Virus record (IMG/VR): IMGVR_UViG_3300042882_000899
Location: 32,001-96,000 of that record
Direction: 5' to 3' (one strand)
Length of the DNA: 64,000 nt
DNA from: a virus
Part shown: in pieces, positions 1-64,000 of the stretch
How the letters are laid out: every line of letters starts with the position of its first letter
How positions within the stretch are numbered: the stretch's first letter is position 1
Notes under the pieces: generated by a model
The model's input: the letters and a program-made list of their open reading frames with translations, nothing else
Database searches by the model: none
What the model was told of the DNA's origin: nothing
Made by a program: the position numbers and the translations under genes

Positions 1-13
1 GGCCCTAAGTAAC

Positions 14-106
14 ATGTGCGTTGAATGCGGTTGCGAAAGTTTAGGCAGTGAAACTGGAATTAAAGAAGTTAATATCCAGGATGTTTCAGATCAAGGTAAT
101 AGATAA
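14..106 (+). CDS. small CxxCGC peptide (30 aa, MCVECGC...)
   Basis: Manual translation; ATG at 14, TAA at 104-106 overlapping the next ATG. Confidence 0.55.
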   Translation: MCVECGCESLGSETGIKEVNIQDVSDQGNR

Positions 107-213
107 TGTGTAAAGATTGCGGATGTGGAGTAGAACAAGAAATTCAAAACGAGTCTGCTGAATCACCAGCTAGCAGAAACGTTGTAACTATATCACAGAT
201 TAAGGGCGCATAG
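106..213 (+). CDS. small CxxCGC peptide (35 aa, MCKDCGC...)
   Basis: Manual translation; TAATG coupling with the upstream peptide and the same N-terminal motif. Confidence 0.6.
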   Translation: MCKDCGCGVEQEIQNESAESPASRNVVTISQIKGA

Positions 214-395
214 TGTCAGAAAACGTTGTAAGCTCTGGAGAGGCAACTAAAAAAAATCCTTCTCAGGGTAAATTTAAATCTGGTATACAGTCTAAAAGAC
301 CACCAATTAAGATAGACGTTAACAAGCACGGAATTAGAAGAGAAACTCCAACTGTTCCTAAATCACCTAGAAAAACTGGAAGAAAAAAAGTATAA
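213..395 (+). CDS. small basic hypothetical protein
   Basis: ORF track; TAGTG coupling with the upstream ORF; K/R-rich. Confidence 0.6.
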   Translation: MSENVVSSGEATKKNPSQGKFKSGIQSKRPPIKIDVNKHGIRRETPTVPKSPRKTGRKKV

Positions 396-757
396 TGTCG
401 CCAAAAAAGTTTGGCAAATTTGCGCCATTTAATGATACCATTATAAAAGATGGTAAAATTATAAAGATTAGAAAAGACGGTAGAATAAAGTCTATTGTTA
501 ATGATTACGAACCTAACCATAAAGGGGATAAAAAATTAGAAAGCTTCAGGACGGAACAGAAGTAGAAGAATTTGAATTCCCTATAGATTTAATTATACAC
601 ACTAAAGCACCTGCTAAGTGGAAAATTATTGACATGGAGACTGGCGAAGAGTACCTTGGAAACCAAGAACCCCATAAAACTTTTGCGGAGATCTTGAGAT
701 CTAGGGTTTCTTCTGGTAAAATTGGTCAATGGAAGAAAATAAAAAGGAGATCTGGTC

Positions 758-1237
758 ATGAATGAAAAAAATGTAGCTGAATGGATAGATGAGGATTTAA
801 TAAAAAACGGAATTGCAGACGTTGTTAAAAATTTGAATTTATATAACTATAAGTATTTAAACATTCATTTTATACCAAATATCTTGAGCGATACCTGTTC
901 AATAGAAGTTGAAGAGCTAAAAAGTGGTTACGAAGTTATTGATGGAATAGCCCTAGTAATCATAACATGTAATTCTGATCAGGATAAAGAGCTATGGTTA
1001 AAAGAAAATAACATCCCAGACTATTGGAATATATTCTTAGATCACGATAGAAGTGTATCTAAAAATTTTTCTAATCTAAATACAGAATACGATATCCCAG
1101 AAAGACTTTCCTGCTTAGTTAATTTTAACGGCGAGGTCCTGTGGTCCATGAAAAATGGTTTAAACGAAAAAAGAGATATGCTACTTTCAAATGAATTTAA
1201 TAAAGGCTTTGAAACTTTAAAAAATACAGCAGAGTAG
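758..1237 (+). CDS. degenerate AhpC/TSA peroxiredoxin/thioredoxin-fold-like protein
   Basis: FIP....TCSIE, then ..LDHDRSVSK.. and PERLSCLVNFNGEV resemble the AhpC/TSA pattern. Confidence 0.45.
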   Translation: MNEKNVAEWIDEDLIKNGIADVVKNLNLYNYKYLNIHFIPNILSDTCSIEVEELKSGYEVIDGIALVIITCNSDQDKELWLKENNIPDYWNIFLDHDRSVSKNFSNLNTEYDIPERLSCLVNFNGEVLWSMKNGLNEKRDMLLSNEFNKGFETLKNTAE

Positions 1238-1241
1238 TTTA

Positions 1242-2036
1242 ATGAAAAAGTTGTATTTTTTACATATACCAAAAACTGCTGGTAAATTTGTATCTGCTGG
1301 TGTATCAAAATCTCTTTCGGATCATGCTAACTCTTTATACATAAGCACACATTTTCCTAACAACAAAGAATTTTTATCGGATAAAATATATATCTCTGCA
1401 CATGCTGGTATGTATATACCAGAAAACGTAGAAGGTGTTGATGTAGCCACTATAGTTAGGAATCCCATTCATGCCAGGGCAAGCTACTTTAATTTTATAT
1501 ATCATATGTATTTAGACAAAAGGGAAGAGTATCTAAATCTTAATACAATGCGTGAAAAGTTCTTATACTACCTCTTTGAAGATAATAATTTTTTATCCCA
1601 TAACAATTATCAAACCAGATTTCTATGCAATTCTTCAAACCCAAAATCATGGGACAGAAAAGAGTATTTTAAAGAAAGCAATAGTCTTTTAAAAAAATAT
1701 CATGACGGTCAGGCTTTTGATTGGTTTATTGATAATGATAATACTTCAGTAGAATTAGCTATTTCAAATTTATCTAATTTTAAAATAAAAAATACTGTTG
1801 AAAGGATAGATTTATTTTTAGAAAGCGTATCTTCATGGTTTATGGATAACTATGGGATCAGCGTAGAGTTTAATAAAAATGATAGGATAAACGAAAGCTT
1901 GTCGAAGGACAAAAATAATTCCTATTCATCTAAAGATTTAATTGACATGCTAAGCGAAAAAGAAATAGAAAAAGTTTTAACTTTAAATAGCATGGACTAT
2001 GCTGTTTATAATTTTGTAAAGGGCATGGAGTCTTAA
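1242..2036 (+). CDS. sulfotransferase family (Sulfotransfer_2-like) protein
   Basis: LYFLHIPKTAG PAPS-binding motif, TIVRNP..R..S motif, C-terminal LNSMDYAVY. Confidence 0.8.
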   Translation: MKKLYFLHIPKTAGKFVSAGVSKSLSDHANSLYISTHFPNNKEFLSDKIYISAHAGMYIPENVEGVDVATIVRNPIHARASYFNFIYHMYLDKREEYLNLNTMREKFLYYLFEDNNFLSHNNYQTRFLCNSSNPKSWDRKEYFKESNSLLKKYHDGQAFDWFIDNDNTSVELAISNLSNFKIKNTVERIDLFLESVSSWFMDNYGISVEFNKNDRINESLSKDKNNSYSSKDLIDMLSEKEIEKVLTLNSMDYAVYNFVKGMES

Positions 2037-2037
2037 A

Positions 2038-3336
2038 ATGAAATTAAGTCCAGAAAGACCAAAAAAAGAATTAGAAGCGTTTAACTTTAAAATGCAAGGC
2101 TCATATGAAATAGATGAAATTACGAATATCGCCTTGTCATTTGATAAGCAGTGGAATTTATATACCTCTAGACAAAAAGAAGTGTATCCAGATAGAGTAA
2201 ACCCACATCTACACACAAATACTTATATCATACAGAACCACCCCCTGGACTGGGTTTTTGGAAGCCCAATAGCATCAGAGGTTTTGGATCCAGAAGCATT
2301 GTCTTCTATTTCTCATATAGTAGAATCTCTGGAGGAGGATTTAGTTGGAAAAGCTGCCAGAGTGCTTTTGATAAAACTAGAAGCTAATAAAGATGTCGCT
2401 ACACATGTTGATAATGGCGACTACTTATCAACAGTTAGAAGGTTTCACATACCATTGATAACAAATGATTTAGTTTCATATACAGTTAATGATGAAACTA
2501 TACATATGAAAAAATCTGAATGCTGGGAAATAAACAACCTAAAATATCATTCAGTTAGAAATGATGGGGATCAAGATAGAATACACTTATTAATAGATAT
2601 ACTTCCTGAGTATTCATTTAGAGTTTATAACGATAATTTAGACAAAAATGTTAGAATTATTGAAAATTTTATAACATCAGAAGAAGCAATTTTTTTTATA
2701 GATTATATAAACAAAAATAAAGATGACAAATCTAAATTTCCTTTAACAAGAGGCGAGGTGAGAGGAAAGATTAGAAGTGAAGCAAACATACCAGAGCTGG
2801 TGCCATTAAAAAAACATGAGGAAATACTAAATCAAATAAAAGATATTTCTAATAGGACTATGCGTGAGTTTAAGGATATATCTGGCAAAGATGACCTGTG
2901 CACCTCTGCATTTTGGATGACCAGACTTGGTCCCAATACAGTTTTGCCAATGCATACAGATGACCACAAGTTTGCTCAACATCTCTATATGAGCTCAGTT
3001 ATATATTTAAATGAAGATTATGAGGGCGGCTATATTAAATTTAAAGATGTTGATGTAACCTATAAGCCTAAAAAATATAGTGCAATATTTTTCCCATCTT
3101 CATATCAGCATGCAGTAACTAGAGTGAAAAGTGGTATAAGAATGACTTTGCCTAACTGGGTTTCGCTTGGGCAGGAAAGAAATATATTTGTAGAGAATCC
3201 AATTGTACATGATCCAAGAACTTTATTTGGTAGTGATTCTGATGATCCAGCTCTTCCAGCCCTTCTAGCAAGCTGGGCCAAAGCAAACAAGACAACAATA
3301 GCTGGTTATGATGGAACTGAGTATTATGGAGAGTAA
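2038..3336 (+). CDS. two-domain 2OG-Fe(II) oxygenase (AspH-like + prolyl-4-hydroxylase-like)
   Basis: HVD...RFHIPL...H.V.N...RIHL in the N-terminal domain; HTD...YLNEDYEGG...H.V...R in the C-terminal domain. Confidence 0.8.
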   Translation: MKLSPERPKKELEAFNFKMQGSYEIDEITNIALSFDKQWNLYTSRQKEVYPDRVNPHLHTNTYIIQNHPLDWVFGSPIASEVLDPEALSSISHIVESLEEDLVGKAARVLLIKLEANKDVATHVDNGDYLSTVRRFHIPLITNDLVSYTVNDETIHMKKSECWEINNLKYHSVRNDGDQDRIHLLIDILPEYSFRVYNDNLDKNVRIIENFITSEEAIFFIDYINKNKDDKSKFPLTRGEVRGKIRSEANIPELVPLKKHEEILNQIKDISNRTMREFKDISGKDDLCTSAFWMTRLGPNTVLPMHTDDHKFAQHLYMSSVIYLNEDYEGGYIKFKDVDVTYKPKKYSAIFFPSSYQHAVTRVKSGIRMTLPNWVSLGQERNIFVENPIVHDPRTLFGSDSDDPALPALLASWAKANKTTIAGYDGTEYYGE

Positions 3337-4030
3337 AACGTTTGATCAAGAACACGCCATAGATTTGCTTGGTTACAACCTTAATAAAGTACCAATAAGT
3401 GAAGTTATTTGGTTAGATAAAAGCATACTGTTAAGTTTTGATTTAATGATTCACAAAAGCCCACTGCAGTACTCAGCTATAGTAGATATTGATTTTTTTA
3501 CACATGATAAAGATAAGGCATTTGAAAAAGAAAAGGCAAAATCATTTGCATCGATAACAATAAACGATAAAAGCATTTTATTGTCTTACAATGATTTCAG
3601 CATAAAATCTCCTTATATTTTTAATTTATTTGATTATGATAATAAATGGCATAGTTTTGAAATAGAAATTTTTCGGGAAAATCTATGGTGTCCAAATAAA
3701 AAATGTAAGTTTGAAGATTGTGTTCATTTAGATGCAGAGGCTTTAGATGATGACTATTTGGGATGGGACAATAGAGGATTAAAAAAGCATAGACGGGTTT
3801 CACTGTCTATTGATGGTTCAGAAAAACAATATTTTAACTATATGACTGATGCTAATAATTCTGTGATAAGTTTTGGAAACAATAACTTTAATCTAACAAA
3901 AGATTCAAAGTTGTATGCAGACGTAATTAAATATAATTTAGCAAATAAGCCATCATTATCATTAAAAAACATAAAAGCTGTATCGGGCGAGGATGAGGTA
4001 GAGTTTACATTAAAGAATAATATAAGTTAA
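3308..4030 (+). CDS. hypothetical protein
   Basis: 240-aa ORF overlapping the upstream gene end. Confidence 0.6.
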   Translation: MMELSIMESKTFDQEHAIDLLGYNLNKVPISEVIWLDKSILLSFDLMIHKSPLQYSAIVDIDFFTHDKDKAFEKEKAKSFASITINDKSILLSYNDFSIKSPYIFNLFDYDNKWHSFEIEIFRENLWCPNKKCKFEDCVHLDAEALDDDYLGWDNRGLKKHRRVSLSIDGSEKQYFNYMTDANNSVISFGNNNFNLTKDSKLYADVIKYNLANKPSLSLKNIKAVSGEDEVEFTLKNNIS

Positions 4031-4227
4031 AAATATGCTATTGACATACACCTACATATATTATATAATTTAATTATGAAAACTTTAGGAACATTAATTT
4101 TGTTAGGATTTATTGCCTACTTTATCTTTGCTGCTTATAGAGATATGAAGCAGGCAGTTGAAGCAACAAAGATACAGGAAAAGTACAATACAGACAAATT
4201 TTGGACATCTCAAAGGGATTTTGAGGA

Positions 4228-4530
4228 ATGAGTATGATTAAGCCATATGGCAATTTGCTGCTAGTTAAAGAAGATAAGGTAGAAGACAAAACAACATCCT
4301 CTGGTATTGTTTTGATGGCTTCTTTAAATGAATCATCTCTTAGAACTGGAAAGATCATCGACCTTGGAAATGGTGAGCATAACTATAAGGGTGAGCTAAT
4401 CCCTATTAACGGATTAGACGTTGGTGATGTAGTTTACTACAATCAAAACAGCGGTATTGATATTGAAGATGAAGGCGGAGAAAAGTATTTACTTCTGAAT
4501 ACAAAAAGCGTACTAGCGATTAAGGATTAA
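4228..4530 (+). CDS. groES: co-chaperonin GroES (Cpn10)
   Basis: IKPYGNLLLV..EDKTTSSGIVL, G.G, VGDVVYY, YLLL....VLAI. Confidence 0.9.
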   Translation: MSMIKPYGNLLLVKEDKVEDKTTSSGIVLMASLNESSLRTGKIIDLGNGEHNYKGELIPINGLDVGDVVYYNQNSGIDIEDEGGEKYLLLNTKSVLAIKD

Positions 4531-4810
4531 TTATTGTGAGAGAGCCTAAAATCATGAAGATGGACTGGCGTTCACTAGGATATTGGCCAGTTTACAAAGA
4601 TGAAAAGCTTACATGGGAAAAGGATCCTGATAAAGATGTGCAATAAATGCGGGATGTATCAAGAGAACATAGAGTATTGGGATAATCATCAGACTATGTC
4701 AGATAACAATGTATGGTGTGCTAAATGAAAGCTTTCTTAATATTAATGCTAGGTTTATTTCTATTTCTTAATTACATGGCCTGGTTACAACAGCAAAGAA
4801 TGGTCGGATA

Positions 4811-5080
4811 ATGATTGATTGGTTAGTTAATCGCATATTTAGATTTACATCTCTAAGGCAGGCCATCTTTAATGAAGTACATCTGTATGACCATTTAGAT
4901 AGTATTATGAGTGACCCAGAATCTATGGAAACAGCATCATTGAGCTGGTGTGAAGGAGATACATGGTATGGTTGGGCGCATGATAGTAACGCAAAACGTT
5001 ACTACTTTGATGATATTGGAAATAAGTCTCTCATTGGATTATGGGAAGATCAATTTTTAAGCAAGGCTGATAACAATTAG
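4811..5080 (+). CDS. hypothetical protein
   Basis: ORF track, 89 aa. Confidence 0.6.
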   Translation: MIDWLVNRIFRFTSLRQAIFNEVHLYDHLDSIMSDPESMETASLSWCEGDTWYGWAHDSNAKRYYFDDIGNKSLIGLWEDQFLSKADNN

Positions 5081-5083
5081 AAT

Positions 5084-5154
5084 TTCAGGTTCCTATAATG
5101 GTCGTAGAGCGGTTTCCGAAACCGACAATGAAGGTCCGATTCCTTCACCTGGAG
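5084..5154 (+). tRNA. tRNA-Arg(CCG)
   Basis: Acceptor stem TTCAGGT/ACCTGGA; D-stem CTAT/GTAG; anticodon loop TTCCGAA; T-arm GAAGG-TCCGATT-CCTTC; no encoded CCA. Confidence 0.75.
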
Positions 5155-5365
5155 CATAATGCCTAAACGTTGGGAAGATAAATCTCAATGGATAACTCAT
5201 TGCCCAATATGTTTTTGTGCAACCACACATCAATTATTAGATTTTCATTTACAATATCATAAAATGTTGATCCCAATTAGTGAGGCCGTCGAAAAAAGAG
5301 ACATCTCAGTCAACTACGTTGACGCAACTGATGGTATAATAGATATCTAACGATAAGGATATAGT

Positions 5366-5596
5366 ATGTGGTGGTCATGGGTACTTGCTGCGATAGGTGT
5401 AGCTGGGATATATTTTGTAGGTCGAAAAGATAAGTGGGGGTGGTTTGTCCTGCTATTTAACGAATGTCTCTGGATAGCTTACGCAGTAATAACAAAACAG
5501 TATGGGTTTATTGCATCTGCAATCGCATATGCAGCAGTGTATATTAGATCTTATATACACTGGTCTAAAGAGCCAGTAAATAAAATAAGCATATGA
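5366..5596 (+). CDS. short PnuC-like membrane protein
   Basis: Hydrophobic; GRK..WGW.......LW..Y.....YG pattern. Confidence 0.55.
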   Translation: MWWSWVLAAIGVAGIYFVGRKDKWGWFVLLFNECLWIAYAVITKQYGFIASAIAYAAVYIRSYIHWSKEPVNKISI

Positions 5597-6372
5597 AACA
5601 AACAATTAAGTTTCATTCAAAAACATTTAAAAACAATTTAGTTAAAGAAAATGCCCCATCACCTGCAAAAAGCTTTATGCCAGACTGGTTTGTGTCTAAA
5701 GAAAAATATGTTGTGGATGAAAATAATAACAAGTCTATTGAGTTTTACAAAACTAAAGATGGATCTGTCAAATTCAAAAGAAACAGAACGTATAAAGCTT
5801 GCCCTGCACTACTGGATTCTTTGTCGTCTGGCTACCTATTGTACACTCCATGCGACATAGAGGTTAAGAAAAAAGATGGGCAATACTTAATATCCGTAAA
5901 TGAAGATTTTGGTTCTGGAGTCAATGTAAAAAATGGTGCATTTTCATTTATTAGGGGCGAGAATGACGGATTTCCAACCCCAGTTGGCCACAGCCCAGTG
6001 CATTTTGTATGGAATACCAACTGGTTTCCAGAGGTTCCAGATGGGTATGTAGCTCTATTTGCTCACCCTATAAACAGGTTTGATCTACCATTCACAACAA
6101 TATCTGGAATAGTAGATTGCAGCGGATACATAAATGGAGGGGCAATCCCTTTCTTTATCAAAGAAGGATTTGAAGGTATAATAGAAGCTGGCACACCATT
6201 TGTTCAGATAATTCCATTTAAAAACGAGCAATGGGAGCACGAATCTATATTCTATAACGAAGAAGAGTCCTTAATTCATAGGCAACAAATGAACTCAGAA
6301 TATAGAGTTGTAGATGTTGATCACGACACTAACTATAAGCAAAAATTTTGGACTAAAAAAACTTATAAATAG
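5593..6372 (+). CDS. DUF6065-like protein (paralog of 38886-39611)
   Basis: P.PA...PDWF, KACP...SGY, HP.N..LPF..SG.VD, IEAGTP.VQIIP. Confidence 0.55.
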   Translation: MKQTIKFHSKTFKNNLVKENAPSPAKSFMPDWFVSKEKYVVDENNNKSIEFYKTKDGSVKFKRNRTYKACPALLDSLSSGYLLYTPCDIEVKKKDGQYLISVNEDFGSGVNVKNGAFSFIRGENDGFPTPVGHSPVHFVWNTNWFPEVPDGYVALFAHPINRFDLPFTTISGIVDCSGYINGGAIPFFIKEGFEGIIEAGTPFVQIIPFKNEQWEHESIFYNEEESLIHRQQMNSEYRVVDVDHDTNYKQKFWTKKTYK

Positions 6373-6381
6373 GGGGAACAA

Positions 6382-6630
6382 ATGGCATACTCTAGATTCG
6401 CAGATAGCGATATATACATCTATCCTCATGTTGGCGGGTGGATTGAATGTGCAGCATGCTGGCTAAATGAGCCTTCAGATGAATATTCTTTATTCTCTAT
6501 GTCAGAAGAAATACATGACGATGGTCATCTAATTGCACATGTAAGAGAACATATTAAGGCGGGACACAATATTCCAACTGGTCTACTAATGGACATCCTG
6601 GAAGATGATAATAGATATGGTAAAATATAA
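6382..6630 (+). CDS. hypothetical protein
   Basis: GGGGG SD; MAYSRF..SD.Y.Y, CxxC. Confidence 0.7.
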   Translation: MAYSRFADSDIYIYPHVGGWIECAACWLNEPSDEYSLFSMSEEIHDDGHLIAHVREHIKAGHNIPTGLLMDILEDDNRYGKI

Positions 6631-6632
6631 TT

Positions 6633-6854
6633 ATGGATAATATAGAATTAACAGATGAAGAGATCTCAAAGGGCTATGAGTCAGATAACCCAGATGAAGA
6701 TAAATGGGACAACATTGAAAAAGCTTGCTGGAGCGGTTATAAGCAGGTTGGTATGAAAGAAAAGGGTGGACAAAAAGTCCCCAACTGCGTACCTGTAAAA
6801 AAGTCCCTATTTGGCACTGAAGGCCCCCAGAAGCTCATACCAAGGAATAAGTAA
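6633..6854 (+). CDS. small protein with CW.GY...G.K....VPNCVP motif
   Basis: ORF track; motif of a kind seen in phage proteins. Confidence 0.65.
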   Translation: MDNIELTDEEISKGYESDNPDEDKWDNIEKACWSGYKQVGMKEKGGQKVPNCVPVKKSLFGTEGPQKLIPRNK

Positions 6855-7023
6855 CATGGGTATACTAGACAACCTTGAAGCGGCTTTAGAGGCGGAAGAG
6901 GCAGAAAAGTGTCATTACTGCCAAGCTGTAGCTATATATAATGACCTTGCTGAAGTAGATAAGAACTATCAAATAGTAGGCGTATGTGCATGCCATTCAT
7001 TTAAAGGACTATCCTCCTAACTA

Positions 7024-7053
7024 TTGACAATTCCTAGTCGACTAGGATATAAT
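7024..7053 (+). promoter_or_regulatory. sigma-A promoter with palindromic spacer, leaderless protease mRNA
   Basis: TTGACA-N18-TATAAT; spacer holds TCCTAGTCGACTAGGA; ATG 5 nt after the -10. Confidence 0.7.
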
Positions 7054-7058
7054 GTAAT

Positions 7059-8015
7059 ATGAAAAAAACAAAATGGCTATCATCAATTGCTATATCAATT
7101 ATTATGGCTATTTCTCCTGCGTCAGCAGTCGAGAATGGAACCTTATTAACACACGATGACAATGCTGTCTATTTATTAGACGGATCAGTAAATGCTTTCC
7201 TTTACAAGCCACAGATCGTATTCACATCTGCACATGGAATGGACCAGTGGGCTAAAGGAGATCTATTTGTTAATACATCCTACGGCAAAAAAGTAATGGT
7301 TAAACAGATACTAATGGCAAAGGGATTTAAAGATAGAATAATTACTAAAGAATCAATTGCGTCAGGAACATCAGTCACAAGCAGGTCCAATGACTTTGCA
7401 ATACTAATCTTATCAGAACCAATTCCAATGACAAATACAGTAGAATTAATTAAGGCTGAAGATCTTCCTATCATTCTTAATAGCCAAGAGCCAGTATACT
7501 CAGTTGGATATAGCTATTATGACAACACTCGCAAGAAAGACCAGAGCCCAAGACAACTTGAAGCAAAGATGATTGATAAAGAGTTGGCACGTCAGATATA
7601 CCAAAGGTACTATTCAGTCTGGCATCCAAATTGGGGTCCACGTGGAGCAACATTCGAACTGCTAGATATTCAATTAGTACATTCTGCAGCAAAAGGCTCA
7701 GGTTGTGACGGAGACTCAGGCAGTGGTTACTTTATTAAAAGGGGTGAAAACAAGGTCTACTTGGGTCCTGCTGGGGCACACAGTATTGGAATACCAAACT
7801 GCGGTCAGCCTGGATATTGGGGTGAGTACGGTAATGCCTTTGGTATTGAACCTGTATATAAACACTTAGATCTTATAAAAGAGGCTGAACTAATTGTTGA
7901 TAGCATGGTAATTAAGCCAGTAGACCCGAAGGTGGAACCTAAAGTAGAACCGAAAAAGAAGTATAATAGGAGATGGTCTAGCTTATTCAGGTATACACAA
8001 TTTCTTATGTGTTAA
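7059..8015 (+). CDS. secreted trypsin-like serine protease
   Basis: Signal peptide; catalytic triad motifs TSAH, NDFA, GDSGS. Confidence 0.85.
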   Translation: MKKTKWLSSIAISIIMAISPASAVENGTLLTHDDNAVYLLDGSVNAFLYKPQIVFTSAHGMDQWAKGDLFVNTSYGKKVMVKQILMAKGFKDRIITKESIASGTSVTSRSNDFAILILSEPIPMTNTVELIKAEDLPIILNSQEPVYSVGYSYYDNTRKKDQSPRQLEAKMIDKELARQIYQRYYSVWHPNWGPRGATFELLDIQLVHSAAKGSGCDGDSGSGYFIKRGENKVYLGPAGAHSIGIPNCGQPGYWGEYGNAFGIEPVYKHLDLIKEAELIVDSMVIKPVDPKVEPKVEPKKKYNRRWSSLFRYTQFLMC

Positions 8016-8092
8016 TATAGTCTAATATAGGCCGAAAGTGAAGTCGAAAAGTAGAGACACCCAGTCACTACGTGACAATATAGATTGGCAAC

Positions 8093-8440
8093 ATGAAGAA
8101 TTTAAATCAGGTATTTAAGCCTTATAAGGCTCAGTTTGATAGATGCCCTATACATATTAAGATCCTAGCCATATTGTGCGTTATGTACCTATCTGTCCCA
8201 ATTGACCCATTTGATATACTATTCCCCTGGGCGGCATTCTCAGATGATATATTCATAGCAGGCATCCTACTCAAGATATTGCACAAACACGGCGGGCTAC
8301 CAGAAGAAGATAGAACTACCCCTATAGATCTACTAAGAGATATATTCAAGAGAACAGATAAGAAACAAGAAGATACTTCCTTGGCAGTACATTTATTTAA
8401 AGATAATGTATGCAAGGATTGTGGATTGAAGCAAGTATGA
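8093..8440 (+). CDS. DUF1232/YkvA-like membrane protein
   Basis: YL..PIDP.D..P.....DD motif. Confidence 0.7.
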   Translation: MKNLNQVFKPYKAQFDRCPIHIKILAILCVMYLSVPIDPFDILFPWAAFSDDIFIAGILLKILHKHGGLPEEDRTTPIDLLRDIFKRTDKKQEDTSLAVHLFKDNVCKDCGLKQV

Positions 8441-8645
8441 AAGAAGAATTAGATCCATTAGGCATATCTTGGAAAGATGCACCAGATTGGTGTGATGATT
8501 GCAATTCAAATCCTGGAGAAAAATGTCCAGATTGTGGCTATACACACAATTGCTAGAGCTCCACAAATAGGGACATATTAGCTCCTAACTACTATATCCC
8601 CCCTCCCTTTATCTCCCTTGTATCAGCCTCCTAGAGGCTTATATA

Positions 8646-8671
8646 GTGGAGTATTGTGGAGTAAAGTGGAG
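8646..8671 (+). promoter_or_regulatory. MraZ-type triple repeat (GTGGAG-N4)x3
   Basis: GTGGAG TATT GTGGAG TAAA GTGGAG with exact 10-bp period in non-coding DNA. Confidence 0.6.
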
Positions 8672-9067
8672 AATCATACTATCAATTAATGTCTAAATAC
8701 TATCATTATATATATCTAAACATATGTATGTAATGGAACGCTACCATTTGATGTTCATAATGTCAATAGCGCCTATATAAAGCATATTGGCCAATATATG
8801 TCAATAGATATTCCAGGAAATTTTTTTATTTGTTCGTAAAGAGCAATTTTGGCCCATATTTATGGCAAAAATTATGTCAAATTCTGCATGATTTGTCTCA
8901 TATAATGAGATATTCTATGCACATTTTGACAGATTATATTAGATTTAATACAAATTCCAGGGCATTTTTATATGTGATCGTAAAGAGAAAATTTGGCCCA
9001 TAAGATGGGCATACAAAAATGGGACATATAGCTAATTAAAGCCATATGCCCCATAGGGGAAGTTATC

Positions 9068-9412
9068 TTAGAATGAATCCAAGTCCATTATGTATTTACT
9101 ATCTCTTACTCTTGTTTCTTCAAGGGATTGGATTGTTAGGTTTCTATCCACCGCCCCGTATTTTGCTTCCAGGATGTCATTGAGAGCATCTGCCATAAGC
9201 AATCCTTCGGATGTGTATCCTTTATCCCATTCTGACTTTAATCTAAGGGAATTGTATTGGATAATGTATCTAACTAGTTCCATTAGCCTGTCTTGGGTAT
9301 ACAAGGTATGTTCAGTTGTTAATACATTTGCCATTACAGCAGGTGAGAAGTTAGCATTATTTAGATAGTCTGTTAGTTTTTCTGCCGCTTTGAATTCGTT
9401 TGCTTTAGCCAT
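9068..9412 (-). CDS. hypothetical early protein
   Basis: ORF track; own promoter and AACGAAAGG leader. Confidence 0.8.
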   Translation of the reverse strand: MAKANEFKAAEKLTDYLNNANFSPAVMANVLTTEHTLYTQDRLMELVRYIIQYNSLRLKSEWDKGYTSEGLLMADALNDILEAKYGAVDRNLTIQSLEETRVRDSKYIMDLDSF

Positions 9413-9467
9413 TGAGTTCCGCCTTTCGTTTTGATTATACCATTGACCACTGACATTTGTAAATGAA

Positions 9468-9498
9468 GGGGGACCCGCCTCAGCAGAGGCAGGTCCCC
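9468..9498 (-). terminator. GC-rich hairpin after the Lsr2-like gene
   Basis: GGGGACCTGCCTC-TGCT-GAGGCGGGTCCCC on the minus strand; weak U-tract. Confidence 0.55.
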
Positions 9499-9509
9499 AC
9501 AGTTAGTTG

Positions 9510-9662
9510 TTACTTGACGTTCTTCTTGTCTGTGAAGACTACGCCTTCTTGTGCTGCCTTGCTGATAGCTCCTAGAGCTGCTGCTGAAAAGCGACCACGC
9601 TTGCCTACAGAAATGCCCTGGGTCTTTAGGTACTCACGAGTTGTTGTTGGTGTTGATGTCAT
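9510..9662 (-). CDS. Lsr2 DNA-binding-domain-only protein (50 aa)
   Basis: Not in the ORF track. MTSTPTTTREYLKTQGISVGKRGRFSAAALGAISKA... resembles the Lsr2 C-domain (IREWA..NG..VS.RGRI); AGAAAGGA SD; TTTACA-N17-TATAAT promoter. Confidence 0.7.
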   Translation of the reverse strand: MTSTPTTTREYLKTQGISVGKRGRFSAAALGAISKAAQEGVVFTDKKNVK

Positions 9663-9812
9663 TTAGTTTGATCCTTTCTAGATCGAGTTGTTATATATAT
9701 TATATCCGAATTTCGGGGATTTGTAAATAGAGTCGTAAAGCAATATTTTTGCCCGTCTCCCTTAGATTGATGACCGTTATGTCCGAATTGTCCATAACGG
9801 TCCAACCTATCT

Positions 9813-9998
9813 TTATTTAGTTGTTACTTCTAGTTCTACTACATTGTATGGCTCAATCAGGTCATCAGTTGGAATCTCAGTCCAGCCCTCTGCAGGAATC
9901 CTAAGCGCTGACTCCCATGCAAGGTCGTGAGACTCTGCGTTAATGATTACATAAAACTCTTGCTTGCGGTCACCATAGATTTTATAGTCTTGTCTCAT
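9813..9998 (-). CDS. hypothetical early protein
   Basis: ORF track; coupled within the operon. Confidence 0.65.
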   Translation of the reverse strand: MRQDYKIYGDRKQEFYVIINAESHDLAWESALRIPAEGWTEIPTDDLIEPYNVVELEVTTK

Positions 9999-10124
9999 AG
10001 TCCCACCTGTTCTACCCTATCTTTAATTAGTTTAGCAATGATGTTATGGGCCTCGATGTTTTCAGTTTCGCTGCCACCCCATAGCAAAGCTTGGGCCTTG
10101 CTAAGTTGATCGTTTAAGTATTCA

Positions 10125-10439
10125 TCACTCATCTTCATCTTCGTCTTCTTCCTCTTCCCACTCAGGGTCAGTAATGTAGTCACGATTCAACATCCACTCT
10201 AGGACATCGTCTTGGTGCTGTTCTGCACCGTATTCCAAGGAAAAGCCTTGTCCAGCCTCCACAGCCTCGCACAGGTGGTTCCACATGTCATCTTGGGTAA
10301 CCTTAGCATTGTAGTTCTCATCATCTAAGATGTTATTAATAGTTGACCATGTCCATAGCCAAACAAGCGATAGGCCAAGGTCGGTGCTGTCTAGAATCTC
10401 TAAACACTTGTTTAGTTTATCTTTATCTTCAGGCTTCAT
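10125..10439 (-). CDS. hypothetical early protein, acidic tail
   Basis: ORF track. Confidence 0.75.
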   Translation of the reverse strand: MKPEDKDKLNKCLEILDSTDLGLSLVWLWTWSTINNILDDENYNAKVTQDDMWNHLCEAVEAGQGFSLEYGAEQHQDDVLEWMLNRDYITDPEWEEEEDEDEDE

Positions 10440-10725
10440 TCAATGGCTCCGAATCTATTCTCTCTTGAATTGCAAATGAGAGTTGATATGTTAGTTGATA
10501 CAGGTCAACTAGCATGTCGAGTCGTCCTTCACACTCTGTACGGACCATAGAGTCCATTGCCTCTTCGGACCTTTCTTCTTGTGCTAATGCCTCTGATAGG
10601 TCTTGCTCAGCAATTAGCATTAGATTCTTTAGTTCACCATGCAAGATATCAAGGCCTGATACTCCAGCATTAACCATGCGTTGCAAATGGGGCGGGAGCC
10701 CAATGTCTTCTGCAGTCATATTCAT
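10429..10725 (-). CDS. hypothetical early protein
   Basis: ORF track; AACGAAAGG leader. Confidence 0.75.
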   Translation of the reverse strand: MNMTAEDIGLPPHLQRMVNAGVSGLDILHGELKNLMLIAEQDLSEALAQEERSEEAMDSMVRTECEGRLDMLVDLYQLTYQLSFAIQERIDSEPLNEA

Positions 10726-10931
10726 TAATATACCCTTTCGTTATCAAGCATTATATCAGTTGCCACTGACAAAATATGTTCCATAGTATCAATTGCTCCT
10801 GTGTAATATGCATCTGATTCAAAGTACTCATCTTCATTTAAAGGTATGTTATTTCTAGCATCCTCTAAATCTTGTTCTAAACTAATCTTATGTATCTTTA
10901 GATATTCCATAAAATGTGATGACCTAGTCAA
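10725..10931 (-). CDS. hypothetical early protein (contains embedded promoter)
   Basis: ORF track; GGAGG SD. Confidence 0.65.
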   Translation of the reverse strand: MTRSSHFMEYLKIHKISLEQDLEDARNNIPLNEDEYFESDAYYTGAIDTMEHILSVATDIMLDNERVY

Positions 10932-11097
10932 AATAACCCTCCGCCCATAGTCCCTGGAGAAAACTAACTGTCATCTCCAAATCATTTCTAAGTTGTGTCT
11001 TGTCCATTAAATCGGACGGGGATCGAAGATAGAATAACTTAGCATCATGTACTGAGTTAATCATAGTATCTAAATCTTTTTTCTCATATCCTAACAT
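10924..11097 (-). CDS. hypothetical early protein (57 aa, MLGYEKKD...LWAEGYFD)
   Basis: Manual translation; fills the gap between coupled ORFs. Confidence 0.6.
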   Translation of the reverse strand: MLGYEKKDLDTMINSVHDAKLFYLRSPSDLMDKTQLRNDLEMTVSFLQGLWAEGYFD

Positions 11098-11309
11098 CAT
11101 AAGCAGAACTCATCTCCTTCAATATATCCATAGTATTCATTGTATGATTGTTTTAAGTTATCAGGTGCAAATTGCATAAACTTAAATTCTGCATAATCTG
11201 TACCTTCATCTAAATTAGCATTGTTCCATTGCTCAAATAGATGTTGCTCAATATCTACTTGAATTGCTCCAAGAAGATGTTCTCCTACTGTATCTGTAAA
11301 TGCTTCCAT
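11097..11309 (-). CDS. hypothetical early protein
   Basis: ORF track. Confidence 0.7.
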   Translation of the reverse strand: MEAFTDTVGEHLLGAIQVDIEQHLFEQWNNANLDEGTDYAEFKFMQFAPDNLKQSYNEYYGYIEGDEFCL

Positions 11310-12043
11310 TATGCTTCCGCCTTTCTATATTCAGGAACTTTGGTTTCTAAGTATACACTATGGGTCTGACATTCTTTAACAGCCTCTAGGTCTGCCTCGC
11401 CAAGCCAGTTGCAAGCACCGCAGATTTCTCCACATTCATTCTCGCAGTATTCCATTTGATTAGTTGCATCACAATCACGGCACATGTTATCATATTCTGA
11501 TTCTGAGATAACTTCACCACGGAGGAATTCCATTTCCCCACCCCAACCTGTTTCTTCTTCATATGATAAAGTAAATAGTAGTGTTGGGTATTGTGCAGAT
11601 AGTTTAGAGATAGCACCAAGAGGCCGTGACCATGCAGTATTAAAGTTATAATGAACTACATAGTTCTCGCCATTCTCGGCTTCCTCGATAGTTGTATCAG
11701 GATACTTGTCATCTTCTGATACAGCAACATCCCACTTAGTACCCCACTCACGAACATTAAAGTTGTACCAGTCATTGGTCTCAAACTTCATTGCCTGAGA
11801 AAAGTCGGTGGAACGAGGAGGTTGTCCATGATATACCTCATCAGTAATACCAGCATCCTTATATGAATAGATATTATGAAAAGCAAAGATAGGATTAACA
11901 TACTTAGTCTGCTTGACATCATATGATAAATCACCTACAGGTGTAATAGAATAAACAAATGGCTTATTCATCTGCTTGATTAGATTTTTAACTTGCTCAG
12001 GATTACCTTCAATAGTTAATCCATTAAATACCCAGTTTGGCAT
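11309..12043 (-). CDS. DUF1281/Api92-like ferredoxin-fold protein with C-terminal Cys cluster
   Basis: MPNW..N.L, WY......WGTKWD, F.TAWS.P, L.YEE.G motifs. Confidence 0.7.
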   Translation of the reverse strand: MPNWVFNGLTIEGNPEQVKNLIKQMNKPFVYSITPVGDLSYDVKQTKYVNPIFAFHNIYSYKDAGITDEVYHGQPPRSTDFSQAMKFETNDWYNFNVREWGTKWDVAVSEDDKYPDTTIEEAENGENYVVHYNFNTAWSRPLGAISKLSAQYPTLLFTLSYEEETGWGGEMEFLRGEVISESEYDNMCRDCDATNQMEYCENECGEICGACNWLGEADLEAVKECQTHSVYLETKVPEYRKAEA

Positions 12044-12267
12044 TTTATATCCTTTCGTTGATATGTTCCTATTATATATTAGACCACTGACAAATGTCTA
12101 TATGATATGGGTCACAAACGATAATTTGACCCCTCCAAATTAGTGTTTACACTTCTATATGTAAATCAATATAGATGTGTAAGCTTTGTGGTCAAGATCA
12201 TAGCAAATTCCAGGGAATATAATTGACAGTCGTAACGACAATATGCTACCCTCATGTCTTTGCGGGC

Positions 12268-12297
12268 AAAGAAAAACCCCCCAGCTAGTGGGGGGTC
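12268..12297 (-). terminator. intrinsic terminator
   Basis: ACCCCCCA-CTAGC-TGGGGGGT followed by TTTTCTTT. Confidence 0.85.
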
Positions 12298-12416
12298 TTG
12301 AATAATGGCTGCCTGGATTTCCAACGAAAGAAATAAACCCGCTTTACTTAGCGCCTGGCCATTGAGACTGATAGACGCACCATTATATTTCCTATTAAAA
12401 CCAGGACCTTAGTCCT
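12268..12416 (-). ncRNA. putative structured sRNA antisense to the early-gene AACGAAAG leader
   Basis: -10 TATAAT at 12428-12423, intrinsic terminator at 12268-12297, nested stems, loop AUUUCUUUCGUUGG. Confidence 0.65.
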
Positions 12417-12423
12417 AGTCTAA

Positions 12424-12789
12424 TTATACCATAACTAGTCGACTGTATTTGTCTACGAATGCCGCCAAGGATAGACTGAATACAACCGTGCTCATATCTT
12501 CCTCGTACAGTGTAAACGTTTGAGAGGCCCAGTTAATTACAGGCACCTTGTGTTCGTTGTCCCCTAGTTGATTTACGTAGAGCCCCCATGATAATGTTTG
12601 ATTCCAGTCTTCTCCAATTAAATGAGAGATTGCAATACGTGTTGCATATGATGGGTCCTGCCAACGTGTCTCTGCAGCGCTAACAGCATTTGCCAGTTTG
12701 GCTAGCATGTCGTGGCCTGCCCAGTGCCCGTATAAAAATATTGTATCGCCTTTTTGGTCTTTAAACCCAAAGTTTGCTCTGTCGCCCAT
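12424..12789 (-). CDS. conserved-looking phage protein (MGDRA...YLY.HW.G type)
   Basis: ORF track. Confidence 0.8.
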   Translation of the reverse strand: MGDRANFGFKDQKGDTIFLYGHWAGHDMLAKLANAVSAAETRWQDPSYATRIAISHLIGEDWNQTLSWGLYVNQLGDNEHKVPVINWASQTFTLYEEDMSTVVFSLSLAAFVDKYSRLVMV

Positions 12790-12790
12790 A

Positions 12791-13000
12791 TTATTCCGCC
12801 GTTTCTAAAGTAGGTACTGCTTCTTCTATTTTGTTTAATTCTATCACTTCGTATGCGACCTTGTCAAGGCCACGCTTGCTTGCATTGTAGTGGTGACCGC
12901 AAAAGAACAGTTCACCTTCTACTAGTTTAACTAAGTACATTGCTTGAGCTGTGTTACATTGATCACATGCTATCCATCTTGTTAGATCTTCCGTTGTCAT
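12791..13000 (-). CDS. small Zn-binding protein (CxxC...FCGHH)
   Basis: CDQC...A...L.FCGHH motif. Confidence 0.75.
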   Translation of the reverse strand: MTTEDLTRWIACDQCNTAQAMYLVKLVEGELFFCGHHYNASKRGLDKVAYEVIELNKIEEAVPTLETAE

Positions 13001-13152
13001 AGTTTTCCTCCTTCGATCATCTCAGATAGACGGTCAAGGATCCAGGAATCAATGTCGTTGATATCAATCTCTGACAACTTTTCCATGATCTCTTCACGAG
13101 CAAACTTATATCCATCTGCCCAGCCATCTTTATATTCTGACATAATCTCTCC

Positions 13153-13356
13153 TTAGTAACCTGTTGTTTCGTAGTCTGATATGTATGATTCAGTTAAGTT
13201 GTACTTATCACGCAGACGACTTACTTTCTCAATACTACCAGTTCCAATGTTGAATGTCAATGGAGCCATTCTCTGCGGGTCGAGTCCGTTGATTTCTGCA
13301 TCCCAATAGGCCCTCTCCATGGAGAGCCTATTAGGAGCGGTGAGTTCAAAATACAT
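13153..13356 (-). CDS. hypothetical early protein
   Basis: ORF track; GGGAGG SD. Confidence 0.7.
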   Translation of the reverse strand: MYFELTAPNRLSMERAYWDAEINGLDPQRMAPLTFNIGTGSIEKVSRLRDKYNLTESYISDYETTGY

Positions 13357-14012
13357 TATGCCTCCCTAACGTTGCAAACTTCGGTGTCATCAATTGTGAT
13401 GTTTCCGTCATTTGATTCAGCATATAATGAATCTGTTATAACTGACTCAAGGTCGTACTCTGAATAATCTGATAGAACATCATATGAATATGTTCCAGTA
13501 ACTTCTACAGATGCAGTAAACTGAACTTCCTTGATAAGTTCGATACCAAGCGCTTCAGCAATGTCACGCAATGTATCTTGGTCTTGTGAATCTGCATATG
13601 CCTCGCAGATGATTTCCTTGACTGCATCAATCTTAGATTGAATAGAACTTAAAGTCTTCTGCGATTGACGGGCATTGTGAAGGTCCCATTCAATACTGGT
13701 AACCTTATCTGTAATGTACTCAGGATTAGAATAACCGTTAATCTTTTTATATGTTACTAATAGATTAGAGTTATATGTATCTGGTACCAAGTGCTCTGTT
13801 GTTTCCATTTTTTCCTCTTTCGTTTGGGTTAAGGGTGTAATTGTAGCATGCTCCACTGACAATAATGTAGTCTTACGCCCGCATGGGCATGTGAGTTCTG
13901 TCACACCTGAAGGAAAGCCAAATCCATCAGATGATGTAAGTTCAATTAAACAATCGCAATGCTCAGGATCACATGCGAATGTGTATTTACTTGATATGAG
14001 TTCGTTGGTCAT
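13356..14012 (-). CDS. early protein with two in-frame starts (MTNELI.. at 14012; METTEH.. at 13808)
   Basis: Each start has its own TGTCAG-N10 promoter. Confidence 0.65.
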   Translation of the reverse strand: MTNELISSKYTFACDPEHCDCLIELTSSDGFGFPSGVTELTCPCGRKTTLLSVEHATITPLTQTKEEKMETTEHLVPDTYNSNLLVTYKKINGYSNPEYITDKVTSIEWDLHNARQSQKTLSSIQSKIDAVKEIICEAYADSQDQDTLRDIAEALGIELIKEVQFTASVEVTGTYSYDVLSDYSEYDLESVITDSLYAESNDGNITIDDTEVCNVREA

Positions 14013-14113
14013 GAAGAGAATTATACACCAGGCCACTGACATTTACAATAGATTCCAGGGAATATTTGTGTGAGTCGTAACACACTTTTTGCCCCCTTAG
14101 CTTTGAGGGCGCT

Positions 14114-14190
14114 TGGCGATCCATATCGGACTTGAACCGACGGCCTCTACCGTGACAGGGTAGCGCTCTAACCAACTGAGCTAATGGACC
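14114..14190 (-). tRNA. tRNA-Asp(GTC)
   Basis: GGTCCATTAGCTCAGTTGGTTAGAGC..CTACC-CTGTCAC-GGTAG..GTTCAAGTC..CCA. Confidence 0.95.
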
Positions 14191-14201
14191 AAGAAAAATT
14201 G

Positions 14202-14229
14202 TGAGCAGTTTTTAATCATGCTCAGGATT
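14202..14229 (-). other. putative H-type RNA pseudoknot, copy 1
   Basis: AATC-CTGAGCAT-GATT-AAAAAC-TGCTCA. Confidence 0.55.
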
Positions 14230-14236
14230 TTATTTA

Positions 14237-15244
14237 TTAAAACGCAGAAACTAATTTTTTAATTTTATTTTTTTCTGCGGTTAGAATTGGGTCAAAGCCT
14301 GATGCACCAGCCATAAGTGTTTCAGAATTGCCACGACCTGAACGATAATAGTCAAGGCGTTCAGTAAGTGCATTGAAAGCACCCCACTTTGTACCCTTGA
14401 TGTTAGCGTTAGTTGGTGAGTTATGATAAAGGTCATCAAGCAAAACGACTTTATTCTCCCACTTAGTTAGCGCAACTTTAGCAGCATCCTTATCTGGCTT
14501 AGGATAAATTGTCTGAATCAACTTTGAGAATTCTGCATCAGTAATTGATTGAGAATAAAGTGCTTGCGCTTCCTTCTCAAATTCATCAAAGTATCCAAGA
14601 GCAAGACCAAGAGTCTCACGAGCAACTTGGATGCGACCTTCAACAGATTGCGTGTGGCGAATCTTAAATGATTGCTTTGCATTACGCATTGCAAGATTAA
14701 GAGTGTTTTGGCATACTACACGAACAGGGGTAACAGCAGCCTGAACAGCCACAGACCCGTCATGAGATGTCCATACGATTAGATACAACTTAGTTGCATC
14801 ATTTGCGCCTTGTGGGTCAAGCACCATTGTGCGAGGAATGTCCACAGTACCAAATACAACTTTACCGCTACGCAATGAGCCAGCAGACTCCCAGCGACAG
14901 TCAGCGTTTGCATCATGAATTGCATCAGCAAATGCAAATAGTTCCTCATTCTGCACAGGCTTGTAACGCTTGCCAACAGTGGCAAGAACATCAGTACCCT
15001 GATTGAATGGGTTATCACGAATAACTAACTGAGCATTTGATACATCATTCCATGTATCGGAGATGTGGTCAGTTAGTGGAGATAGACGAACATTCCAATT
15101 GGAAAGTTTTGCCTCATCCAACATCATTTGAGTTGTAACATCCTCATCTTGTGTAAAGATGCGATTTGCGAGATTGTGCCATGCAGGTGCGCCACGCAAT
15201 GCAAAAGCAACTTGACCATTTTCGGTTTCTAGATTATGAGCCAT
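14237..15244 (-). CDS. DUF932 / phage-plasmid protein (TIGR03299-like)
   Basis: MAH......AWH.L, Y.PVQN, SAGSL..G, SHDGS......TPVRVVC.NTL, RHT, T.WGAFNA.TE..D. Confidence 0.85.
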   Translation of the reverse strand: MAHNLETENGQVAFALRGAPAWHNLANRIFTQDEDVTTQMMLDEAKLSNWNVRLSPLTDHISDTWNDVSNAQLVIRDNPFNQGTDVLATVGKRYKPVQNEELFAFADAIHDANADCRWESAGSLRSGKVVFGTVDIPRTMVLDPQGANDATKLYLIVWTSHDGSVAVQAAVTPVRVVCQNTLNLAMRNAKQSFKIRHTQSVEGRIQVARETLGLALGYFDEFEKEAQALYSQSITDAEFSKLIQTIYPKPDKDAAKVALTKWENKVVLLDDLYHNSPTNANIKGTKWGAFNALTERLDYYRSGRGNSETLMAGASGFDPILTAEKNKIKKLVSAF

Positions 15245-15444
15245 TTATTTTTTACCTTTCGTTTGATTAGTTGTAAGTATAACAGAACCCACTGACAAAT
15301 ACTAGTCTAGTTACATTATGTCTCATTATGTGGGATGTGATCAATCTCACAAAATTCCAGGGATATCCACAGGCAGTCGTAACCCTGTGGATAACCCCTC
15401 AGATTTACGGGCCAGCTGCAGAGAATGCAGCCAGTGTTAGATCT

Positions 15445-15699
15445 TTAAAGACCTAACTCATCCCTAGTTAATTTATTTGTTCTCCCATAATTAATAACTT
15501 CGGACGGGAGGTAAAGAGCAGTAGTCTTAGTCTTCTTCAATGTATCATACACATAAGCACGTACATCACCAAAGAAGTTACGTCGATTAGAAAATGCTAA
15601 CTCAGTTAAGTATTCTTTATCTACGCCTTGCTCTGAATAAATTGTTAAATCATTTAACTTATTTGCGTCATAAATTTCTACACGAAATCTATTTTTCAT
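15445..15699 (-). CDS. hypothetical early protein
   Basis: ORF track; AAAGG SD. Confidence 0.75.
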   Translation of the reverse strand: MKNRFRVEIYDANKLNDLTIYSEQGVDKEYLTELAFSNRRNFFGDVRAYVYDTLKKTKTTALYLPSEVINYGRTNKLTRDELGL

Positions 15700-15734
15700 T
15701 TTGTTACCTTTGTTAGTGGTTGTCCCCGAAGGGA

Positions 15735-15761
15735 GAGCAGTTTGGCGACATACTCAGGTCG
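15735..15761 (-). other. putative H-type RNA pseudoknot, copy 2
   Basis: CGAC-CTGAGTAT-GTCG-CCAAAC-TGCTC, followed by a CUUCGG hairpin. Confidence 0.55.
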
Positions 15762-15770
15762 TTGGATTGT

Positions 15771-16187
15771 TTAGAGATACTTAGCAATTTGCTTCATTGT
15801 AGAAGCATTTACTGTTTCCTCATCTGTCATCTTGAGAATTGTGAGAGCATTTGTGATGTCCTCTTTCATTTCCTTATACTGCCATTGTTGTATAGTCTCA
15901 AAGTCCTTCTCAGGCTCAGCAGGGAAATCGCTTTCGCCTGTTGTGATGTCAAAATCAACATTGAGAGTTTTGTTCCATTGACGATAGTTTGTGCGAAGGT
16001 TCTCAGCCTTTGAGAAGCGGTCAATAGCCCACTTTCCAATTTCCTTCTGCCACTTTTCATAAGCCTTCTTATACTTTGCTTCGTTGGCTTCTTGTGAGGC
16101 ATAGTTCTTTTCTATTTCTGCTAGACGAGTCTCTAGTGCCTTGATTACCTTTGGTGTTGCCACCTTTACTGTGATTGCTCTACTCAT
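15771..16187 (-). CDS. hypothetical early protein (helical)
   Basis: ORF track; promoter and AACGAAAGG leader. Confidence 0.85.
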   Translation of the reverse strand: MSRAITVKVATPKVIKALETRLAEIEKNYASQEANEAKYKKAYEKWQKEIGKWAIDRFSKAENLRTNYRQWNKTLNVDFDITTGESDFPAEPEKDFETIQQWQYKEMKEDITNALTILKMTDEETVNASTMKQIAKYL

Positions 16188-16273
16188 TGTTATTACCTTT
16201 CGTTGGTTGTTTAGTTTGTTTGAGTATTATAGCAGGGGGGTCTGACATTTCTGCGACCCCCCATGCCGTTAGA

Positions 16274-16456
16274 TTATACGCCTAGTAGGGTTTGAGCAGA
16301 TACCGAAGTCCAACGAGTTTCCTTGTTGGGCATTTCTAGTAGCACACGCACCGAGCCAGATGTTTGTGGGTGGATTTCCTTAATCACACCTGTTTTCTTT
16401 GACTTGAGAGTGGTGAATAAATCGCCCACCTGATACAACTTGTCGTTGATTGTCAT
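16274..16456 (-). CDS. small SH3/KOW-like protein
   Basis: YQVGD.......TGVIKEI.....VRVLL. Confidence 0.7.
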   Translation of the reverse strand: MTINDKLYQVGDLFTTLKSKKTGVIKEIHPQTSGSVRVLLEMPNKETRWTSVSAQTLLGV

Positions 16457-16697
16457 TTATTGCCTCTTTTCTTTGTTAGGTTGGTAATTATAGCATTGGG
16501 GTCTGACATTAGTCTAGCCCTATCTCACTATGTGAGAAAGTTATTGTGTGATAAAAATCACAAGTATTCGGTTAGATCGCCATCCATGATCTCATTTAGC
16601 TCTAAGCCTTCTGAGTCTGCGATTGCTTCCCATAGATCCATTTCATTAAAGTCTCCATCAGGATGTCTCTCTGATAAGATAGAATAAAGATTATTCA

Positions 16698-16964
16698 TTA
16701 GTAATCCTCCTCTGGTAGCCAAGCGTCTAAGTGGTGTTGTTCAGCAATTGCCCAAGCGGGTGCTGTTGTTCTATCTTTGTATTTCACGCCTTCAGGAAGT
16801 GCTATTGGTGCATCGTATTCTCCCGCATGGATAGCATCAATGGCATCAATGCAGGGTTGCACCATAGAAAGTGGGACGGGTGGGTAATGATTACCCTGTA
16901 AGTGATAGCCTAGTGCTACCTCTAAATCTAATTCAGTTAAATCTAATGCTGTGTTGTATCCCAT
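16698..16964 (-). CDS. hypothetical early protein (HL..NHYPPVP motif)
   Basis: ORF track. Confidence 0.8.
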   Translation of the reverse strand: MGYNTALDLTELDLEVALGYHLQGNHYPPVPLSMVQPCIDAIDAIHAGEYDAPIALPEGVKYKDRTTAPAWAIAEQHHLDAWLPEEDY

Positions 16965-17171
16965 TTATTCTGCCACCTTTAGAATAGCCCATGAGCCACC
17001 CTTGTTAATTTCATCTAGTGCAGGCTTAAGTGTTGGTGCAATAAGTGTTTTTAGCATTCCTTCTAGCATAAGTATTTGGTCTGACTTATCAAGTGCAAGT
17101 AGCATAGCACCTGTTGGATTAGTTTCATCAACTTCAGTTATGAAGCGGAGAGCGTGTTCGATAGTTATCAT
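16965..17171 (-). CDS. hypothetical early protein
   Basis: ORF track; promoter and leader. Confidence 0.75.
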   Translation of the reverse strand: MITIEHALRFITEVDETNPTGAMLLALDKSDQILMLEGMLKTLIAPTLKPALDEINKGGSWAILKVAE

Positions 17172-17454
17172 TTTTTGCCTTTCGTTGTTGGTATAAGAGT
17201 ATTATAGCGTAGGCCACTGACAAATTGTGCAACACTCCCAAGATTAATCTAATTTATTTTGTGATTAATCTCACAAATTTCAGGGGGTTGTGGATAACGC
17301 CCGTAAGCCTGTGGATAACCCCGCAGTATTGCGGGCTTCCCGCAGCTTTTATTGATCAAATTTATTTTTATGTTTTATTTTGCGTGTGTATTTTTTTTTA
17401 TTACGAACAGGTTGCGCCGCATTACTGCGGCGCAATTCCTGAATTCGTTTTACT

Positions 17455-17646
17455 TTATCTCGAAGTGAATTTTGGAACATTGTATCCACTCGCTTCGTGA
17501 AATCGTTTTACATCAAATCGCTCATTATCTTTAGCAAACATTTCAGCGAAATCATTTACCATTTTAGAAAAAACAGCGGGGTGAGTTTTATCGCTAGCAT
17601 ACTTTAGAATTTCTGCGGTTGCGACATAATCTTTGCGTGTCATCAT
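17455..17646 (-). CDS. hypothetical early protein (TRKDY...DN.RFD..RF)
   Basis: ORF track. Confidence 0.75.
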   Translation of the reverse strand: MMTRKDYVATAEILKYASDKTHPAVFSKMVNDFAEMFAKDNERFDVKRFHEASGYNVPKFTSR

Positions 17647-17849
17647 TTTACTACGACCCTTCTGCCTTCACGATAAAAAACTTTTGTGTGGCATTTGCCA
17701 GTTGGCGTGTAAAGATTTACAGTTGCGTATTCATCAGCAAATCCCCAATCGGTAAAGCGGAAAAAGTTTTCCCACGCACCAAATTCGTTTTCGTATTCTG
17801 CCGACCAATGCGGAGCATTTGAGTCATAGGCGCAAGTTAGTTTATACAT
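17643..17849 (-). CDS. hypothetical early protein (start MYKLTC)
   Basis: GGAG SD before the ATG at 17849. Confidence 0.65.
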   Translation of the reverse strand: MYKLTCAYDSNAPHWSAEYENEFGAWENFFRFTDWGFADEYATVNLYTPTGKCHTKVFYREGRRVVVK

Positions 17850-17974
17850 TAGTTGTTCTCCAATTCTTTTACACAATCGCATTGTTCGCAATCATAGTCA
17901 TTATCATTACCAAAAAAGATTACTCCGTATCCGTGGCAATCTATACAATCTATTCTTATTAGTGAGTTTATCAT
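17849..17974 (-). CDS. small Cys-rich peptide (41 aa)
   Basis: Manual translation MINSLIRIDCIDCHGYG...CEQCDC; promoter and leader. Confidence 0.6.
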   Translation of the reverse strand: MINSLIRIDCIDCHGYGVIFFGNDNDYDCEQCDCVKELENN

Positions 17975-18026
17975 TTAGTTTTCCTTTCGTTTTGTTATTG
18001 CTTATTATAGCCTAAGCCACTGACAT

Positions 18027-18170
18027 TTATTCGGCTTCGGGGGTGGTGAATAAGGCTCCCTCGTTGAGTAGCCCTACCTCAATGTTAAACAGTTCATCAG
18101 GGGTGGCTTCGGATAAATCTACCCAGCCCGCACCATTTTGATCAATTCTAAAAATCTCAATGTATCCCAT
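18027..18170 (-). CDS. small early protein (47 aa)
   Basis: Manual translation MGYIEIFRIDQNGAGW...; GAGG SD. Confidence 0.6.
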   Translation of the reverse strand: MGYIEIFRIDQNGAGWVDLSEATPDELFNIEVGLLNEGALFTTPEAE

Positions 18171-18334
18171 TAGTGTTGTTCCTCGCAATCTTTGTCATAG
18201 TCAAATCCGCAAAAGTAGCAACCCATAAACTCTAGGTGCTCTATACAGTAATACTTAAATTGACTTTCATCACAGCAAAAATGTTGCTCGTCTGCGATTT
18301 CATAGAAATCGGTTTTGTCGATTATGTTTAGCAT
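18170..18334 (-). CDS. small Cys-rich early protein (54 aa)
   Basis: Manual translation; promoter and leader. Confidence 0.6.
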   Translation of the reverse strand: MLNIIDKTDFYEIADEQHFCCDESQFKYYCIEHLEFMGCYFCGFDYDKDCEEQH

Positions 18335-18387
18335 TAGTTTTCCTTTCGTTTGCTTATTTAGTTATTGTACCGCAAGGGTCTGACAAA

Positions 18388-18600
18388 TTAGTCAGACACC
18401 TTGACGGCTAAATAGCGGTATGTATCTTTTAGATTTAGCGGGGCTGAATAATGAGGTCGAACCTGAACCTTGTATGTATCACAATTCGCATACCATACAT
18501 CATCATTTTTTTCCGCTGAGATAATTTCACCCTTTAGAGTTTTTGAGTGATAAGTTTTTCCTACAAGTAGGCTTTCGATAGAATAGACATTTGCTGACAT
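18388..18600 (-). CDS. hypothetical early protein (start MSANVY)
   Basis: AACGAAAGG leader before the ATG at 18600. Confidence 0.7.
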   Translation of the reverse strand: MSANVYSIESLLVGKTYHSKTLKGEIISAEKNDDVWYANCDTYKVQVRPHYSAPLNLKDTYRYLAVKVSD

Positions 18601-18925
18601 TTGAGTCCGCCTTTCGTTTGTTGATAGTAGCAATTATAGCCTATCCCACTGACATTTTCTAATTACTAGCGAGTAATTCCAAATAATGAGACGCTCAAGT
18701 CATGTGATAAAAATCACAAAATCTCGGGCGTGTCGCAAATTCCAGGGGTTGTGGATAACTCCCGTAACCCTGTGGATAACCCCGCTCTTTTGCGGGCGCA
18801 TCAACTTTTGTCAAGTCGACACGCCGTTACTTATTTAAAATCTTTAAAAATTTCCTCAAGCTTTAAGATTTGCTCATCTGTTAAATGATCAATTTCAATT
18901 GCTTTTTCAAATCCAAAAAAATCTG

Positions 18926-19141
18926 TCATTCGCTCATCAACCTTTCTAAATCGTCTGCGTTATCTTTCATGTAATTATCTTGAAAATCTAGTAACGCCTC
19001 ATTGTAAGCAATTGGGTCACAATCTTTTAAGATTTGGGAGGGATAGAAAACAGCGTTACCCATTTCATAGACGGGATAACAATCATCAAGCATTTCATCA
19101 AATAATTGTTTAATCGCAAAAGTAATTTCGAAATCTAGCAT
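18926..19141 (-). CDS. hypothetical early protein
   Basis: ORF track; AAGG SD. Confidence 0.7.
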   Translation of the reverse strand: MLDFEITFAIKQLFDEMLDDCYPVYEMGNAVFYPSQILKDCDPIAYNEALLDFQDNYMKDNADDLERLMSE

Positions 19142-19298
19142 TAGTTAGTTTCCTTATCTTTTAGAATGTTAAGAATAATTTGTAATTGTTCAACAGAAAG
19201 AAGTGCTTGAGCACAACCCCATGTAAATGCTAAATCCATTTCTTGATAATGTTTTTTAGCAAGTGTATTTATTTCTTGCGTTAATTCGAAATTAGTTT

Positions 19299-19475
19299 TC
19301 ATTTAGATACATACCAATCTGTCCACATAGGAAGTTGCTCAGGGTCACTATCATAGTAGTAACGCTCAATGTTTTGTTCACAATCCATACAGAAAGTGTA
19401 TTGCTCATCTCCGATTTCTGAGATAGCGGATTTCATAGGGTTATGTTCTTTACATAGCGTGTTTAGTGTAGTCAT
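19299..19475 (-). CDS. small Zn-finger-like early protein (start MTTLNT)
   Basis: AGAAAGG SD; C..H and CxxC. Confidence 0.65.
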   Translation of the reverse strand: MTTLNTLCKEHNPMKSAISEIGDEQYTFCMDCEQNIERYYYDSDPEQLPMWTDWYVSK

Positions 19476-19979
19476 TTGAGACCACCTTTCTTTTTGTTTG
19501 TATGTCGCTATTGTAGCAGGGGGGTCTGACATTTTGACCTGTTTCTCGGGCGTGTCGCAAAACTATTTTTGTGATAAAAATCACATAAATCCTGGGGTTT
19601 TCCACAGATGCCCGTAAGCCTGTGGATAACTCCCGCAAGTACTTGCGGGCCAGCTTGATAATGTCAAGCCGACACGCCGTTAGGCTAGTGTGACTCTTGC
19701 CACAATTCACGCATCTCTGCCATGAAGTCATGGTAGGCGATCCTCGCCATGTATAGGGCGGGAATAGCAATGGCTAATTGTACTAGTGTAGTAAGTAGTC
19801 TATTCATAGTGTAGCAACCGCCTTTATGTCCATTACATTAGCAGTAAACTTTTTACTCTTTCCTAATTCGCTCTCATTAAGAGCATTGATTAGATTATCA
19901 ATAGCCTTTACATCATGAGCAACATTATCGATTGAGATTAGTTTAGAGCCTTGCCAAATTGAGTAAGTGATAGTCATTA

Positions 19980-20168
19980 TTAGTTCTCCCATGTTAGTGC
20001 GTATAGTTTTGCTAGTGCTTCATCATCTTCATCATCAAAGTCATCAAAGTCAAGCGCTGGCGCTTCATCTAGTTCATCATCAAGGTGACGATAGGCGTCT
20101 GATACATCTGATTGGATAGTGTCCCACTTAGAGACGGAATTATTTTCGTATGAGTATGCGTATGACAT
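19980..20168 (-). CDS. small acidic early protein
   Basis: ORF track; D-rich C-terminus. Confidence 0.65.
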   Translation of the reverse strand: MSYAYSYENNSVSKWDTIQSDVSDAYRHLDDELDEAPALDFDDFDDEDDEALAKLYALTWEN

Positions 20169-20805
20169 TATTTATTCATCTCCTTAGCGATAGCCTCTGA
20201 CTTAGTTAGTGCCTCTAGGGCGATTGCTAGGGAGGCAAGGCGTTGCGCCTCTACCATTTGCTTGTATTCATCTAGGTTCATTTATGACCTTCTTTCGTTG
20301 TTGTTATTCTGTAATTGTAGCGTATGGGTCTGACAAATTGGGGAGGTTGGCTAGTGTGTCGGTGTGATACTAGTCACACTCTCCACATGGGCATTGAGGA
20401 AACTCTCGCTCTTGCTTTATGCGGTTAGCGAGTCGCTCTACCTTTAGGTATGTATCAGCGGAGGCACCTCGGAAAGATACTACCTTTCCTTCAGCGATAA
20501 GGTGAGCAGCCTTAGCAATCTTTTGCTCTAGTGTTAGTGAAGTCATTATTTAACTTCCTTTCTTTTTGTTATACCTTAAGCATAGCATGGGGGACTGACA
20601 AATTGACGCAAATCTCGGGCGTGTCGCAAAAAAACCTTTGTGATTAGCATCACACTCACGCTCAAGGCTCAAATAATTATGGGCGCACTATCCAAAATGT
20701 CCGTTTTGTCTAGGATGTGTATCATACATGTAAAAAATATATTAACATTTTTAGAAATCCTAAAAAGCAGTCGACTGGAATATAATGCGGTGGTACAATA
20801 GAAAC

Positions 20806-21546
20806 ATGGAAGATAAAACCTACAAAGAAGCTAACGATATATTCGGAGACAATCAAATATTGTTTATGAATCACGGGTTTTGTCCAGTATCAGAAGATAT
20901 ACAGGATCTTGAATTTAAACATCAGGTAGAGTTATATAATCAAGCTATTAAAGAAATAGATTTAGATGACAAAGTAGTTTTAGAAATTGGTTGCGGAAGA
21001 GGCGGGGGATCAAAATGGATTTCAAGCAAACACAATGTGCCTACATATCATGCTTGCGATATATCTGAAGAAAATATAAACTTTTGTAATAAAACAAATA
21101 CTAATAATAATATAATATACTCAATTATGGATTCTCAAAATTTACAATATCCAGATGATTTCTTTGATCTTGTAATATGCGTAGAGTCTTCTCACAATTA
21201 TAAAAACATGGAACTATTTTTTGAGAACGTAAGACGTGTGTTGAAAAAAACTGGTCAACTGGTTTTATTAGATAACTATGTTCTTGGAGAGGAAGCAATC
21301 CAAAATAAGCTGATGTCTATAGATAGCGTAAAAGGGTCGGCAGTAGGATTTAATGTTTTAGAATATGTCGACATTACTGAAAATGTAAAAGCATCCTGTA
21401 AAGAAGATATCGAATTAATAGACAATTGGGTTTCTGACATAAACGCAGCGGAAAAATTAAAGTCTATATCTTCTGGTTCATACAAAAGATATGAAAATAA
21501 CCGCTGGGCCTATTTTAAATTTAAATTTGGTATGATAGATCTATGA
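20806..21546 (+). CDS. class I SAM-dependent methyltransferase (leaderless start)
   Basis: FMNHG, VLEIGCGRGGG, FDLVICVESSH.Y, RVLK..G; TACAAT 6 nt before the ATG at 20806. Confidence 0.88.
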   Translation: MEDKTYKEANDIFGDNQILFMNHGFCPVSEDIQDLEFKHQVELYNQAIKEIDLDDKVVLEIGCGRGGGSKWISSKHNVPTYHACDISEENINFCNKTNTNNNIIYSIMDSQNLQYPDDFFDLVICVESSHNYKNMELFFENVRRVLKKTGQLVLLDNYVLGEEAIQNKLMSIDSVKGSAVGFNVLEYVDITENVKASCKEDIELIDNWVSDINAAEKLKSISSGSYKRYENNRWAYFKFKFGMIDL

Positions 21547-21864
21547 CATGTTCATTTTGCGATAAATACGCATATACAAGTATAATAGATAACCGCGGGG
21601 TTAAATATCGACTTTGCGAAGTACATGTCAAAAAAATTAGCACAACTTCTTGACTTCGATAAAAGTTAAATGCTACACTTAGTTTGCTTTGTGGGGGGCT
21701 TACCCTGAAACTCAATATGTACCAGATAGTATCTGAGAATATATGTTCCAGGAATTGCTTTCTCTATCTTTCCAAAAAGAAAAAATTTGGGGGGTAGGGG
21801 GGCTTTCCTAAAATCTAATATCCCCAGATAAATCTATAAATACAAACAGAAAAGAAGGTGTATA

Positions 21865-22548
21865 GTGGATAATGGAATAGTCGACAAAGACAAAAACGTA
21901 TACTTTTTGCATATTGCTGGTAATGGTGGAAGAGCTTTAAAAGAATATGTTTTAAATCCATTGTTTGGTAAGCAATCTGATATAGTAGGAAAACATAACG
22001 GGTGGTCAGATTTTATTAATGATCAAACATATGTTATTTGCATATTAAGAGATCCTGTAAAGCATGCTTGCGGATTTTATCTTCACTTTGTATATAAAGA
22101 AAAAGAAGGAACTGATGTAAAGTCCCGATTCCTTGATTACTATAGAAATACAAAGCAGCTTCACAATTTTCAATCTCAAAATATACTTGTTTCAGGACAA
22201 CATTTTAATTATGGGAATGGAAAACACTTTAATGAAGATCTAGCTGATACAGACTTAGATCTACTTAACAGTAGAATTAAAAGAATAGATCTGCTTATAA
22301 GCCAAGATATGCTCCTTAATGACATTCAGCATGTCTCTAATGTTTTGGCTGAAAATTTAGATCTACCAACAATCAAAATTAAAGAAGTTGACAAAACAAA
22401 ATATTCAAATTATATGTCACGCAACTTGTATAAATCTCTTACAGAAGAAGAAAAACAGGAAATTCAAAATTTAAATAGTATTGATTATAAAATTTATAGT
22501 CAACTAAGATTAGAAGAAATAAAAAAACGGGGAGAGTACAAAAATTAA
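21865..22548 (+). CDS. sulfotransferase-like protein (degenerate PAPS motif)
   Basis: YFLHIAGNGG, LRDPV, LNSIDYKIY; paralog of 1242-2036. Confidence 0.65.
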   Translation: MDNGIVDKDKNVYFLHIAGNGGRALKEYVLNPLFGKQSDIVGKHNGWSDFINDQTYVICILRDPVKHACGFYLHFVYKEKEGTDVKSRFLDYYRNTKQLHNFQSQNILVSGQHFNYGNGKHFNEDLADTDLDLLNSRIKRIDLLISQDMLLNDIQHVSNVLAENLDLPTIKIKEVDKTKYSNYMSRNLYKSLTEEEKQEIQNLNSIDYKIYSQLRLEEIKKRGEYKN

Positions 22549-22626
22549 GACTCTATATGCCATTATCATAGTCACAGTAATGACTACTATCCTTGGCATA
22601 CTATATCAGATATGGCTCTAATATTA

Positions 22627-22701
22627 GGGCCTATAGCTTAATCTGGTTAAAGCACTTGTCTTATATACAAGCGACTTTGGGTTCAAATCCCAATGGGCCT
22701 A
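22627..22701 (+). tRNA. tRNA-Ile(TAT)
   Basis: Acceptor stem GGGCCTA/TGGGCCT; anticodon arm CTTGT-CTTATAT-ACAAG; GGTTCAAATCC. Confidence 0.88.
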
Positions 22702-22867
22702 CTTGGTTTAAATAGGGAGTATAATACTTATATGTTAGCTTATGATGTTCCTCTTTCCGCCCTCCTTTTTATTCTATGGGCAGGTGTACCTGTTGAGGAA
22801 TACATAAAAGGTCCGTCTCAGGAAGAAACTCTAGCTTATATTGAGATGTTGAAGAGGATACAGGAGA

Positions 22868-23131
22868 ATGAAAATGAGTAAATACAGTATACTTACTGGT
22901 TTAAACAAAGAGCCTGGAAAATGCGAATATTGTGATGAAGATGCCTATGTTAAGTTAACCATAAAATTAGAAAGTGCTAAAGACCTAAATGATCCTCATA
23001 AATGCGAATCTAGATTCTGCTCTATAAGAGGTGGAGTACAATTAGAAAGCATTAAGTGGTTATGTGCTGAATGTCTAAATGAAAAGCTTCCGCACGATTT
23101 TACGCACATGGGTAAATATGTCAATCTTTAA
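22868..23131 (+). CDS. Zn-finger-like hypothetical protein
   Basis: CEYC...CAEC. Confidence 0.6.
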   Translation: MKMSKYSILTGLNKEPGKCEYCDEDAYVKLTIKLESAKDLNDPHKCESRFCSIRGGVQLESIKWLCAECLNEKLPHDFTHMGKYVNL

Positions 23132-23187
23132 TATTGAGGTCTCTATTTTTCGGCTCACTTTTCGACGCACTTTAGGACTAATCTAAT

Positions 23188-23970
23188 ATGATAAATATTG
23201 ATCAAGATATACTTTACTTAAACAATAAACTTCTTTCTAATGATAGATTTGAAAAAATTCACGATGAAATATACATATGCAAAAAATTTTTATCTGAAGA
23301 AGAGTGCTATATTCTAGTTGAGGATGCAAAAAAAGATATTGGTGCTCAAGGTAAACAATATACAAGCAACCTTTTGATTAATTATAAGGACAGGCTTTTG
23401 AGCTTGATTGATTTTGAGAGTCAAGGCAATATAAAAGAGAGCAATATAAACGGTGGCTGGGATAAGCTTGTCTTACGATCAGATGGTGATTCCGATAAAT
23501 TCCACATAGACATATATAATTATTTAAACAAGTATATGGAATCATCACAGATACAGTTTGATGAAAGACTTGAAAAAATTAATACTTCATTCATGTCATT
23601 TGTGATTTACTTTTCAGAAGACTTTGATGGTGGAAGTATATCTTACCCAGAATACAACTTTAAGTACAAGCCATCTATTGGAGATATGATATTGCATAAT
23701 GTTCAAATTGTTCACGGTGTTGAGCCAGTTACAAGCGGCGAGAGATGGTCGTATCAAGGATCTATAGATATGGTTAAATATATTGAAAAAGATTTATTTA
23801 CTAAGTTTATCGTTGACAATGAATATTTTCAAAATAGACATGACGCTTTAAAGATGCCTAAAGAGCCAGACCATAAGATGAAGGACGATATGTTTTTTTA
23901 TAGAGAAGATCAGTCCCCTCTTTTAAACAAAAGATTACTTAAGTATGTTACTCAGGAGCCATATCTTTAA
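23188..23970 (+). CDS. 2OG-Fe(II) oxygenase (P4H-like)
   Basis: HID, IYF..DFDGG, HGV.PV.SG.R. Confidence 0.85.
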   Translation: MINIDQDILYLNNKLLSNDRFEKIHDEIYICKKFLSEEECYILVEDAKKDIGAQGKQYTSNLLINYKDRLLSLIDFESQGNIKESNINGGWDKLVLRSDGDSDKFHIDIYNYLNKYMESSQIQFDERLEKINTSFMSFVIYFSEDFDGGSISYPEYNFKYKPSIGDMILHNVQIVHGVEPVTSGERWSYQGSIDMVKYIEKDLFTKFIVDNEYFQNRHDALKMPKEPDHKMKDDMFFYREDQSPLLNKRLLKYVTQEPYL

Positions 23971-24784
23971 AGAATTCAGCTGCAAGTTCTTTGCCTTTTA
24001 GTCCAGATTCTTGCATAGCTTTAATTTTTTCTTTAGTAAACTGAGGATTTTGTATTAAAGGCTTCATCCATTCAAGTTCATATCTTTCTGATTTGTCTCC
24101 GATTTGATTGTAGTACTCATCAGTTTTGTAATTATAAAATGTTCCTGGATTATCTTCTGCTCTTAAAACAAAGTTTGAGTATGCGTATCTTGTTCCTGAT
24201 GTAACTTCTCTAACACCGTGTGCATAATCAGCAAAAGCTCCATGTATTACAACATCTCCTTCTTCTGGCTGATATTCTAGGCATGGTCCGTCAAAATTAG
24301 TTGTTTTCTTTGTGCCATCTGGATTAAAGTTTGGATAAAATACAGCACCGCCTTCAAATTTTCCAAAATACCCAACTAGGCCATAATCAATTATGCAGCA
24401 TGTTTGAAAAACATCTGGCTGCGATAGAAGGTGGCATGAGTGCTTTCCTGGAGAATCTGAGTGGATAAACATTCCTCCATCGCCAGGCTTAACTTTTAAA
24501 AAGTTTCTAGATGGATGGATTACGTATTCTGGATATATAAGTTCTGATATATACTCCCAGATATCTATAATTCCACCGATAGGATTAGTAGTTTTTTCAG
24601 CATACCAATCAATTAATGTTTCTTCGTATTGAGTTGTCATCTGAGATTCTTTTTCCAGCTGTTCTCTAACTGACTCTAATATACTTTCTGGTATTATTTT
24701 TTTAAAAACAAAAACTCCTGTTTTTGTACCATATTCATCGATTGTTGAAACAATAGTTTCACACTCTGGTTTATCGTAAAACAT
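23948..24784 (-). CDS. 2OG-Fe(II) oxygenase (P4H-like)
   Basis: HSD, YF..FEGG, HGVREV.SG.R. Confidence 0.85.
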   Translation of the reverse strand: MFYDKPECETIVSTIDEYGTKTGVFVFKKIIPESILESVREQLEKESQMTTQYEETLIDWYAEKTTNPIGGIIDIWEYISELIYPEYVIHPSRNFLKVKPGDGGMFIHSDSPGKHSCHLLSQPDVFQTCCIIDYGLVGYFGKFEGGAVFYPNFNPDGTKKTTNFDGPCLEYQPEEGDVVIHGAFADYAHGVREVTSGTRYAYSNFVLRAEDNPGTFYNYKTDEYYNQIGDKSERYELEWMKPLIQNPQFTKEKIKAMQESGLKGKELAAEFFKDMAPE

Positions 24785-24970
24785 TACTTCCCCCTAAAAA
24801 ATTTATCCATAAGTTTTTCAATTTTGCATAACCAGGATTTACATTTATGATCTTTGTAGTTATTGAAATTAGCAAAGTACGGCCTTGTAGCAACTTGCTT
24901 AAAGTGATCTCTTGCCATTTCTTAATTATACCACCAATAATAAAAAAACCCCATTTCTGGGGTTTTCTTA

Positions 24971-25156
24971 TTACTTCAATAAATTATTAGCTAGCAACTC
25001 ATCATACACTTCTGAAAGAAGGTATTCCATTGCCACTAGGCCTTCAGAAATCTTTGCTTCAACTTCCTCTTCTGGCATTCCAGAACCTTTGCCTAGGTAT
25101 CTATTTCCTTCGAGAAACTTTTCAAGCATTAACTTTATTACAGACTCTTTATCCAT
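24971..25156 (-). CDS. hypothetical protein
   Basis: ORF track; followed by a bidirectional hairpin at 24945-24968. Confidence 0.65.
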   Translation of the reverse strand: MDKESVIKLMLEKFLEGNRYLGKGSGMPEEEVEAKISEGLVAMEYLLSEVYDELLANNLLK

Positions 25157-25379
25157 TTTCTTCCCTTAAGTTGTTGTAAGCTGGACTGGGACCAAGGAGG
25201 AACCCATCTTTATGATATCCTATCATTTTTTCTATTTTTTGTAAATCTTCATCTGATTTAGCAAGCATATTAGCAATTAGGACCATAATGTCATATATTC
25301 TGTGAGACATTATATAATTTACAAGTGGTAAATTGTCTTCTAGAGCATCACTTTTTTCTGGACCCGCCTCATTCAACAT
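25149..25379 (-). CDS. hypothetical protein
   Basis: ORF track; coupled. Confidence 0.65.
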   Translation of the reverse strand: MLNEAGPEKSDALEDNLPLVNYIMSHRIYDIMVLIANMLAKSDEDLQKIEKMIGYHKDGFLLGPSPAYNNLREENG

Positions 25380-25560
25380 CTTTAGTCTTAATTCCGTCTA
25401 TTGCTTCTTGAAGAGTGCTGCCACTTTCAAGGTGGTGATTTAAATATTTAATAAATACAGAAATGGCATTGGCAGCCAAAAAATCAGTATTCATATGTAT
25501 GCATGGGATATTTCTAGAAACAGCCCTAACTAAATCTTGGTCTAGATCAATTTTTTTCAT
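25369..25560 (-). CDS. hypothetical protein
   Basis: ORF track; coupled. Confidence 0.6.
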   Translation of the reverse strand: MKKIDLDQDLVRAVSRNIPCIHMNTDFLAANAISVFIKYLNHHLESGSTLQEAIDGIKTKDVE

Positions 25561-25768
25561 TAATTTCTTTTTCCATTCTGCTGTAAAGTGCTAGTCCTAT
25601 TTGTTTTTTATAATTGCAAGCTAAACAGTATAAGAATATTTCATCTTCTGTGTTAGCATTGGCAAAAAGAAAGCCTTGGCATAATGGGCAATCCATAGAT
25701 GCAACAAGGCCTTCTCTTGCAAGAGTTAAATATGTAGATACTAGCTGTATCTTAATATTAACCCCTTT

Positions 25769-26329
25769 CTAATTTTTAGATGGAAACTTGTCTAACCACT
25801 CTTTTGTTCGAGGAGTCAAACCTTTCCATGACGACCAATTTTGACCGCCATTGGTCATGTAATACGTTATCTCTGCGTTGATTGCTGGATCAAATAACGA
25901 ATAGTTACTATCCAGTTTGAATTTTTCTTTACGATCATCACCTAGGTTGCCCAGCATGTTGATCTGAAAAATTCCATAGGAACTGTCTCCAGTTTTCCTG
26001 TTGCCGTTATAAGCCATTGGGCGTCCATTAGACTCCTTTTTAGCTACAGCCCACGCCATTTTAAGGGCGCTACCCTCAAAGCCTACAGCCTTGAGAAGTT
26101 CAACCAATTCTTTGTCCGTTAAAGATTCAGATGGTTTCCACACAGTATTGCTGAATTCCTCCAGCTTTTCCTTGTTAAGTTGTGCTTCGGTTTTTACATC
26201 TGGTTTTACAACCAGAGCAGACGCAGATTGAATTACTTCTGTTTGACCAGTAAATAAAAACAACACTGCTACTGATATTGCAACGTAGTGATGTAGAACA
26301 TCGCTAAGTTTTTCTTTTATATTCTCCAT
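25769..26329 (-). CDS. lytic transglycosylase (SLT/lysozyme-like) with N-terminal signal anchor
   Basis: A.AVA..ES.G, SYGIFQIN, L.DP..NA, W..W; GGAGG SD before the ATG at 26329. Confidence 0.85.
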   Translation of the reverse strand: MENIKEKLSDVLHHYVAISVAVLFLFTGQTEVIQSASALVVKPDVKTEAQLNKEKLEEFSNTVWKPSESLTDKELVELLKAVGFEGSALKMAWAVAKKESNGRPMAYNGNRKTGDSSYGIFQINMLGNLGDDRKEKFKLDSNYSLFDPAINAEITYYMTNGGQNWSSWKGLTPRTKEWLDKFPSKN

Positions 26330-26541
26330 AGGCATTTCCTCCAATAGAGATAACGAGCTATAAGAATACCATTAAAAACTTTAATCTGTCAACTTAAAAA
26401 ATATTTTATTTTATTCTAGTTAACTAATAAATATGGCTATTTTTATGTATTATTTATAAAGTCTTCACTTTCGTAAGAAACTTTGATAGAATAGGACTCT
26501 ATCAAATTAAATTTAACCGCTAAGCGGAGAAAAGGTCATAC

Positions 26542-28476
26542 ATGTCAAATACCATTGCAAACCCATACGAAAATTTTATTGCTTTATCACGTTACGCTAG
26601 ATGGATTCCAGAAGAGAACCGTCGTGAAACGTGGGGTGAGACGGTAGATAGATATTTTGACTTTATGCTAAACCATCTTAGAGAAAATCACAATTACATT
26701 CCAACTGAAAAGCTTGTAGCGGAATTAAAAGACGGTGTATTCAAAAGAAACGTAATGCCCTCTATGCGCTCCGTTATGACTTCAGGAGCAGCACTAGAAA
26801 GAGATAATGTTGCAGGATACAATTGTTCATTTGTCCCAGTTGATTCTCCAAGATCTTTTGATGAAACTATGTATATTCTTATGTGTGGAACAGGTGTTGG
26901 TTTTTCTGTTGAATACAAGTATGTTAACAAACTTCCTTCCGTTCCAGAAACATTTGAAAAATCTACAACAGTTATTACAGTAGAAGATTCAAAGCAAGGT
27001 TGGGCAAAAGCCTACCGTGAACTTCTTGCACTGCTTTGGTCAGGACAAATTCCAGCAATTGATGTTTCAAAGGTTAGACCAGCGGGTGCACGTTTAAAAA
27101 CAATGGGCGGAAGATCTTCAGGTCCTCAGCCACTAGTCAATCTTTTTGATTTTACAATTGCAAAGTTTAAAGCAGCAGCAGGCCGAAATTTAAAGCCAAT
27201 TGAGGCGCATGACATTATGTGCAAGATTGGTGAAGTTGTTGTTGTTGGCGGAGTTCGCCGATCAGCTATGATTTCTCTTTCAAACATTAACGATATTGAA
27301 ATGGCTGCAGCCAAGTCAGGAAACTGGTGGGAAAACAATACACAACGTGCTCTTTCAAATAACTCTGTAGCTTATTCTCGTAAGCCAGACATGGAGCAAT
27401 TTATTGCAGAATGGAAATCACTTTATGATTCAAAATCAGGAGAGCGTGGAATATACAATGTTGCAGCAGCTCAAAAACAAGCCTCAAAGTATGGACGAAG
27501 AGATCCAGAAATTCATTATGGAACAAACCCCTGTTCAGAAATTATTTTACGCCCCTATCAATTTTGTAATCTTTCAGAAGTCGTACTACGTGAAAGCGAT
27601 ACAAAGAAGGATATTGAGCGCAAAGTTGAGCTCGCAACAATCCTTGGAACATGGCAAGCAACATTAACAGATTTTAAGTACCTTAGAAAAATCTGGAAAG
27701 ACAATACAGAAGAGGAAAGACTTTTAGGGGTTTCTCTTACTGGACAATTCGGTCATAAATTTATGTCTGGTAAAGAAGATATCATTGCCCTAGAGTCTTT
27801 TCTAATGTCTATGCGTGAAAAAGCTAGGGATACAAATAAAGAAGAGGCTGCTAAAATAGGTATTCCAGAGTCAGCAGCAATTACATGCGTAAAACCTTCT
27901 GGAACTGTTTCACAGCTTGTAGGAGTATCTTCAGGCATGCATCCTTGGCATTCACCATATTACATTCGCACAGTTCGTGGATCCAAAGGCGACCCAATTT
28001 CTGTTTTCTTAAAAGAAGTTGGAATCCCAGTAGAAGATGATGTTATGAAACCAAATGAAACTTATGTTTTTTCATTTCCAGTAAAAGCCCCAGAAGGTGC
28101 AATTGTAAGAAGTGATTTAACTGCATTAGATCACCTAAACACTTGGTTGGTGTATCAACGTGCATGGTGCGAGCACAAGCCGTCTATTACAGTTTCTGTA
28201 AAAGAAGACGAGTGGATGGAAGTTGGTGCGTGGGTCTACAAACACTTCGATGAAGTTTCAGGTATATCATTCTTACCTCATTCAGATCACACCTACAAAC
28301 AAGCCCCTTACCAGGAGGTAACTAAAGAAGAGTACGAAACCCTTGTTGCAAAAATGCCTAAGCAAATTAGGTGGGAAGATTTATCTTTTTATGAAACAAA
28401 AGACGGAACTTCTGTAAATGCAACACTTGCATGCAGCTCTGATGGAAATTGCGAATTGGTAGATATTAGCGCATAG
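26542..28476 (+). CDS. nrdJ: adenosylcobalamin-dependent class II ribonucleotide reductase
   Basis: GYNC, GTGVG, GGVRRSA, TNPCSE, CNL, VKPSGT, C-terminal ACSSDGNC. Confidence 0.93.
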   Translation: MSNTIANPYENFIALSRYARWIPEENRRETWGETVDRYFDFMLNHLRENHNYIPTEKLVAELKDGVFKRNVMPSMRSVMTSGAALERDNVAGYNCSFVPVDSPRSFDETMYILMCGTGVGFSVEYKYVNKLPSVPETFEKSTTVITVEDSKQGWAKAYRELLALLWSGQIPAIDVSKVRPAGARLKTMGGRSSGPQPLVNLFDFTIAKFKAAAGRNLKPIEAHDIMCKIGEVVVVGGVRRSAMISLSNINDIEMAAAKSGNWWENNTQRALSNNSVAYSRKPDMEQFIAEWKSLYDSKSGERGIYNVAAAQKQASKYGRRDPEIHYGTNPCSEIILRPYQFCNLSEVVLRESDTKKDIERKVELATILGTWQATLTDFKYLRKIWKDNTEEERLLGVSLTGQFGHKFMSGKEDIIALESFLMSMREKARDTNKEEAAKIGIPESAAITCVKPSGTVSQLVGVSSGMHPWHSPYYIRTVRGSKGDPISVFLKEVGIPVEDDVMKPNETYVFSFPVKAPEGAIVRSDLTALDHLNTWLVYQRAWCEHKPSITVSVKEDEWMEVGAWVYKHFDEVSGISFLPHSDHTYKQAPYQEVTKEEYETLVAKMPKQIRWEDLSFYETKDGTSVNATLACSSDGNCELVDISA

Positions 28477-28546
28477 TGGTACAATAATATAATTGGGCTA
28501 AAACCCAAAATTCCTAGGCAACCCGCCTAGAAATAAGGAGGATCTA

Positions 28547-28771
28547 ATGAAACAAGATCTTAATGGAGATGGAAAGGTTACAATGCAGGAGAAGATTCTA
28601 GCAGCACTAGCAAGTTACGGACGTCATTTTCTAGGAGCAGCAATTGCCCTATACATGACTGGCAACACTAGTCCAAGAGACCTACTGTTGGGCGGATTTG
28701 CTGCCACAGCACCCGTAATTTTGAAAGCGCTCAACCCAAATGAGCCATCGTTCGGCTTCACAAACAAGTAA
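28547..28771 (+). CDS. small holin-like membrane protein with EF-hand-like N-terminus
   Basis: DLNGDGKV, two hydrophobic helices, LNP....FG. Confidence 0.55.
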   Translation: MKQDLNGDGKVTMQEKILAALASYGRHFLGAAIALYMTGNTSPRDLLLGGFAATAPVILKALNPNEPSFGFTNK

Positions 28772-28846
28772 GCAAAAATAGTCAATTAAGAATACTCCTG
28801 TGCTAAAATTAGTACAGGAGTATTCCTATTTAGGAGACTATGGCAA

Positions 28847-29194
28847 ATGGCAGGACAAAAGAATTTCGAAGTAGATCAAAACGCAACATTTAGCTTTGTA
28901 GTAGAATATAAAGACGAAAGTGATAATGCCATTGATCTGAGTGGCGCATCTGCAAAAATGCAAATCCGTGATACAAAAGGCGGAACTAAATTAGCCGTCA
29001 CATTAACATCACCTTCAGGCGGCATTACAATTGATGGACCAAATGGTAAATTAACTGTAAAGATGACACCAACACAAACTAGCAAAATCTTTTATCCTAA
29101 ATCATCTTATGATGTAATGGTTATAGATTCTAATGGGAATAAAATAAAACTCCTTGAGGGTTTCATGACCCTAAATAGATCGGTAACTATATAA
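28847..29194 (+). CDS. virion structural protein (BppU-N-like)
   Basis: DQ.ATF, DLSG.SAKMQIR, YD, LLEG. Confidence 0.6.
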   Translation: MAGQKNFEVDQNATFSFVVEYKDESDNAIDLSGASAKMQIRDTKGGTKLAVTLTSPSGGITIDGPNGKLTVKMTPTQTSKIFYPKSSYDVMVIDSNGNKIKLLEGFMTLNRSVTI

Positions 29195-29634
29195 TGGTTG
29201 AATCAGTAGTTGTCAGAGAACAAATAAATAAAATTGTAGTATCTTCTCCAGGTCCGCAAGGACCAAGAGGAAGAACAATTCTAAATGGATCTGGAGATCC
29301 TTCAGCAAATTTAGGACTCACAGGAGATTTTTATTTTGATAATCTTTCAGCAGCTTTTCATGGACCAAAACTTTCTGATCAATCGTGGTCAGGATCTAGC
29401 AAAATATTTTTAACAAATAACACTTTAGCTTATTCATGGGAGCTTGCTCAAGTAACTGGGCCATCCCAAGGAGTTTACTCTGTTGTTATTTCTCATGGAC
29501 TTGGTTATCAACCAAATGTTACAGTTAAGTCAAGTGCTGGAGATATTTTGGAAACTGGAATAGACTACAATAGTACTAATCAAATAACACTGACTATGGC
29601 TCAACCATTTTCAGGGACAGCATACCTGTCATAA
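29194..29634 (+). CDS. virion fibre-associated protein
   Basis: GPQGPRG, G.P....G..GDFY, H.LGYQP.V. Confidence 0.6.
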   Translation: MVESVVVREQINKIVVSSPGPQGPRGRTILNGSGDPSANLGLTGDFYFDNLSAAFHGPKLSDQSWSGSSKIFLTNNTLAYSWELAQVTGPSQGVYSVVISHGLGYQPNVTVKSSAGDILETGIDYNSTNQITLTMAQPFSGTAYLS

Positions 29635-29645
29635 GGAGATAGCAA

Positions 29646-30926
29646 ATGGCAAGAAAATTTTTAGTTAGCGTTGATCTCAACAAGAATGAGTTGCTCAATG
29701 CTAGAATCCAAAACTTAGGCGCAGCGCCTTCAAATCCAGTATCTGGTCAAATATACTACAACACTGGAACAAATGTTCTTTACTTCTACAATGGTACAGA
29801 GTGGACACCAGCTTCTGGTTCTACTGAAGTAATTCAAGACCTCATTGGTTCTTCTGTAATAGGGGGAACAGGGTTAACATCAACATATGATGATGCAGCA
29901 GGAACAACAACTTTAAAATTAAATGATACATCAGTTACAACTGGATCTTATGGTTCACAAACAAAAATTCCTACATTTACAGTAGATCAGCAAGGTAGAC
30001 TAACTGCAGCTGGCGAAGTTGATGTAGCAACAGAGCTTGGAATAACTGGAGATACTGGAACTACATCTATTTCGTTACTAACAGAAGGATTAACAGTATC
30101 TGGCGGAGAAGGAATTGATGTAGCAGTAACAAATAACACAATTACAGTTTCTGCAGAAGATGCAACATATACAAATAAAGGCGTAGCATCATTTGATTCA
30201 ACAGACTTTACAGTAACAGCAGGAGCTGTGTCCCTAAATAAAGATCCAGTAATTACTCTTTCAGGAGATGTAACTGGTTCTGCAACAATGACCAATCTTG
30301 GCGATGTAACTATTTCAACTACAATTGAGCCAAACTCTGTTGCATTGGGAACAGATACAACTGGAAGCTATGTTTCAACAATCACTGGAACAACTGGAGA
30401 AATTACAGTATCTGGATCTGGATCAGAATCAGCGGCAGTAACAATTGGTTTGCCAGACGATGTAACAATTGCTGGTGACTTAACAATTAATGGAAACCTC
30501 GACGTACAAGGATCTATCAACTCTATAAGCACAACAGAAGTTAATATTGTTGATAACAAAGTTGTTCTTAACACAAACGTTACTGGAGCTCCATCAGCAG
30601 ATGCTGGGCTAAAAGTAAATCGTGGAACCTCAGCAGACGTAGAGCTTCTATGGAATGAAACGGCAGACCAGTGGACATTAACAAATGATGGCACAAGCTA
30701 TCATGAAATAACAAGAAAGTATAAGACTACACTAAACACATCAGCAACATCTTATACTGTAACCCATAATTTAGGTACAAAAGATACAGTAGTTTCTATA
30801 TATGAAGTTGCTTCCCCATTTGCAGAAGTACTTGCAGATGTTGAGCATACATCAGATTCAGATATAACTATTAAATTTGCAGTTGCACCAACAGCTGGAG
30901 AATATAGAGTAGTTGTAATAGGGTAA
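29646..30926 (+). CDS. tail fibre-like protein
   Basis: Thr/Gly-rich beta repeats; AGL.V.RG...LLWNE; THNLGT C-terminal domain. Confidence 0.7.
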   Translation: MARKFLVSVDLNKNELLNARIQNLGAAPSNPVSGQIYYNTGTNVLYFYNGTEWTPASGSTEVIQDLIGSSVIGGTGLTSTYDDAAGTTTLKLNDTSVTTGSYGSQTKIPTFTVDQQGRLTAAGEVDVATELGITGDTGTTSISLLTEGLTVSGGEGIDVAVTNNTITVSAEDATYTNKGVASFDSTDFTVTAGAVSLNKDPVITLSGDVTGSATMTNLGDVTISTTIEPNSVALGTDTTGSYVSTITGTTGEITVSGSGSESAAVTIGLPDDVTIAGDLTINGNLDVQGSINSISTTEVNIVDNKVVLNTNVTGAPSADAGLKVNRGTSADVELLWNETADQWTLTNDGTSYHEITRKYKTTLNTSATSYTVTHNLGTKDTVVSIYEVASPFAEVLADVEHTSDSDITIKFAVAPTAGEYRVVVIG

Positions 30927-30935
30927 GGATTTCAA

Positions 30936-31310
30936 ATGGCTAAAAAGTTTAAGTCCTTACTCAATCTACTTACACTTACAGAAGACCCTATTGTAGGATC
31001 ATCTGGAGATGTATACTTCAATGTTACAAGTAAAAATATTAAGATATACAATGGCAGTATTTGGGTTGACTTAACACCAGCTTCTGATGATCCCGCCCCA
31101 TTTTACATGCACACACATTCTTACGATGGAAATGTTCACACAGTTAACTTAAATGAAACTGTATATTTTGATAATTTAAATCAAAATGTTGGCGTTGAAG
31201 AAACGGTTCCTGCTATAATTGGCATAGACGGTGGTTCTCCAACATCATCGTATGTAGACGCAAGCTATAAGCAATTAACATTGTTGGATGGAGGCCAAAT
31301 TGGCGACTAA
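30936..31310 (+). CDS. virion accessory protein
   Basis: G.VYFN.....KIYNG..W; DGG motifs. Confidence 0.6.
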   Translation: MAKKFKSLLNLLTLTEDPIVGSSGDVYFNVTSKNIKIYNGSIWVDLTPASDDPAPFYMHTHSYDGNVHTVNLNETVYFDNLNQNVGVEETVPAIIGIDGGSPTSSYVDASYKQLTLLDGGQIGD

Positions 31311-31851
31311 TTACCCTACATCAAAAGATAATCTTAGCAACCCTGCCGCAAGCGAATCAATGGAAGGCCATGCAGAGTTGCATGGTAATGTAAATGATGC
31401 GATTGAAGCAATTGAAAACAAACTTGGTGTAAACGGATCAACAGATACAAATTCAATAGATTACAAAGTAACTCAGCTTGAGTCATCATTAGCAATCCTT
31501 GATTCAGAAAATGCATCAGAGCTTTTAGGACTTGACGGAAACAATGATTTAACTATAGACGGCATAGAAAACAAAACTGCTATAGATTCATTTTCAAAGA
31601 CAGTATACAAAACAGCTAAATACTCACTACAGATTCATAAATCTGTTGGGAACCTAACATCCACATCAACCATACTTTTGTTAAACGATGGAAATGATTT
31701 TTACATATCAGAATCAGATATAGTATCAAACACAGATTTATCTTTAGCTACAGTTACTTTTGAAGAAAATAACGGTATAATAAGTTTATGCGTAACTCCT
31801 GTTTCAGGATCAATAAAAGTAAGATATTTTAGAACAGCACTAAAAGCATAA
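31300..31851 (+). CDS. virion accessory protein
   Basis: TNYP.S.D, H..VNDAIEAIE.KLG; likely TTG start after GGAGG. Confidence 0.6.
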   Translation: MATNYPTSKDNLSNPAASESMEGHAELHGNVNDAIEAIENKLGVNGSTDTNSIDYKVTQLESSLAILDSENASELLGLDGNNDLTIDGIENKTAIDSFSKTVYKTAKYSLQIHKSVGNLTSTSTILLLNDGNDFYISESDIVSNTDLSLATVTFEENNGIISLCVTPVSGSIKVRYFRTALKA

Positions 31852-31885
31852 AAGTATAAAAAAGCAGTAAAAGGGAGTCATATCA

Positions 31886-33463
31886 ATGGCAACAGTAAAT
31901 AAAAACTTTAGAATTAAAAATGGTCTTATCGTTGAGGGTGCTACCGCTACCGTTAACGGTTTTGGTGTATTAACCAAGGCTCAGGCAGACCAAGACTACA
32001 TTGTTGGTCTTATTGGTGGTACATCAACTTCAGCCAATACAGCAAATACTGTAGTAAAGCGTGACGCTAACGGAAACTTTGCCGCAGGAACAATTACTGC
32101 TACATTTGTTGGTAACCTTACTGGTGACGTAACAGGTACAGTTTCAAGTCTTTCAAACCACGATACAGGAGACCTTGCAGAAGGAACTAACCTTTACTTT
32201 ACAAATGATCGTGCAATAAGCGCAACAGCCGCATCATACGATGCAGCAGGCTCAGCAGCATCAGCTCAGTCAGCAGCAATTACTGCAGCAGCAACAGATG
32301 CAACTACTAAGGTAGCAGCAGAAGCAGCACTTAGAGTATCAGGCGACGCAGCTTCAGTATCAACCGCAGCAGCAGATGCAACATCTAAGGCAGATGCAGC
32401 CCAGGCAGCAGCAATCTCAGCAGCAGCAGCAGATGCAACATCTAAAGCAGATGCAGCCCAGGCAGCAGCAATCTCAGCAGCAGCAACAGACGCTACTACA
32501 AAGGCTAACGCAGCTCAGGCAGCAGCAATCTCAGCAGCAGCAACAGACGCTACTACAAAGGCTAACGCAGCACAAGCAGCAGCAATCTCAGCAGCAGCAG
32601 AAGCAGCTGGAACAGCAATTGCAACCGCAGTAGACGGTCTTGTTGACGGAGCACCAGCACTTCTTAATACATTAAATGAATTGGCAGCAGCAATTAATGA
32701 TGATGCTAATTACACAACAACTATTACAACAGCTCTAGGAACAAAAGCACCACTTGCTTCACCAGAACTTACTGGTGTACCTACAGCACCGACTGCAGCA
32801 GCAGATACTAATACAACTCAAATTGCTACAACAGCATTTGCTAAGGCAGAAGCAGACGCAGCTCAGGCAGCAGCAGAAGCAACTGCAGCATCAGATGCAA
32901 CTACTAAGGTAGCAGCAGAAGCAGCACTTAGAGTATTAGGCGACGCAGCTTCAGTATCAACCGCAGCAGCAGATGCAACATCTAAGGCAGATGCAGCTCA
33001 AGCAGCAGCAATATCAGCAGCAGCAACTGATGCCACTACAAAGGCTAACGCAGCTCAAGCAGCAGCAGAATCCACAGCGGCAGCAGCTAATACAGCTCAG
33101 CAAAATGGAACTACATCATTTACAGCAATTAATTACAACGATGTCGCTAAGCAAGTTGCGGCAACAACTGGAAATATTGCGGTAGCAGCAGAAACAACAG
33201 CTATCTCATGGGTGGCAGCAGATTACAGAAGCGCTAAGTTTGTAGTCAAGGTAAAAAATGGTGTACATACTCAGGTCTCAGACCTAGTAGTTACCCTTGA
33301 TACAGCTAACAACGTAGCAGTTTCTGAATATGGAATTACATATTCAAACGGAACAGAACTAGCTGCAGTAACAGCAGATTACTCTGGATCAGATGTAAGA
33401 ATTAGAGTAACTCCAGCAAACGCTAACACAGAAGTTGTCGTTGTTGGAACATTAATTAAATAA
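31886..33463 (+). CDS. tail fibre-like protein with Ala-rich repeats
   Basis: (AAQAAAISAAATDATTKA)n; APALLNTLNELAAA; PTAPTA....TQIATT. Confidence 0.75.
   Translation: MATVNKNFRIKNGLIVEGATATVNGFGVLTKAQADQDYIVGLIGGTSTSANTANTVVKRDANGNFAAGTITATFVGNLTGDVTGTVSSLSNHDTGDLAEGTNLYFTNDRAISATAASYDAAGSAASAQSAAITAAATDATTKVAAEAALRVSGDAASVSTAAADATSKADAAQAAAISAAAADATSKADAAQAAAISAAATDATTKANAAQAAAISAAATDATTKANAAQAAAISAAAEAAGTAIATAVDGLVDGAPALLNTLNELAAAINDDANYTTTITTALGTKAPLASPELTGVPTAPTAAADTNTTQIATTAFAKAEADAAQAAAEATAASDATTKVAAEAALRVLGDAASVSTAAADATSKADAAQAAAISAAATDATTKANAAQAAAESTAAAANTAQQNGTTSFTAINYNDVAKQVAATTGNIAVAAETTAISWVAADYRSAKFVVKVKNGVHTQVSDLVVTLDTANNVAVSEYGITYSNGTELAAVTADYSGSDVRIRVTPANANTEVVVVGTLIK
32265..33070 (+). 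repeat. tandem and dispersed coding repeats (57-bp unit; ~110-bp block duplicated at ~32295 and ~32893)
   Basis: Direct inspection. Confidence 0.8.
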
Positions 33464-33532
33464 TTAAATAAGAAGGTTATGGGGTTCCTTTTAAAAACCC
33501 CACCAAAACACTTAGGGGATATGTGAACTTAA

Positions 33533-33898
33533 ATGGCAACAGAGAATAAGAATTTTAAAGTAAAGAACGGACTCAATGTAGCAGGTACTGCCACATTTGA
33601 GTCTAACGTTGTTTTAGGAGAAACACCCCTTAGATTTGATACAACAACAAATAAGCTTCAAATTCAGCTAAATGGAACATGGGTTCCAATAGCTTTTAAT
33701 TCAGAAATTCCAGATCCATCCACTCAAATTGGGTTTATGGATATTGGCTTGGCTATAGACTATAATGGTCAGCCAATATATACGCTTCAAGCAAATGGAG
33801 TCAGCCCTGCTGGAACAAGCAAGTTTGTAGATGGCGGATCTCCAACATCAACAGATGCAGATATCTCAATAATATTTGATTCTGGAGTTATATCTTAA
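33533..33898 (+). CDS. virion accessory protein
   Basis: MAT.NKNF.VKNGL N-terminus shared with 31886. Confidence 0.65.
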   Translation: MATENKNFKVKNGLNVAGTATFESNVVLGETPLRFDTTTNKLQIQLNGTWVPIAFNSEIPDPSTQIGFMDIGLAIDYNGQPIYTLQANGVSPAGTSKFVDGGSPTSTDADISIIFDSGVIS

Positions 33899-33951
33899 AG
33901 CAATAAATGATACAATAAGCAGTATAAATAAAATATATAAGGGGTAATAAA

Positions 33952-36855
33952 ATGGCAACAGTAAGATTGCAGTTAAGAAGAGGCACAGCTTCACAATGGA
34001 CCTCAGCAAATCCAATTTTGGCAGCAGGAGAGCTTGGAGTTGAGTCAGATACTAACCTCTTTAAGTTTGGTAACGGTTCAACAACTTGGACAGCTCTAGC
34101 TTATGCAAATAACTCAGATGTAGCGATTGGTGAAATCTCCCAAGACGCAATTAATAATGCCCTATCTATGGGCGCAGGTCTTTCAAAGACGTATGATGAC
34201 GGCGCAAATACAATTACAATTACAGTAGATTCAACAATTGCAACAAAAACATACGCAGATGATGCTGTTACAGCACATCAAAATGATACAACATCTGTAC
34301 ACGGAATAACTAACACAGAAGATATTGTGTACTTGACAGGCGCTCAAACCCTTAGCGGAAAAACACTTTCTAACGTTGTATTGAGTGGAACACCTACAGC
34401 TCCTACTCAAGCTGCAAACGATAACTCTACTAAAATTGCAACAACAGAATATGTGCAAACAGAGCTTGCTGATCTTATAGGCACAGCCCCAGCTTTGCTA
34501 GATACACTTGGCGAATTGTCAGACGCACTTAACGATAATGAAAACTATGCAGCAGCAATGACATCAACAATCACAGGTATCAACAACAGCTTGGCAACTA
34601 AATTACCTACAACAGATTTTACCGCACACCTTACTGATACAACAGATGTCCATGGAATTTCAGACACAGCAAATCTAGTTTATACATCTGACTCAAGACT
34701 TTCAGATAACAGAACTCCAGTAAATGGATCTGTAGTAGCAGCATCAATGGCAACAGATTCAATAACAACACAAAGCATTACAGATGCCGCCGTAACAGGA
34801 CAAAAAATTGCAGACGATGCAGTAACTGCAGCTAAAATTGCTGCTTCAGCAGTTGGAACTTCAGAGATTGCAGACGATGCAGTAACTGCAGATAAGATTG
34901 CCACAGGGTCAGTTGGTTCTTCAGAGATTGCATCAAATGCTGTCGGTTCAGACCACATTGCAGCATCTGCAGTTGGAACTTCAGAGATTGCAGACGATGC
35001 AGTAACTGCAGATAAAATTGCTGCCTCAGCAGTTGGAACTTCAGAGATTGCAGATTATGCAGTAACTGCAACTAAGATTGCCACAGGGTCAGTTGGTTCT
35101 TCAGAGATTGCATCAAATGCTGTCGGTTCAGACCACATTGCAGCATCTGCAGTTGGAACTTCAGAGATTGCAGACCTAAATATTACAACAGCAAAGATTA
35201 ACGATTCAGCAGTTACAGAAGGCAAAATTGCAGGACTGGCAGTTACAGAAGGCAAAATTGCAGATGGCTCAGTATCTACTGTTAAAATTGCAGATTCTGC
35301 AGTAACTTCAGGGAAAATTGCAAACGGAACAATTGTTGATGCAGACATAAATGCAACAGCAGCAATTGCAATAACAAAAATTGACGGGCTTGGAACATCA
35401 CTTGATTCTAAGTTAGCTTCATCAACTGCAGCTTCAACATACGCTCCAATTGCTAGCCCAACATTTACTGGAACAGTTTCTGGTGTTACTAAATCTCACG
35501 TAGGTCTTGGAAATGTTGATAACACAGCAGATGCAGATAAGCCAGTTTCAACAGCTACACAAACTGCACTTGATCTAAAGTCACCACTTGCTTCACCAAC
35601 ATTTACGGGTACTGTAACAACAGGACATGTTCTACCAGCAACAGACATTACATTTGACTTAGGCTCCCCTACTAAAATGTGGAGAGATATTTATGTCGGA
35701 CCAGGATCCCTGTACGTTAACGGACAAAAAGTTCTTCAAACTGACGCAGGTGACGTTGTCATTACTGCCGACGCTAATGAAAACTTGGCATTAAGAACTA
35801 GCGGAAGTGGTAACATTGAACTAGATCCAACAGGTGCTGGTACTGTAAGTATAAAAGGACCAATGGTTATTGAGGCATCAGCTAACATAACAAGCGCAGA
35901 TGGCAACGGAATTAACTTTGGAAGCACAGTTAATGTTGATGCCATTACAAGCAAAACCTTAAATACAGACTTATCGCTATCAGGAAATGGTACAGGAAAA
36001 GTTTACCTTAATGATAACGCAGAAGTAAATGGAAACCTTGTTGTTGGTGGAAACCTAACAGTAAGCGGAACAACTACAACTGTTAACAGCGAAACAATTT
36101 CTTTAGCTGACAACATTATTGACTTAAACAGCAACTTTACTACTGGAACTCCAACAGAGAATGCAGGAATAAAAATTAAGCGTGGAGATTCTTCTGATGT
36201 TCAAATACGTTGGAATGAATCTACTGATAAGTGGGAGTTTACAAATGACGGAACAAACTATTATTCAGTAGCAGGTCTTGAATCACCAACATTTACAGGT
36301 ACTGTATCTGGTGTTACAAAGACAATGGTAGGTCTTGGAAATGTTGATAACACAGCAGACACAGCCAAGCCAGTTTCAACAGCTACACAAACTGCACTTG
36401 ATGCAAAACTTGCTTCTGCAACAGCAGCAACAACTTATGCGCCAATTGCTTCACCAACTTTTACTGGAACAGTAACAGTTGCTGCAGCAGGAGTGGCATT
36501 TACAGATAAGACACAGACAAAGGCTGGCGTACCATCACTTACAACAATTGGAACAACTGTTTCGTCAAACACTACACTTGATCTACTTGGAACAGACGCA
36601 GCAGTTCGGGATTCATTAATTCCACTGTCTGGTGCAGTAAATATTAACTTTGAAGCAACAGGAAATGCAAAGTATTCAATCGGCTCTTCAATAAGCTTCT
36701 ATCAGTCTTCAAGTACTGGTGCAAATATAACTGGAACTGGTGGAATAACAGTTCTTTCAACTCCAGGCGCAACATTAAGAGCACTAAATTCATCAGTAAC
36801 AGCAACAAAAATTGCAGCTACAACCTGGTTGTTAGCTGGAGACTTGAAGGCATAA
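33952..36855 (+). CDS. long tail fibre protein (MTD/hyaluronidase-like N-terminus)
   Basis: LRRGTASQW...NP.LA.GE.G.E.DT..FK.G.G...W; (AVT..KIA) repeats; VGLGNVDNT. Confidence 0.8.
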   Translation: MATVRLQLRRGTASQWTSANPILAAGELGVESDTNLFKFGNGSTTWTALAYANNSDVAIGEISQDAINNALSMGAGLSKTYDDGANTITITVDSTIATKTYADDAVTAHQNDTTSVHGITNTEDIVYLTGAQTLSGKTLSNVVLSGTPTAPTQAANDNSTKIATTEYVQTELADLIGTAPALLDTLGELSDALNDNENYAAAMTSTITGINNSLATKLPTTDFTAHLTDTTDVHGISDTANLVYTSDSRLSDNRTPVNGSVVAASMATDSITTQSITDAAVTGQKIADDAVTAAKIAASAVGTSEIADDAVTADKIATGSVGSSEIASNAVGSDHIAASAVGTSEIADDAVTADKIAASAVGTSEIADYAVTATKIATGSVGSSEIASNAVGSDHIAASAVGTSEIADLNITTAKINDSAVTEGKIAGLAVTEGKIADGSVSTVKIADSAVTSGKIANGTIVDADINATAAIAITKIDGLGTSLDSKLASSTAASTYAPIASPTFTGTVSGVTKSHVGLGNVDNTADADKPVSTATQTALDLKSPLASPTFTGTVTTGHVLPATDITFDLGSPTKMWRDIYVGPGSLYVNGQKVLQTDAGDVVITADANENLALRTSGSGNIELDPTGAGTVSIKGPMVIEASANITSADGNGINFGSTVNVDAITSKTLNTDLSLSGNGTGKVYLNDNAEVNGNLVVGGNLTVSGTTTTVNSETISLADNIIDLNSNFTTGTPTENAGIKIKRGDSSDVQIRWNESTDKWEFTNDGTNYYSVAGLESPTFTGTVSGVTKTMVGLGNVDNTADTAKPVSTATQTALDAKLASATAATTYAPIASPTFTGTVTVAAAGVAFTDKTQTKAGVPSLTTIGTTVSSNTTLDLLGTDAAVRDSLIPLSGAVNINFEATGNAKYSIGSSISFYQSSSTGANITGTGGITVLSTPGATLRALNSSVTATKIAATTWLLAGDLKA
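34805..35175 (+). repeat. 30/60/180-bp coding tandem repeats (SAVGTSEIAD/DAVTADKIA)
   Basis: Direct inspection. Confidence 0.85.
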
Positions 36856-36877
36856 TTAAGGGAAATAGGAGAATAAA

Positions 36878-37774
36878 ATGTCAAAAAATATAGGAAGAAG
36901 ATCTTCCGCACAAGATAACTTTATTGGACCAAATCCAGTAACAAATGTTACAGCATCAGACTACTTAAATGGAGCTAATAACCAAAGAGCTTTTAATGAT
37001 GGTGCAATTAGCGTTTCATGGTCAGCTCCAGTAGGAGGTAATACTCCTACTGGCTACAAGGTATATGAAGCTGGTGTTCTAAAAGCAACAGTCCCATTTG
37101 GAACAAACACAGCTTTGATAACTGGGTTAGGTTCAAATACATCTCACACATATTCAGTTTCATCTTATGACTCCTATTTAGACAATTCATCAAATGCAGT
37201 TGCGGCAAATGCAGCAACTGCTACAACAGTTCCAGGCACACCAGCCAACCCAACAGCAACAGCTGGTGTTGATTTAGACACAATTGCGTGGGTTGTTCCA
37301 GCAAATGGTGGAAAAGTCATTATCGATATTTATATTGAATCGAATGAGCCAACGCCAAAAAATAAAACTGTTACAACAGATGCCAATGGAAGCACAACTA
37401 TTGCAAATGAAGCAAATACAGCACAGGCCTACAAGGTAAGAGCAAGAAATGCTAACGGTTCAGGAGCCTTTTCAGGATTCTCTAATACTGTTACTACTCA
37501 AGCACCTTCATTCTTTAGCCCACCGTTCTTCCCACCTGGCTTCTTTAGCCCACCGTTCTTCCCACCTGGCTTCTTTAGCCCACCGTTCTTCCCACCTGGC
37601 TTCTTTAGCCCACCGTTCTTCCCACCAGTATTCTTTAGCCCACCATTCTTTCCACCTGGCTTCTTTAGCCCACCGTTCTTCCCACCTGGCTTCTTTAGCC
37701 CACCGTTCTTCCCACCTGGCTTCTTTAGCCCACCAGGATTTGGTGGCGGAGGCTGGAACTTGAGAGCTTACTAA
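36878..37774 (+). CDS. fibronectin type III protein with (FFSPPFFPPG)n tail
   Basis: Two FN3-like domains (W.AP..G....GY.V; Y.VRA.N..G.G..S) followed by Pro/Phe repeats. Confidence 0.8.
   Translation: MSKNIGRRSSAQDNFIGPNPVTNVTASDYLNGANNQRAFNDGAISVSWSAPVGGNTPTGYKVYEAGVLKATVPFGTNTALITGLGSNTSHTYSVSSYDSYLDNSSNAVAANAATATTVPGTPANPTATAGVDLDTIAWVVPANGGKVIIDIYIESNEPTPKNKTVTTDANGSTTIANEANTAQAYKVRARNANGSGAFSGFSNTVTTQAPSFFSPPFFPPGFFSPPFFPPGFFSPPFFPPGFFSPPFFPPVFFSPPFFPPGFFSPPFFPPGFFSPPFFPPGFFSPPGFGGGGWNLRAY
37511..37738 (+). repeat. 30-bp tandem repeat, 7 full copies plus 1 partial
   Basis: TTCTTTAGCCCACCGTTCTTCCCACCTGGC. Confidence 0.97.
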
Positions 37775-37804
37775 TATGAAAAAAACTATAAATGAGGTAT
37801 ATCT

Positions 37805-38209
37805 ATGAGTAAAAATTATGCAATCTTGTCTTTAGGTAAAGTTATTGATAAGATAGAAGTAGAAAACGTAGAAGAAGATGCAAATAGAGTAGACAGATTT
37901 TCTGAAATATTCAACTCTAATTTCTTCTGCAAGGATATAACTGATCACAAGAAAGTAAAGCTAAACTCAATATGGGATGGCCAAGCATTTTCTGAATCGG
38001 ATGAGGAAAGAAAAGAGGTTGCACCATATTCAGTAGCCTTTGTTTCTGACAATATAATCAAAGCAGTTGTTAGAGTGTATACAGCAAAAAGGTATAACCT
38101 CTATAAAGAAGCAGAGGTCAATGGGGTTTCTGCAATTGATGTTACCGACATGGATGTTACAGCTATAAAAACTGGAATGTCATGGGACGGTACCTCTTTT
38201 ACAGAATAG
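37805..38209 (+). CDS. hypothetical protein (duplicated WDG..F motif, fibre-assembly-like)
   Basis: ORF track. Confidence 0.65.
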   Translation: MSKNYAILSLGKVIDKIEVENVEEDANRVDRFSEIFNSNFFCKDITDHKKVKLNSIWDGQAFSESDEERKEVAPYSVAFVSDNIIKAVVRVYTAKRYNLYKEAEVNGVSAIDVTDMDVTAIKTGMSWDGTSFTE

Positions 38210-38221
38210 GAAGTCCTAACA

Positions 38222-38917
38222 TTGAGTAAAGATATTTTAAAGCATGAAATATCTCCTGGTCTATGGGTTTATAAAAATCAAATAGATAAAAGCATTATTG
38301 ATGACGTCGAAGGCTTTTTGTCTCAGTACGAAGAAGACTTTGAGTGGCGTGAAGCTACTGTTGGATATGATGTAAAAGTTCCTTCGTATAGAGACTGCGT
38401 AGATTTTAAAATACAAAAACATGAAATGCCAAATATGCCAAAAAGCAGAAAAGATCTAAATGATATTTGGCAAAAAGCATACGATATGCAAATTGATGCT
38501 GTTAAAGATTACTGCAAGGTTTACAATATTGACATGCAGTATTGGGAAGCCATGAACTTTATTAAGTATGGCGAAGGCCAGCATTTCCAAGAGCACTCAG
38601 ATCATGGATTCTCATACATAGCAACAGTTTCATTAGTGTCTTATCCAAATGATAACTACGAAGGCGGGGAGCTATATTTCCCTAAACTTAACTTAACAAT
38701 AACTCCAGAGGCTGGAGATATTGTTATATTCCCATCAACATATTTATTCTCACACAGAGCAATGCCAGTTAAATCAGGAGTCAAGTATTCAATCGTAACA
38801 ATGCTGGACTATAATGATAATACACATAACCAAGAGTTTGATATTCTTAGAATGAAAAGGACTAATTCTGCTTCTGCAAGAGAAAGTGCAAAAAGTGGAA
38901 ATAATAAAAGCCTATAA
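38222..38917 (+). CDS. prolyl-4-hydroxylase-like 2OG-Fe(II) oxygenase
   Basis: KY..GQ.F..HSD, Y.ND.YEGGE, FPS..L..H.A.PV.SG.KY. Confidence 0.9.
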   Translation: MSKDILKHEISPGLWVYKNQIDKSIIDDVEGFLSQYEEDFEWREATVGYDVKVPSYRDCVDFKIQKHEMPNMPKSRKDLNDIWQKAYDMQIDAVKDYCKVYNIDMQYWEAMNFIKYGEGQHFQEHSDHGFSYIATVSLVSYPNDNYEGGELYFPKLNLTITPEAGDIVIFPSTYLFSHRAMPVKSGVKYSIVTMLDYNDNTHNQEFDILRMKRTNSASARESAKSGNNKSL

Positions 38918-39611
38918 AACTAAAGAAGGATATTCTGAGCTAAACACACTGCCAGTAAAAAGAGACTGGATGGATGCAACTTGGCAAAAGCATGCCTACC
39001 ATTGTTTCCCAGTAACTTTAACAAATACAATGGGGTGGTACTTAAGTTTTCCAGAAGATATAACATTTATTTGGGACGGAGTTTCAAATTTTGATCCTTC
39101 TCATGTAAAGATATTATCTGGAGAAAAGTATGCGTATTCTGGTAGAGCAAATGGAACAATAAGCTTTAATACAGGCATAAAGTTTAAAACTGAAAAAGAT
39201 GTAACTCTATTAACTATGCCAGCACCTAATTTTTTTATTGATGGTGCTTCATGTTTTACAACATTAATTAGCACATCATTTTTTAGAGCTGACTTGCCAG
39301 TAGCATGGATGATTACTTCTCCTAATAAAAAAATTACTATTCCTGCAGGCCACCCCATATGCTCAATAATTCCAGTAAAATTAAATGATCTTAATAATTC
39401 TGAGATTAGAATTGAAAAAGAGCCAGAGGATGAAGTAGTTTCTCAAAAAGAGTTATACGAATATTCTATGGCAATTAATGAGATAAATAAAAAATTTAGT
39501 TGGTCTGATTTTTACAGAAATGGGATTGACCACAAAGGCAACGATCTTGGCCAACATGATGTAAAGTCTTTAAAGCTAAAAGTCATACAGGAATCTCCTG
39601 GTGATATTTAA
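38886..39611 (+). CDS. DUF6065-like protein
   Basis: RDWMD.....AY.CFP...N..GW. Confidence 0.7.
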   Translation: MQKVEIIKAYKTKEGYSELNTLPVKRDWMDATWQKHAYHCFPVTLTNTMGWYLSFPEDITFIWDGVSNFDPSHVKILSGEKYAYSGRANGTISFNTGIKFKTEKDVTLLTMPAPNFFIDGASCFTTLISTSFFRADLPVAWMITSPNKKITIPAGHPICSIIPVKLNDLNNSEIRIEKEPEDEVVSQKELYEYSMAINEINKKFSWSDFYRNGIDHKGNDLGQHDVKSLKLKVIQESPGDI

Positions 39612-39635
39612 TATGAAATATGGTATATTATAGAT

Positions 39636-40382
39636 ATGGAAATAGTTAATAAAGGAATTATGGGCGGAGGAAGAGCCCCTATATCAATAACGCCATCTGG
39701 ATTCTTTGGCGACTCAATTGATAATATTGTTGAGCTGGAAAATTTTATAACGGAAGAAGAGCAGCAGAGACTTATTAATTTTGCACTAACTAATAAAATC
39801 TGGGATAAAACTGAGACTCATGTCGATGAAGACGGTCTCGTCCTTTATGACGCAAATATTTGGGAAGATAGAGTTTGCACTGCAGACTCATTAAAAAGAT
39901 CTGACCCAGGAATAATTGATTTGTTATGGGATATGATTGATAGACTAAAAGTAGAAGTTGATAAATTTTTTGATGTTAATGTTCAAGCCACTGGGCCAGC
40001 AATTGTTAGGTGGCCAGTTGGAGCAAGACAAGAACCTCACGCAGACAAAGAGTTTCATACTGGAGAAGAAGAAGGAAGACCAAATGATTTTCCTTATTAT
40101 GACATAGCTGGACTATTTTATTTTGACGATAATTATGAAGGTGGAGAGCTATATTTTCCAAGACATGGTATTGAATTTAAGCCAAAGCCTAGGGCAGCTT
40201 ATTTTTTCCCAGGAGATAAATATTATGCTCATGGCGTTAGACCAGTAAAGTCTGGAAATAGATTCACTGCCCCATTTTTTTGGACGATTGTAAAGCATAC
40301 TGGAGAAAAACAACCTCCGCAAGATTATTCAGATCAGTTTAAGTCGCCATCATGGCAAAAGCTTTATGGAGATAGGGGTTAA
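39636..40382 (+). CDS. prolyl-4-hydroxylase-like 2OG-Fe(II) oxygenase
   Basis: HAD, YF.D.YEGGE, HGV.PV.SG.R. Confidence 0.9.
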   Translation: MEIVNKGIMGGGRAPISITPSGFFGDSIDNIVELENFITEEEQQRLINFALTNKIWDKTETHVDEDGLVLYDANIWEDRVCTADSLKRSDPGIIDLLWDMIDRLKVEVDKFFDVNVQATGPAIVRWPVGARQEPHADKEFHTGEEEGRPNDFPYYDIAGLFYFDDNYEGGELYFPRHGIEFKPKPRAAYFFPGDKYYAHGVRPVKSGNRFTAPFFWTIVKHTGEKQPPQDYSDQFKSPSWQKLYGDRG

Positions 40383-40385
40383 AAA

Positions 40386-41231
40386 ATGCATAGTTTAAAT
40401 ATAGTTGACGATATAGATTCTTTAGACTGGACAGAGTTGCTTCCAGGTGTAATACTTTATAGAGGAATGTTAAAGGATCCAGACCTCGCATATAATATAA
40501 TGATGCGCTCAGAATCTTCAGAAGAAAGTAATTTTTTTCAACAATGGACACCATGGGCTCAATACGGAACTTACACACAGGCTAAAGAACAGCCTATGAT
40601 TGAGTTAGCAGAAAAAAATGAAATTTTTAATGAAGAAAAAGCACTATATGAAGAAATTGCAAATTCTTACGATAAGGCAATATCGCATTATTTTAAACAT
40701 ACTGGAATTGAAATTCCAGAAGGCGCAAGGTATAGCGGACAGTCTTGGTGTAAGTATTTCAACTTGATTGACACATTAAAAAATAAAATGACAATGCAGT
40801 ATCATACTGATTTTATTATTTCTCAAAAAGATATGCCTGGGGAAAAATTCCATACAACCTGCACTTTTTATATTAATGACAACTATAATGGTGGCGATAT
40901 AGAGTTTTTTGTAGACGGTAAGTTTGTAAACCATAAACCATCTGCTGGAGACCTGCTAGTATTCCCATCAGGAGAACCTTTTTATCATGGGGTAAAAACA
41001 ATACCAGATGGCAATAAGTTCTTTATCAGAAACTTTGTAATGTTTGATTATGATGGCTCTAAAGAGTGGCTAGCAAATCAAAAGAGATATGGCGCATATA
41101 AGTGGGCAAAGCAAGAAATTGAAAGAATTGCAAATGACGATCCAAGAAATATGATCTATATAAGAGATAACGAAGTTATATCTTATGAAGAAATTATGGA
41201 CATAAAGATTGACGGGGGAATATACAATTGA
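40386..41231 (+). CDS. prolyl-4-hydroxylase-like 2OG-Fe(II) oxygenase
   Basis: HTD, YIND.Y.GG, HGV....G.K. Confidence 0.88.
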   Translation: MHSLNIVDDIDSLDWTELLPGVILYRGMLKDPDLAYNIMMRSESSEESNFFQQWTPWAQYGTYTQAKEQPMIELAEKNEIFNEEKALYEEIANSYDKAISHYFKHTGIEIPEGARYSGQSWCKYFNLIDTLKNKMTMQYHTDFIISQKDMPGEKFHTTCTFYINDNYNGGDIEFFVDGKFVNHKPSAGDLLVFPSGEPFYHGVKTIPDGNKFFIRNFVMFDYDGSKEWLANQKRYGAYKWAKQEIERIANDDPRNMIYIRDNEVISYEEIMDIKIDGGIYN

Positions 41232-42007
41232 ACCTAATTAAAGTTAGAGACAATGAGCACCCAGTATATTTATACGAAGAGTTTTTGACTAAAGAGGAGT
41301 GCGCTGGAATTATTAAGATGTTTAATAATCTTATAGCCAGCGGAGATTTTGAATGGCACCCAATCTCTTTTTATGAGTCATATGCTTATAACATGCCTAA
41401 CCAGTTAACAGATGACAAGAATAAGCTATCTCAATGGTATGCAGATGCTGGTCTGCCAGACAATTTCCTGGACGATCTAGAGGAAAAGTTTAAAAATGCA
41501 GCTCGTGAAATCATAGGGGGGGAAGCATATAAAATAAGTTTTCATAGTCAAAAATGGATACCTGGAGCTTATGCAGCTTTTCATTCAGATAACAGCTATG
41601 ACGGTAAGCCAAGCGCATTTGAAAGAAGTAGATACGCAGGATTCCTTTATTTAAACGATGACTTTGACGGCGGTGAGCTTAATTTTAAAAACTTTGATTT
41701 GAGCGTTAAGCCAAAAACAGGAATGTTTGCTATTTTTGATGGAGGTCATGAGAATACCCATGAGGTTACTCCAGTATTTAAAAGCGACAGATACACTGTC
41801 GGATCATTCTGGGATGATCGGTCAGAGGAAGATTACCCACAAGAAACTAGAGACAGATGGGCAGAAGAAATTGAAGAGACTAGAAAAAAGCAAAAAGTAG
41901 AGCAAGAAGAGTGGAAAGAAATACGAGATAGCGGAAAAAGAAGAACACCAGATGGCAGAGAATACGATGCAGTCTTAGCAGAAAGCGGAGAAGTCGATGG
42001 AGATTAA
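41228..42007 (+). CDS. prolyl-4-hydroxylase-like 2OG-Fe(II) oxygenase
   Basis: HSD, YLNDDFDGGE, HEV.PV...R. Confidence 0.9.
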   Translation: MNLIKVRDNEHPVYLYEEFLTKEECAGIIKMFNNLIASGDFEWHPISFYESYAYNMPNQLTDDKNKLSQWYADAGLPDNFLDDLEEKFKNAAREIIGGEAYKISFHSQKWIPGAYAAFHSDNSYDGKPSAFERSRYAGFLYLNDDFDGGELNFKNFDLSVKPKTGMFAIFDGGHENTHEVTPVFKSDRYTVGSFWDDRSEEDYPQETRDRWAEEIEETRKKQKVEQEEWKEIRDSGKRRTPDGREYDAVLAESGEVDGD

Positions 42008-42689
42008 AGAAGTTCAACCAAGATCAATGTACACAATGTTTGATATTGTTTACCACGATAGAGGGATTGTGTATTTTGAAAATGTTATTAGCTATCCTCA
42101 AAAGCTTTTAGATACGATTGAAGATCTTGATGCAAATCCAAAATCTCATGCTGGAATACCTAAATGGAATGCTTGGGGAGCAAGCAACGATGAAAAATAT
42201 GGTTATGGAATTCAAAAGTTTATAGACACATCAAAAAGGTATTTGAACTCGGATGACGATTTTCTAAACAAGCAAGTACTTTATGTTGTAAACAGCTTAA
42301 TTATGGCACCAGAAATGTGTGCAAAAAGATATGCCGAAATTATGCGTAGAGATGCATCTAATATTCAAAAGATAGACAGTACGCCAGAACAGGTTAAAAT
42401 GGGGCTAGACTATATTAAGGTAGCAAAGTACGATACAGGCAAGGGGATGGGGCCACACTGCGATGCAGAAGATCCATCTGGTACTGGCGAAAATCTGAAG
42501 TACTCCCTTGTTTGCTACCTTAATGATGACTACGAAGGTGGAGAAATTTACTTTAAAAACCAAGATATTAAGATTAAGCCAAAGGCTGGAAGCTTGGTAT
42601 TATTCCCTTCAGTTCACCCGTACCTACATGAATCTTTACCTGTTACAAAAGGTAACAAGATTATGTTTACGACTCACTGGATGGTTTAG
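41997..42689 (+). CDS. prolyl-4-hydroxylase-like 2OG-Fe(II) oxygenase
   Basis: HCD, YLNDDYEGGE, HES.PV..G.K. Confidence 0.9.
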   Translation: MEIKEVQPRSMYTMFDIVYHDRGIVYFENVISYPQKLLDTIEDLDANPKSHAGIPKWNAWGASNDEKYGYGIQKFIDTSKRYLNSDDDFLNKQVLYVVNSLIMAPEMCAKRYAEIMRRDASNIQKIDSTPEQVKMGLDYIKVAKYDTGKGMGPHCDAEDPSGTGENLKYSLVCYLNDDYEGGEIYFKNQDIKIKPKAGSLVLFPSVHPYLHESLPVTKGNKIMFTTHWMV

Positions 42690-42728
42690 TCGATATCCAA
42701 TAAGATGGGTATCTGATATAATTTAAAT

Positions 42729-44492
42729 ATGTCATATTACCTTTCTGCCATTAAAGACTTCCCAATAGGACTATGGAAGTTAGATGAATCATCTGGCTCA
42801 GTAGCCTATGATATTTCTGGGTGCGGAAATAATGGATTGTACGTCGGTCAAATATCTAAATCTGGCATGCCAATTGTATCTGGTGGCACACACTCTAATA
42901 AAATAGATAGTTTAAATTATGTGCAATTCAACCTGTCAAAAGATTTTTCTGGAACTATTGGCACAGGAGGATTTGCAACAGATTCAACATACGATAATGA
43001 CTTTACATTAGAAGCATGGATACACCCCAAAACATTAACTGCACTAACTCCAATACTGGCAGACTCTAGTGGCATAGGATTATATTGGGATAAAGGAAAT
43101 GCTGTATTTAAATTAGAAAATGAACGAATTGATTATTCAGTAATAAACCCAAACAGAGTTATTCACCTTGTTGGAATATATTCAGTTAACTCAATGAGCT
43201 TATATGTTGATGGCGCTTTGGTAGCATCCAAACCTGTATCTATTAAGTTTACAAATACTAGCGTAACATTATCTTCTGGGCCATGTGCATCTGGAGAGCA
43301 TTTTATAATTGATTGTCCAGCCGTATACAGATATTCGTTGTCGGAAAGATCAATCCTTTCGCATTATAATAATTTATTTCTTAATAATGACGAGCAAGTT
43401 TCTGTTCCAGAGTTAGGAGAATTATTTAGGGCGGGAGAAAGATATCAAAGCGTAGAAACAAAATATGTATACCCAGCTCAAGTTTCGTGGGACACTCTTA
43501 TATATGACAATGAAAATCTTTCTTACAACAAAAATAATAATAGTGTTTATTTAAATTCAGGATTTACATCTGGTGAATTTATTGAGGATATGGTTCTAAA
43601 TGTTACTAAAGACTACATGTCGTCAAAAATTGATTGGGTTTCTTCTAATGGCGTATCAATATATGTTTCTGAATCTTCAGAAAATGGACCATGGGTTTTG
43701 TGTACAAATGGATCTTCTATCCCAGGATTTACGCAAGGATCTGCTTTTTCTAATTCAAAAGTTTTATATTTTAAAGTTCTATTTCAGTCCACAAATTCAG
43801 ATGTATATATCCCAGAACTATACTCATTAAAAATTTATTTCTATTCTGAAAAAAAGATGTTTGCACATAATGGTGGTGGCTTTCTTGCAACATCACAACC
43901 TGCAACAGGATCTATATGGGACATTGACATAGCAAATGAACCTTATCAGGTCAGGCTAAGAAGTAGCACAAACGGAATAAGACCAAAATCCTCAGCTTTC
44001 TTTGTTAACTCTTTAAATGAAAATCGTAATATCGAAATGATATTTACTCCAAAATCTCTATCCAGTGGTCACCTAATGTTTAATAAAACGGGATCAGTTG
44101 AGACGGCATTATCTTGGGCGGCAGGCGGAGCAATAGCAAAATCTAACATTAGCAATATATATATTAATGGCCAAGATGCCTCATCCGCTACCAACATATC
44201 ATCATATTTATATATAGATGAGCCTAACTATATATTAATAAAAACCTCTAGTGCTATTAGTGGAGAAATTTGGTTTAATGGCAAGCAGCTTCTAGGAGTA
44301 AGATCAGGCGTATTGGATGATAATTTATACCAAAACTTAGCCTTGTACACAAATCCATCAATTAGTCACCAGGAGCATTATGACTTATATATTGGCAAAC
44401 CTGCTTCTATTGCTGAAGGATCGTCGATGGCAATGACAGAAGAGTCCGTATCCACATATTCTAGAGACAGAGTAGTGCTTCAAATCATATAG
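42729..44492 (+). CDS. LamG/concanavalin A-like virion protein
   Basis: P.G.W.LDE.SG..A.D.SG, FTLEAWI, HLVG.Y, LYVDG. Confidence 0.8.
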   Translation: MSYYLSAIKDFPIGLWKLDESSGSVAYDISGCGNNGLYVGQISKSGMPIVSGGTHSNKIDSLNYVQFNLSKDFSGTIGTGGFATDSTYDNDFTLEAWIHPKTLTALTPILADSSGIGLYWDKGNAVFKLENERIDYSVINPNRVIHLVGIYSVNSMSLYVDGALVASKPVSIKFTNTSVTLSSGPCASGEHFIIDCPAVYRYSLSERSILSHYNNLFLNNDEQVSVPELGELFRAGERYQSVETKYVYPAQVSWDTLIYDNENLSYNKNNNSVYLNSGFTSGEFIEDMVLNVTKDYMSSKIDWVSSNGVSIYVSESSENGPWVLCTNGSSIPGFTQGSAFSNSKVLYFKVLFQSTNSDVYIPELYSLKIYFYSEKKMFAHNGGGFLATSQPATGSIWDIDIANEPYQVRLRSSTNGIRPKSSAFFVNSLNENRNIEMIFTPKSLSSGHLMFNKTGSVETALSWAAGGAIAKSNISNIYINGQDASSATNISSYLYIDEPNYILIKTSSAISGEIWFNGKQLLGVRSGVLDDNLYQNLALYTNPSISHQEHYDLYIGKPASIAEGSSMAMTEESVSTYSRDRVVLQII

Positions 44493-44555
44493 TTTTGTCA
44501 GACTGAGTGACAAAAAGCTGGACTTGTAGACACAAAGATGGTAAAATAATTAACT

Positions 44556-44900
44556 ATGGACATAAAAAGAATTAATGCTCAAATGAAATCTGGCGATACC
44601 AGGTTAGGAGTCTATGTCTGGGAGATGCCAGATGGAAGATGGGTCGGAGACGAAGACAACAACTTCCTATCAATAGCATCAATGATTGGTAATAAAGAAA
44701 GAATTGCTCTGTTAGCATCAGCAGTTGCTCACTATGGAATTGATGTCGGCCAGCCTAAGTTTATTGAAGGAAGCAGGCAGATTGACGATGAAGAATTTGA
44801 ATATCAAAAGCAAAGACTTAGATGGGGACTCACTCCAGATCCTTTGGATATAAGTGTTCACAAAGAAGAAATGGCTAAACTGAATGGTGGTAAAAAATGA
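44556..44900 (+). CDS. conserved-looking protein upstream of portal
   Basis: ORF track; leaderless after TAAAAT. Confidence 0.75.
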   Translation: MDIKRINAQMKSGDTRLGVYVWEMPDGRWVGDEDNNFLSIASMIGNKERIALLASAVAHYGIDVGQPKFIEGSRQIDDEEFEYQKQRLRWGLTPDPLDISVHKEEMAKLNGGKK

Positions 44901-46477
44901 TTGAGTACGATGAAGACACTGTTATGAATAACATAGAGGTTTCTAACGTGGCAGACTGGATGAGATTTAACAATCCAACTACTCAGAAATCAGATGACGC
45001 ATTTGATGTAGAGGGCGAAGACATTTTAAAGCTTTCTGGTCTAGGTGCCTCATTTAGAAGAAAAGTTTCCAGAGATCTTCAGAAATCTTTTGTAGGAAAA
45101 GATGGAGCAGTAAGCCAGCAGCTTCAGCATCAGCAAGCAGTTAGTGGCTATGCCACATTTGATCTAATTCAACCAGAATATAATTTAGATTATTTATCAA
45201 CAATTTACGAAATTTCTCCATACAACTATGCTGCTATAAATGCAAAGGTGGCAAACATTGTTGGCCTAGGATTTGATTTTGTTGAATCAAGAAAAACGAC
45301 TGATGCACTTGATGAAATTAGTGATGAGAAGCAATTAGAAAGAGCCCGAAAGAAGTTAAATAGAATTAAACAAGATTTAAACAAGTGGCTTGAAGATTGC
45401 AATGAAGACGAAACTTTTAAAGAAACACTTATAAAGTTCTACACTGATATAGAGGCTACTGGTAATGGCTACCTAGAGGTCGGTAGAACGACAACTGGCA
45501 AGATAGGATACATCGGACACATCCCTTCAAAGACAATGCGTGTAAGGCGCCTTAGAGACGGTTTTATCCAGCTTCTTTATGGCAAGGCTGTTTTCTTTAG
45601 AAACTTCGGGGACACAGAAACAGTAAACCCTATAGCAGGTCAAGAAGATAGGCCTAATGAAATTATTCATTTAAAAAAGTACACGCCAAAGAATAATTAT
45701 TATGGAATTCCAGATATTATTGCTGCCCAGAATGCTATGGCTGGTAACGAGTTTGCTGGCAAGTACAACCTGGACTACTTTGAAAACAAGGCAGTGCCTA
45801 GATACATTATTACGGTAAAGGGAGCAAAACTTTCTCCAGAATCTGAAAGAAAGCTGCTTGAGTTTTTCCAGGTGGGACTAAAGGGAAAAAACCACAGATC
45901 TCTGTATATACCACTTCCACCAGACTCACCAGACTCAAAGACTGAGTTTAAGATGGAGCCAATTGAGGCTGGCTCACAAGAGTCTTCATTTAACATTTAT
46001 CGTCAATCAAATAGAGACGAAATTCTAATGGCACATAGAGTTCCAATTAATAAAATTGGCACACCAGCAGGCATTAATTTGGCTGCAGCCAGAGACGCAG
46101 ATAAGACATTTAAAGAGCAGGTATGTCGTCCAGCTCAGGAAAACCTAGAAAAGAAATTAAATAAAATAATTCAAGAAATGACTGATGCCATGGAGCTTAA
46201 GTTTAATGAATTAAGCTTGACAGATGCAGACACTCAGTCTAAGATAGATGAAAGATATCTTAGATTCCAGGTAATTACTCCAAATGAAATTAGAGTAAGA
46301 ATGGGAATGGTTCCACGAGAAGGTGGGGATGTCCCAGTAGACCTTGCAGCACAGGCAGCCGAAATTAAGGCTCAGGCTACTCAAAGTAGAACCCGTGACC
46401 AAGAAAGATCAGCAAATTCCCCAGATAAATCTGGGGAGGGCAGAAATGCAAAGGGAGATGGAAGACAAGTCAACTAG
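44897..46477 (+). CDS. portal protein (PBSX/HK97-like)
   Basis: D.EATGNGYLE, EIIH.K, YYG.PD, YF.N.A.P, I..AH.VP, TPNE.R; gene order. Confidence 0.92.
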   Translation: MIEYDEDTVMNNIEVSNVADWMRFNNPTTQKSDDAFDVEGEDILKLSGLGASFRRKVSRDLQKSFVGKDGAVSQQLQHQQAVSGYATFDLIQPEYNLDYLSTIYEISPYNYAAINAKVANIVGLGFDFVESRKTTDALDEISDEKQLERARKKLNRIKQDLNKWLEDCNEDETFKETLIKFYTDIEATGNGYLEVGRTTTGKIGYIGHIPSKTMRVRRLRDGFIQLLYGKAVFFRNFGDTETVNPIAGQEDRPNEIIHLKKYTPKNNYYGIPDIIAAQNAMAGNEFAGKYNLDYFENKAVPRYIITVKGAKLSPESERKLLEFFQVGLKGKNHRSLYIPLPPDSPDSKTEFKMEPIEAGSQESSFNIYRQSNRDEILMAHRVPINKIGTPAGINLAAARDADKTFKEQVCRPAQENLEKKLNKIIQEMTDAMELKFNELSLTDADTQSKIDERYLRFQVITPNEIRVRMGMVPREGGDVPVDLAAQAAEIKAQATQSRTRDQERSANSPDKSGEGRNAKGDGRQVN

Positions 46478-46495
46478 TCCTACTCAACTAGTTAT

Positions 46496-46524
46496 TTGCC
46501 TTTTGATACAATAATCTCTATAAT
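46496..46524 (+). promoter_or_regulatory. late-type promoter TTGCCT-N17-TATAAT
   Basis: Second copy TTGCCT-N17-TAAAAT at 52126-52154. Confidence 0.6.
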
Positions 46525-46533
46525 ATATAACAT

Positions 46534-47853
46534 ATGATCATAGAAAAGTCACATTGGTCCTCTAATGGAAATGCTATTAATTTATCAGTTCCATTTACAA
46601 AGGTCAATAGAGAAAAAAGAACAGTCTCAGGATTCGCTACACTAGATAACCTGGATCAGACTGGTGACGTCGTTACGCAAGAAGCTTCAATGAAAGCATT
46701 CGAAAGCTTCAGAGGAAATCTAAGAGAGATGCATCAGCCACTTGCAGTTGGCAAGGTTGCATCATTCCGTCCAGAAACTTTTTACGATCCAACAACAAAA
46801 GAATTTTACAACGGAGTTTACGTTGATGCATACATTTCAAAGGGCGCACAGGATACCTGGGAGAAAGTTCTAGATGGAACTCTAACTGGATTTTCAATCG
46901 GCGGAAAGATTCTTGAATCAGATAACGAAGTAAACAAATCAACTGGAGCATCTGTAAGATTTATTAAAGACTATGCACTAGTAGAACTATCAATCGTTGA
47001 TTCACCAGCAAATGAACTATGTAACATTTTATCTATTGAAAAAGTAAACGGACAAATGATTTTTAAAGGCATCGCAGCAGATGTCAAAATGGAAAATATT
47101 TTTTATTGTGCAGATAGCGATTCTGTTTTTATGTCAACAGAATCAGAATACTTGTCTCCAGTTACTGGAAAGAAAACAGAACTTATTGGATGGGTTGAAT
47201 CTAACGACGTAAACAAAGCAAAAGAAATAGAGAAGATTCTTGATTCACGTAGATCAAGATTGCAAACATTGCCTGACAACACAAATATAAATATGGCAAT
47301 TGCAGAAGGAGGAAATGAAGTGGAAAAGCTTAATGTAACAGAAGCAACTCCAGTAGTAGAAGAAGCAGTAGCTCCAGAAGCACCTGCAGAAATTATTGAA
47401 GAAGTTGCCCCAGTAGAACAAGAGTCTGCTGAAGTTGTAGCTGAAGAAACTTCTGCCGAAGTTCTGGAAAAATCAGCAGAACTAACAACTCAGGAATCAC
47501 CTGACTTTGTTAAAATGCTAGGCGACCTTAAGGGTTTCTTCTCAGAGACTTTGGAAAAGGCCTCTGAGGCAAACGCTGCTCAGGTTTCAACAATCAAGGA
47601 GACAGTCGAAGCTTTTAGCAAGAATGTCGATTTGAGAATTTCAGAATTAGCAGAAAAGCACACAGAACTCTCAACAGCAGTTGATTCAATCAAGTCCATA
47701 ATGGACACAGTTGAAAAAAGAGTAGACGCAGTAGAATCAGACACTGCAATCAAGAAGTCCTCTGACCTTGGCGGGTCAGCGGGAGTAACAACAATCAAAA
47801 AATCAAAATGGAACGGCACTTTCCTCGGTTCCGTTAGCGAATTAACAAAATAA
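46534..47853 (+). CDS. prohead protease fused to acidic scaffold domain
   Basis: V.GFA...D..GD, EMH, GFSIGG, ELS.VD.PAN; E/A-rich coiled C-terminus. Confidence 0.9.
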   Translation: MIIEKSHWSSNGNAINLSVPFTKVNREKRTVSGFATLDNLDQTGDVVTQEASMKAFESFRGNLREMHQPLAVGKVASFRPETFYDPTTKEFYNGVYVDAYISKGAQDTWEKVLDGTLTGFSIGGKILESDNEVNKSTGASVRFIKDYALVELSIVDSPANELCNILSIEKVNGQMIFKGIAADVKMENIFYCADSDSVFMSTESEYLSPVTGKKTELIGWVESNDVNKAKEIEKILDSRRSRLQTLPDNTNINMAIAEGGNEVEKLNVTEATPVVEEAVAPEAPAEIIEEVAPVEQESAEVVAEETSAEVLEKSAELTTQESPDFVKMLGDLKGFFSETLEKASEANAAQVSTIKETVEAFSKNVDLRISELAEKHTELSTAVDSIKSIMDTVEKRVDAVESDTAIKKSSDLGGSAGVTTIKKSKWNGTFLGSVSELTK

Positions 47854-47871
47854 GGGTATGGTGAAAAACTA

Positions 47872-48921
47872 ATGAGTAATGAACTATTAGCAAAAGCAGC
47901 TGAAGCAGGCACAACACTAACAGGTGGAATGACTGGCGCAGCAAACCCTACCGACGGAATTCACGTAGGTTCCGAGGGTAAGGGAGGCTTGCTCAATCCT
48001 GAGCAATCCGCAAGATTCCTTGATTACATGTTCGATGCAACAGTAATCGGTAAAGTAGCACGTACAGTTCGAATGAGAGCTGACACTACAGAGATTGATC
48101 GTATTGGCGTTGGCGAGAAGCTTATGAAGCTTGCAGCTGAAGCAGAGAACACTGGCTCAAATGCAGCCGTACAGTTCTCAAAGATTTCTCTCACAACAAA
48201 GAAGCTTCGTCTAGATTGGGAGCTTTCAACTGAGTCTCTAGAAGACAACATTGAAGGTGCAGATCTAGAAGATCACATTGCAAGACTTATGGCGACACAA
48301 GCTGGTAACGACCTTGAGGACGTAGTTCTTAACGGTAACACAGCTCTAACTGGAGATGCACTTTATAAGTCATTCGACGGTGTTGTTAAGATTGCAAAGG
48401 CAAACGGCCACGTAGTAGCTGGAGCGGGCGCAGTAATTTCCCGTGAAATCTTCAACAAGGCTCTTAAGGCAATGCCACGTAAGTACAAGCAGCGTCGTCC
48501 AGACCTACGCTTCCTTGCAGGCTCAAACCTAATTCAAGACTACTTGTACTCAACATCACAGAACATCCAGAACGTCAACCCACAAGATATTGCTTCAAGC
48601 ATTATCCGTGGTGACCAGGGTGGTCTAGGTGGTCCAGCAGGGTATGTAGCTCCATTCGCATTTGGTATTCCAATTGTTGAAGTTCCGCTACTAAAAGAAA
48701 CTCAGACTGGTTCATATGCAACACCAACAGGAGATCATGGAGACGTTCACTTGACATTCCCTAATAACGTAGTTATTGGTATCAAGCGTGACGTAACTGT
48801 TTACCGATTCTTCTGGCCAAAGAAGGACTCAATCGAATATACAATGTATACTCGTGTTGGAACCCAAATTGAGCAGGCAGATGCATGGGTAGTCGTTAAA
48901 GACGTTAAGGTTGCTTCTTAA
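47872..48921 (+). CDS. major capsid protein (HK97 fold)
   Basis: GG.L.PEQ..RF, LEDNIEG, DLE...LNG; gene order. Confidence 0.92.
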   Translation: MSNELLAKAAEAGTTLTGGMTGAANPTDGIHVGSEGKGGLLNPEQSARFLDYMFDATVIGKVARTVRMRADTTEIDRIGVGEKLMKLAAEAENTGSNAAVQFSKISLTTKKLRLDWELSTESLEDNIEGADLEDHIARLMATQAGNDLEDVVLNGNTALTGDALYKSFDGVVKIAKANGHVVAGAGAVISREIFNKALKAMPRKYKQRRPDLRFLAGSNLIQDYLYSTSQNIQNVNPQDIASSIIRGDQGGLGGPAGYVAPFAFGIPIVEVPLLKETQTGSYATPTGDHGDVHLTFPNNVVIGIKRDVTVYRFFWPKKDSIEYTMYTRVGTQIEQADAWVVVKDVKVAS

Positions 48922-48948
48922 TTAAATAAGAAATAACTTGCTGGAAAG

Positions 48949-48974
48949 GCCCCCAATTAATTTTGGGGGCTTTT
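48949..48974 (+). terminator. intrinsic terminator
   Basis: GCCCCCAA...TTGGGGGC followed by TTTT. Confidence 0.85.
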
Positions 48975-49024
48975 CATTTTAATTTTCTAGTGCTATAATT
49001 TATATACATACCAAAGGAGTATAT

Positions 49025-49423
49025 ATGTCATTTGACACACTTAAGGTCAAGGATCTAAAGACATTAGCAGCAAACTTTGCAGTTGATGTCGATGGACTAA
49101 AAAATAAAGCAGATGTAATTGCAGCACTTGCAGAAGAAGGGGTTACTTGGTCAGTTTATCAAGGAACACTAAAAAATATTGAAAGTGCAAAAGAAGATGC
49201 AGATGAGATTCTTCCTAGACTGGATCCAAATCAAAAACTTGATGAAGATATGATTCTAGTAAAGATGGATAGACCAAATGCTAGATACGATGCCCTAGGC
49301 TTCACATTTACAAGAGATCATCCATTTGTAGCAATGAAGCCCGATGTGGCTCAAGAAATTTTTGATAAGGAGGAAGGGTTTAGATTAGCTACCCCTAGAG
49401 AAGTACAGGAGTACTATAACTAA
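49025..49423 (+). CDS. head-associated protein with HeH/Rho-N-like N-terminus
   Basis: LKVKDLK.LA....V....KAD.IAAL. Confidence 0.6.
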   Translation: MSFDTLKVKDLKTLAANFAVDVDGLKNKADVIAALAEEGVTWSVYQGTLKNIESAKEDADEILPRLDPNQKLDEDMILVKMDRPNARYDALGFTFTRDHPFVAMKPDVAQEIFDKEEGFRLATPREVQEYYN

Positions 49424-49432
49424 GCCTAACAA

Positions 49433-50416
49433 ATGGCAGAGATATATGTAAACACAAGCACACCCGCAACAACAAAGATTTACGTGAAGGGTGAAGCTGT
49501 AACACCTAGCTCTCCAGTAACTGTCAAAGTTTATGACATAACTGGTGACCCAGTCATATCTCCACCAATTAATCCAGCATCAATACTTACAACTCTTACG
49601 GCGGAACAAAGCGAAGTCGATACAGGCTCTTACGTAGTTTATTTACCACTATCCTACACAGCAAGAACAAGAAAGTTTAAGCTAGTATGGGAATGGCAAT
49701 ATGAAAGTGTTGCATATTCTAACACTACAATGCTTGATATCGTAACTCCTTATGTGGATATGCAAGAGGCTGCACAAGAAATGGGATTAGGTTCAGATTC
49801 AAATGATCCAAACCATAAAACATATCAAGAACTTAAGCTTGCTGAAAGATATGCAAGAAATATAATTGATGGTTATACTGGTCAAAAGTTTTTCCTACAT
49901 GATGATTATTTTTCTTCAGTAGGAAATGATTCTGACACTATGCCTCTTACTAAAAAAGTAAATAGACTTCACACCCTTCACGCAAATGATCAGCTACTTG
50001 TTGATAATTTAAATGAAGTCAATAACCTTGGGCTTACCATAGATATCACTACAAGCGGTTTTGGGCTAAAGGTAAACATAGCATCTATTTTAGATAACGA
50101 TGTTTATATAGCTAACGGAATGGTGCCTCCGTCAATTCACGACTCTTCTCCAGATATATTTAGAAGGTCTAAGAATTATAAGGTCTACGCCAGATTTGGT
50201 TGGGAGTATGTTCCAAATGAGGTTCGTGATGCAGCTGTAGAAATAATGAAGATGTACTTTGCAAAGGATCGTGTTTGGAAAGACAGGTACGTTAAAAAGG
50301 TTTCCACAACAGATTGGGACTTTGAGTATTCTTCAGAAGCATTTAGCGGAACTGGCTCTTCATACGCAGACAAGCTACTTGCAGACTATGTAATAACACA
50401 AATGGTTCTGGTGTAA
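49433..50416 (+). CDS. head-tail adaptor
   Basis: A...ID.YTGQ.F; GW..VP..V..A; gene order. Confidence 0.75.
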   Translation: MAEIYVNTSTPATTKIYVKGEAVTPSSPVTVKVYDITGDPVISPPINPASILTTLTAEQSEVDTGSYVVYLPLSYTARTRKFKLVWEWQYESVAYSNTTMLDIVTPYVDMQEAAQEMGLGSDSNDPNHKTYQELKLAERYARNIIDGYTGQKFFLHDDYFSSVGNDSDTMPLTKKVNRLHTLHANDQLLVDNLNEVNNLGLTIDITTSGFGLKVNIASILDNDVYIANGMVPPSIHDSSPDIFRRSKNYKVYARFGWEYVPNEVRDAAVEIMKMYFAKDRVWKDRYVKKVSTTDWDFEYSSEAFSGTGSSYADKLLADYVITQMVLV

Positions 50417-50841
50417 TGTTTGATTTAGTAGATGGCCTTATGACCATGAAGATGGATGTGTATAGACAAACTGAGCAGCAGGATAAAGATACTGGGGCAA
50501 TGATAAGAGAGTTTTCTTTTATAAAAACAATTGATTGCTATGCTAGAGGAGTAATTACCGAAAGCAGAAACAGGTCTAATGATAGCCAGAAGTTTTCAAA
50601 TAAATATTCAAACAACCAATACATAGAGGCTAGAACATCTGACAGATTAACTGCAAGAGATAAGGTTAAGAATATCCGAGATGTAAATGGAAAGCCTATC
50701 TGGTATGAGCTAAACTATCCAAGCGATACAGATACAGTTTTTGATGTCGTAGGAACCACACCAATCTCAGACCCATTTGGAAATGTTGTAGGTTACAACT
50801 CTTCATTACAAAGAGCGGAGAATCAACAAATTGGCATCTGA
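50416..50841 (+). CDS. head closure/stopper protein
   Basis: Gene order and size. Confidence 0.6.
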   Translation: MFDLVDGLMTMKMDVYRQTEQQDKDTGAMIREFSFIKTIDCYARGVITESRNRSNDSQKFSNKYSNNQYIEARTSDRLTARDKVKNIRDVNGKPIWYELNYPSDTDTVFDVVGTTPISDPFGNVVGYNSSLQRAENQQIGI

Positions 50842-51622
50842 AGTTTTAGCAATTAAAGCAGCAAGCGGATTAGTTAACCTTATGGCTAATAAGCCAGTAA
50901 GTGGTGCAATAAGAGATAGTACAGTTGCACAAATATCTGCTGCATTGTTTTATAAAACAAATGTCATGGCCAAGCTTGCAGAAAATCCTCAATTTCAATC
51001 GGCATTTAGAAATGTAATCTTTGATCAACTTCAAGTTGATTTTGGAGACTATGTAGATGCTAAGGCAAGAACAGCACCTAAATCTTTTCACCATGTTTAT
51101 GAGTGGGGTAGAATAGGCGACGATCAGGCAAGATTATTTAAACTAAAGCAGCTCCCAGCCGATGGACTTTCTCTAAAAGTTAATTATGAACTAACGGACT
51201 CCAAATCTTTTGTTCCTTCTGAAAACTCTAACAATAAACATGTGTTTGTCAAGAAAGCTTCGATTATGGAAGAAGGCAAGACAGTAGTTATTGCCCCAAG
51301 GTTTTCTGAAAGACTCGTATTTGATATTGATGGATACACAATATTTATGCCAAAGGGAGAATCTGTTACTGTTAAAAAGCCAGGCGGAGCTGCAACTAAA
51401 AATGCATTCTTTGCACAATACAGATACTTCTTTACTGGGCAGCTAGTTAATATGTCTATAAAAAAATCGGGATTCCAAAGACTATTTAATTCATCATTGT
51501 CTAGAGCATTAGGTGTACCAGCACAAGTTAAATCAGTTAAATATAGCTTCTCTCCAAATCAATTGGCAAATGAAGCAGAAATTGCAACATCAGCAGCATT
51601 TGCGAGGTTAGTAAATGGCTAA
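50831..51622 (+). CDS. neck/tail-completion protein
   Basis: Gene order; HHVYEW motif. Confidence 0.55.
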   Translation: MASEVLAIKAASGLVNLMANKPVSGAIRDSTVAQISAALFYKTNVMAKLAENPQFQSAFRNVIFDQLQVDFGDYVDAKARTAPKSFHHVYEWGRIGDDQARLFKLKQLPADGLSLKVNYELTDSKSFVPSENSNNKHVFVKKASIMEEGKTVVIAPRFSERLVFDIDGYTIFMPKGESVTVKKPGGAATKNAFFAQYRYFFTGQLVNMSIKKSGFQRLFNSSLSRALGVPAQVKSVKYSFSPNQLANEAEIATSAAFARLVNG

Positions 51623-52124
51623 TTATAAACTAGATGCAATGTTTGAAATAAGAAAGTTCTTATGGAATAGACTTACATGGCTTGGCATATTTAATGAAGA
51701 AGATTATTATTCAGACAATCTAAATGAGACACTTGTACCGATTGTCCCAGTACAGCAACAGCCAGAAATGAATCAGTTCCTTAGCGGAAAGAAGCATATA
51801 GTCTATGACAAGGTTGGAATGTCATATGAGAACAACTGGATGATATGCTGCGAGCAGATCCTTCTTACCCTATATTCACCAGACTTGCTAGATATTGTTG
51901 AGATACGAAACTTCCTTACAGACGAATTTAGAAGAATGGATGAGTCTGCCAGAGATGTGAATAAATGGGCGGGGCTATCAGATAAATTCAAGTTCCATAG
52001 TATCCATATAGCAGATATATCATCTACAGCCCCATCAGAAGAAATACAGGGCTTCTATGCAGCAGATGTAATATTAGAAGTAAAGTATTCAAGAATAACA
52101 GATGGACAAGGCAGATTTTCCTAA
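51615..52124 (+). CDS. tail terminator protein
   Basis: Gene order, just before the tail tube. Confidence 0.6.
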   Translation: MANYKLDAMFEIRKFLWNRLTWLGIFNEEDYYSDNLNETLVPIVPVQQQPEMNQFLSGKKHIVYDKVGMSYENNWMICCEQILLTLYSPDLLDIVEIRNFLTDEFRRMDESARDVNKWAGLSDKFKFHSIHIADISSTAPSEEIQGFYAADVILEVKYSRITDGQGRFS

Positions 52125-52227
52125 TTTGCCTTTTATACCCTAGTAGAGTAAAATTAGACTAGAGGAAAGGGCCTAGCCAGCCACATATATATATATCAAT
52201 TTCATGAAATCAGGAGGCAATACAATT

Positions 52228-52989
52228 ATGGCATATCAAAATACAGGAGACGCCCGCAACATTCTTGTTGGAGCATCACCACTATTTTTGTCAGTAGAAG
52301 ATTCAACAGTTTCTGGTTATGATTCAAGCATGGATGCAGGCGAAGCAAACGCTTTTGTTGCATCAAAGAATCGTTTCGTACCAGCATTCTCATCGGGAGA
52401 GTCTTACACTACAACACTAAACAAGGTTCTAACAACAACAGGTGCTACACAGACAGCAACGCCTACAGAAAGCACACCAGCAATTGGTGGAGCTTACCGT
52501 AACGTTGGTTACACAAATAACGGTCTTCAGATCAGCTACCAGCCAACATTTGACTCGGTAACTGTAGATCAGTTGCTAGATACAGCTAAGCTGTTTAAGT
52601 CTGCGATGATGGTTCAAATTTCAACAGAAATGGCAGAAGGTACTCTAGAGAACGTTCTTGCAGTATTTGGTCAAAAGGGATCAACTCTTACATCATCAGG
52701 AACTGGCGCAACAGCAGTCGACACACTAGGTTTGGAAGCAGGTGCACTTGGTGCAGCTCCAACAGAGCGTCAGCTAATTGCAGTTGGACAGGCTCCAACT
52801 TCAGAAGCATCAGCAACTGAGCGTGTATACTATGCACGTCGTGTTTTGTCTGTTGAACAGTCACAGTTCTCTTTGGCTCGTACAGCAGCAACTACATTCC
52901 CAGTAACATTCCGCTTGCTACCATCAGGTGACGCAGCGCATGCTGGTTCAGAGTACGGTAAGATTATTGACCGTGTTCTAACAGTTTAA
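52228..52989 (+). CDS. major tail tube protein
   Basis: NILVGA, GYT..G....Y.P......VDQ, E.TLEN; AGGAGG SD before the ATG at 52228. Confidence 0.85.
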   Translation: MAYQNTGDARNILVGASPLFLSVEDSTVSGYDSSMDAGEANAFVASKNRFVPAFSSGESYTTTLNKVLTTTGATQTATPTESTPAIGGAYRNVGYTNNGLQISYQPTFDSVTVDQLLDTAKLFKSAMMVQISTEMAEGTLENVLAVFGQKGSTLTSSGTGATAVDTLGLEAGALGAAPTERQLIAVGQAPTSEASATERVYYARRVLSVEQSQFSLARTAATTFPVTFRLLPSGDAAHAGSEYGKIIDRVLTV

Positions 52990-53010
52990 TTATATTAATA
53001 ATTAATATCA

Positions 53011-53035
53011 AAGCCCCCAAGAAATTGGGGGCTTT
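53011..53035 (+). terminator. intrinsic terminator
   Basis: AAGCCCCCAA-GAAA-TTGGGGGCTTT. Confidence 0.85.
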
Positions 53036-53096
53036 GCTGTTGTACCCGTATAATGGTTATGCTATAATAATTTAGACGATCCTTAAGGAGGATAAA

Positions 53097-53429
53097 TTGG
53101 CAAGTACAGTATATGATGTAGAAGAGATTGAACTACAAAGCGGAGCTAAAGTAAAGCTCAAGCCATTATCAATCAAGCAACTACGAAAGTTTATGGAAGT
53201 AATTAAGAAAGTGCAAGACGCAGAAGACGAGACAGCAACACTCGGTATTCTTGTTGAGGCATGCGGAGTAGCACTAGAGACTCAGCTACCAGATCTCGTT
53301 GCAGATCTCGACAAGCTTGAAGATGCACTGGACGTTCCAACAATTAACAGAATCCTTGAAGTTTGCGGAGGAATTAAGATGGACGACCCAAACCTAATAG
53401 CGGCAGCGGTACTGGCTGGTCAGAACTAG
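53097..53429 (+). CDS. tail assembly chaperone (G-like)
   Basis: Position between tube and TMP; slippery site near its end. Confidence 0.8.
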   Translation: MASTVYDVEEIELQSGAKVKLKPLSIKQLRKFMEVIKKVQDAEDETATLGILVEACGVALETQLPDLVADLDKLEDALDVPTINRILEVCGGIKMDDPNLIAAAVLAGQN

Positions 53430-53767
53430 ATTTAGCCGCTTTAGAGGGACAAGTTTTTCTTTTAGGACATTGGAAGAATTACGAAGATTTAGAAGAAAAT
53501 TTATCAATGCCAGAATTGATTCAGACCCTAACAGCGATGAATCAAAAAGAACATAACCAGAGAAAGTTTGCAGCATCACTAAAAGGAATCCAATTAGATG
53601 ATGATGCAGAAGAAGAAAAAGAAAAAGGTTCTACCTTTGAAGATATCCAAAGAAGAGCTCTTGGGATTAAAGCATCAGCAGATGATGTTGTTAGTTTACA
53701 AGGACCCTTCGCAGCACAAGCTGGATTTGGAATTGGCGCAGGGTTAGGATACTCTAGGAGTAATTAG
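53387..53767 (+). CDS. tail assembly chaperone -1 frameshift extension (GT-like)
   Basis: C CCA AAC at 53387-53393; the -1 frame is open from there to 53767. Confidence 0.8.
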   Translation, partial: PKPNSGSGTGWSELDLAALEGQVFLLGHWKNYEDLEENLSMPELIQTLTAMNQKEHNQRKFAASLKGIQLDDDAEEEKEKGSTFEDIQRRALGIKASADDVVSLQGPFAAQAGFGIGAGLGYSRSN

Positions 53768-56700
53768 TGGCTGACGAACAAATTGTAACCTCCATAGTCG
53801 CCAAAGCCGACTTGTCTAGCCTTGTGTCTGAAGTACACAGGGCTAGTGCTAGTCTTCAGCAACTCCAAAGAGAATTACTTGCTTCCAACAAGGCAATTTC
53901 TTCTTCAACAAAATTAGCAAACAATTTATTTAGAGACACACTAACTGGAAGCGGACAATTCTCCAGCCACTTTGTAAACCTTAATTCAGATGTTGATAAG
54001 TTCGGTAAGAATTTAGATGCAGGCAGATTAAAGCTTAAAAACTATTTCCAAACTTTTAGAGAGCATGCTACTACTCAAAAGGGAATGATCAGAGAACTTG
54101 CCAAAGAGCAAGTTATGCTTCAAAACTCAGTCCTGCAACCTTTAGGCAGAAATGCTCAAGGTTTAATGCAGTACAACGTCATGATCCCAAGAGGATTAGA
54201 TGCTGTAAAGAATAGCGCACAGCTAGCTCGTATGGAACTGCAAATAATGAATCGTGCACTATCTGAAGGAGCAGGATCTTTAATTAACTGGGGTAAGAAT
54301 ACTCAGTGGGCAGGTCGTCAGCTTACAGTTGGTCTTACAGTACCATTAACAATGTTTGGTGCCGCAGCTTCAAAAGCTTTTAGAGAAGCAGACCAAGAGC
54401 TCGTAAGACTTACAAAGGTTTATGGTGGACTAGCAGCAACATCTGCAACAGATTTAAAAGCAATTAGAGAAGAAGTTATTCAGACAGCAAAGTCTTTATC
54501 TCAAACAATGGGTGCTTCTTTTAAAGATACAATTGCTTTAGGTGCAGATATTGCAGCAACTGGAAAGATGGGTAACGAGCTGCTTGGCTCAATAGAAGAA
54601 ACAACAAGACTATCTATTCTTGGTGAAGTAGACAGACAAGATGCAATGAAGGCTACACTTTCAATTCAAACAGCATTTAAGCAGAACACAGAACAACTTA
54701 CAGAATCAATTAACTTCCTTAACGCAGTTGAAAACCAGACATCTACAACTCTTAACGATTTAGTAGAAGCTATTCCAAAAGCTGGTCCAGTTATACAGCA
54801 ACTAGGCGGAAGCATTGAAGACCTAGCTCTCTATATGACAGCAATGAGAGAGGGTGGTATTAATGCATCTGAAGGAGCAAACGCATTAAAGTCAGGACTT
54901 GCTTCTTTAATTAACCCAACAAAGCAAACAGTTGGAATCATGTCAGACTTCGGTATAGATGTAATGGGAATGGTTGCCAAAAATACTGGAAACACAACTG
55001 GCATGTTGATGGATCTACAAACTGCTCTTAATAAGCTAGACCCATTGAGTAAAGCAAGAGCGCTAGAGCAAATGTTTGGAAAGTTCCAGTTTGCAAGAAT
55101 GAGCGCACTGCTCAATAACCTTGGAAAAGAAGGAAGCCAGACGCTTCAGGTTATGGATTTAATGAAAGCAAGTACTTCAGATTTGGCTGGTATTGCAGAG
55201 CGAGAATTAGGAATGATTACAGAATCTGCATCTGGTAAATACAGAAAGGCTATGGAAAGCCTAAAGGCAGAGCTAGCAAGCGTAGGAGAAGAGTTCCTCG
55301 GTATAGGAACTAAGATTCTAAATGCAGCATCAAAGATTCTGAATTTCTTTACTGAGTTGCCAACACCAATTAAAAAAGCTCTTACATTTATGGCAGGATT
55401 CACAGCATTAGTTGGTCCACTTATTATGTTAACTGGTGTGCTTGCAAACTTCTTCGGCTATATAACAAAGGGAATAGTCCAGCTTAGATCTTTCTTTATG
55501 AGAGCAAACGGATGGAAAATGCTCACCCCAGAAATTATTGCTGCTCAAAAAGCAGCAGAGATGGTTGAGAATGCGTTCTATTCAGATGCAGCAGCAGCTC
55601 AAGTTTTACACAACGCATTACAAAAGCTTGTTTTAGATTATCAAAACCTGCAAGCAGCTTCAATGAAAAATGCAGTTCCTGTAAACCCAGGAGTTAGCAC
55701 AGTTGATGGAAATGCAGTTGTTGCAGCTGGAAGAAGATTCGTAGACCCTAACGATCCGTATGTAGGAGATCCTAATACTAGAGCAATGTCTCACATTAGA
55801 CCAAGAGATATAAATAACCCAGCAACTATATTTGGCGGGGTACCAGGAGCTATTCCAGTTAATAGAGGAATATCAAGAACTCCACAAATGTACATGCATG
55901 ATAGACTTCCAAATATTGAAGGTCTAACAAGCGTTAAGGGGATATCCACAGGAATTGTTCCAGGAGAAGCAGCTAAGTTCCACGCATTAATGGCAACACT
56001 TGGAATGCAAACTGAGCAAGAAGTTGCTACATTAAAGAAGACTATTGCTATGGGCGGAACAGTAAGTAGAGAGCTATTAGATACATTTGATGACATACTT
56101 CCTATAACTCAAAGATTTGCAAATAGCGCAGCAGAGCAATCTGCATTAATTGTGCAACAAATGAGAAATGCTGAAATTACTGTAGACCAAGCAAAGGCAA
56201 GAATACTTGCACTAAATGCACAGATAGAAGCAGAAATGGGATCTGCTGTAAGTGCATATGCAGTAGGCAGAGGACGTACATTAGATTTAACAAAAGCTCC
56301 AATGATGAATCAACCAGTTGTTGATGCAAATGGACAATTTACATTAAGAGATTTATATAAGAAAGAATCCAACAGGGCAGTCATGGAAGAGTTTGGAAGA
56401 GTTCGTGGAGTAAGAACATTTGGAGCTCCTTACAGCATTCAGACAACAAGAATGCCTAAGTTCAATGATGGTGGAGGAGTTGAGTCCTTTGGTCCAGGAA
56501 AGACAATGGTATCTGGACCATCTTCAATTAACTATGACGACAGGCTTGGTAGCGTTCCAATCGGAGGTTATGTACTAAATCAGTCTGCTTCAATGGACCC
56601 AGCGAATGCCCCACTCGTTGAAATGGCTGCAGCTACATATGAAGACGGCGGAAAGATAACAGCAGCACTTACTCCACGGGAAGTAGTGTTTGGTCCTAAG

Positions 56701-59700
56701 ATTCAAAGAATGCCTGAGCTGTATGCAGCAGTAGATGCAGCAAATAGCGGATATAGTTTTGGCGGTCAGATTATGAGAGGCACATATGGATATGGAAGAG
56801 ACAGCGTTCTATCAATATGGGCAAAGCTAGTTAACTCTAAAGATTATCCAGTTGTAATTAAATCAGCAACAGTTGCTTCTGATGCTGCTATATTATCACA
56901 GCTTACTGGCATGGATATTAAAGATGCCACAAAGAGAGTTTCTTCAGATTATGATGAAGCAACAGAGTACGCTAAAAAGGCAGCAAATAAAAATGGAACA
57001 AGAAAAACAGAAGAGTTTGTAAAAGCAAGAACAGCCCAGCTTATTAGATTAAGCAAAGAGTACCCAGGTGCAAATTTAATTTTAGATCAATATTCAAGCA
57101 AAAATAAGTACAATCAAAGTGCAAAAGCAGCTGGTATGAAAGCTATAGCTCCTGAAACATATGCAGGAACAATGAGAGCTGTAGTTAAGGATTTAATAGA
57201 TGATGGAGTTTTAACTCCAGCACAAGCAAAGAAAGTTTTTGGAATTTTAGGAGGAGTAACAGATACGTACGATCCAATTTCTAAATCTCACACCATGACT
57301 GCACAAAGAAGTGCTTCAATATTCAAGCCAGGCGAATTACAAGCCCTACTTGTTAAAGAAGGAATGTCAAAAGCAGAAGCAGCAAAATTTGCCGATGTCA
57401 CTGGAGTTAGATCAAATAATTTTGTTGGTCAGTCGACTGGGCTTGCAAAATCATTTAACACTATGGGAAGATGGCTAGAGGTATCAACTGATGGAACTTT
57501 TAGAGATGAAGTTTCACCATTTCAAGACGAAGCAAAGGGCAACTTTATATCAGGAATTAAAAAACTTAAAACTAAGTTGGGAATTACAGGCCCCACAACA
57601 ATGAAGGAAATTATTAAACAGCTAACATTGATGAGAATGAAATCTGCATCGGGCTTTAATTCTAAAATGGTTACAACATTGCGTGGAAAGCTGTCACACA
57701 TATCGTTTGCAAAACCAGCACTAGGCCCACTTGCTGGAGAATTTAATATGGGCGGAATGATTCCAGGTGGATCTATATCTAGAAATAGAAAAAACTACGG
57801 AAATCCTGCTCAGTTAATAAAGCTTTTAGCTGCAGATAAGCAGCTAAAGATTTTAGCAAAAGCTAGAGAATTAAGCTCAAGAGCCCACCTAGGCAAGTTT
57901 GCTGATACACCAGTAACTGAATATGGACATCAAATTTCACCTAGCTCTGGTATGAGTTATCCTATACCTGGCGTATCTGGATTGTATAAAGTTGATAAGA
58001 AAAAAGTTTTCGTTAAAGGCGTAGATCATGAAGTAGTTGCAACACATGAGCCAATCGGAACCAGAATTGCAAGAGATCTTTTCGGAATAGAGGCTCCAGT
58101 TCAAACAGCTAGAACAGTTGTCAACCCGTTAGATCCAAAAAGAAAAAGCAAGCTGCTTGCACTAGAATCAGACTATGATCCACGATTTGCAAACACTAAT
58201 GTGCCATGGGATGAAGACACGATAATTAGACAGCTTGCTAATTCTCTTCTACTCAACAATAAAGACTTATCTAGAGGTAACGTATACGGTAATTTTAACC
58301 CAGATGTTGGAAATGCTGGAGTGTTTAAAAAAGCATCTGGAAACACAGCACTTGCAGAAGCCCATGAAATGAACTCTATGGAAAAGCAAGCAATGATTAA
58401 TTTACTTGCTGTTAAAGGTGGAGCAAGAAAAGACTTTGCACGTGATACAGCCCCAATAATTGCTAAAATGAGCCCAAAAAAATATGGTCGAAAAATGAAA
58501 AAGGTGTTAGAGGATGCTCGTCCAAAATTATTACAACTAATAAATGATCTACCTGTAGATCTTAGACCACCTTACCAAGCAATGCTCAAAAGATTGGATG
58601 ATGGAATAGATGTTGATTGGAGTAAGTATCATGCTGTACATTCTAATCCAAAATATCTTAATGCTGGAGGGCCAGTTGGTGGAGGACCAATAAAATCAGG
58701 AAGACGTGCCTATGGTCGAAAAGACGGGTCACGTAGACCAGGAAACCCTGCCGCCAGAGCTTCCTGGGAGGCAGAACAACGTGCACAAAGAGAAAGAGAT
58801 GCAGCAGCAGAAAGATCTAGAGCTTCATCTCGTCAAATTACTGGCCAGCAGGCCTTAACAAGCGGGCTAGGAAGAGAAGCGGTAAGAACAGGAACAACAA
58901 GCTTCTATAATCCTGGGCAAGTAATGGTTAACAATATGCTTGACCCATTTAAAAATTCAGCAGCAATGAAAGCTCAGTACTTATCAGCAGCTTTTAGATC
59001 TATGGGAAATTCAATTAAAGTAGACTCTATGCAGCTAGCAAAAGCCATAGATATAAATGCAAGGGTTATTACTCAGTCTATAAAGAATACTGCTGCATCT
59101 ATGAGCAGTGCTGTAAGATCAGCTGCTACATCAACATTAAATTTTGCCAAGAGAGCACAAAACGCAATCATAAGAGAGCAAAATGCATTTGCAGCAGCTA
59201 GATATCCTGTTGGACAAGCACCAGCACAAGGATTCTTTGGCCCAGGTTTTGTTGGAAATTATAAGGACATGGGCGATGGTATTCAGTCTAGAAAAGTAGG
59301 AACTCTCGGAATGAGAAGAACAGAGTACCTTGTTGATGGAACCAGCATGACTGCAAAGCAAGCAGCAGCAGCAGGAGTAGTAATACCAAGACGAGCAAAC
59401 GGTATGAGCATGGGCTCTCAAATGGGAATTGGTATGGCTGGCTCTATGGGCGGAATGGCATTGATGAACCAGGAAAAAGTTTTGGGAATGAGTGGAATGC
59501 AGGCTGGAATGGGATTAATGGCTGCAACTTCAATCCTTCCAATGCTTCCATGGGCCAAGGTAGGTACTGGAATAAAATCTGCTGGAACTGCCTTAAAGGG
59601 ATTTTCATTGACAATGGGAGGGTTAGCAAAATTTGGAGCAATGCTTGCAAGATTTGCTAAGGGCTTTGGATTAATAGGAGCAGCAATTACCGTTGCAAGT

Positions 59701-62172
59701 GCTGCATTCAAGATATACAAGGATTATAAGGATGCTCAGCAAGACGCCTCTATGGGTCTTTCTATGACAGCAAAAGCTGCAGAGCAAGCTGGAGTAAAAT
59801 ATTTTAATCTTCAGGAAACAATGCAAGGCTACATAGATAAGCAAAAGCTTGTCGCAGCAGCAGCAAAGGGATCAGAAAATAGCTCTATCGGAATGCCTGG
59901 TCTTCCTCAGTCTATAGAAGATATGAAGAAGGCAAAAGAAGAAGGCAAGGGCTTAAAGGATCTTATTGAATCTATAAATAGATCAACCAGCACACAAGAA
60001 ACACAAAGGCTTGTATCAAATCAAAAAGCTCAGTATATAGCAGCTGGAATGAGCATAGAGGAAGCAAATAAAAAGATATACGGTGCCTTAGCTAATAGCG
60101 ATAAGGCGTCCCAAGCATATACAATGCTTGCAAATACAGAATTTGGATCAATTATAGATAAAGCTTCTGCAGCAGAATTTTCTGTTGGTAACCTTGTAAA
60201 TACTTTAAATAAAGGCCCAGGAACAGCTGATTGGTACAAAGAAGTAGGCAATGGCTTTGAAGGTCTTATAAATGTTTTCTCTAACGCTACCACTTCATTG
60301 GTCGGAACTAAGGACGAGCTTGGAAATGTTATAGATGAGTATGAGGCTTATCAGATAGTTATGTCAAAGGCAGAAGCAAATAATCCTGGAATGAATAAGG
60401 AAATTGGCGCAGATGCATACAGCAATCTTGAAAGAACACAGCCCCTACTGGCATCGATCACAAATCAAACAGATAGTATAAAAGGTATTTTAGCAAAATG
60501 GAAACTTTTTACCTCTGGTATCAATGTAGATTTAAGTAAAATTGATTCAACACTAGCAATAAAGCTAGCTGGATTTACTTCAGCAATTGGAACAGGAATT
60601 GCCGAATTAACTAAAGCTGCTGACAATTCAACAACATATGGAAAAACTGGGGCAGCATTATCTAAATTACAAAAAACAATTGCCGCAACTTCTGCAGCCG
60701 CCCAAAGAGCAAATGCAGCTTCTCAAAGAAGCGCACAGGAAGAGCTAAAGGCAATTGCAAAAAAGATCAAGCTTATAGAGGAAGAAAAAAATAAAAAGCT
60801 AGAAGCATTAAGAGCAACCCAAGATGCTTCCAACTATGCATTAGAGCTACAGAAGCTACAAATTGAATATGCTGATGCAGTATCTCGTGGAGATACAGCT
60901 GCGGCAGCATCGGCAAGACTAAGCATTGATCAGCTTACTTCAAATAGACAGAGCGATCTTGCGGCTAAGGCAATTGAAGATGCTGCCAATAAGGCAAAAG
61001 CACCTTTAGAAAAAGACGCAGAAAGAATTCAAGATCGTCAAGATAAAAAGAATATTTCTTTCCAAAATGCTACAGATAATTCTGCAGTAGCTGGAGAAAT
61101 AATGACAACCATTACTGGGTTTCAAACAAAGTATAATGATTTAACAACTAGAGCAATTAACGCAAAGCTTCTTCCTGATAAAGAAAGAGCAGCAGAAGAA
61201 GCAAAGATTGTTACAGAACTTGTAGCTCTTATTAAAGAAATACAGAAAGCTGGATCTGGGAATACTACATCTGCAAAAACAATAAGAGACGCATTTGGCA
61301 CCTATTTTGACAAAGACGGTAAGCCTATGTCCCCAGGAACCACTACATCAGGATCGCCAATAGGATTTGATAAAAATGGTAAGCCTATATTGTCAAGTAC
61401 TACGACGCCAAGTAAGGGAGTCACAGACGCATTTCAAAAAGACTTAGCTGCAGTAGAAAAGCTGGCAACATCAATTACTGGAGGAGTAACATTAAAAAAT
61501 CTTCGTGACGATGTTGTAAGAGCTTTGGGTGGATACAAGTCAACAGCACCAAAGGGTACAGTAGAATTTGGAAAAGATACAGTTCAGCAAGGAAAAGGCA
61601 AAAATGCAATAGAGGCTGCTAAAAATGCAAGATCTTCTGGGTCTTCAAAGATGGTAAGTATTAATGATGTTGTATGGTATAGATTCAGCTGGAATGGTAA
61701 AGACTACATAAGTAATGATTCTGGAACAGAAGTTTACTCTTGGGATGATCAGAAAAAAACTAAGGGTGCTAGGGTTAAAATGGCTGACGGAGGAATGGTT
61801 AAACATTTTGGTCCTGGTGGAGGAGTTTACGGTCCAGGAACTGGAACTTCTGACTCTATACCAGCTATGCTATCAAATGGAGAATATGTAATTAGAGCTG
61901 CATCAGTTCAGGCAGTAGGAGTTCCTATGCTAGATAAGATAAATAAGCTAGCAGGAGGAGGCATGGTTAGTTATGACATACCTAAGTATTCAGGTGGAGG
62001 CAGAGTGAGATTTGCAGATGGAGGCCTTGCTTCCTCTTCAAGTTCATTGTATAATATTAATGTACAGCTAAACGGAACCAACTTGACAGCAGATGACGTT
62101 GCAGCTTCAATTCATAAAGAAATGAGACTTAGAGAAATGGCTTCTGGCGTAAATAGAAGGGTTGGTGGATAA
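53767..62172 (+). CDS. tape measure protein (2801 aa) with internal cargo domains
   Basis: TP901-type TMP core at ~aa 170-560; C-terminal GPGTGTSDSIPAMLSNGEYV; kinase-like insert. Confidence 0.92.
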   Translation: MADEQIVTSIVAKADLSSLVSEVHRASASLQQLQRELLASNKAISSSTKLANNLFRDTLTGSGQFSSHFVNLNSDVDKFGKNLDAGRLKLKNYFQTFREHATTQKGMIRELAKEQVMLQNSVLQPLGRNAQGLMQYNVMIPRGLDAVKNSAQLARMELQIMNRALSEGAGSLINWGKNTQWAGRQLTVGLTVPLTMFGAAASKAFREADQELVRLTKVYGGLAATSATDLKAIREEVIQTAKSLSQTMGASFKDTIALGADIAATGKMGNELLGSIEETTRLSILGEVDRQDAMKATLSIQTAFKQNTEQLTESINFLNAVENQTSTTLNDLVEAIPKAGPVIQQLGGSIEDLALYMTAMREGGINASEGANALKSGLASLINPTKQTVGIMSDFGIDVMGMVAKNTGNTTGMLMDLQTALNKLDPLSKARALEQMFGKFQFARMSALLNNLGKEGSQTLQVMDLMKASTSDLAGIAERELGMITESASGKYRKAMESLKAELASVGEEFLGIGTKILNAASKILNFFTELPTPIKKALTFMAGFTALVGPLIMLTGVLANFFGYITKGIVQLRSFFMRANGWKMLTPEIIAAQKAAEMVENAFYSDAAAAQVLHNALQKLVLDYQNLQAASMKNAVPVNPGVSTVDGNAVVAAGRRFVDPNDPYVGDPNTRAMSHIRPRDINNPATIFGGVPGAIPVNRGISRTPQMYMHDRLPNIEGLTSVKGISTGIVPGEAAKFHALMATLGMQTEQEVATLKKTIAMGGTVSRELLDTFDDILPITQRFANSAAEQSALIVQQMRNAEITVDQAKARILALNAQIEAEMGSAVSAYAVGRGRTLDLTKAPMMNQPVVDANGQFTLRDLYKKESNRAVMEEFGRVRGVRTFGAPYSIQTTRMPKFNDGGGVESFGPGKTMVSGPSSINYDDRLGSVPIGGYVLNQSASMDPANAPLVEMAAATYEDGGKITAALTPREVVFGPKIQRMPELYAAVDAANSGYSFGGQIMRGTYGYGRDSVLSIWAKLVNSKDYPVVIKSATVASDAAILSQLTGMDIKDATKRVSSDYDEATEYAKKAANKNGTRKTEEFVKARTAQLIRLSKEYPGANLILDQYSSKNKYNQSAKAAGMKAIAPETYAGTMRAVVKDLIDDGVLTPAQAKKVFGILGGVTDTYDPISKSHTMTAQRSASIFKPGELQALLVKEGMSKAEAAKFADVTGVRSNNFVGQSTGLAKSFNTMGRWLEVSTDGTFRDEVSPFQDEAKGNFISGIKKLKTKLGITGPTTMKEIIKQLTLMRMKSASGFNSKMVTTLRGKLSHISFAKPALGPLAGEFNMGGMIPGGSISRNRKNYGNPAQLIKLLAADKQLKILAKARELSSRAHLGKFADTPVTEYGHQISPSSGMSYPIPGVSGLYKVDKKKVFVKGVDHEVVATHEPIGTRIARDLFGIEAPVQTARTVVNPLDPKRKSKLLALESDYDPRFANTNVPWDEDTIIRQLANSLLLNNKDLSRGNVYGNFNPDVGNAGVFKKASGNTALAEAHEMNSMEKQAMINLLAVKGGARKDFARDTAPIIAKMSPKKYGRKMKKVLEDARPKLLQLINDLPVDLRPPYQAMLKRLDDGIDVDWSKYHAVHSNPKYLNAGGPVGGGPIKSGRRAYGRKDGSRRPGNPAARASWEAEQRAQRERDAAAERSRASSRQITGQQALTSGLGREAVRTGTTSFYNPGQVMVNNMLDPFKNSAAMKAQYLSAAFRSMGNSIKVDSMQLAKAIDINARVITQSIKNTAASMSSAVRSAATSTLNFAKRAQNAIIREQNAFAAARYPVGQAPAQGFFGPGFVGNYKDMGDGIQSRKVGTLGMRRTEYLVDGTSMTAKQAAAAGVVIPRRANGMSMGSQMGIGMAGSMGGMALMNQEKVLGMSGMQAGMGLMAATSILPMLPWAKVGTGIKSAGTALKGFSLTMGGLAKFGAMLARFAKGFGLIGAAITVASAAFKIYKDYKDAQQDASMGLSMTAKAAEQAGVKYFNLQETMQGYIDKQKLVAAAAKGSENSSIGMPGLPQSIEDMKKAKEEGKGLKDLIESINRSTSTQETQRLVSNQKAQYIAAGMSIEEANKKIYGALANSDKASQAYTMLANTEFGSIIDKASAAEFSVGNLVNTLNKGPGTADWYKEVGNGFEGLINVFSNATTSLVGTKDELGNVIDEYEAYQIVMSKAEANNPGMNKEIGADAYSNLERTQPLLASITNQTDSIKGILAKWKLFTSGINVDLSKIDSTLAIKLAGFTSAIGTGIAELTKAADNSTTYGKTGAALSKLQKTIAATSAAAQRANAASQRSAQEELKAIAKKIKLIEEEKNKKLEALRATQDASNYALELQKLQIEYADAVSRGDTAAAASARLSIDQLTSNRQSDLAAKAIEDAANKAKAPLEKDAERIQDRQDKKNISFQNATDNSAVAGEIMTTITGFQTKYNDLTTRAINAKLLPDKERAAEEAKIVTELVALIKEIQKAGSGNTTSAKTIRDAFGTYFDKDGKPMSPGTTTSGSPIGFDKNGKPILSSTTTPSKGVTDAFQKDLAAVEKLATSITGGVTLKNLRDDVVRALGGYKSTAPKGTVEFGKDTVQQGKGKNAIEAAKNARSSGSSKMVSINDVVWYRFSWNGKDYISNDSGTEVYSWDDQKKTKGARVKMADGGMVKHFGPGGGVYGPGTGTSDSIPAMLSNGEYVIRAASVQAVGVPMLDKINKLAGGGMVSYDIPKYSGGGRVRFADGGLASSSSSLYNINVQLNGTNLTADDVAASIHKEMRLREMASGVNRRVGG

Positions 62173-62762
62173 TGAGCTTTCAAAATTTATCAAAAGGCTC
62201 AATACTTTACATAGAAGCACTAGACCCATTTGCAATTGATCCAGCAACAAACTCATTCAATTATAAAGGCGAAACAGTTGTTGCACCTGGTAATACATAT
62301 ACTGCATCCACAGCAACTACAAATGGTTTATCGCTATCAAGCGCAAACTCTTTAAGATTTAGAAGACTTACAGAACACAACAGATTACCACTTTCTTTGA
62401 ATACAGAAAGAATTGAGTCTAGCCAAAGAATGGCAAACGGAGCTCTTAGAAAATATTTTATTGCAGATAAGCTAAATCTGAATGTCTCATGGGAAATGAT
62501 ACCTTCGTTTAGAAATGAAACAGTAGATGGAGCATGGGGAGCAGAAGACATAAAGAATTTTTATGAAAGTGCTGCAGGTCGTGGTCCTTTTAGAATTAAA
62601 ATTAATCCAACAGTTTTTTCTACTTCTTTAGTTGAGCAGTCAGATGGGGCATTGGCAGATGACTATACATATACTATGGCATTTACTTCATGCGATTTCT
62701 CTATTATAAAAAGAGGTCTGCAGCCATTTTGGAGCGTCAATATATCCCTGGAGCAGGTATGA
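62172..62762 (+). CDS. distal tail protein-like
   Basis: RMANG.LR.Y..ADK; follows the TMP. Confidence 0.65.
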   Translation: MSFQNLSKGSILYIEALDPFAIDPATNSFNYKGETVVAPGNTYTASTATTNGLSLSSANSLRFRRLTEHNRLPLSLNTERIESSQRMANGALRKYFIADKLNLNVSWEMIPSFRNETVDGAWGAEDIKNFYESAAGRGPFRIKINPTVFSTSLVEQSDGALADDYTYTMAFTSCDFSIIKRGLQPFWSVNISLEQV

Positions 62763-64000
62763 TATCTGTATCTACTGCAACGAGTGATCTTTTAAAAAAG
62801 GGATACGCCTTATCAACTTCTGCGGGGGCGACGCTAGAATATAATCTTAACTCTATGGTAGAGCATATATCTGCAAAAACAAATCCAGAGAGTATATCTA
62901 ATCCTTATTCAAATGCTTTTAAGAAGCTATTTCCAATAGACACGATATATAAACCATTTAGGCCACTATCCCCAGGTATTAAATATTTAGTTAATACAAT
63001 AGGCAATACAGATACCCCTTCAAATTCTTTTGAAAGACCAAGAGATCTTGATATGGGAACAAAGCCTAGACTTTATTATCCTGGGCCAGATATGGTTTAC
63101 AAATACTGGCTTGCCCCTAAAAATACGAATATTGATATTTCTTTAGAGTATTTTTCAGATGAAGCAAAAACTACTGCTAAATTAATACCATCTAATAAAA
63201 TAGTAGCCAGATTTGAAACTAGCCACGACACACCGACATTTTGGACTATATCTGCTGTTAAGCAGGATAACACTTTAATAACAGTTTCTGGTACCTCATT
63301 AAATTCAAGCGGGGAAGCAGTAATACATTTTAATGGTACTTCATGGTCAACAACTGAGCCATCTACATATACTACAACTCAGTATATTAAAAAGGTTTCA
63401 TTGCAAGCAGTTAACTCAAATACTGGAAAGTTAATAGGTGTCATAGAGCTTGTTCCAAAATGGGTTCTGCCTGTAGACTCAGACATAGTATCATTTTCTG
63501 TGAATAAAGAAACAACTGCAGATGATAGCTCAATTGTTCCAGTTGGCATAATTACAGCGAACTACTTGACTCTTTCTCTTATGAAGCCTCATACAACATC
63601 AAGATCTATTGTTGAATACAACACAAAAAATGCAATAGATAATACAAAAATTTATCTTTTTAAGAACACAATAGTTAAGCCACATGTAAACATTGGAAAT
63701 GGAACAACATCTGAAAAAGCCCCCCAAGGCATATTCTATGTAAATTCATGGAACCTATCAGAGTTTGGAGATGCAACAGTAGAGGCAACAGATGCAGCAA
63801 AGATATTGCAGGACACACTTTGCCCACAGCTGCTAGTTCAGGATGCTCCAGTAACTTCTATTATTAAAAGAGTTTTAGACTCAGTTGGATTTTCTACTTA
63901 TAAAATTAATGTTAAAAAGGTTGATGGTAAAGTTGAAGACGACTCAATCCCATCATTAGCATACTGGTGGTCTGAAGGAGATAAGACTGTGTGGGATGTT
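62759..64000 (+). CDS. tail/baseplate hub protein (partial, runs off the window)
   Basis: ATGA overlap at 62759; frame appears open to the window end. Confidence 0.65.
   Translation, partial: MISVSTATSDLLKKGYALSTSAGATLEYNLNSMVEHISAKTNPESISNPYSNAFKKLFPIDTIYKPFRPLSPGIKYLVNTIGNTDTPSNSFERPRDLDMGTKPRLYYPGPDMVYKYWLAPKNTNIDISLEYFSDEAKTTAKLIPSNKIVARFETSHDTPTFWTISAVKQDNTLITVSGTSLNSSGEAVIHFNGTSWSTTEPSTYTTTQYIKKVSLQAVNSNTGKLIGVIELVPKWVLPVDSDIVSFSVNKETTADDSSIVPVGIITANYLTLSLMKPHTTSRSIVEYNTKNAIDNTKIYLFKNTIVKPHVNIGNGTTSEKAPQGIFYVNSWNLSEFGDATVEATDAAKILQDTLCPQLLVQDAPVTSIIKRVLDSVGFSTYKINVKKVDGKVEDDSIPSLAYWWSEGDKTVWDV

Follow-up and report, generated by a model that had tools for sequence, protein, structure and literature searches.

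What reads a promoter-like element that recurs 16 times within one gene block of an uncultured phage? The element, TGTCAG followed 10 nt later by TAnnnT, lies in a window of 64,000 nt from a genome of ~115 kb (114,960 bp; GC 37.5%). A pattern scan of the window for TGTCAG-N10-TAnnnT returned 16 exact matches, all on the minus strand between positions 9434 and 20600, against a chance expectation of 0.56 and a maximum of 4 in 100 dinucleotide shuffles. Scanning both strands of the whole 114,960-bp genome revealed no match beyond this block, and a reversed-pattern control gave 0 matches across the same genome. Allowing one mismatch added just one plausible site, a degenerate AGTCAGACC...TATGCT at 17065-17086 (minus strand), which we left out of the 16. 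The first-pass annotation had listed 15 copies, each with exactly 10 nt between TGTCAG and the -10, and none in the structural region; all 15 coordinates hold, as do the spacing (16/16 sites) and the confinement, but the count missed the site at 11350-11371. It had also seen no canonical -35, in agreement with a sequence logo in which the 1178 unique sites of this phage and related phages give <0.2 bit at the -35 positions. Four of six -35 hexamer positions are matched, by chance, at only 5 of the 16 sites.

The block that holds the motif (9068-20600, minus strand) comprises ~35 mostly small genes and a tRNA-Asp (14114-14190), as delineated from ORF lists and a tRNA search, and its transcription runs leftwards from a divergent region at 20.6-20.8 kb. 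Family searches recognized DUF932 (14237-15244), DUF1281_C (11309-12043), an Lsr2-like 50-aa protein (9510-9662) and DUF7455; the remaining block proteins, and most phage proteins overall, match no known family. Each copy had been described as lying just upstream of an ORF, and indeed an ATG-initiated ORF begins 7-40 nt past the -10 at all 16 sites. The sites fall into three sub-types, given here with the distance from -10 to ATG in brackets. The single TGTCAGTCC site, at 20579-20600 with -10 TATGCT, precedes ORF 20370-20546 (32 nt; 58 aa). Six sites read TGTCAGACC. Three of these have TACAAT, at 20314-20335 (32 nt; ORF 20168-20281, 37 aa), 19510-19531 (34 nt; ORF 19299-19475, 58 aa) and 18364-18385 (29 nt; ORF 18170-18334, 54 aa); two have TATAAT, at 16487-16508 (30 nt; ORF 16274-16456, 60 aa) and 16226-16247 (38 nt; ORF 15771-16187, 138 aa); and the last, with TATACT, lies at 11350-11371 in the 3' end of the 244-aa gene (40 nt; ORF 11097-11309, 70 aa). 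The other nine read TGTCAGTGG. TATAAT accompanies seven of them, at 18633-18654 (32 nt; ORF 18388-18600, 70 aa), 18004-18025 (29 nt; ORF 17849-17974, 41 aa), 17201-17222 (29 nt; ORF 16965-17171, 68 aa), 14020-14041 (7 nt; leaderless gene 13356-14012, 218 aa), 12071-12092 (27 nt; DUF1281_C gene 11309-12043, 244 aa), 10750-10771 (24 nt; ORF 10429-10725, 98 aa) and 9434-9455 (21 nt; ORF 9068-9412, 114 aa). A strong terminator hairpin (9498-9469) immediately precedes the last of these. TATACT is found at 15276-15297, ahead of the DUF932 gene 14237-15244 (31 nt; 335 aa), and TACAAT at 13840-13861, inside the 218-aa gene, where translation from an in-frame ATG at 13808, served by a Shine-Dalgarno sequence (SD), would yield a 150-aa isoform (13356-13808). 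Three sites, 10750, 11350 and 13840, are within upstream ORFs, one more than first reported; site 14020 falls in a spurious N-terminal extension of the leaderless gene.

Comparison of 308 non-identical, diverged orthologous contexts revealed a footprint centred on the two elements. Conservation is 98-100% in TGTCAG, 99-100% at the T and A of the -10 and 93% at the G of the extended -10, while flanks and spacer drift (53-90%). As judged from these contexts, the sites are under purifying selection. Arrays of 9-16 sites, each on one strand, are kept in the relatives L074, L079, L053, L067 and L087, which share with this phage a DUF932 protein that is only ~50% identical, or no detectable protein. 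Leaderless ATGs 6-7 nt past the -10 recur in related phages, and the layout of the 14020 site is also found at promoters of acI actinobacteria; this distance places the transcription start as at promoters driven by the host activator PafBC. Orientation, start-codon distance, near-perfect and often extended -10 elements, leaderless ATGs and conservation footprinting together support the 16 sites as real promoters. They might alternatively be ordinary extended -10 SigA promoters, with TGTCAG serving as the operator through which a phage- or host-coded repressor silences the block. Many sites do have an extended -10 TGn (~60-75% of them; G 74% and T 62% in the logo), and the sites are co-oriented and asymmetric, three of them within coding sequence, much as the 'stoperator' sites of mycobacteriophage L5 are reportedly asymmetric and co-oriented, although not tied to a -10. 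We nevertheless consider an operator very unlikely: box and -10 lie exactly 10 nt apart in 16/16 sites and >1100 sites of relatives, which is promoter-element behaviour, the phage proteins scanned (families listed to E 2e-6) included no repressor-like HTH or integrase, and at recA the box serves activation in all actinobacteria examined (PMC8635444).

Activation by PafBC, the reading we favour, would account for the element itself. The first-pass annotation had assigned the sites to the PafBC promoter class, and their sequence and spacing do equal the ChIP-seq consensus tGTCgg(N10)tA(N3)T, which spans 22 nt, has its upstream part at -23 to -28 and lacks a -35 (PMC8635444). PafB residues R46 and R50 read the GTC triplet of this consensus (PMC8635444). 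Like recA P1-type promoters, the phage sites span 22 nt (TGTC(A/G)G, 10 nt, TAnnnT) with no -35 and an invariant GTC, and they place the element at -28 to -23 and the start, located from leaderless genes, ~7 nt past the -10. Seven of the 16 read TGTCAG(A/T)CC in place of the consensus gtg tail; recA and dnaE2 promoters of acI genomes likewise show CCC, TCC and ACC variants. Unlike known PafBC promoters, these are phage-borne, number 16 in 11 kb and precede small genes of unknown function, not repair genes. They also differ from host PafBC promoters in their near-consensus, often extended -10 and in lacking a LexA box, and their PafBC dependence is predicted. In actinobacteria an extended -10 TGn can make both a -35 and an activator dispensable, so at the frequency seen here the promoters may have some PafBC-independent activity.

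A plausible host lineage could supply PafBC. The phage encodes a WhiB and an Lsr2-like protein, and its only cultured kin are Streptomyces phages (123/123 hits), so the host, judged by gene content and kinship, is an actinobacterium. It is probably a low-GC freshwater lineage such as acI/Nanopelagicales; nucleotide comparison of phage and acI revealed tRNA-level similarity alone, and the phage GC of 37.5% is below the 43-52% of sampled acI stretches. WYL proteins occur in 398/401 sampled Actinomycetes genomes (a tally that includes 10 unpublished genomes). We took as a host sample 22 small complete genomes with the acI FISH-probe target, which we read as acI/Nanopelagicales. Each has two or three WYL genes, in tandem in 5/5 acI genomes checked, and one TGTC[AG]G-N10-TAnnnT ahead of recA on the recA strand. 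The recA box is TGTCAGTGG in 16 of the 22, a 9-mer identical to that of the phage; the Mycobacterium control has TTGTCGGTGG. In acI genome G219, one WYL gene matches M. smegmatis PafB (7p5x_AY) over its full length at E 8e-34 with RMFERDK kept, and a second matches PafC (7p5x_AX) at E 2e-26. By this comparison, made in one genome, the pair are orthologous to PafB and PafC and retain the arginines that read GTC, so that a plausible host clade does possess PafBC. In the acI genomes examined the motif is also found ahead of a dnaE2-like gene that has a LexA box, of a leaderless DEDDh exonuclease gene and of carD. It takes the form TGTCAGTGG-N7-TAnnnT at recA, dnaE2 and the exonuclease gene. LexA boxes follow the motif at recA and dnaE2.

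The phage itself appears to bring no such activator. Its genome yielded no WYL gene in a protein family search, no PafB/PafC-like sequence when searched with PafB/PafC, no sigma homologue in a search for sigma region 2 and no LexA box; it does carry its own RecA, SSB, DnaE, DnaB and DnaG. Most phage proteins match no known family, however, and TGTCAG could instead be read by a phage-encoded protein, such as the phage-specific WhiB or an unrecognized small DNA-binding protein, made from canonical-promoter genes, with the PafBC likeness being mimicry or coincidence. The block would then form a 'middle' class comparable to that governed by MotA/AsiA in T4. SigA region 4 is the docking site of WhiB proteins, and the phage's own WhiB falls in a subfamily confined to phages, with a basic NxHKT tail conserved at the C terminus. 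Promoters elsewhere in the genome could make such a factor first: they are canonical TTGACA-N17-TATAAT or extended -10, neither of which needs an activator, with a different SD. We think this unlikely given the missing WYL, PafB/C-like and sigma sequences, the 9-nt match to the host-lineage recA box at equal distance to the -10, and the fact that in the distant motif-bearing lineages examined no candidate factor accompanies the motif, the shared proteins being only two small acidic ones and DUF932. Since the phage element equals that recA box, host PafBC would bind the sites, phage factor or not. Canonical promoters elsewhere also make the motif block a separate regulon and, being activator-independent, mean that this block, which the first-pass annotation took for the first-expressed genes, could just as well be delayed-early or replication-coupled.

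We therefore put a probability of about 0.6 on the reading that the 16 promoters belong to the PafBC-dependent (RecA-NDp, sigma-adaptation) class and that the phage, lacking the activator, uses host PafBC; in this way it probably plugs into the host DNA-damage switch. PafBC amount is unaltered by stress, and activation comes from ssDNA (PMC6789036, PMC11804915). Binding of single-stranded DNA to the WYL domains would activate the constitutively made PafB-PafC heterodimer; this DNA could come from the entering genome, phage replication/recombination or host DNA damage such as UV. The active heterodimer would then read TGTCAG at -28 to -23 and bridge to sigma region 4, replacing the -35 contact, while recognition of the -10 (often TGnTATAAT) would fall to the host's housekeeping RNA polymerase-SigA holoenzyme. 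ssDNA in the infected cell would thus turn on the block of ~35 small genes (Lsr2-like, DUF932 and others). Without LexA boxes, unlike host recA and dnaE2, the phage promoters would respond to PafBC alone. We infer PafBC binding at the phage sites, along with the trigger, timing and exact host.

This arrangement resembles T4 middle promoters, which combine a MotA box at -30 with a -10 and depend on MotA/AsiA 'sigma appropriation'. Both define a phage gene class by a -10 and, in place of a -35, a non-canonical upstream box, with an adaptor at sigma region 4, a parallel already drawn for PafBC promoters (PMC8635444). T4, however, makes its own adaptors and remodels sigma; in this phage no adaptor is detectable, and it appears to rely on that of its host. 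Expression would also be tied to host DNA-damage sensing, as in SOS-coupled phage genes. There, usually in temperate phages, LexA- or RecA-controlled prophage induction acts by derepression as LexA or CI is cleaved; this phage, with neither LexA boxes nor a detected integrase, would instead rely on positive activation via a WYL-domain ssDNA sensor. We found no published description of a PafBC-type promoter array in a phage in the literature searched, and the novelty is that a known promoter class would be put to new use. Among cultured phages, the 587-aa protein (42729-44492) has a detectable homologue only in Stanwilliamsviridae (~25% identity), ~130-kb Streptomyces phages such as Blueeyedbeauty and Comrade, similar in genome size and also with actinobacterial hosts. 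Unlike this phage, they match the motif 0-1 times per genome, as often as the reversed control pattern does. The array is thus a trait of an uncultured low-GC group and does not extend to the wider kinship, and these distant cultured relatives leave no laboratory system at hand.

A further possibility is that the array acts mainly as a decoy. Each genome copy would carry 16 strong PafBC sites, and as replication multiplies the copies these would soak up PafBC and starve the damage and defence genes that PafBC drives in the host, block transcription being secondary. Decoy and promoter roles are not exclusive, but a pure decoy requires neither a -10 nor coupling to an ORF; here a good -10, an SD and an ORF go with every site, and conservation of the -10 equals that of the box, which argues that transcription is selected for. 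We hence regard a chiefly titrating role as highly improbable. In its favour, PafBC and other WYL regulators have been linked to phage resistance (PMC12848934, PMC9122601), and acI genomes contain a ~30-kb island dense in PafBC-type promoters that looks like a flexible or defence island. Genes under these island promoters encode a C5 DNA methylase, TPR proteins, a trypsin-like peptidase and an OGG-like glycosylase.

Scanning the virus record (114,960 bp; GC content, 37.5%; CheckV completeness, 96%) for the composite motif TGTCAG-N10-TAnnnT returned 16 matches, with 0.56 expected. All lie on the minus strand and are confined to window positions 9434–20600, within a block of about 35 mostly small minus-strand genes; the rest of the genome holds no further match. 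The window spans record bases 32001–96000. The first-pass annotation had listed 15 of these sites, every one of which was correct on re-scan, and had overlooked one at 11350 (sites are named by the low coordinate of the match). After TGTCAG, nine sites continue with TGG, six with ACC and one with TCC. A pattern scan with the spacing relaxed to 9–11 nt added no site in the block; a degenerate extra site may lie at 17065. Each of the 16 is followed by an ATG-initiated open reading frame beginning 7–40 nt past the −10, and at 15 of them a short leader carries a conserved AACGAAAGG-type Shine–Dalgarno sequence. At site 14020, the ATG is 7 nt past the −10, so the gene it serves is predicted to be leaderless. 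This gene (13356–14012, minus strand) has two predicted promoters: the leaderless ATG at 14012 yields a 218-aa product, and site 13840, internal to the gene, precedes a second in-frame start, a Shine–Dalgarno-led ATG at 13808, for a 150-aa isoform.

Similar arrays recur across a large set of relatives. A DUF932 protein of the block is encoded at no less than 92% identity by more than 270 IMG/VR contigs, and every contig fetched from this set carries many motif copies on one strand, numbering 12–18 where most of the block is present. GenBank phages yielded no megablast match to the block. Aligning the 16 site contexts with orthologues from 200 related loci produced 308 non-identical contexts, in which TGTCAG is 98–100% conserved, the first two −10 bases 99–100% and the extended −10 G 93%, while the spacer and both flanks reach merely 53–90%. 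The logo built from 1178 unique sites has the form wwwTGTCAG(T/A)(GG/CC)-n4-(T)GnTAtaaT and is blank at the −35, with less than 0.2 bit at those positions; a hexamer matching four of six −35 bases occurs at only 5 of the 16 phage sites. Arrays of 9–16 co-oriented sites persist in two phages whose DUF932 protein is ~50% identical (L074 and L079) and in one with no detectable common protein (L053), several of their sites having an ATG 6–7 nt past the −10. Conservation of both box and −10, and retention of the arrays in diverged phages, indicate that the sites are promoters on which a second reader recognizes a specific sequence near −26. Genes in the rest of the genome use TTGACA-N17-TATAAT or plain extended −10 promoters and AGGAG/GGAGG-type Shine–Dalgarno sequences, whereas block leaders (window 9400–20580) share a common type, CAACGAAAGG; the block thus appears to be a separate regulon. 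No LexA boxes were found in the block.

The architecture resembles that recognized by PafBC, a host heterodimer of the WYL-domain proteins PafB and PafC. Its ChIP-seq consensus is tGTCgg(N10)tA(N3)T, of which the 3′ part is the SigA −10; the 5′ '−26 element' occupies −23 to −28, no −35 is present, the Gs of the invariant GTC are read by PafB R46 and R50, and PafBC is positioned between DNA and sigma region 4 in what has been called 'sigma adaptation' (PMC8635444). PafBC is constitutively present and is switched on by single-stranded DNA (ssDNA) binding its WYL domains (PMC6789036, PMC11804915). With TATAAT placed at −12 to −7, the phage TGTCAG falls at −28 to −23 and fits tGTC(g/a)g, including the invariant GTC, at 16 of 16 sites. 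Phage sites and the published class also share the 10-nt gap to a SigA-type TAnnnT and the missing −35 consensus. The match to this promoter class proposed in the first-pass annotation is therefore borne out, at the level of sequence, in upstream element, spacing and lack of a −35.

Which host could supply PafBC was approached through lineage. The phage is an actinophage by gene content, as it carries actinobacteria-restricted WhiB and Lsr2-like genes; whiB is the standard marker for freshwater actinophages (PMC10202952, 10.1101/670067). A freshwater habitat is suggested by low GC content together with this whiB literature. Searching genome contigs with the phage WhiB returned nothing, and 20 kb of phage DNA, compared at the nucleotide level with 29 actinobacterial genomes, gave tRNA-like matches only, thus no host link. 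We therefore turned to the lineage best fitting a low-GC actinophage, acI (Nanopelagicales), a probable host by these sequence features. GC content is 37.5% in the phage against 43–52% in sampled acI stretches. Only RecA, DnaE and a subtilase among the phage proteins match acI loci, at 28–37% identity, which argues against recent phage–acI exchange.

Actinobacterial genomes were collected through the 23S probe target HGC69a and acI genomes picked through the AcI-852 target, using what we take to be the sequences of the two probes. WYL proteins are encoded by 398 of 401 genomes in a class-level sample of Actinomycetes; this tally, and no other claim, includes ten genomes flagged as unpublished (G009, G017, G026, G032, G034, G038, G045, G265, G306 and G375). 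The acI FISH-probe target occurs once in each of twenty-two single-contig genomes of 1.3–1.5 Mb and is missing from Mycobacterium, Microbacterium and Corynebacterium controls; on this basis we read the 22 as acI/Nanopelagicales. All 22 carry two or three WYL genes, and a check of five genomes showed a tandem arrangement in each. For G219, one of the five, the WYL pair gives full-length matches to the Mycobacterium smegmatis PafB (E = 8e-34) and PafC (E = 2e-26) of the RNAP–PafBC structure and keeps the RMFERDK recognition segment. The suggestion that the host clade should encode pafBC accordingly stands for the candidate acI lineage, and extends to the phage insofar as acI is its host.

The same promoter code is found at acI genes. 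In 22 of 22 acI genomes, exactly one TGTC[AG]G-N10-TAnnnT precedes recA on the same strand; 16 of these sites read TGTCAGTGG and two read TGTCAGCCC, and in the promoters the −10 is followed by a LexA box. The Mycobacterium control recovered the known TTGTCGGTGG recA promoter. Among the acI genomes examined, the motif also precedes a dnaE2-like polymerase gene, together with a LexA box, as well as carD and a leaderless DEDDh exonuclease gene. Counted across whole acI genomes, the bare pattern is not clearly more frequent than a reversed control; in genome G142, 10 of 11 matches fall directly before a gene start, so that placement, not count, is telling. Taken with the presence of PafBC, the recA and dnaE2-like sites show that the phage motif agrees at every base with the code used for damage promoters by an actinobacterial lineage that has PafBC. 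In the PafBC class, transcription starts ~6–8 nt past the −10; the ATG 7 nt past the −10 at site 14020, and similar leaderless layouts in the relatives and at acI host promoters, are indirect evidence for such a start here.

A ~30-kb acI island (L379 and L380, G142:C1:436001-470000; L381–L383, G235:C1:384001-428000) holds 6–9 TGTCAG-N10-TAnnnT promoters, mostly leaderless, with the start codon 6–7 nt past the −10. They precede genes for a C5 DNA methylase, TPR proteins, a trypsin-like peptidase, an OGG-like glycosylase and unknown products. This stretch has the look of a flexible or defence island under PafBC control.

We then considered readers encoded by the phage itself. In T4-type sigma appropriation the adaptor is phage-coded, whereas here searches of the phage found no WYL domain, no acI PafB- or PafC-like sequence and no sigma region 2; a weak r4_2-like stretch in a 46-aa open reading frame (E = 0.003, below cut-off) was dismissed as a sigma factor candidate. 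No integrase or HTH regulator appeared among the best 25 families in 84 further phage proteins. A phage-encoded mimic activator, raised as an alternative in the first-pass annotation, thus has no recognizable homologue of the expected kinds, but might be an adaptor of unrecognizable ancestry. Another candidate phage-coded reader is the phage WhiB (L011:3852-4202; genome 23852–24202; PF02467, 45 bits, above cut-off). All of its homologues are phage-family proteins, its subfamily occurs only on phage-sized contigs, and its basic C-terminal tail is conserved as G-x-x-D-x-x-x-N-x-HKT, which is not known from cellular WhiBs. Alternatively, a repressor might use the box as its operator. Against either as the sole explanation stand the invariant 10-nt register, a box conserved as strongly as the −10, and the agreement with the boxes at host recA. 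Without a phage WYL protein, PafB/C, sigma region 2 or LexA box, host PafBC is the most economical reader, and we favour, with a probability of roughly 0.6, that the sites are PafBC-class promoters run by host PafBC. The array could also serve as a PafBC decoy, an idea compatible with host PafBC control and lent some colour by the acI island dense in the same promoters. Many sites have an extended −10 and may show activity without PafBC.

Gene layout bears on when the block might be expressed. By ORF and family searches, a right-pointing arm (genome 0–41 kb, plus strand) encodes a truncated DnaE, RecA, SSB, DnaB, a DnaG-type primase and WhiB, along with many 2OG-Fe(II) oxygenases, thioredoxin, AhpC, Cpn10 and Hsp20. 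The promoter-array block runs leftwards (minus strand) from 52.6 to 41 kb, beyond which a class II RNR and the structural genes point rightwards again. Assignment of the block as 'early' is plausible given its many strong promoters, its tiny genes without known function and one Lsr2-like nucleoid protein. The latter (50 aa; window 9510–9662, minus strand; phrog_6269, E = 1.5e-7; weak Pfam Lsr2_DNA-bd match) contains little beyond a DNA-binding domain of Lsr2 type. The canonical promoters elsewhere, which require no activator, could be active before the block, and the block could equally be switched on once replication or recombination yields ssDNA. The phage's DNA toolkit comprises its own RecA (L010:2282-3286, left arm; ~35% identity to bacterial RecA), SSB, DnaB-like helicase, DnaG-type primase, DnaE and a PD-(D/E)XK nuclease; therefore ssDNA would be made and handled by the phage itself. 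Its stress-type genes encode Cpn10, Hsp20, thioredoxin and two AhpC/TSA proteins.

Bacteria are known to sense ssDNA through PafBC and its WYL relatives, which lead to repair and, in several systems, anti-phage defence; our literature search found PafBC tied to phage resistance from the host side only, and no paper combining it with actinophage promoters. Here, a widespread and abundant phage group keeps a gene block behind PafBC-type promoters without an activator of its own, so that a known class of promoter is put to a new use. On this reading the virus would hijack an alarm activator, unlike phages that rely on a LexA-type repressor or their own adaptor (MotA/AsiA). The trigger might be DNA ends on entry, intermediates of replication or UV damage. 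Phage DNA or its replication would expose single strands, causing pre-made host PafBC to fire takeover genes, and the phage boxes would meanwhile compete with PafBC-driven host repair and island (possibly defence) genes. That host and lytic phage would use a single promoter code in this way, with 16 boxes acting as an ssDNA-alarm on-switch while competing for PafBC, is a speculative proposal that we consider unlikely. If true, this would be the first phage regulon under sigma adaptation, an infection alarm turned into a phage start signal. The array is also a compact natural set of promoter variants for studying the sigma-adaptation mechanism, and the acI sites bring freshwater actinobacteria with streamlined genomes, and their promoter-dense island, within the reach of the PafBC regulon.

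The nearest cultured kin were scanned for the motif as well. All 123 records matching a 587-aa protein (42729–44492) are Streptomyces phages of ~130 kb in the Stanwilliamsviridae, and four of these (L390–L393: Blueeyedbeauty, Comrade, Annadreamy and Kenrey) contain 0–1 motif matches per 126–130 kb, the same as the reversed-pattern control. Not all large actinophages, then, carry a PafBC-type array, and this family, being without the motif, was ruled out as a laboratory proxy.

Further repeats accompany the promoters. Four CRP/GlxR-like palindromes, TGTGA-N6-TCACA, occupy minus-strand intergenic positions 15336–15351, 17260–17275, 18703–18718 and 19570–19585. At three of them the centre lies ~73.5–74.5 nt, and at the fourth ~84.5 nt, upstream of the predicted PafBC-type start, a spacing like that of class I sites on one helix face. 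Just upstream of them is a family of 47-nt repeats (15352–15398, 17276–17322, 18737–18783 and 19587–19633) in which TGTGGATAAC, complementary to the DnaA box TTATCCACA, occurs as paired motifs. An exact 17-mer, TTGCGACACGCCCGAGA, occurs in three minus-strand copies (18722–18738, 19544–19560 and 20613–20629; 0.01 expected), 12 nt upstream of the TGTCAG box at 19544 and 20613 and 67 nt upstream at 18722, and might serve another regulator as its operator.

Follow-up and report, generated by a model that had tools for sequence, protein, structure and literature searches.

A short stretch of the minus strand, inside the 13-kb early block of a viral genome, holds what its conservation in relatives argues to be a real gene for a small, structured RNA, and sequence comparison places this RNA in a new family, found in relatives of the cluster BE phages of Streptomyces (Stanwilliamsviridae, BE phages below). 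In the reading that we prefer, and hold with about even confidence, an old phage scaffold acquired a leader-reading P4 loop in the freshwater lineage, and the RNA would mask the Shine-Dalgarno (SD) sequences of the early mRNAs in trans.

The window is the whole stretch of DNA that was analysed, 64,000 nucleotides long (positions 32,001 to 96,000 of the IMG/VR record IMGVR_UViG_3300042882_000899), and all positions refer to it. The complete viral record has a length of 114,960 bp and a GC content of ~38%, and its relatives originate from freshwater samples. The portal protein is 57-59% identical to those of the BE phages, and Genie2 gp4 shares 48.5% identity with the DUF932 gene that lies in the early block, hence the host is very probably an actinobacterium. 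Elsewhere in the window, a 967-aa protein (33952-36855, plus strand) displays an N-terminal Mtd_N domain (major tropism determinant type; Pfam E = 3e-13) and may be the receptor-binding protein of a diversity-generating system.

Promoters and leaders of the early block

Of all 8-mers in the early block, AACGAAAG is repeated most often, with 11 copies on the minus strand between 9423 and 20299, whereas ~1.55 are expected in the window; none of 100 shuffles reached 13. Each copy is located 13-17 nt past a promoter of the form TGTCAGTG-N8-TATAAT and 5-9 nt before an ATG, the order being promoter, leader, SD and ATG at every one of them, with GAAAGG as the SD part of the leader. Throughout the 115-kb genome, 11 of the 12 reverse-strand copies fall within the early block. 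Short and rich in A and C, the leaders have no inhibitory structure; those predicted to be targets of the RNA start at the following positions:

9423, 10735, 12052, 13817, 15256, 16197, 17179, 17984, 18343, 18611 and 20292, minus strand: AACGAAAG in the 11 predicted target leaders

Sixteen promoters reading TGTCRG-N10-TANNNT, without a canonical -35, lie on the minus strand between 9455 and 20600. The AACGAAAG leader follows 11 of them, variants such as AAAAGAAAGG, AAAGAAAAGAGG and AUAGAAAGG follow four, and one (14041) looks leaderless. We take these promoters to match the actinobacterial RecA-NDp/PafBC-type motif. The initial annotation had called the regulon PafBC-driven, a candidate reading that is drawn from the promoter resemblance. 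At promoter 14041 (14041-14000, minus strand) ATGACCAACGAAC starts 7 nt past the -10, and among its first codons is CCAACGAA, which matches the UUCGUUGG portion of the RNA loop over 8 nt. The corresponding transcript could be a leaderless mRNA and a candidate twelfth target, and the sequence suggests that the start of the 228-aa ORF is mis-set.

Anatomy of the RNA gene

The RNA gene is present as a single copy in the genome. Its parts, given in the order of transcription, are the following:

12431-12268, minus strand: whole RNA gene, with extended -10, 5' hairpin, ~100-nt core and strong terminator
12423-12431, minus strand: putative promoter of the small RNA, an extended -10 TGGTATAAT of the TGnTATAAT type, with no TGTCAGTG element upstream
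12403-12416, minus strand: 5'-terminal hairpin AGGAC/GUCCU with loop UAAG, followed by the invariant linker GGUUUUAAUA (12402-12393)
12379-12386, minus strand: 5' strand of the closing stem P1, pairing with 12302-12309 to close the three-way junction
12351-12378, minus strand: helix P2 and arm P3, P2 being formed by 12378-12373 with 12356-12351
12372-12369, minus strand: asymmetric internal loop inside P2
12368-12366 with 12360-12358, minus strand: P3 hairpin GUC/GGC, loop 12365-12361, overlooked in the initial annotation
12343-12350, minus strand: single-stranded junction J2/4, UAAGUAAA, made of invariant columns
12311-12342, minus strand: P4 arm, with base GC (12342-12341) paired to GC (12312-12311) and apical loop 12334-12321
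12340-12335 with 12320-12315, minus strand: P4 stem GGGUUU/AAAUCC
12323-12330, minus strand: anti-leader 8-mer CUUUCGUU in the P4 apical loop, exact complement of AACGAAAG
12302-12309, minus strand: 3' strand of P1, with the invariant junction A12310 just before it
12268-12297, minus strand: intrinsic terminator, a G/C-run stem and then a U tract, kept in class a

The positions originally assigned to the -10, the 5' hairpin, the closing stem, the P4 stem and loop and the terminator are all correct. The proposal of an ORF-less minus-strand unit is also borne out, since the unit is non-coding and structured, with strong covariation, and relatives keep the -10 at the same place. No conserved ORF was found in the RNA: indels are not multiples of three, and an 11-codon ORF is absent in class b. 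Relatives are referred to here by loop class, a to c with the anti-leader and d without it. The extended -10 is invariant across all class a relatives, and transcription would start near 12416. The stem of the 5' hairpin covaries in relatives (e.g. GGACC/GGUCU and GGGUC/GACCU), and classes b to d do not have this hairpin. Class a and many relatives of classes b, c and d have the terminator, with compensatory changes; some class b members are without it.

Concerning the linker GGUUUUAAUA, it is invariant in class a though unpaired in the comparative fold; together with the 5' hairpin it looks like a weak terminator of the upstream gene, and it is able to pair with the 3' strand of P4. After the terminator (12262-12215, minus strand) there is a further conserved element, consisting of GCCCGCAA, 8-10 nt, GGGTAnnAT and then TTACG. 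It occupies the same place in all relatives, even distant ones, is not RNA-structured, and is probably regulatory DNA of the gene modules.

Parts of the region 11300-13400 are contained in 15 sequencing runs. Contigs from four RNA libraries span the genes and the RNA without distinction, and carry no information on ends, strand or level; one such contig crosses the terminator, and the gaps in cover adjoin it.

The 121-aa ORF upstream (12789-12424, minus strand) has its stop codon (12426-12424) inside the extended -10; it runs in the same direction as the RNA gene, with no strong terminator in between. This arrangement would also fit a structured 3' UTR or terminator of the 121-aa gene that stabilises its mRNA in cis, and coding constraint could then explain part of the -10 conservation. 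We consider this very unlikely given what is seen in relatives. The RNAs of class d and of the BE phages lie in other contexts, behind full promoters of their own (TTGACA-17-TAnnnT), and in class b a -10-like hexamer, 11-14 nt upstream of P1, has a position that tracks P1. Moreover, the invariance of junction and loop far exceeds what a stabiliser needs.

Several other identities were tried and rejected. A riboswitch or cis leader is at odds with what follows the terminator, namely ~170 nt and a separate promoter belonging to the next gene (start at 12043, with a leader of its own), and there are no G runs to rival the terminator stem. As regards a tRNA, tmRNA or tRNA-like element, the searches with ARAGORN and Rfam detect nothing in the window beyond its three true tRNAs, namely Arg-CCG (5084-5155, plus strand), Asp-GUC (14114-14190, minus strand, situated within the early block) and Ile-UAU (22627-22702, plus strand), and the tip of P4 appears to have no T-loop signature. 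Likenesses to a kink-turn, a T-loop, SRP, the GTPase centre and helix 45 of 16S rRNA, sought by eye, were in no case consistent across the family.

Fold and covariation

The comparative evidence describes the core as a conserved three-way junction. Among 50 distinct homologues, standard pairs fill 97.6% of the cells, compared with 86.5% after shuffling and 30-49% when the partners are slid, and compensatory changes occur in 10 of the 22 pairs; this 50-sequence alignment was fitted to the covariance model R1, which favours structure, and the swaps are visible in a plain MAFFT alignment too. In P1, for example, pair 12/120 is UA in 24 sequences, GU in 9, AU in 7 and GC in 3. P2 and P3 are paired in 99.7% and 100%, respectively, with GC, CG and AU swaps, and the same module is found in the Streptomyces phages. 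All four stem pairs of P4 show compensatory changes. The junction J2/4 has the family consensus UAARYAAN, and reads UUAAWUA in the BE phages.

With respect to the stems proposed initially, all of them stand except the inner CGCU/AGCG hairpin, which shows no compensatory change and has its outer pair broken in 17 of 44 sequences. Its bases belong instead to the covarying 6-bp P2 (GCGUCU/AGGCGC) and to the base of P4.

It should be noted that the loop is open under the comparative fold only. In the minimum-energy fold of the single sequence the linker pairs with the P4 region and the loop is buried, the 8-mer having a probability of 0.013 of being unpaired. This linker-P4 pairing could be either noise or a switch.

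Distribution of the family

An exact-pattern scan of IMG/VR places the RNA family in at least 119 viral contigs from freshwater, and many of these belong to genomes of ~110-120 kb. Beside the orthologues of both flanking genes, the core is present in 104 of 126 loci, in 34 distinct versions. It was not found in the L080 group, nor in G001-G003 and G027-G031, which have another promoter and leader type, but an absence from these fragments, which are 19-66% complete, carries no weight. Class d comprises five viral contigs in which P4 lacks the anti-leader and ends in a triloop, a tetraloop or an unrelated loop. In one locus (L049:2340-2420, from IMGVR_UViG_3300008262_000142) the RNA gene is cleanly deleted, from just past GGTG to the downstream conserved element, and the neighbouring genes and the leader are intact despite the deletion.

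Each of 86 cultured BE phages carries two copies of a diverged form of the RNA, which lie within the terminal repeat, ~770-900 nt from the end. None of their records annotates it as an RNA, and in one it lies under a hypothetical-protein feature. The model R1 scores 99.5 bits for the window, 31-48 for class d and 15-24 for the BE phages. The latter have the same core letters as the window RNA, and their stems are compensatory, with P1 as CCUGGG/CCCAGG or CCCAGG/CCUGGG and P4 as GCUG/CAGC, GCAG/CUGC or GAGG/CCUC. The features proposed to define the family were all found: helices P1 to P3, the A-rich junction, and GC..GC-A-GCC at the base of P4.

The left arm of the BE genomes (L273, Genie2 1-12000, minus strand) is built like the freshwater early block, with ~26 small genes, each behind its own TAGACT-type -10 and often with a leader AACGAAGGG or CGAAAGG. 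In Genie2 the RNA gene is at the far end of this arm, after gp2.

Outside phages, the exact-pattern scan of 185,579 species genomes returned four matches. Three are short MAG contigs (2.9-3.5 kb) that contain the RNA, and the fourth, on a Chloroflexota chromosome, is unconfirmed; the RNA was not found in 20 relatives of one matching MAG. With only four matches in species genomes, the comparison does not make it look like a host RNA. Database searches gave no relatives either: Rfam has no match to the RNA at the gathering score in the window, and nothing meaningful up to E = 10 for 12200-12500 and for five BE loci, the best match of the RNA being Phe_leader with 19.7 bits against a cut-off of 55 bits; blastn of the locus against the phage collection gave no match, and no description of the RNA was found in the literature.

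P1, P2, P3 and the junction are common to all members, even to class d with its tetraloops and to the BE phages, which raises the possibility of an RNA centred on its scaffold. The junction would then bind a protein or a cell component (a ribosomal or RNA-processing factor), or act as a decoy, and the leader match would be secondary or incidental. The invariant bases of the internal loop and junction resemble those of protein- or ligand-binding RNAs, and in the BE phages P4 has another loop, AWGGUCGG, likewise invariant, together with an invariant tail after P1, GGRACCUUUCAA, that contains CCUUUC. What such an explanation leaves unaccounted for is the invariance of CUUUCGUU in three different loops, and the search of the neighbouring genes with Pfam and PHROGs gave no known RNA-binding family. 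On balance, we regard it as a real possibility, though a doubtful one. A role of the scaffold and an antisense role are not exclusive, and given that the scaffold is older and more widespread than the anti-leader loop, as class d and the BE phages indicate, it probably has a further role of its own. By the same token, the antisense unit postulated in the initial annotation keeps its match between loop and leader, but does not appear purpose-built.

Complementarity between loop and leaders

The anti-leader at 12323-12330 is, as had been noticed from the sequence of the window, the sole copy of the motif in the opposite orientation within the early block. Its complementarity to the ribosome binding site motif of 11 early transcripts, the central claim made at the outset, turns out to be exact, non-random and kept across three loop classes. 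An unbiased 7-mer scan of the whole RNA selects the loop site, with 11 targets on the same strand and 0 on the opposite one. The loop-leader duplexes have energies of -9.9 to -15.4 kcal/mol (mean -12.4) and 9-12 pairs, compared with a mean of -4.4 +/- 1.95 kcal/mol for 47 control gene starts; the 16197 leader gives 11 pairs, in agreement with the 11 bp initially counted for the 16187 gene.

Conservation follows the same limits. CUUUCGUU is invariant in classes a to c save for one singleton, while the loop flanks and stems differ among the three classes. In class c the motif is preceded by CC and followed by U, and the match with the phages' own leaders stretches to 10-13 bp. The conserved stretch of the loop and that of the leader have identical limits, which we regard as the strongest argument for a functional pairing. 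The part UUCGUU (12328-12323) matches AACGAA, the part of the leader that does not belong to the SD, and may form a hexaloop closed by C-G and U-G pairs, with a YUNR-type turn. Turns of this type occur in the recognition loops of known antisense RNAs.

Across the freshwater loci, AACGAAAG leaders have a density on the RNA strand of 5.5-6.0 per 10 kb in class a and b loci versus 0.6 in class d, and the two positions that precede CGAAAG hold A in 83-89% of cases in classes a and b versus 33-56% in class d (n = 9), a co-occurrence that is suggestive and confounded by relatedness. Co-variation of loop and leaders had been put forward as a check: the structure does covary, and between loop and leaders no true co-variation was seen, the loop 8-mer varying too little for any to show. 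The sole loop variant, L108, has unchanged leaders and shows no compensation. Between loop flanks and leader flanks no clear co-variation was found, the position before AACG being mostly A in all classes.

In the BE phages the early leaders also read AACGAA(A)GG, and the AAC extension is thus present in phages without the anti-leader. Therefore, the leader motif appears to be older than the anti-leader loop, and the comparison argues that the leaders did not evolve for the RNA. The complement of the BE loop (CCGACCAT) is neither enriched nor repeated in the two BE genomes searched, and 7-mer scans with the class d and BE RNAs gave no standout target.

A motif and its complement are also one and the same double-stranded site in both orientations, so that AACGAAAG might be an asymmetric protein-binding site on DNA, and the copy in the RNA gene another such site or a coincidence. 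In favour of coincidence, the match was picked post hoc in the initial annotation, which inflates its apparent significance; the chance that a given 14-nt loop contains the complement of any 8-mer repeated at least 8 times is, on a rough estimate, ~5e-4, and 7e-3 for the core, and both figures speak against it. Moreover, a covarying hairpin carries this copy at its tip, where it is invariant across the three loop classes, and the leader copies keep an SD-like fixed distance to the ATG, all of which makes a DNA-level or chance origin very improbable.

Proposed mechanism and its alternatives

According to the preferred reading, a stable non-coding RNA of ~150 nt would be made from a housekeeping-type extended -10, and not from the TGTCAGTG-type early promoters. 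Its P4 apical loop would display CUUUCGUU, able to form 8 to 13 bp with the AACGAAAG(G) leader of 11 early mRNAs. As the RNA accumulates, the loop would nucleate on AACGAA of the leader, and the resulting duplex would cover GAAAG, which is otherwise bound by the 3' tail of 16S rRNA, so that binding of the 30S subunit is blocked. The entire early set would be turned down jointly, and the mRNAs may be destabilised too. The sequences show the gene anatomy, the structure and its conservation, and a non-random complementarity; where the transcript ends, that it pairs in vivo and which way the effect goes are inferences. Several observations weigh against an antisense function: the scaffold occurs without the anti-leader in class d and in 86 Streptomyces phages, the BE phages have similar leaders anyway, L049 deleted the RNA yet kept the leader, the L108 loop variant is not compensated, the single-sequence fold buries the loop, some class b members have no terminator past P1, and the RNA-library contigs single out no discrete transcript.

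The same complementarity is also consistent with a pairing of different outcome, in which the early mRNAs are protected, activated or cleaved. The promoter of the RNA looks constitutive, and the RNA is possibly present from the start of infection. However, the duplex is predicted to cover the SD GAAAG, in competition with the pairing to 16S rRNA, and the short, A/C-rich leaders have no inhibitory structure to be opened; such an outcome is, in our judgement, unlikely.

A broader reading draws on the BE tail. Its CCUUUC corresponds, as we understand it, to the last bases of actinobacterial 16S rRNA before the terminal U, and the BE RNA thus also exposes an SD-pairing sequence; for this reason the family may handle SD sequences in general, a point noticed after the fact. 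The RNA could then be a modular adaptor, whose three-way-junction scaffold docks on a machine of the cell or the phage (e.g. the small ribosomal subunit or an RNase) and carries an exchangeable single-stranded address, working as a free-standing, extended anti-Shine-Dalgarno that re-programmes which leaders are translated. The address would be the P4 loop in the freshwater members and the 3' tail CCUUUC together with another loop in those of Streptomyces, and would in two lineages copy or extend the last bases of 16S rRNA. We offer this adaptor as a rather speculative idea, and not a likely one.

Comparison with known systems

The initial annotation had likened the RNA to the C4 antisense RNA of phage P1, a small structured RNA that P7 has as well (Rfam family C4; PMC12197685). 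The functional resemblance is maintained, as C4 also has a closing stem and, as is proposed here, prevents translation in trans through loop sequences that base-pair in the region of a ribosome binding site. The RNA is nevertheless not a C4 member, with no match at the gathering score, or to E = 10 for 12200-12500; its host is actinobacterial, and there is no sequence or structure match in Rfam. C4 acts on one operon (ant/icd) for immunity, whereas here one loop faces 11 separately promoted mRNAs.

A single phage product directed at many early mRNAs is also known from T4, where the protein RegA turns down their translation at the initiation regions; the difference is that here an RNA would do so by base-pairing with a common 8-mer. 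The staphylococcal RsaE and RNAIII and the actinobacterial 6C RNA work without Hfq, and their pyrimidine-rich loops pair with the SDs of several mRNAs. Unlike the RNA described here, they are host RNAs with C-rich loops and no common scaffold, while the present targets have an identical extended leader. In cluster K mycobacteriophages, the start-associated sequences are a conserved asymmetric motif with an SD before start codons. They are an analogue of the leader, not of the RNA, and their motif differs; we know of no complementary RNA reported for them.

To our knowledge, nearly all known phage-encoded regulatory RNAs come from enterobacterial phages. A 2025 review of phage regulatory RNAs mentions no actinobacterial phage. 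Lambda PreS (LPR1) is a trans-acting small RNA of lytic growth that activates translation of dnaN with Hfq (bioRxiv 10.1101/2024.10.31.621285). PreS acts on host genes, whereas the RNA described here is predicted to repress early genes of the phage itself.

Seen against these systems, a single RNA family spans abundant freshwater phages (at least 119 contigs, genomes of ~115 kb) and 86 cultured Streptomyces phages. The scaffold can be tested experimentally with the members from Streptomyces, and the freshwater members provide a natural series of loop variants. If the pairing works as proposed, this would be the first phage to silence separately promoted early genes with one leader-reading RNA, and it would explain part of why 'start-associated' leader motifs persist. 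The class of mechanism is a known one, and what is new is the RNA family, its host range and the design of one loop addressing many leaders.

Follow-up and report, generated by a model that had tools for sequence, protein, structure and literature searches.

A Phe/Pro-repeat FN3 protein encoded beside five prolyl-hydroxylase-like oxygenases and a DUF6065 protein: a candidate protein-tailoring module of a freshwater actinophage

Introduction

Genes for 2OG-Fe(II) oxygenases are abundant in phages, above all in aquatic ones, and their targets have been unknown since the genes were catalogued (PMC3037559). In T4-like cyanophages, a single genome can hold a number of paralogous genes for such oxygenases (14 of 16 genomes), also of unknown target; roles in DNA repair or in 2OG levels have been proposed for them, with no substrate gene named (PMC3037559). 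The locus that we describe here differs from the cyanophage case in that the candidate substrate is specific, is encoded alongside the oxygenases and covaries with them.

A viral precedent for the hydroxylation of a proline-rich repeat is found in the chlorovirus PBCV-1, the P4H of which (PDB ID:5c5t) hydroxylates (Pro-Ala-Pro-Lys)n (PMC3634087). The likeness to our locus consists in a virus-encoded, monomer-size P4H-type oxygenase that is accompanied by virus-encoded proline-rich repeat proteins. PBCV-1, however, is a virus of a eukaryotic alga and has one enzyme, whereas here a bacteriophage encodes five paralogues in one operon, together with a DUF6065 protein; and the repeat, PAPK in PBCV-1, is here Phe-Phe-x-Pro-Pro, encoded upstream of the predicted enzymes.

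The P4H of Bacillus anthracis (PDB IDs:3itq, 5hv0) is a cytoplasmic, collagen-type bacterial enzyme and the best solved match of the first oxygenase of our locus, ox1; it shows that prolyl hydroxylation can take place in a bacterial cell. This P4H is encoded by a single cellular gene and its substrates are collagen-like Gly-X-Y peptides; unlike ox1, it is neither viral nor located in a cassette. That the tailoring of a structural or adaptor protein may start with prolyl hydroxylation is known from the hydroxyproline glycosylation of Skp1 (the P4H PhyA and Gnt1) and from the plant hydroxyproline-rich glycoproteins; our locus differs from both, as its repeat is not SPPPP and no glycosyltransferase match is found among the ORFs of the block. 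In the literature searched, we have found neither a description of a combined repeat and hydroxylase system nor a paper on DUF6065.

Results

The block of genes that we have analysed belongs to an uncultured lake phage of Actinobacteria, a freshwater siphovirus, with a 115-kb genome that encodes WhiB; all positions refer to the window, i.e. the whole stretch of 64,000 nucleotides that was analysed. The block is situated between fibre-like genes (525, 121 and 967 aa; 31886-36855, plus strand; PHROG tail-fibre matches and synteny) and the genes of a LamG-domain protein (Pfam Laminin_G_3), a 114-aa protein and the portal (42729-46477, plus strand; PHROG portal and synteny), with protease and capsid genes on that same side. 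This setting recurs in the relatives: the fibre-like genes are upstream of the FN3 gene every time, and the LamG protein, the 114-aa protein and the portal are downstream of the cassette every time. The genes of the block are on the same strand as the structural genes and are separated by gaps of 3-39 bp or overlap; a consensus scan for promoters and terminators has been uninformative, with 70 promoter-like sites where 57.8 +/- 8.5 would be expected and no convincing intergenic terminator on the plus strand.

Neither the block (by megablast) nor the FN3 and DUF6065 proteins (by tblastn) have a match in 50,697 GenBank phage records, so that the system is known only from uncultured viruses; in a search of the GenBank phage records, the protease of the phage is 43-45% identical to those of Streptomyces phages. 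The search of genome contigs for DUF6065 has returned only 7 MAG contigs, all from lake metagenomes and binned to unrelated phyla; these contigs are probably mis-binned phage DNA and are thus uninformative on the host.

The candidate substrate

The first gene of the block (36878-37774, plus strand) encodes a protein of 298 aa with the composition FN3-FN3-(FFSPPFFPPG)7.5 and the C-terminus GGGGWNLRAY; that an FN3 protein ends in this repeat had been read in the initial annotation and is confirmed by Pfam and Tandem Repeats Finder. The fn3 profile matches this protein marginally (E 1.7e-5; 25.4 bits, the cut-off being 25); among its relatives (83 in IMG/VR), the profile matches two stretches, with E-values down to between 7e-13 and 1e-13. 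The tandem repeat (37511-37734, plus strand) has a 30-bp unit, 7.5 copies and 94% matches, corresponding to about 75 residues of the unit FFSPPFFPPG; residues 212-288 comprise 31 F, 30 P, 8 S, 7 G and 1 V, and GGGGWNLRAY comes next. The Phe/Pro tract is 40% Pro and includes Pro-Pro-Gly; it does not follow the collagen-like Gly-X-Y pattern, having one Gly per ten residues, and its earlier description as extensin-like holds as an analogy only.

Across 84 genes, synonymous codons occur at every position of the motif and F-F-x-P-P is retained in 878 units, while the copy number of the repeat varies among close relatives (5 versus 17 FF units in the pair L015 and L016). A repeat-only query of 5.8 billion proteins has returned 23 matches, all of them unnamed metagenome proteins (15 with a precomputed fn3 domain), and no cellular counterpart of the repeat. 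The N-terminus of the FN3-repeat protein is strongly conserved among the relatives, in which the same C-terminal module is carried by fibre-type proteins of 285-892 aa. The 298-aa FN3 protein is presented here as a candidate hydroxylation substrate and a putative fibre-region appendage.

The architecture of the family is mostly FN3-repeat-Hint: the Hint domain is present in 41 of the 69 relatives with the proline-rich repeat, the remaining 28 being short forms. The window's protein is of the Hint-less form; it stops 12 residues past the last repeat unit, with no C-terminal Hint domain and first-residue nucleophile. The Hint profile of the relatives matches the BIL domain 2lwy (E 4.5e-8) and mini-inteins; the residue that follows the repeat in Hint-bearing relatives is Cys (or Ser), and many sequences end in ...VVHN. 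The C-terminal Hint domain of the relatives is their point of likeness to the Hint/bacterial intein-like (BIL) proteins and to Hedgehog-type autoprocessing; in contrast to those proteins, Hint is absent from the window's protein and no extein follows it in the relatives, so that N-terminal cleavage alone is possible. In the relatives, the Hint domain would excise itself at the bond between residue X and Cys, trimming the C-terminus after the repeat; the window's protein, from which the domain has been lost, is the directly encoded counterpart of this predicted product.

The tailoring enzymes and their neighbours

The initial annotation had placed the oxygenases directly downstream of the FN3 gene: they are downstream, but not immediately so, because an ORF that encodes a 134-aa protein (u134; 37805-38209, plus strand) lies between the FN3 gene and ox1. 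This protein has no Pfam, PHROG or NCBIfam match; its AF2 model is confident (pLDDT 92.5) and includes an internal beta-beta-alpha-beta duplication, and yet the fold search has returned no PDB match. It is limited to Hint-less close relatives, occurring in 5/28 short forms and 0/41 Hint forms.

The five HxD...H 2OG-Fe(II) oxygenases and the DUF6065-like gene that had been proposed within the structural region are both verified, by PF13640, PF19541 and the PHROG context. The oxygenases are P4H-like and are encoded on the plus strand: ox1 (38222-38917; 231 aa; PF13640 E 1.6e-13; H125, D127, H178, K188), ox2 (39636-40382; 248 aa; E 9.8e-7 and motif; H135, D137, H199, R209), ox3 (40386-41231; 281 aa; E 2.1e-7; H140, D142, H201, K211), ox4 (41228-42007; 259 aa; E 1e-9 and motif; H119, D121, H178, R188) and ox5 (41997-42689; 230 aa; E 6.7e-15; H154, D156, H211, K221). 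All five pass the gathering score of PF13640 (2OG-FeII_Oxy_3), which is 27, with 30.1-56.3 bits. The His-x-Asp...His iron-binding triad is present in all five; for ox1, ox3 and ox5, it does not vary in alignments of 34-35 sequences that are 28-77% identical to that of the window; a basic residue is located at position H+10 in each (the last residue in the brackets above), and from its position it is assigned as the putative ligand of the C5 carboxylate of 2-oxoglutarate.

In profile searches of the PDB, the best match of ox1 is the B. anthracis P4H (E 5e-8) and that of ox5 is the PBCV-1 P4H 5c5t (E 5.5e-10), while ox3 matches prolyl 3-hydroxylase 1 (P3H1, E 4e-4); the oxygenase profiles also match Chlamydomonas P4H and lysyl hydroxylase, but not TET/JBP or AlkB. 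Judged by these profiles, peptidyl-prolyl hydroxylases that act on proline-rich repeats are the closest solved relatives, and the oxygenases are predicted to adopt the double-stranded beta-helix fold of the solved P4Hs. The best PHROG for ox1, ox2, ox4 and ox5 is PHROG 61. Across the whole genome, at least 12 ORFs are above the PF13640 cut-off, in five places, most of them without a Pro repeat nearby; as eight or more further P4H-like genes are located outside the cassette with no adjacent Pro repeat, the oxygenase family must also act on targets other than the tract.

The DUF6065 protein (241 aa; 38886-39611, plus strand; PF19541 E 4.4e-32) scores 111.9 bits against a gathering score of 26.6, and its AF2 model (pLDDT 92) has a dUTPase-like beta-barrel fold. 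All of the top 22 VIA-align rows of the fold search are dUTPases, dCTP deaminases or herpesvirus dUTPase-related proteins, members of the dUTPase/dCTP deaminase superfamily; Z reaches 10.5, and Foldseek matches the same superfamily with E 4e-4; the search of its profile against PDB sequences has returned nothing significant, the best being the dUTPase Wsv112 at a non-significant E of 0.12. In other proteins, DUF6065 is fused to PF13640 (three proteins) or to a JmjC/Cupin_8 hydroxylase (one); ox2 is the best match of the oxygenase half of these fusions, and the domain order is as in the window. Because of its fusion to P4H-like and JmjC oxygenases elsewhere, DUF6065 is classed as an oxygenase partner.

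Covariation of the repeat and the cassette

Our comparison of repeat type with downstream genes has been conducted on distinct FN3-repeat proteins from the IMG/VR relatives for which 7 kb or more is available downstream. Downstream of the 69 proteins of the FFxPP type (PP-type), ox1, DUF6065 and ox2 are present in all 69, ox3 in 60, ox4 in 66 and ox5 in 65; downstream of the seven proteins of the proline-poor FGFTP type (FG-type), ox1, DUF6065, ox3 and ox4 are absent in every case (0 of 7 each), and ox2- and ox5-like genes are still present in these phages. The co-occurrence of repeat and oxygenases that the initial annotation called for is therefore found, and the reverse search from DUF6065 has returned an FFxPP ORF upstream wherever the sequence suffices. 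The same division is seen in the number of PF13640 ORFs per record, 10-12 in four near-complete PP-type genomes, whereas one FG-type record has 5 and another has 0, and the order of the cassette beside the FN3 gene is kept over 28-77% protein identity.

A tree built on the FN3 domains of 86 proteins has its FG-type rows within the PP-type rows, and repeat type and cassette switch together three times, with no discordant row. The independent transitions behind the covariation number 2-3 and the sign test is not significant; with so few independent events, the covariation is suggestive and not proof. Moreover, the repeat closes its gene at the 3' end, beside the cassette, so that one recombination could replace both. 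The region is gene-plastic, as the equivalent position in relatives holds unrelated genes (class II RNR, SDR, AspH-like); the unknown families U3-U6 of the relatives show no link to the oxygenases by hhalign. Where two proteins of one phage carry the repeat, their repeat types are concordant; we have discounted this concordance as additional support, since the C-terminal modules look duplicated or gene-converted (in L055, both Hint domains begin identically).

Discussion

We propose, at about even confidence, that the block is a late-expressed protein-tailoring module, in which the oxygenases and the DUF6065 protein hydroxylate prolines of the (FFxPP)n tract of the FN3 protein. The FN3 protein would be an appendage of the fibre region, with its C-terminal tract as the substrate; the five paralogous P4H-type dioxygenases and their dUTPase-fold partner would hydroxylate the prolines of the tract in infected cells, either ahead of assembly or in its course; and the hydroxyproline would stiffen a polyproline-II-like stalk and raise the polarity of a very hydrophobic Phe/Pro segment. 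We infer all three elements of this proposal, i.e. the repeat as substrate, proline as the modified residue and the structural consequence. Since ox1 and DUF6065 are kept only with the proline-rich repeat, it is probably its own appendage that the phage hydroxylates. The dedicated modification system that had been suggested for the repeat is partly upheld, as regards co-occurrence and prolyl-hydroxylase homology, and it is weakened by the count of only 2-3 independent events; that five paralogues seem to exceed the apparent need of a repeat with two proline contexts also speaks against hydroxylation of the tract, as does a dUTPase fold in DUF6065, which has no obvious place in protein hydroxylation.

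Bacterial and eukaryotic enzymes of the P4H family hydroxylate translation factors or ribosomal proteins, and it is conceivable, though in our judgement less likely than not, that the oxygenases act on other proteins, either of the host (translation factors, ribosomal proteins) or of the virion (the neighbouring fibres, LamG), their position behind the FN3 gene being inherited synteny in a plastic region. The PF13640 ORFs away from any Pro repeat, the RNR, SDR and AspH-like genes that fill the equivalent slot in relatives and the few independent events of the covariation are all in keeping with such targets, as are the naming of a JGI member of the DUF6065-oxygenase fusion cluster as a Tpa1-like ribosomal prolyl hydroxylase and the numerous 2OG-Fe(II) oxygenases without an assigned role in cyanomyoviruses (PMC3037559). 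Targets of this kind, however, do not account for the absence of ox1, DUF6065, ox3 and ox4 exactly in the phages with proline-poor repeats, for the lower whole-genome oxygenase counts of these phages, or for the preserved order of the cassette beside the FN3 gene.

The fold of DUF6065 (Z 10.5 to dUTPase/dCTP-deaminase structures) and the SDR and class II RNR genes that some relatives have in the corresponding region would also fit a small-molecule or nucleotide pathway (e.g. base or metabolite modification), in which DUF6065 would be a dUTPase-like enzyme that binds nucleotides and the oxygenases would have a free substrate; we regard this as improbable, as the fusion partners of DUF6065 are domains of the protein-hydroxylase type and not nucleotide enzymes, its sequence profile has no significant dUTPase match, and the oxygenases resemble peptidyl-prolyl and lysyl hydroxylases rather than TET/JBP or AlkB. 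Least credible of all is the RiPP-like release of free peptides that had been suggested at first, with the repeat serving as a core peptide to be modified and then set free: a repetitive, core-like tract does adjoin tailoring enzymes, but no leader peptide, protease, cyclase, exporter or transporter family is found in the block, the carrier is a 298-aa protein with two folded FN3 domains and a conserved N-terminus, its C-terminal module also occurs on fibre-type proteins of the relatives, and the Hint domain of the relatives would cut after the repeat only. This part of the initial annotation finds no support.

Returning to the hydroxylation of the tract, the locus offers a concrete candidate substrate, a Phe/Pro tail of about 90 residues that is encoded two genes before the first enzyme, and it names DUF6065 as a partner, with the oxygenase link backed by gene fusions. 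Tentatively, at somewhat less than even confidence, we suggest for freshwater actinophages a hydroxyproline-rich Phe/Pro virion appendage, in the making of which their own prolyl hydroxylases would be joined by an adaptor of dUTPase fold; the C-terminal module (the repeat and a removable Hint cap) would serve as a portable tailoring tag on several fibre proteins. If true, phages would resemble a chlorovirus in using prolyl hydroxylation to tailor appendages of their own, and DUF6065 would gain a role; no structural protein of a bacteriophage would have been known before to be hydroxylated by enzymes, and the 2OG-Fe(II) oxygenases of phages, a large orphan family, would have their first assigned substrate.

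The gene block of the FN3 protein

The genes from the FN3 protein to the portal form one co-directional, tightly packed block in the ORF listing, overlapping or separated by intergenic gaps of 3-39 bp: the FN3 protein (298 aa, 36878-37774, with a marginal Pfam fn3 match), the 134-aa protein u134 (37805-38209), ox1 (38222-38917), the 241-aa DUF6065 protein (38886-39611; Pfam DUF6065, E 4.4e-32), ox2 (39636-40382), ox3 (40386-41231), ox4 (41228-42007), ox5 (41997-42689), a LamG-domain protein (42729-44492), a 114-aa ORF and the portal (44897-46477). Each of the five oxygenases scores above the PF13640 gathering score and carries the HxD...H motif, with a Lys/Arg ten residues past the second His. 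Tandem Repeats Finder reports a single tandem array at 37511-37734 (period 30, 7.5 copies, 94% matches); the encoded tract consists of 31 Phe, 30 Pro, 8 Ser, 7 Gly and 1 Val, and is followed by GGGGWNLRAY. As the ORF, Pfam, repeat and motif data all agree, the initial annotation was correct in describing a Phe/Pro-repeat FN3 protein, five oxygenases and a DUF6065 gene; the oxygenases that it placed directly downstream of the FN3 gene do lie downstream, but the u134 gene intervenes before ox1.

The window covers bases 32001-96000 of its parent IMG/VR virus record (114,960 bp, estimated to be 96% complete), which contains an HK97-type head module and a protease that is 43-45% identical to Streptomyces phage proteases. 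An actinobacterial host is suggested by a WhiB-family gene (E 1.3e-12) located beyond the window, at genome bases 23939-24112 (L223). The tail module includes a 2801-aa ORF (window 53767-62172), presumably the tape measure. Lake metagenomes are the source of the close DNA relatives, and GenBank phages gave no hit for the block, for the FN3 protein or for this DUF6065 protein.

The C-terminal module of the FN3 protein family

Relatives in IMG/VR number at least 83 for the FN3 protein and at least 167 for the DUF6065 protein. In full sequences, most of the FN3 relatives consist of FN3-FN3-(FFxPP)n and a further domain of ~160 aa; its first residue, immediately behind the repeat, is Cys or Ser (e.g. 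CINEDT after PPRFG), and it often ends in VVHN. Because its profile matches the bacterial intein-like domain 2lwy (E 4.5e-8) and mini-inteins, we assign this domain, by sequence, to the Hint superfamily; it directly follows the Phe/Pro repeat in, for example, the relatives' loci L062:2759-4111, L022:10001-11281 and L017:3044-4534. No extein is located behind it, and thus self-removal is the only activity predicted to be possible. In the window protein and 27 further distinct relatives the Hint domain is missing; these proteins end ~10 residues past the repeat, usually with R-x-Y, for which reason the window protein looks like a directly encoded equivalent of the Hint-processed product. The FN3-domain tree requires at least 12 switches between Hint-bearing and Hint-less forms. 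Three gene families located between the FN3 gene and ox1, U4 (AspH-like), U5 and U6 (both uncharacterised), occur in 9-12 of the 41 Hint-bearing forms versus none of the 28 short forms (e.g. L062:4112-5369, L017:4552-5653 and similar loci), and may be linked to Hint processing.

The repeat with its Hint domain or short tail also occurs on other fibre-region proteins of relatives (285-892 aa; L198:1237-3708, L189:2295-4679, L195:1009-3687, L168:169-1026, L169:496-2250), always with the repeat type of the same phage's FN3 protein; the genome of the window has only one protein with this module. Some of these other carriers display, by eye, Cys-rich WSxWS (thrombospondin-type-1-like) segments or a PASTA-like N-terminus. 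Tract length changes quickly, as near-identical phages have 5 FF units (L015:1120-1863) versus 17 (L016:1146-2069).

Co-occurrence of the repeat type and the cassette

The order fibre (525 aa)-121 aa-fibre (967 aa)-FN3-ox1-DUF6065-ox2-ox3-ox4-ox5-(fibre with S74 chaperone)-LamG-114 aa-portal is kept in relatives. A minority carries the proline-poor repeat (FGFTP/FGAFGFTP)n in place of FFxPP. The genomic co-occurrence of repeat and oxygenases, proposed as a check by the initial annotation, was found among those distinct FN3-repeat proteins for which 7 kb or more of sequence lies downstream: ox1, DUF6065 and ox2 are located behind all 69 FFxPP proteins, along with ox3 in 60, ox4 in 66 and ox5 in 65, while none of the seven FGFTP proteins is followed by ox1, DUF6065, ox3 or ox4 (ox2 occurs in three, ox5 in five). 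The FGFTP forms are nested within FFxPP diversity on the FN3 tree, where repeat type and cassette change three times each, in the same members; with only two or three independent pairs, this agreement does not reach significance. The whole records of four near-complete FFxPP genomes contain 11, 11, 12 and 10 PF13640 matches, and those of a complete and a 65%-complete FGFTP genome contain 5 and 0. Repeats without bare FFPP units tend to accompany an extra DUF6065-like gene (counts 38/20/3/3; five independent pairs, p ~0.125), a pattern that is suggestive only. Two points temper the co-occurrence: as the repeat adjoins the cassette, a single recombination could swap both, and the slot is plastic, with a class II RNR, an SDR and AspH-like genes there in some relatives.

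The oxygenases and the DUF6065 protein

The best solved relatives of the ox1, ox5 and ox3 profiles are peptidyl-prolyl hydroxylases, with matches to B. anthracis P4H (5e-8) and PBCV-1 P4H (5.5e-10), and further to P3H1, Chlamydomonas P4H, PHD2 and the lysyl hydroxylase LH3. The five enzymes are mutual paralogues (hhalign probability 97-99.9%), and the alignments of three of the families, ox1, ox3 and ox5, show no variation in the iron triad among sequences that share 28-77% identity with the window protein. The tract contains Pro-Pro-Gly and is devoid of Lys, Asp and Asn, so that proline would be the canonical target, if the tract is a substrate.

The confident AF2 model of the DUF6065 protein (pLDDT 92) has structural matches among trimeric dUTPases and dCTP deaminases (VIA-align Z up to 10.5; Foldseek E 4e-4), with no significant sequence similarity to dUTPases. 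Among the 1480 DUF6065-profile relatives found in 1.84 billion representative proteins, longer members include three fused to a PF13640 domain and one fused to a Cupin_8/JmjC hydroxylase (Allosphingosinicella MAG). The oxygenase half of the fusions scores highest against our ox2 profile, with ox4 close behind, matching the window gene order of DUF6065 followed by ox2. These fusions tie DUF6065 to protein-hydroxylase-type enzymes. Two other DUF6065-family proteins, P0124 and P0098, comprise a fusion to a Stf0-type sulfotransferase and one to an integrase arm-binding domain, the latter possibly a gene-calling artefact.

The genome has 11 PF13640 matches, and 14 oxygenase-like ORFs by a locally built profile, including a tandem trio of longer PF13640 oxygenases (337-362 aa, nearest to ox3; L224:3741-6893, which lies beyond the window at genome bases 3741-6893) and a 432-aa fusion (window 2038-3336) of an Asp/Asn beta-hydroxylase-like domain (PF05118, E 5.8e-17) with a P4H-like domain (PF13640, E 6.6e-10). 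In a convergent, overlapping pair at window 23188-23970 (+) and 23948-24784 (-), the + ORF passes PF13640 and the - ORF matches the local profile only. The genome's second proline-rich protein, which is 694 aa long and combines a PA14 domain with (PEPTDEPT)n PT repeats, is encoded beyond the window at genome bases 19319-21403 (L225:1319-3403) and is another possible hydroxylase target.

Interpretation

The main rival explanation, which we consider possible but doubtful, gives the enzymes other protein targets and takes their adjacency to the FN3 gene as inherited. A small-molecule or nucleotide pathway, which the fold of the DUF6065 model might recall, is unlikely, since the fusions to hydroxylase-type domains argue against a nucleotide role; a RiPP reading is more improbable still. 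Cyanomyoviruses have documented sets of 2OG oxygenases whose target is not known (PMC3037559), and our literature search found no paper on this cassette or on DUF6065. The closest known system is PBCV-1, with a prolyl 4-hydroxylase and that virus's own Pro-rich repeats (PMC3634087). The reading that we favour, with evenly balanced confidence, is that the cassette enzymes would hydroxylate the prolines of the (FFxPP)n tail, their candidate substrate, on a fibre-region FN3 protein, with DUF6065 as a putative partner in this modification.

Follow-up and report, generated by a model that had tools for sequence, protein, structure and literature searches.

What is a segment with the motifs of an atypical kinase doing inside a phage tail tape measure protein (TMP)? 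The question arises from a 64,000-nucleotide stretch of viral DNA (the window), comprising bases 32001-96000 of a 114,960-bp IMG/VR record with an estimated completeness of 96%. The source is an uncultured lake-type phage. A sequence-only reading had proposed that a kinase cassette of the HipA/CtkA/PI3-4-kinase kind is embedded in the TMP encoded there, bounded by FNMGG and LNAGG motifs, and that it might be carried in the virion and act on the host at DNA entry.

The tape measure protein and its internal kinase-like segment

The gene is an uninterrupted ORF encoding 2801 aa (P0001, 53767-62172; positions are those of the window, and all features described lie on the plus strand). From matches to Pfam PF10145 and to TMP PHROGs, together with gene order, its product is assigned as a phage tail TMP of the TP901 type. 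The PhageMin_Tail core occupies aa 239-438 (54481-55080; PF10145, E 6.6e-28), phrog_10030 (E 8e-116) and other TMP PHROGs cover residues 1 to 600-860, and a C-terminal module (MADGG...SDSIPAMLSNGEYV...FADGG, 61780-62076) was delimited from the motif list and a match to phrog_23013 at aa 2684-2768. Upstream are the genes for the major head protein and a head-tail adaptor, and downstream is one for a minor tail protein; the TMP gene has the presumed chaperone genes on one side and those of the distal tail on the other. A Kyte-Doolittle scan detected two hydrophobic, membrane-type segments, one at aa 537-571 (55375-55479) and one at aa 1958-1984 (59638-59718), the second ending a Gly/Met-rich tract. 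The kinase cassette sits mid-TMP, between these two segments.

The kinase-like domain proper, as delimited by the extent of homology, an AlphaFold model and fold searches, spans aa ~1355-1629 (57829-58653). The motifs named in the sequence-only reading (GVSGLYK, VFVK, HE, NKDLSRGN, DVG, FNMGG and LNAGG) are all present where that reading had placed them, in one ORF. The Gly-rich loop GVSGLYK begins at aa 1402 (57970-57990), and VFVK (58006-58017), strand 2 of an N-lobe hairpin in the model and taken as kinase beta-3, ends in Lys1417 (codon at 58015). The glutamate of "HE", Glu1428 (58048-58050), is the candidate helix-C residue. The putative catalytic loop NNKDLSRGN (58255-58281), recognized from the alignment and from its place in the model, holds Asp1500 (codon 58264), followed by Leu1501, and Asn1505 (codon 58279), and the DVG motif (58303-58311) contributes Asp1513 as the predicted equivalent of the metal-binding aspartate of DFG.

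We searched 1.84 billion representative sequences with HMMER, using the 310-aa segment as query, and found 158 relatives at E <= 1e-3, of which 118 reach E <= 1e-30. Almost every relative lies within a protein of 2000-4500 aa. A second database yielded 197 clusters with the domain, almost all of which also carry PF10145 and many of which are named tape measure proteins by JGI, and more than 300 viral stretches in IMG/VR encode a relative. The family is found almost only in giant TMPs. We aligned 130 domain sequences, many of them just 27-45% identical to the query, and observed that G1405, K1417, E1428, N1505 and D1513 are each present in 130/130 and D1500 in 129/130, with Y1407 of the Gly-rich loop and Gly1515 of DVG each in 126/130. 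Further near-invariant blocks are LES, D(V/L)GxAGVFxxASG and QAxINLLxVKGGA. Variation of the Lys, Asp, Asn and Asp residues among homologs would have spoken against a kinase, but these, and the Glu, are conserved across the 130 sequences, and on this alignment the status of the segment as a conserved domain, far beyond chance, is confirmed.

This conservation bears on the reading that the module is a pseudokinase, that is, a non-catalytic nucleotide-binding or structural element. It might then act as a plug or spacer, or sense ATP and shift the TMP conformation on contact with the cytoplasm. Pseudokinases are common in the kinase-like superfamily, and a location flanked by two membrane-type segments would be fitting for a gate. 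In pseudokinases, however, one or more of the catalytic Asp, the metal-binding Asn/Asp and the Lys-Glu pair has typically been lost, and here all of these are essentially invariant (129-130/130). This invariance tells against a structural spacer or pseudokinase, a reading that we consider very improbable.

Similarity of the TMP to proteins of deposited phages is confined to its first 24%, where the best matches, at ~31% identity, are to Streptomyces phages. Matches to this N-terminus come mostly from actinophages (Streptomyces, Gordonia and others), and Staphylococcus phages form the largest single group. The kinase segment itself was not found by tblastn in 50,697 deposited phage genomes. A scan of prokaryote genomes for a DNA pattern encoding D-K-D-L-x3-N-x2-G-x4-D-x-G returned 70 places, only two of which (L119 and L128) hold the real domain. 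Both contigs are binned to actinobacterial MAGs, but their G+C contents of 42.7% and 38.1% match that of the phages, which makes the binning weak evidence of the host. A WhiB-family protein, above the Pfam cut-off, is encoded in the phage genome outside the window. Judged from such sequence matches, the host is likely an actinobacterium of low G+C.

Fold and family of the domain

An AlphaFold2 model of the domain, built from a 38-sequence alignment, reached a pLDDT of 87.1 and a pTM of 0.86. It consists of N-terminal helices, then a beta-rich N-lobe, then a helical C-lobe with helices in model residues 213-307. VFVK falls in strand 87-94 and Glu1428 in the next long helix, 97-114, while the D-x4-N of the catalytic loop comes after helix 158-170 and DVG lies past two short strands. 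In the model, the order of the conserved residues along the secondary structure is the canonical kinase arrangement.

Foldseek comparison of the model with the PDB placed CtkA first (E 2e-3, probability 1.0), followed by PI3K/Vps34 and then ordinary protein kinases, and all 46 matches listed, down to rank 50, are kinase-fold proteins. Two VIA searches, the first of them independent of Foldseek and run against 48,161 chains, likewise gave only kinase-like structures among the best 50 rows of each. The best VIA match was CotH (Z 11.5, rmsd 3.7-3.9 over 213-214 residues), and other scores were 9.6-10.6 for CtkA, 9.9 for MavQ, 9.2-9.3 for PI4KIIalpha, 8.8 for HipT and LepB, 8.6 for Fam20C and ATM, and 8.2 for HipA and actin-fragmin kinase. 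As a control, the neighbouring TMP module (aa 1001-1325) was put through the same procedure, and its best structural match reached just Z 3.6, which argues that the kinase-fold result is not a generic outcome.

The best matches in a search of viral protein models include a phage protein annotated as having a PI3/4-kinase domain (E 3e-5), as well as large virion proteins annotated as portal, MuF or ART, among them one of Mycobacterium phage Onyinye. Gordonia phage GodonK also has a matching protein, which is large and uncharacterised. Other phages thus have kinase-fold look-alikes in virion proteins with MuF, portal or ART fusions. Among the look-alikes in the Atlas, PI3_PI4_kinase and LepB_N are two of the nearest clusters that bear a name.

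The proposal of an atypical-kinase fold of the HipA/CtkA/PI3-4K kind holds, with CtkA, PI4KIIalpha, PI3K and HipA/HipT near the top and CotH as the best match; rather than revealing some other fold, all three structure searches gave kinase-like matches. With a bilobal fold and a full catalytic set, the modelled segment qualifies as a member of the protein-kinase-like (PKL) superfamily. We infer from the sequence conservation and the model that the module is very probably an active kinase-fold enzyme.

Sequence searches did not place the domain in a named family. Pfam (hmmscan of the TMP and of the domain) and PHROG searches of the kinase segment gave no match, and searching the PDB by sequence, with the single query and with a 38-sequence profile, gave only a chance coiled-coil match (E 0.94). 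Because the Pfam, PHROG and PDB sequence searches found no family for it, and on the evidence of the model, the domain is assigned to a sequence family of its own, new within the kinase-like superfamily, with the CotH/CtkA/PI4K-II/HipA group as its nearest neighbours in structure.

Membership in four known groups was considered and rejected. CotH, an atypical protein kinase of the Bacillus spore coat (PDB 5jd9/5jda), has the same bilobal kinase-like fold and, like the TMP domain, is part of a large assembled particle; identity is ~10%, however, CotH is a free spore-coat protein rather than a domain embedded in a phage TMP, and despite the similarity of the kinase cores the CotH profile PF08757 is silent (no match in the TMP or domain at E <= 1 or anywhere in the phage genome at E <= 10). 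The PI3/4-kinases were rejected because profile PF00454 has no match in the TMP, the domain or the phage genome (E <= 10) and because the loop of the TMP domain reads D-L-S-R-G-N, without the His of D-R-H-x-x-N. For HipA, profile PF07804 is equally without a match in the TMP, the domain or the phage genome (E <= 10), and the domain, which lies inside a TMP encoded among tail genes, lacks HipB/HipS pairing. CtkA of Helicobacter pylori (PDB 3akj/3akk/3akl) and HipA/HipT share with the TMP domain the order of Gly-rich loop, Lys, Glu, D-x4-N and DxG, at the VIA scores given above; unlike HipA/HipT, the TMP domain has no antitoxin partner and no toxin-antitoxin context around it, and its loop is D-L-x-x-x-N, without His, whereas that of HipA and PI3K is D-x-H-x-x-N. 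Two observations weigh against the kinase reading: by sequence the domain matched no characterised kinase family in these searches, and in classical kinases the spacing from the Asn to DxG is longer than the 8 residues of the TMP domain.

The fourth group is the kinase clade of polyvalent proteins. Injected polyvalent proteins of phages and plasmids, and the T7 protein kinase, resemble the TMP domain in concept, as kinases that a phage delivers or makes early to modify proteins of the host; the T7 kinase is not known to be a virion protein. The polyvalent-protein clade, from (pro)phages of Verrucomicrobia, Chlamydia and Bacteroidetes, has lost the whole C-terminal subdomain (Iyer et al. 2017, PMC5512222), whereas our model keeps helices 213-307, and membership was rejected on this ground. 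Tape measure proteins are nowhere mentioned in that study.

The same comparisons leave room for a different chemistry or a non-protein substrate, with the module serving as a lipid or envelope-precursor kinase, or as an AMPylase-type transferase, that modifies the envelope locally and so helps the TMP channel form. PI4K type II alpha, the PI3Ks and the Legionella lipid kinases MavQ and LepB align over ~205-219 residues (LepB 181) at Z 8.8-9.9, within 1-3 Z of the best protein kinases, and two of the nearest named Atlas clusters, noted above, carry names of this kind. The domain would moreover emerge beside the membrane, and the host is probably actinobacterial. Phosphatidylinositol-type lipids of the actinobacterial membrane are an example of such a substrate. 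Against this, the two best matches, CotH and CtkA, are protein kinases, and the PI3_PI4_kinase profile found nothing; we regard this explanation as rather unlikely.

Presence, absence and exchange of the module

The claim that the cassette is bounded by FNMGG and LNAGG was borne out. By repeat comparison, these motifs head the two copies of a 20-aa direct repeat, the 5' copy FNMGGMIPGGSISRNRKNYG at aa 1326-1345 (57742-57801, headed FNMGG) and the 3' copy LNAGGPVGGGPIKSGRRAYG at aa 1631-1650 (58657-58716, headed LNAGG). The repeat is kept as protein in near relatives, with the 5' copy at the same place in three of them (P0002, P0004 and P0007), while at the DNA level identity is just 44%. The more general motif [FYLMW][NADES]xGGx[VIA] occurs 9 times in the TMP against 0.34 expected, a number not reached in any of 2000 shuffles, and 407 times in 120 relatives against 38 expected.

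To assess the behaviour of the cassette, we searched with the TMP N-terminus alone and scored the new matches with the kinase profile. The kinase domain is present in thirteen and missing from five. Among the latter, P0278 (2477 aa, present on 7 contigs) aligns to the TMP over aa 1-1345 and 1625-2799 and is missing exactly the kinase, such that the two repeat units adjoin with nothing between. The optional module is 285 residues and contains a globular domain of ~30 kDa. The four other TMPs without the kinase differ over a longer stretch of the middle; two have a lysozyme domain in place of the kinase, accompanied in one case by an OmpA domain. Relatives of the TMP carry CHAP (PF05257), LysM (PF01476), OmpA (PF00691) or lysozyme (PF18013) domains. 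The peptidoglycan-hydrolase cargo in such TMPs (CHAP, LysM, lysozyme) resembles the kinase in being made up of enzymatic modules inserted in a TMP; unlike the kinase module, it acts on the wall outside the membrane and does not need ATP.

Among TMPs that over their first 600 residues are 89-99% identical to the TMP studied here, the kinase domains fall into discrete identity classes of ~85-100%, 72-80% and 51-56%. The classes are freely combined with differing C-terminal parts and with an upstream module that may be there or not. The upstream module, a helical and exchangeable region of no known fold at aa 1001-1325 (56767-57741; model pLDDT 77, pTM 0.78), cannot be aligned in many near relatives over ~aa 1105-1316. 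From the absence seen in P0278 and from the discrete, freely combined alleles, the kinase module is judged to be optional and exchanged by recombination, with its catalytic residues kept. Discrete alleles of this sort, as read from the sequences, are typical of host-interaction effectors.

These observations weigh on the reading that the kinase works in the producing cell, phosphorylating the TMP or other tail or virion proteins during morphogenesis, and is only a passenger in the virion. ATP is certainly present during assembly, the TMP is made late and beside the putative substrates, and the best structural match, CotH, functions in spore-coat assembly, an analogy that would fit action in the producing cell equally well. 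However, P0278 and four other close relatives assemble without the module, which is therefore not needed for tail assembly, and swapping of alleles among near-identical TMPs suits a host-facing effector better than an assembly factor. We consider a role in the producing cell unlikely.

A possible role at DNA entry

The explanation that we favour on balance, with modest confidence, is that of an optional kinase cassette in the TMP that is delivered to the host and phosphorylates a host target. The TMP would fill the tail tube and be the first to exit the virion at infection; its hydrophobic segments would insert in the cell envelope, and at the entry site the kinase module would come into contact with ATP of the cytoplasm. 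Its target in the host would be either a protein or a membrane or envelope lipid, whose phosphorylation may help genome entry, takeover or counter-defence. Delivery to the cytoplasm is inferred, and in our judgement the case for the module acting in the newly infected cell is evenly balanced. Against it, a segment that stayed outside the membrane would have no ATP, and a 30-kDa globular domain must either fit the tail tube or refold after exit.

The nearest precedent is gp96 of Thermus phage P23-45, a TMP-fused virion RNA polymerase that transcribes the pre-early genes and that its authors propose stays associated with the TMP pore (PMC10770324). As the P23-45 virion RNA polymerase does so, a TMP-fused enzyme can act on cytoplasmic substrates. 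The two proteins are alike in being giant TMPs with a cytoplasm-acting enzyme, in our case a putative one, ejected with or ahead of the DNA; they differ in that P23-45 has an N-terminal RNA polymerase whose activity has been shown, as against an internal kinase-fold cassette whose activity is predicted. Beyond P23-45 gp96, we found no other documented non-lytic enzyme fused to a TMP in the literature searched. Most of the full-text literature searches likewise turned up no account of a TMP with a kinase in it, which is itself no proof of novelty. The finding joins known kinds, namely TMP-borne enzymes, atypical kinases and virion-delivered effectors, and the functional claim is put forward as a well-founded hypothesis.

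More tentatively, and at somewhat less than even confidence, we suggest that an abundant lineage of freshwater actinophages delivers a polymorphic, TMP-borne kinase at DNA entry, that a host target at the membrane site is phosphorylated, and that the kinase alleles record an arms race. The target could be a protein of host defence or of translation, or else a lipid of the envelope. The natural variants, in which the same TMP carries kinase A, kinase B or none, provide a ready experimental design.

The domain defines a new sequence family of atypical kinases, one without a Pfam model. TMPs are usually viewed as length rulers whose cargo, if they have any, consists of wall-degrading domains. If the kinase in these hundreds of TMPs is active, the TMP would be a general vehicle for effectors that act before phage gene expression, and if the proposed role is true, the kinase would be the first of a new class among virion-borne effectors, and tape measure proteins would have a function beyond those known.

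Motif-bounded modules around the kinase-like domain

Module boundaries in the tape measure protein (TMP) are marked by the motif [FYLMW][NADES]xGGx[VIA], which occurs 9 times against 0.34 expected, a count reached in 0 of 2000 shuffles, at aa 899, 958, 996, 1326, 1631, 2672, 2728, 2741 and 2749 (positions 56461-62025 of the window). Across 120 relatives the motif was counted 407 times, compared with 38 expected. The 20-aa direct repeat around the kinase-like domain is an extended form of this motif, which resembles the C-terminal TMP module; a linker, a cleavage site and a docking site are possible roles for it.

Directly upstream of the kinase-like domain lies a second module (aa 1001-1325; window 56767-57741), for which a confident and largely helical model was obtained (pLDDT 77, pTM 0.78). 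No structural match above Z 3.6 was found for this module among the 48,161 chains searched. It is common to about 35 of 265 relatives, and many near-identical TMPs carry different content in its place. On the other side, a strongly basic, Arg-rich, low-complexity stretch (GRRAYGRKDGSRRPGNPAARASWEAEQRAQRERDAAAERSRASSRQ; aa ~1636-1710, window 58672-58900) was observed directly 3' of the kinase-like domain and its 3' repeat.

Host clues

The phage genome contains a WhiB-family gene (PF02467, E 1.3e-12, above the cut-off) within a stretch upstream of and outside the window (L178, G000:C1:22439-25612). Genes of this family are characteristic of actinobacteria and of the phages that infect them. TMPs bearing the kinase-like domain are also present on two contigs from prokaryote genomes, one (L119, CAZCDW010000001.1) binned to a 'Bifidobacterium' metagenome-assembled genome (MAG) and the other (L128, CAYVOK010000043.1) to an Acidimicrobiaceae MAG. 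The G+C contents of these contigs, 42.7% and 38.1% respectively, are phage-like, and both are probably phage contigs that were swept into MAG bins.

Kinase-type and wall-directed cargo in relatives

The most distant relative of the kinase-like domain is P0151 (E 4e-12, 27% identity), a protein of 652 aa with a kinase-like part at aa 13-282 and, C-terminal to it, a HAD acid-phosphatase domain (PF03767) whose match is barely above the cut-off at 28.7 bits. A second kinase-like segment (NIDTHPGNIMFD ... MDLGNS), small and unrelated to the main kinase-like domain, was noticed in some of the kinase-bearing TMPs, at aa 196-367 of P0141, aa 3709-3820 of P0031 and aa 802-913 of P0013; its match to PI3_PI4_kinase is weak (E 0.008, under the cut-off). 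TMPs may have acquired kinase-type cargo more than once.

Wall-directed cargo was found in related TMPs of 3100-4600 aa, among them P0161, P0164, P0177, P0210, P0220, P0282 and P0283. CHAP (PF05257), LysM (PF01476) or OmpA (PF00691) domains co-occur with the kinase-like domain in related TMPs. A lysozyme domain (PF18013) was found only in P0282 and P0283, both of which are without the kinase-like domain, and P0283 has OmpA in addition. TMPs of this lineage serve as a platform for cargo of several types.
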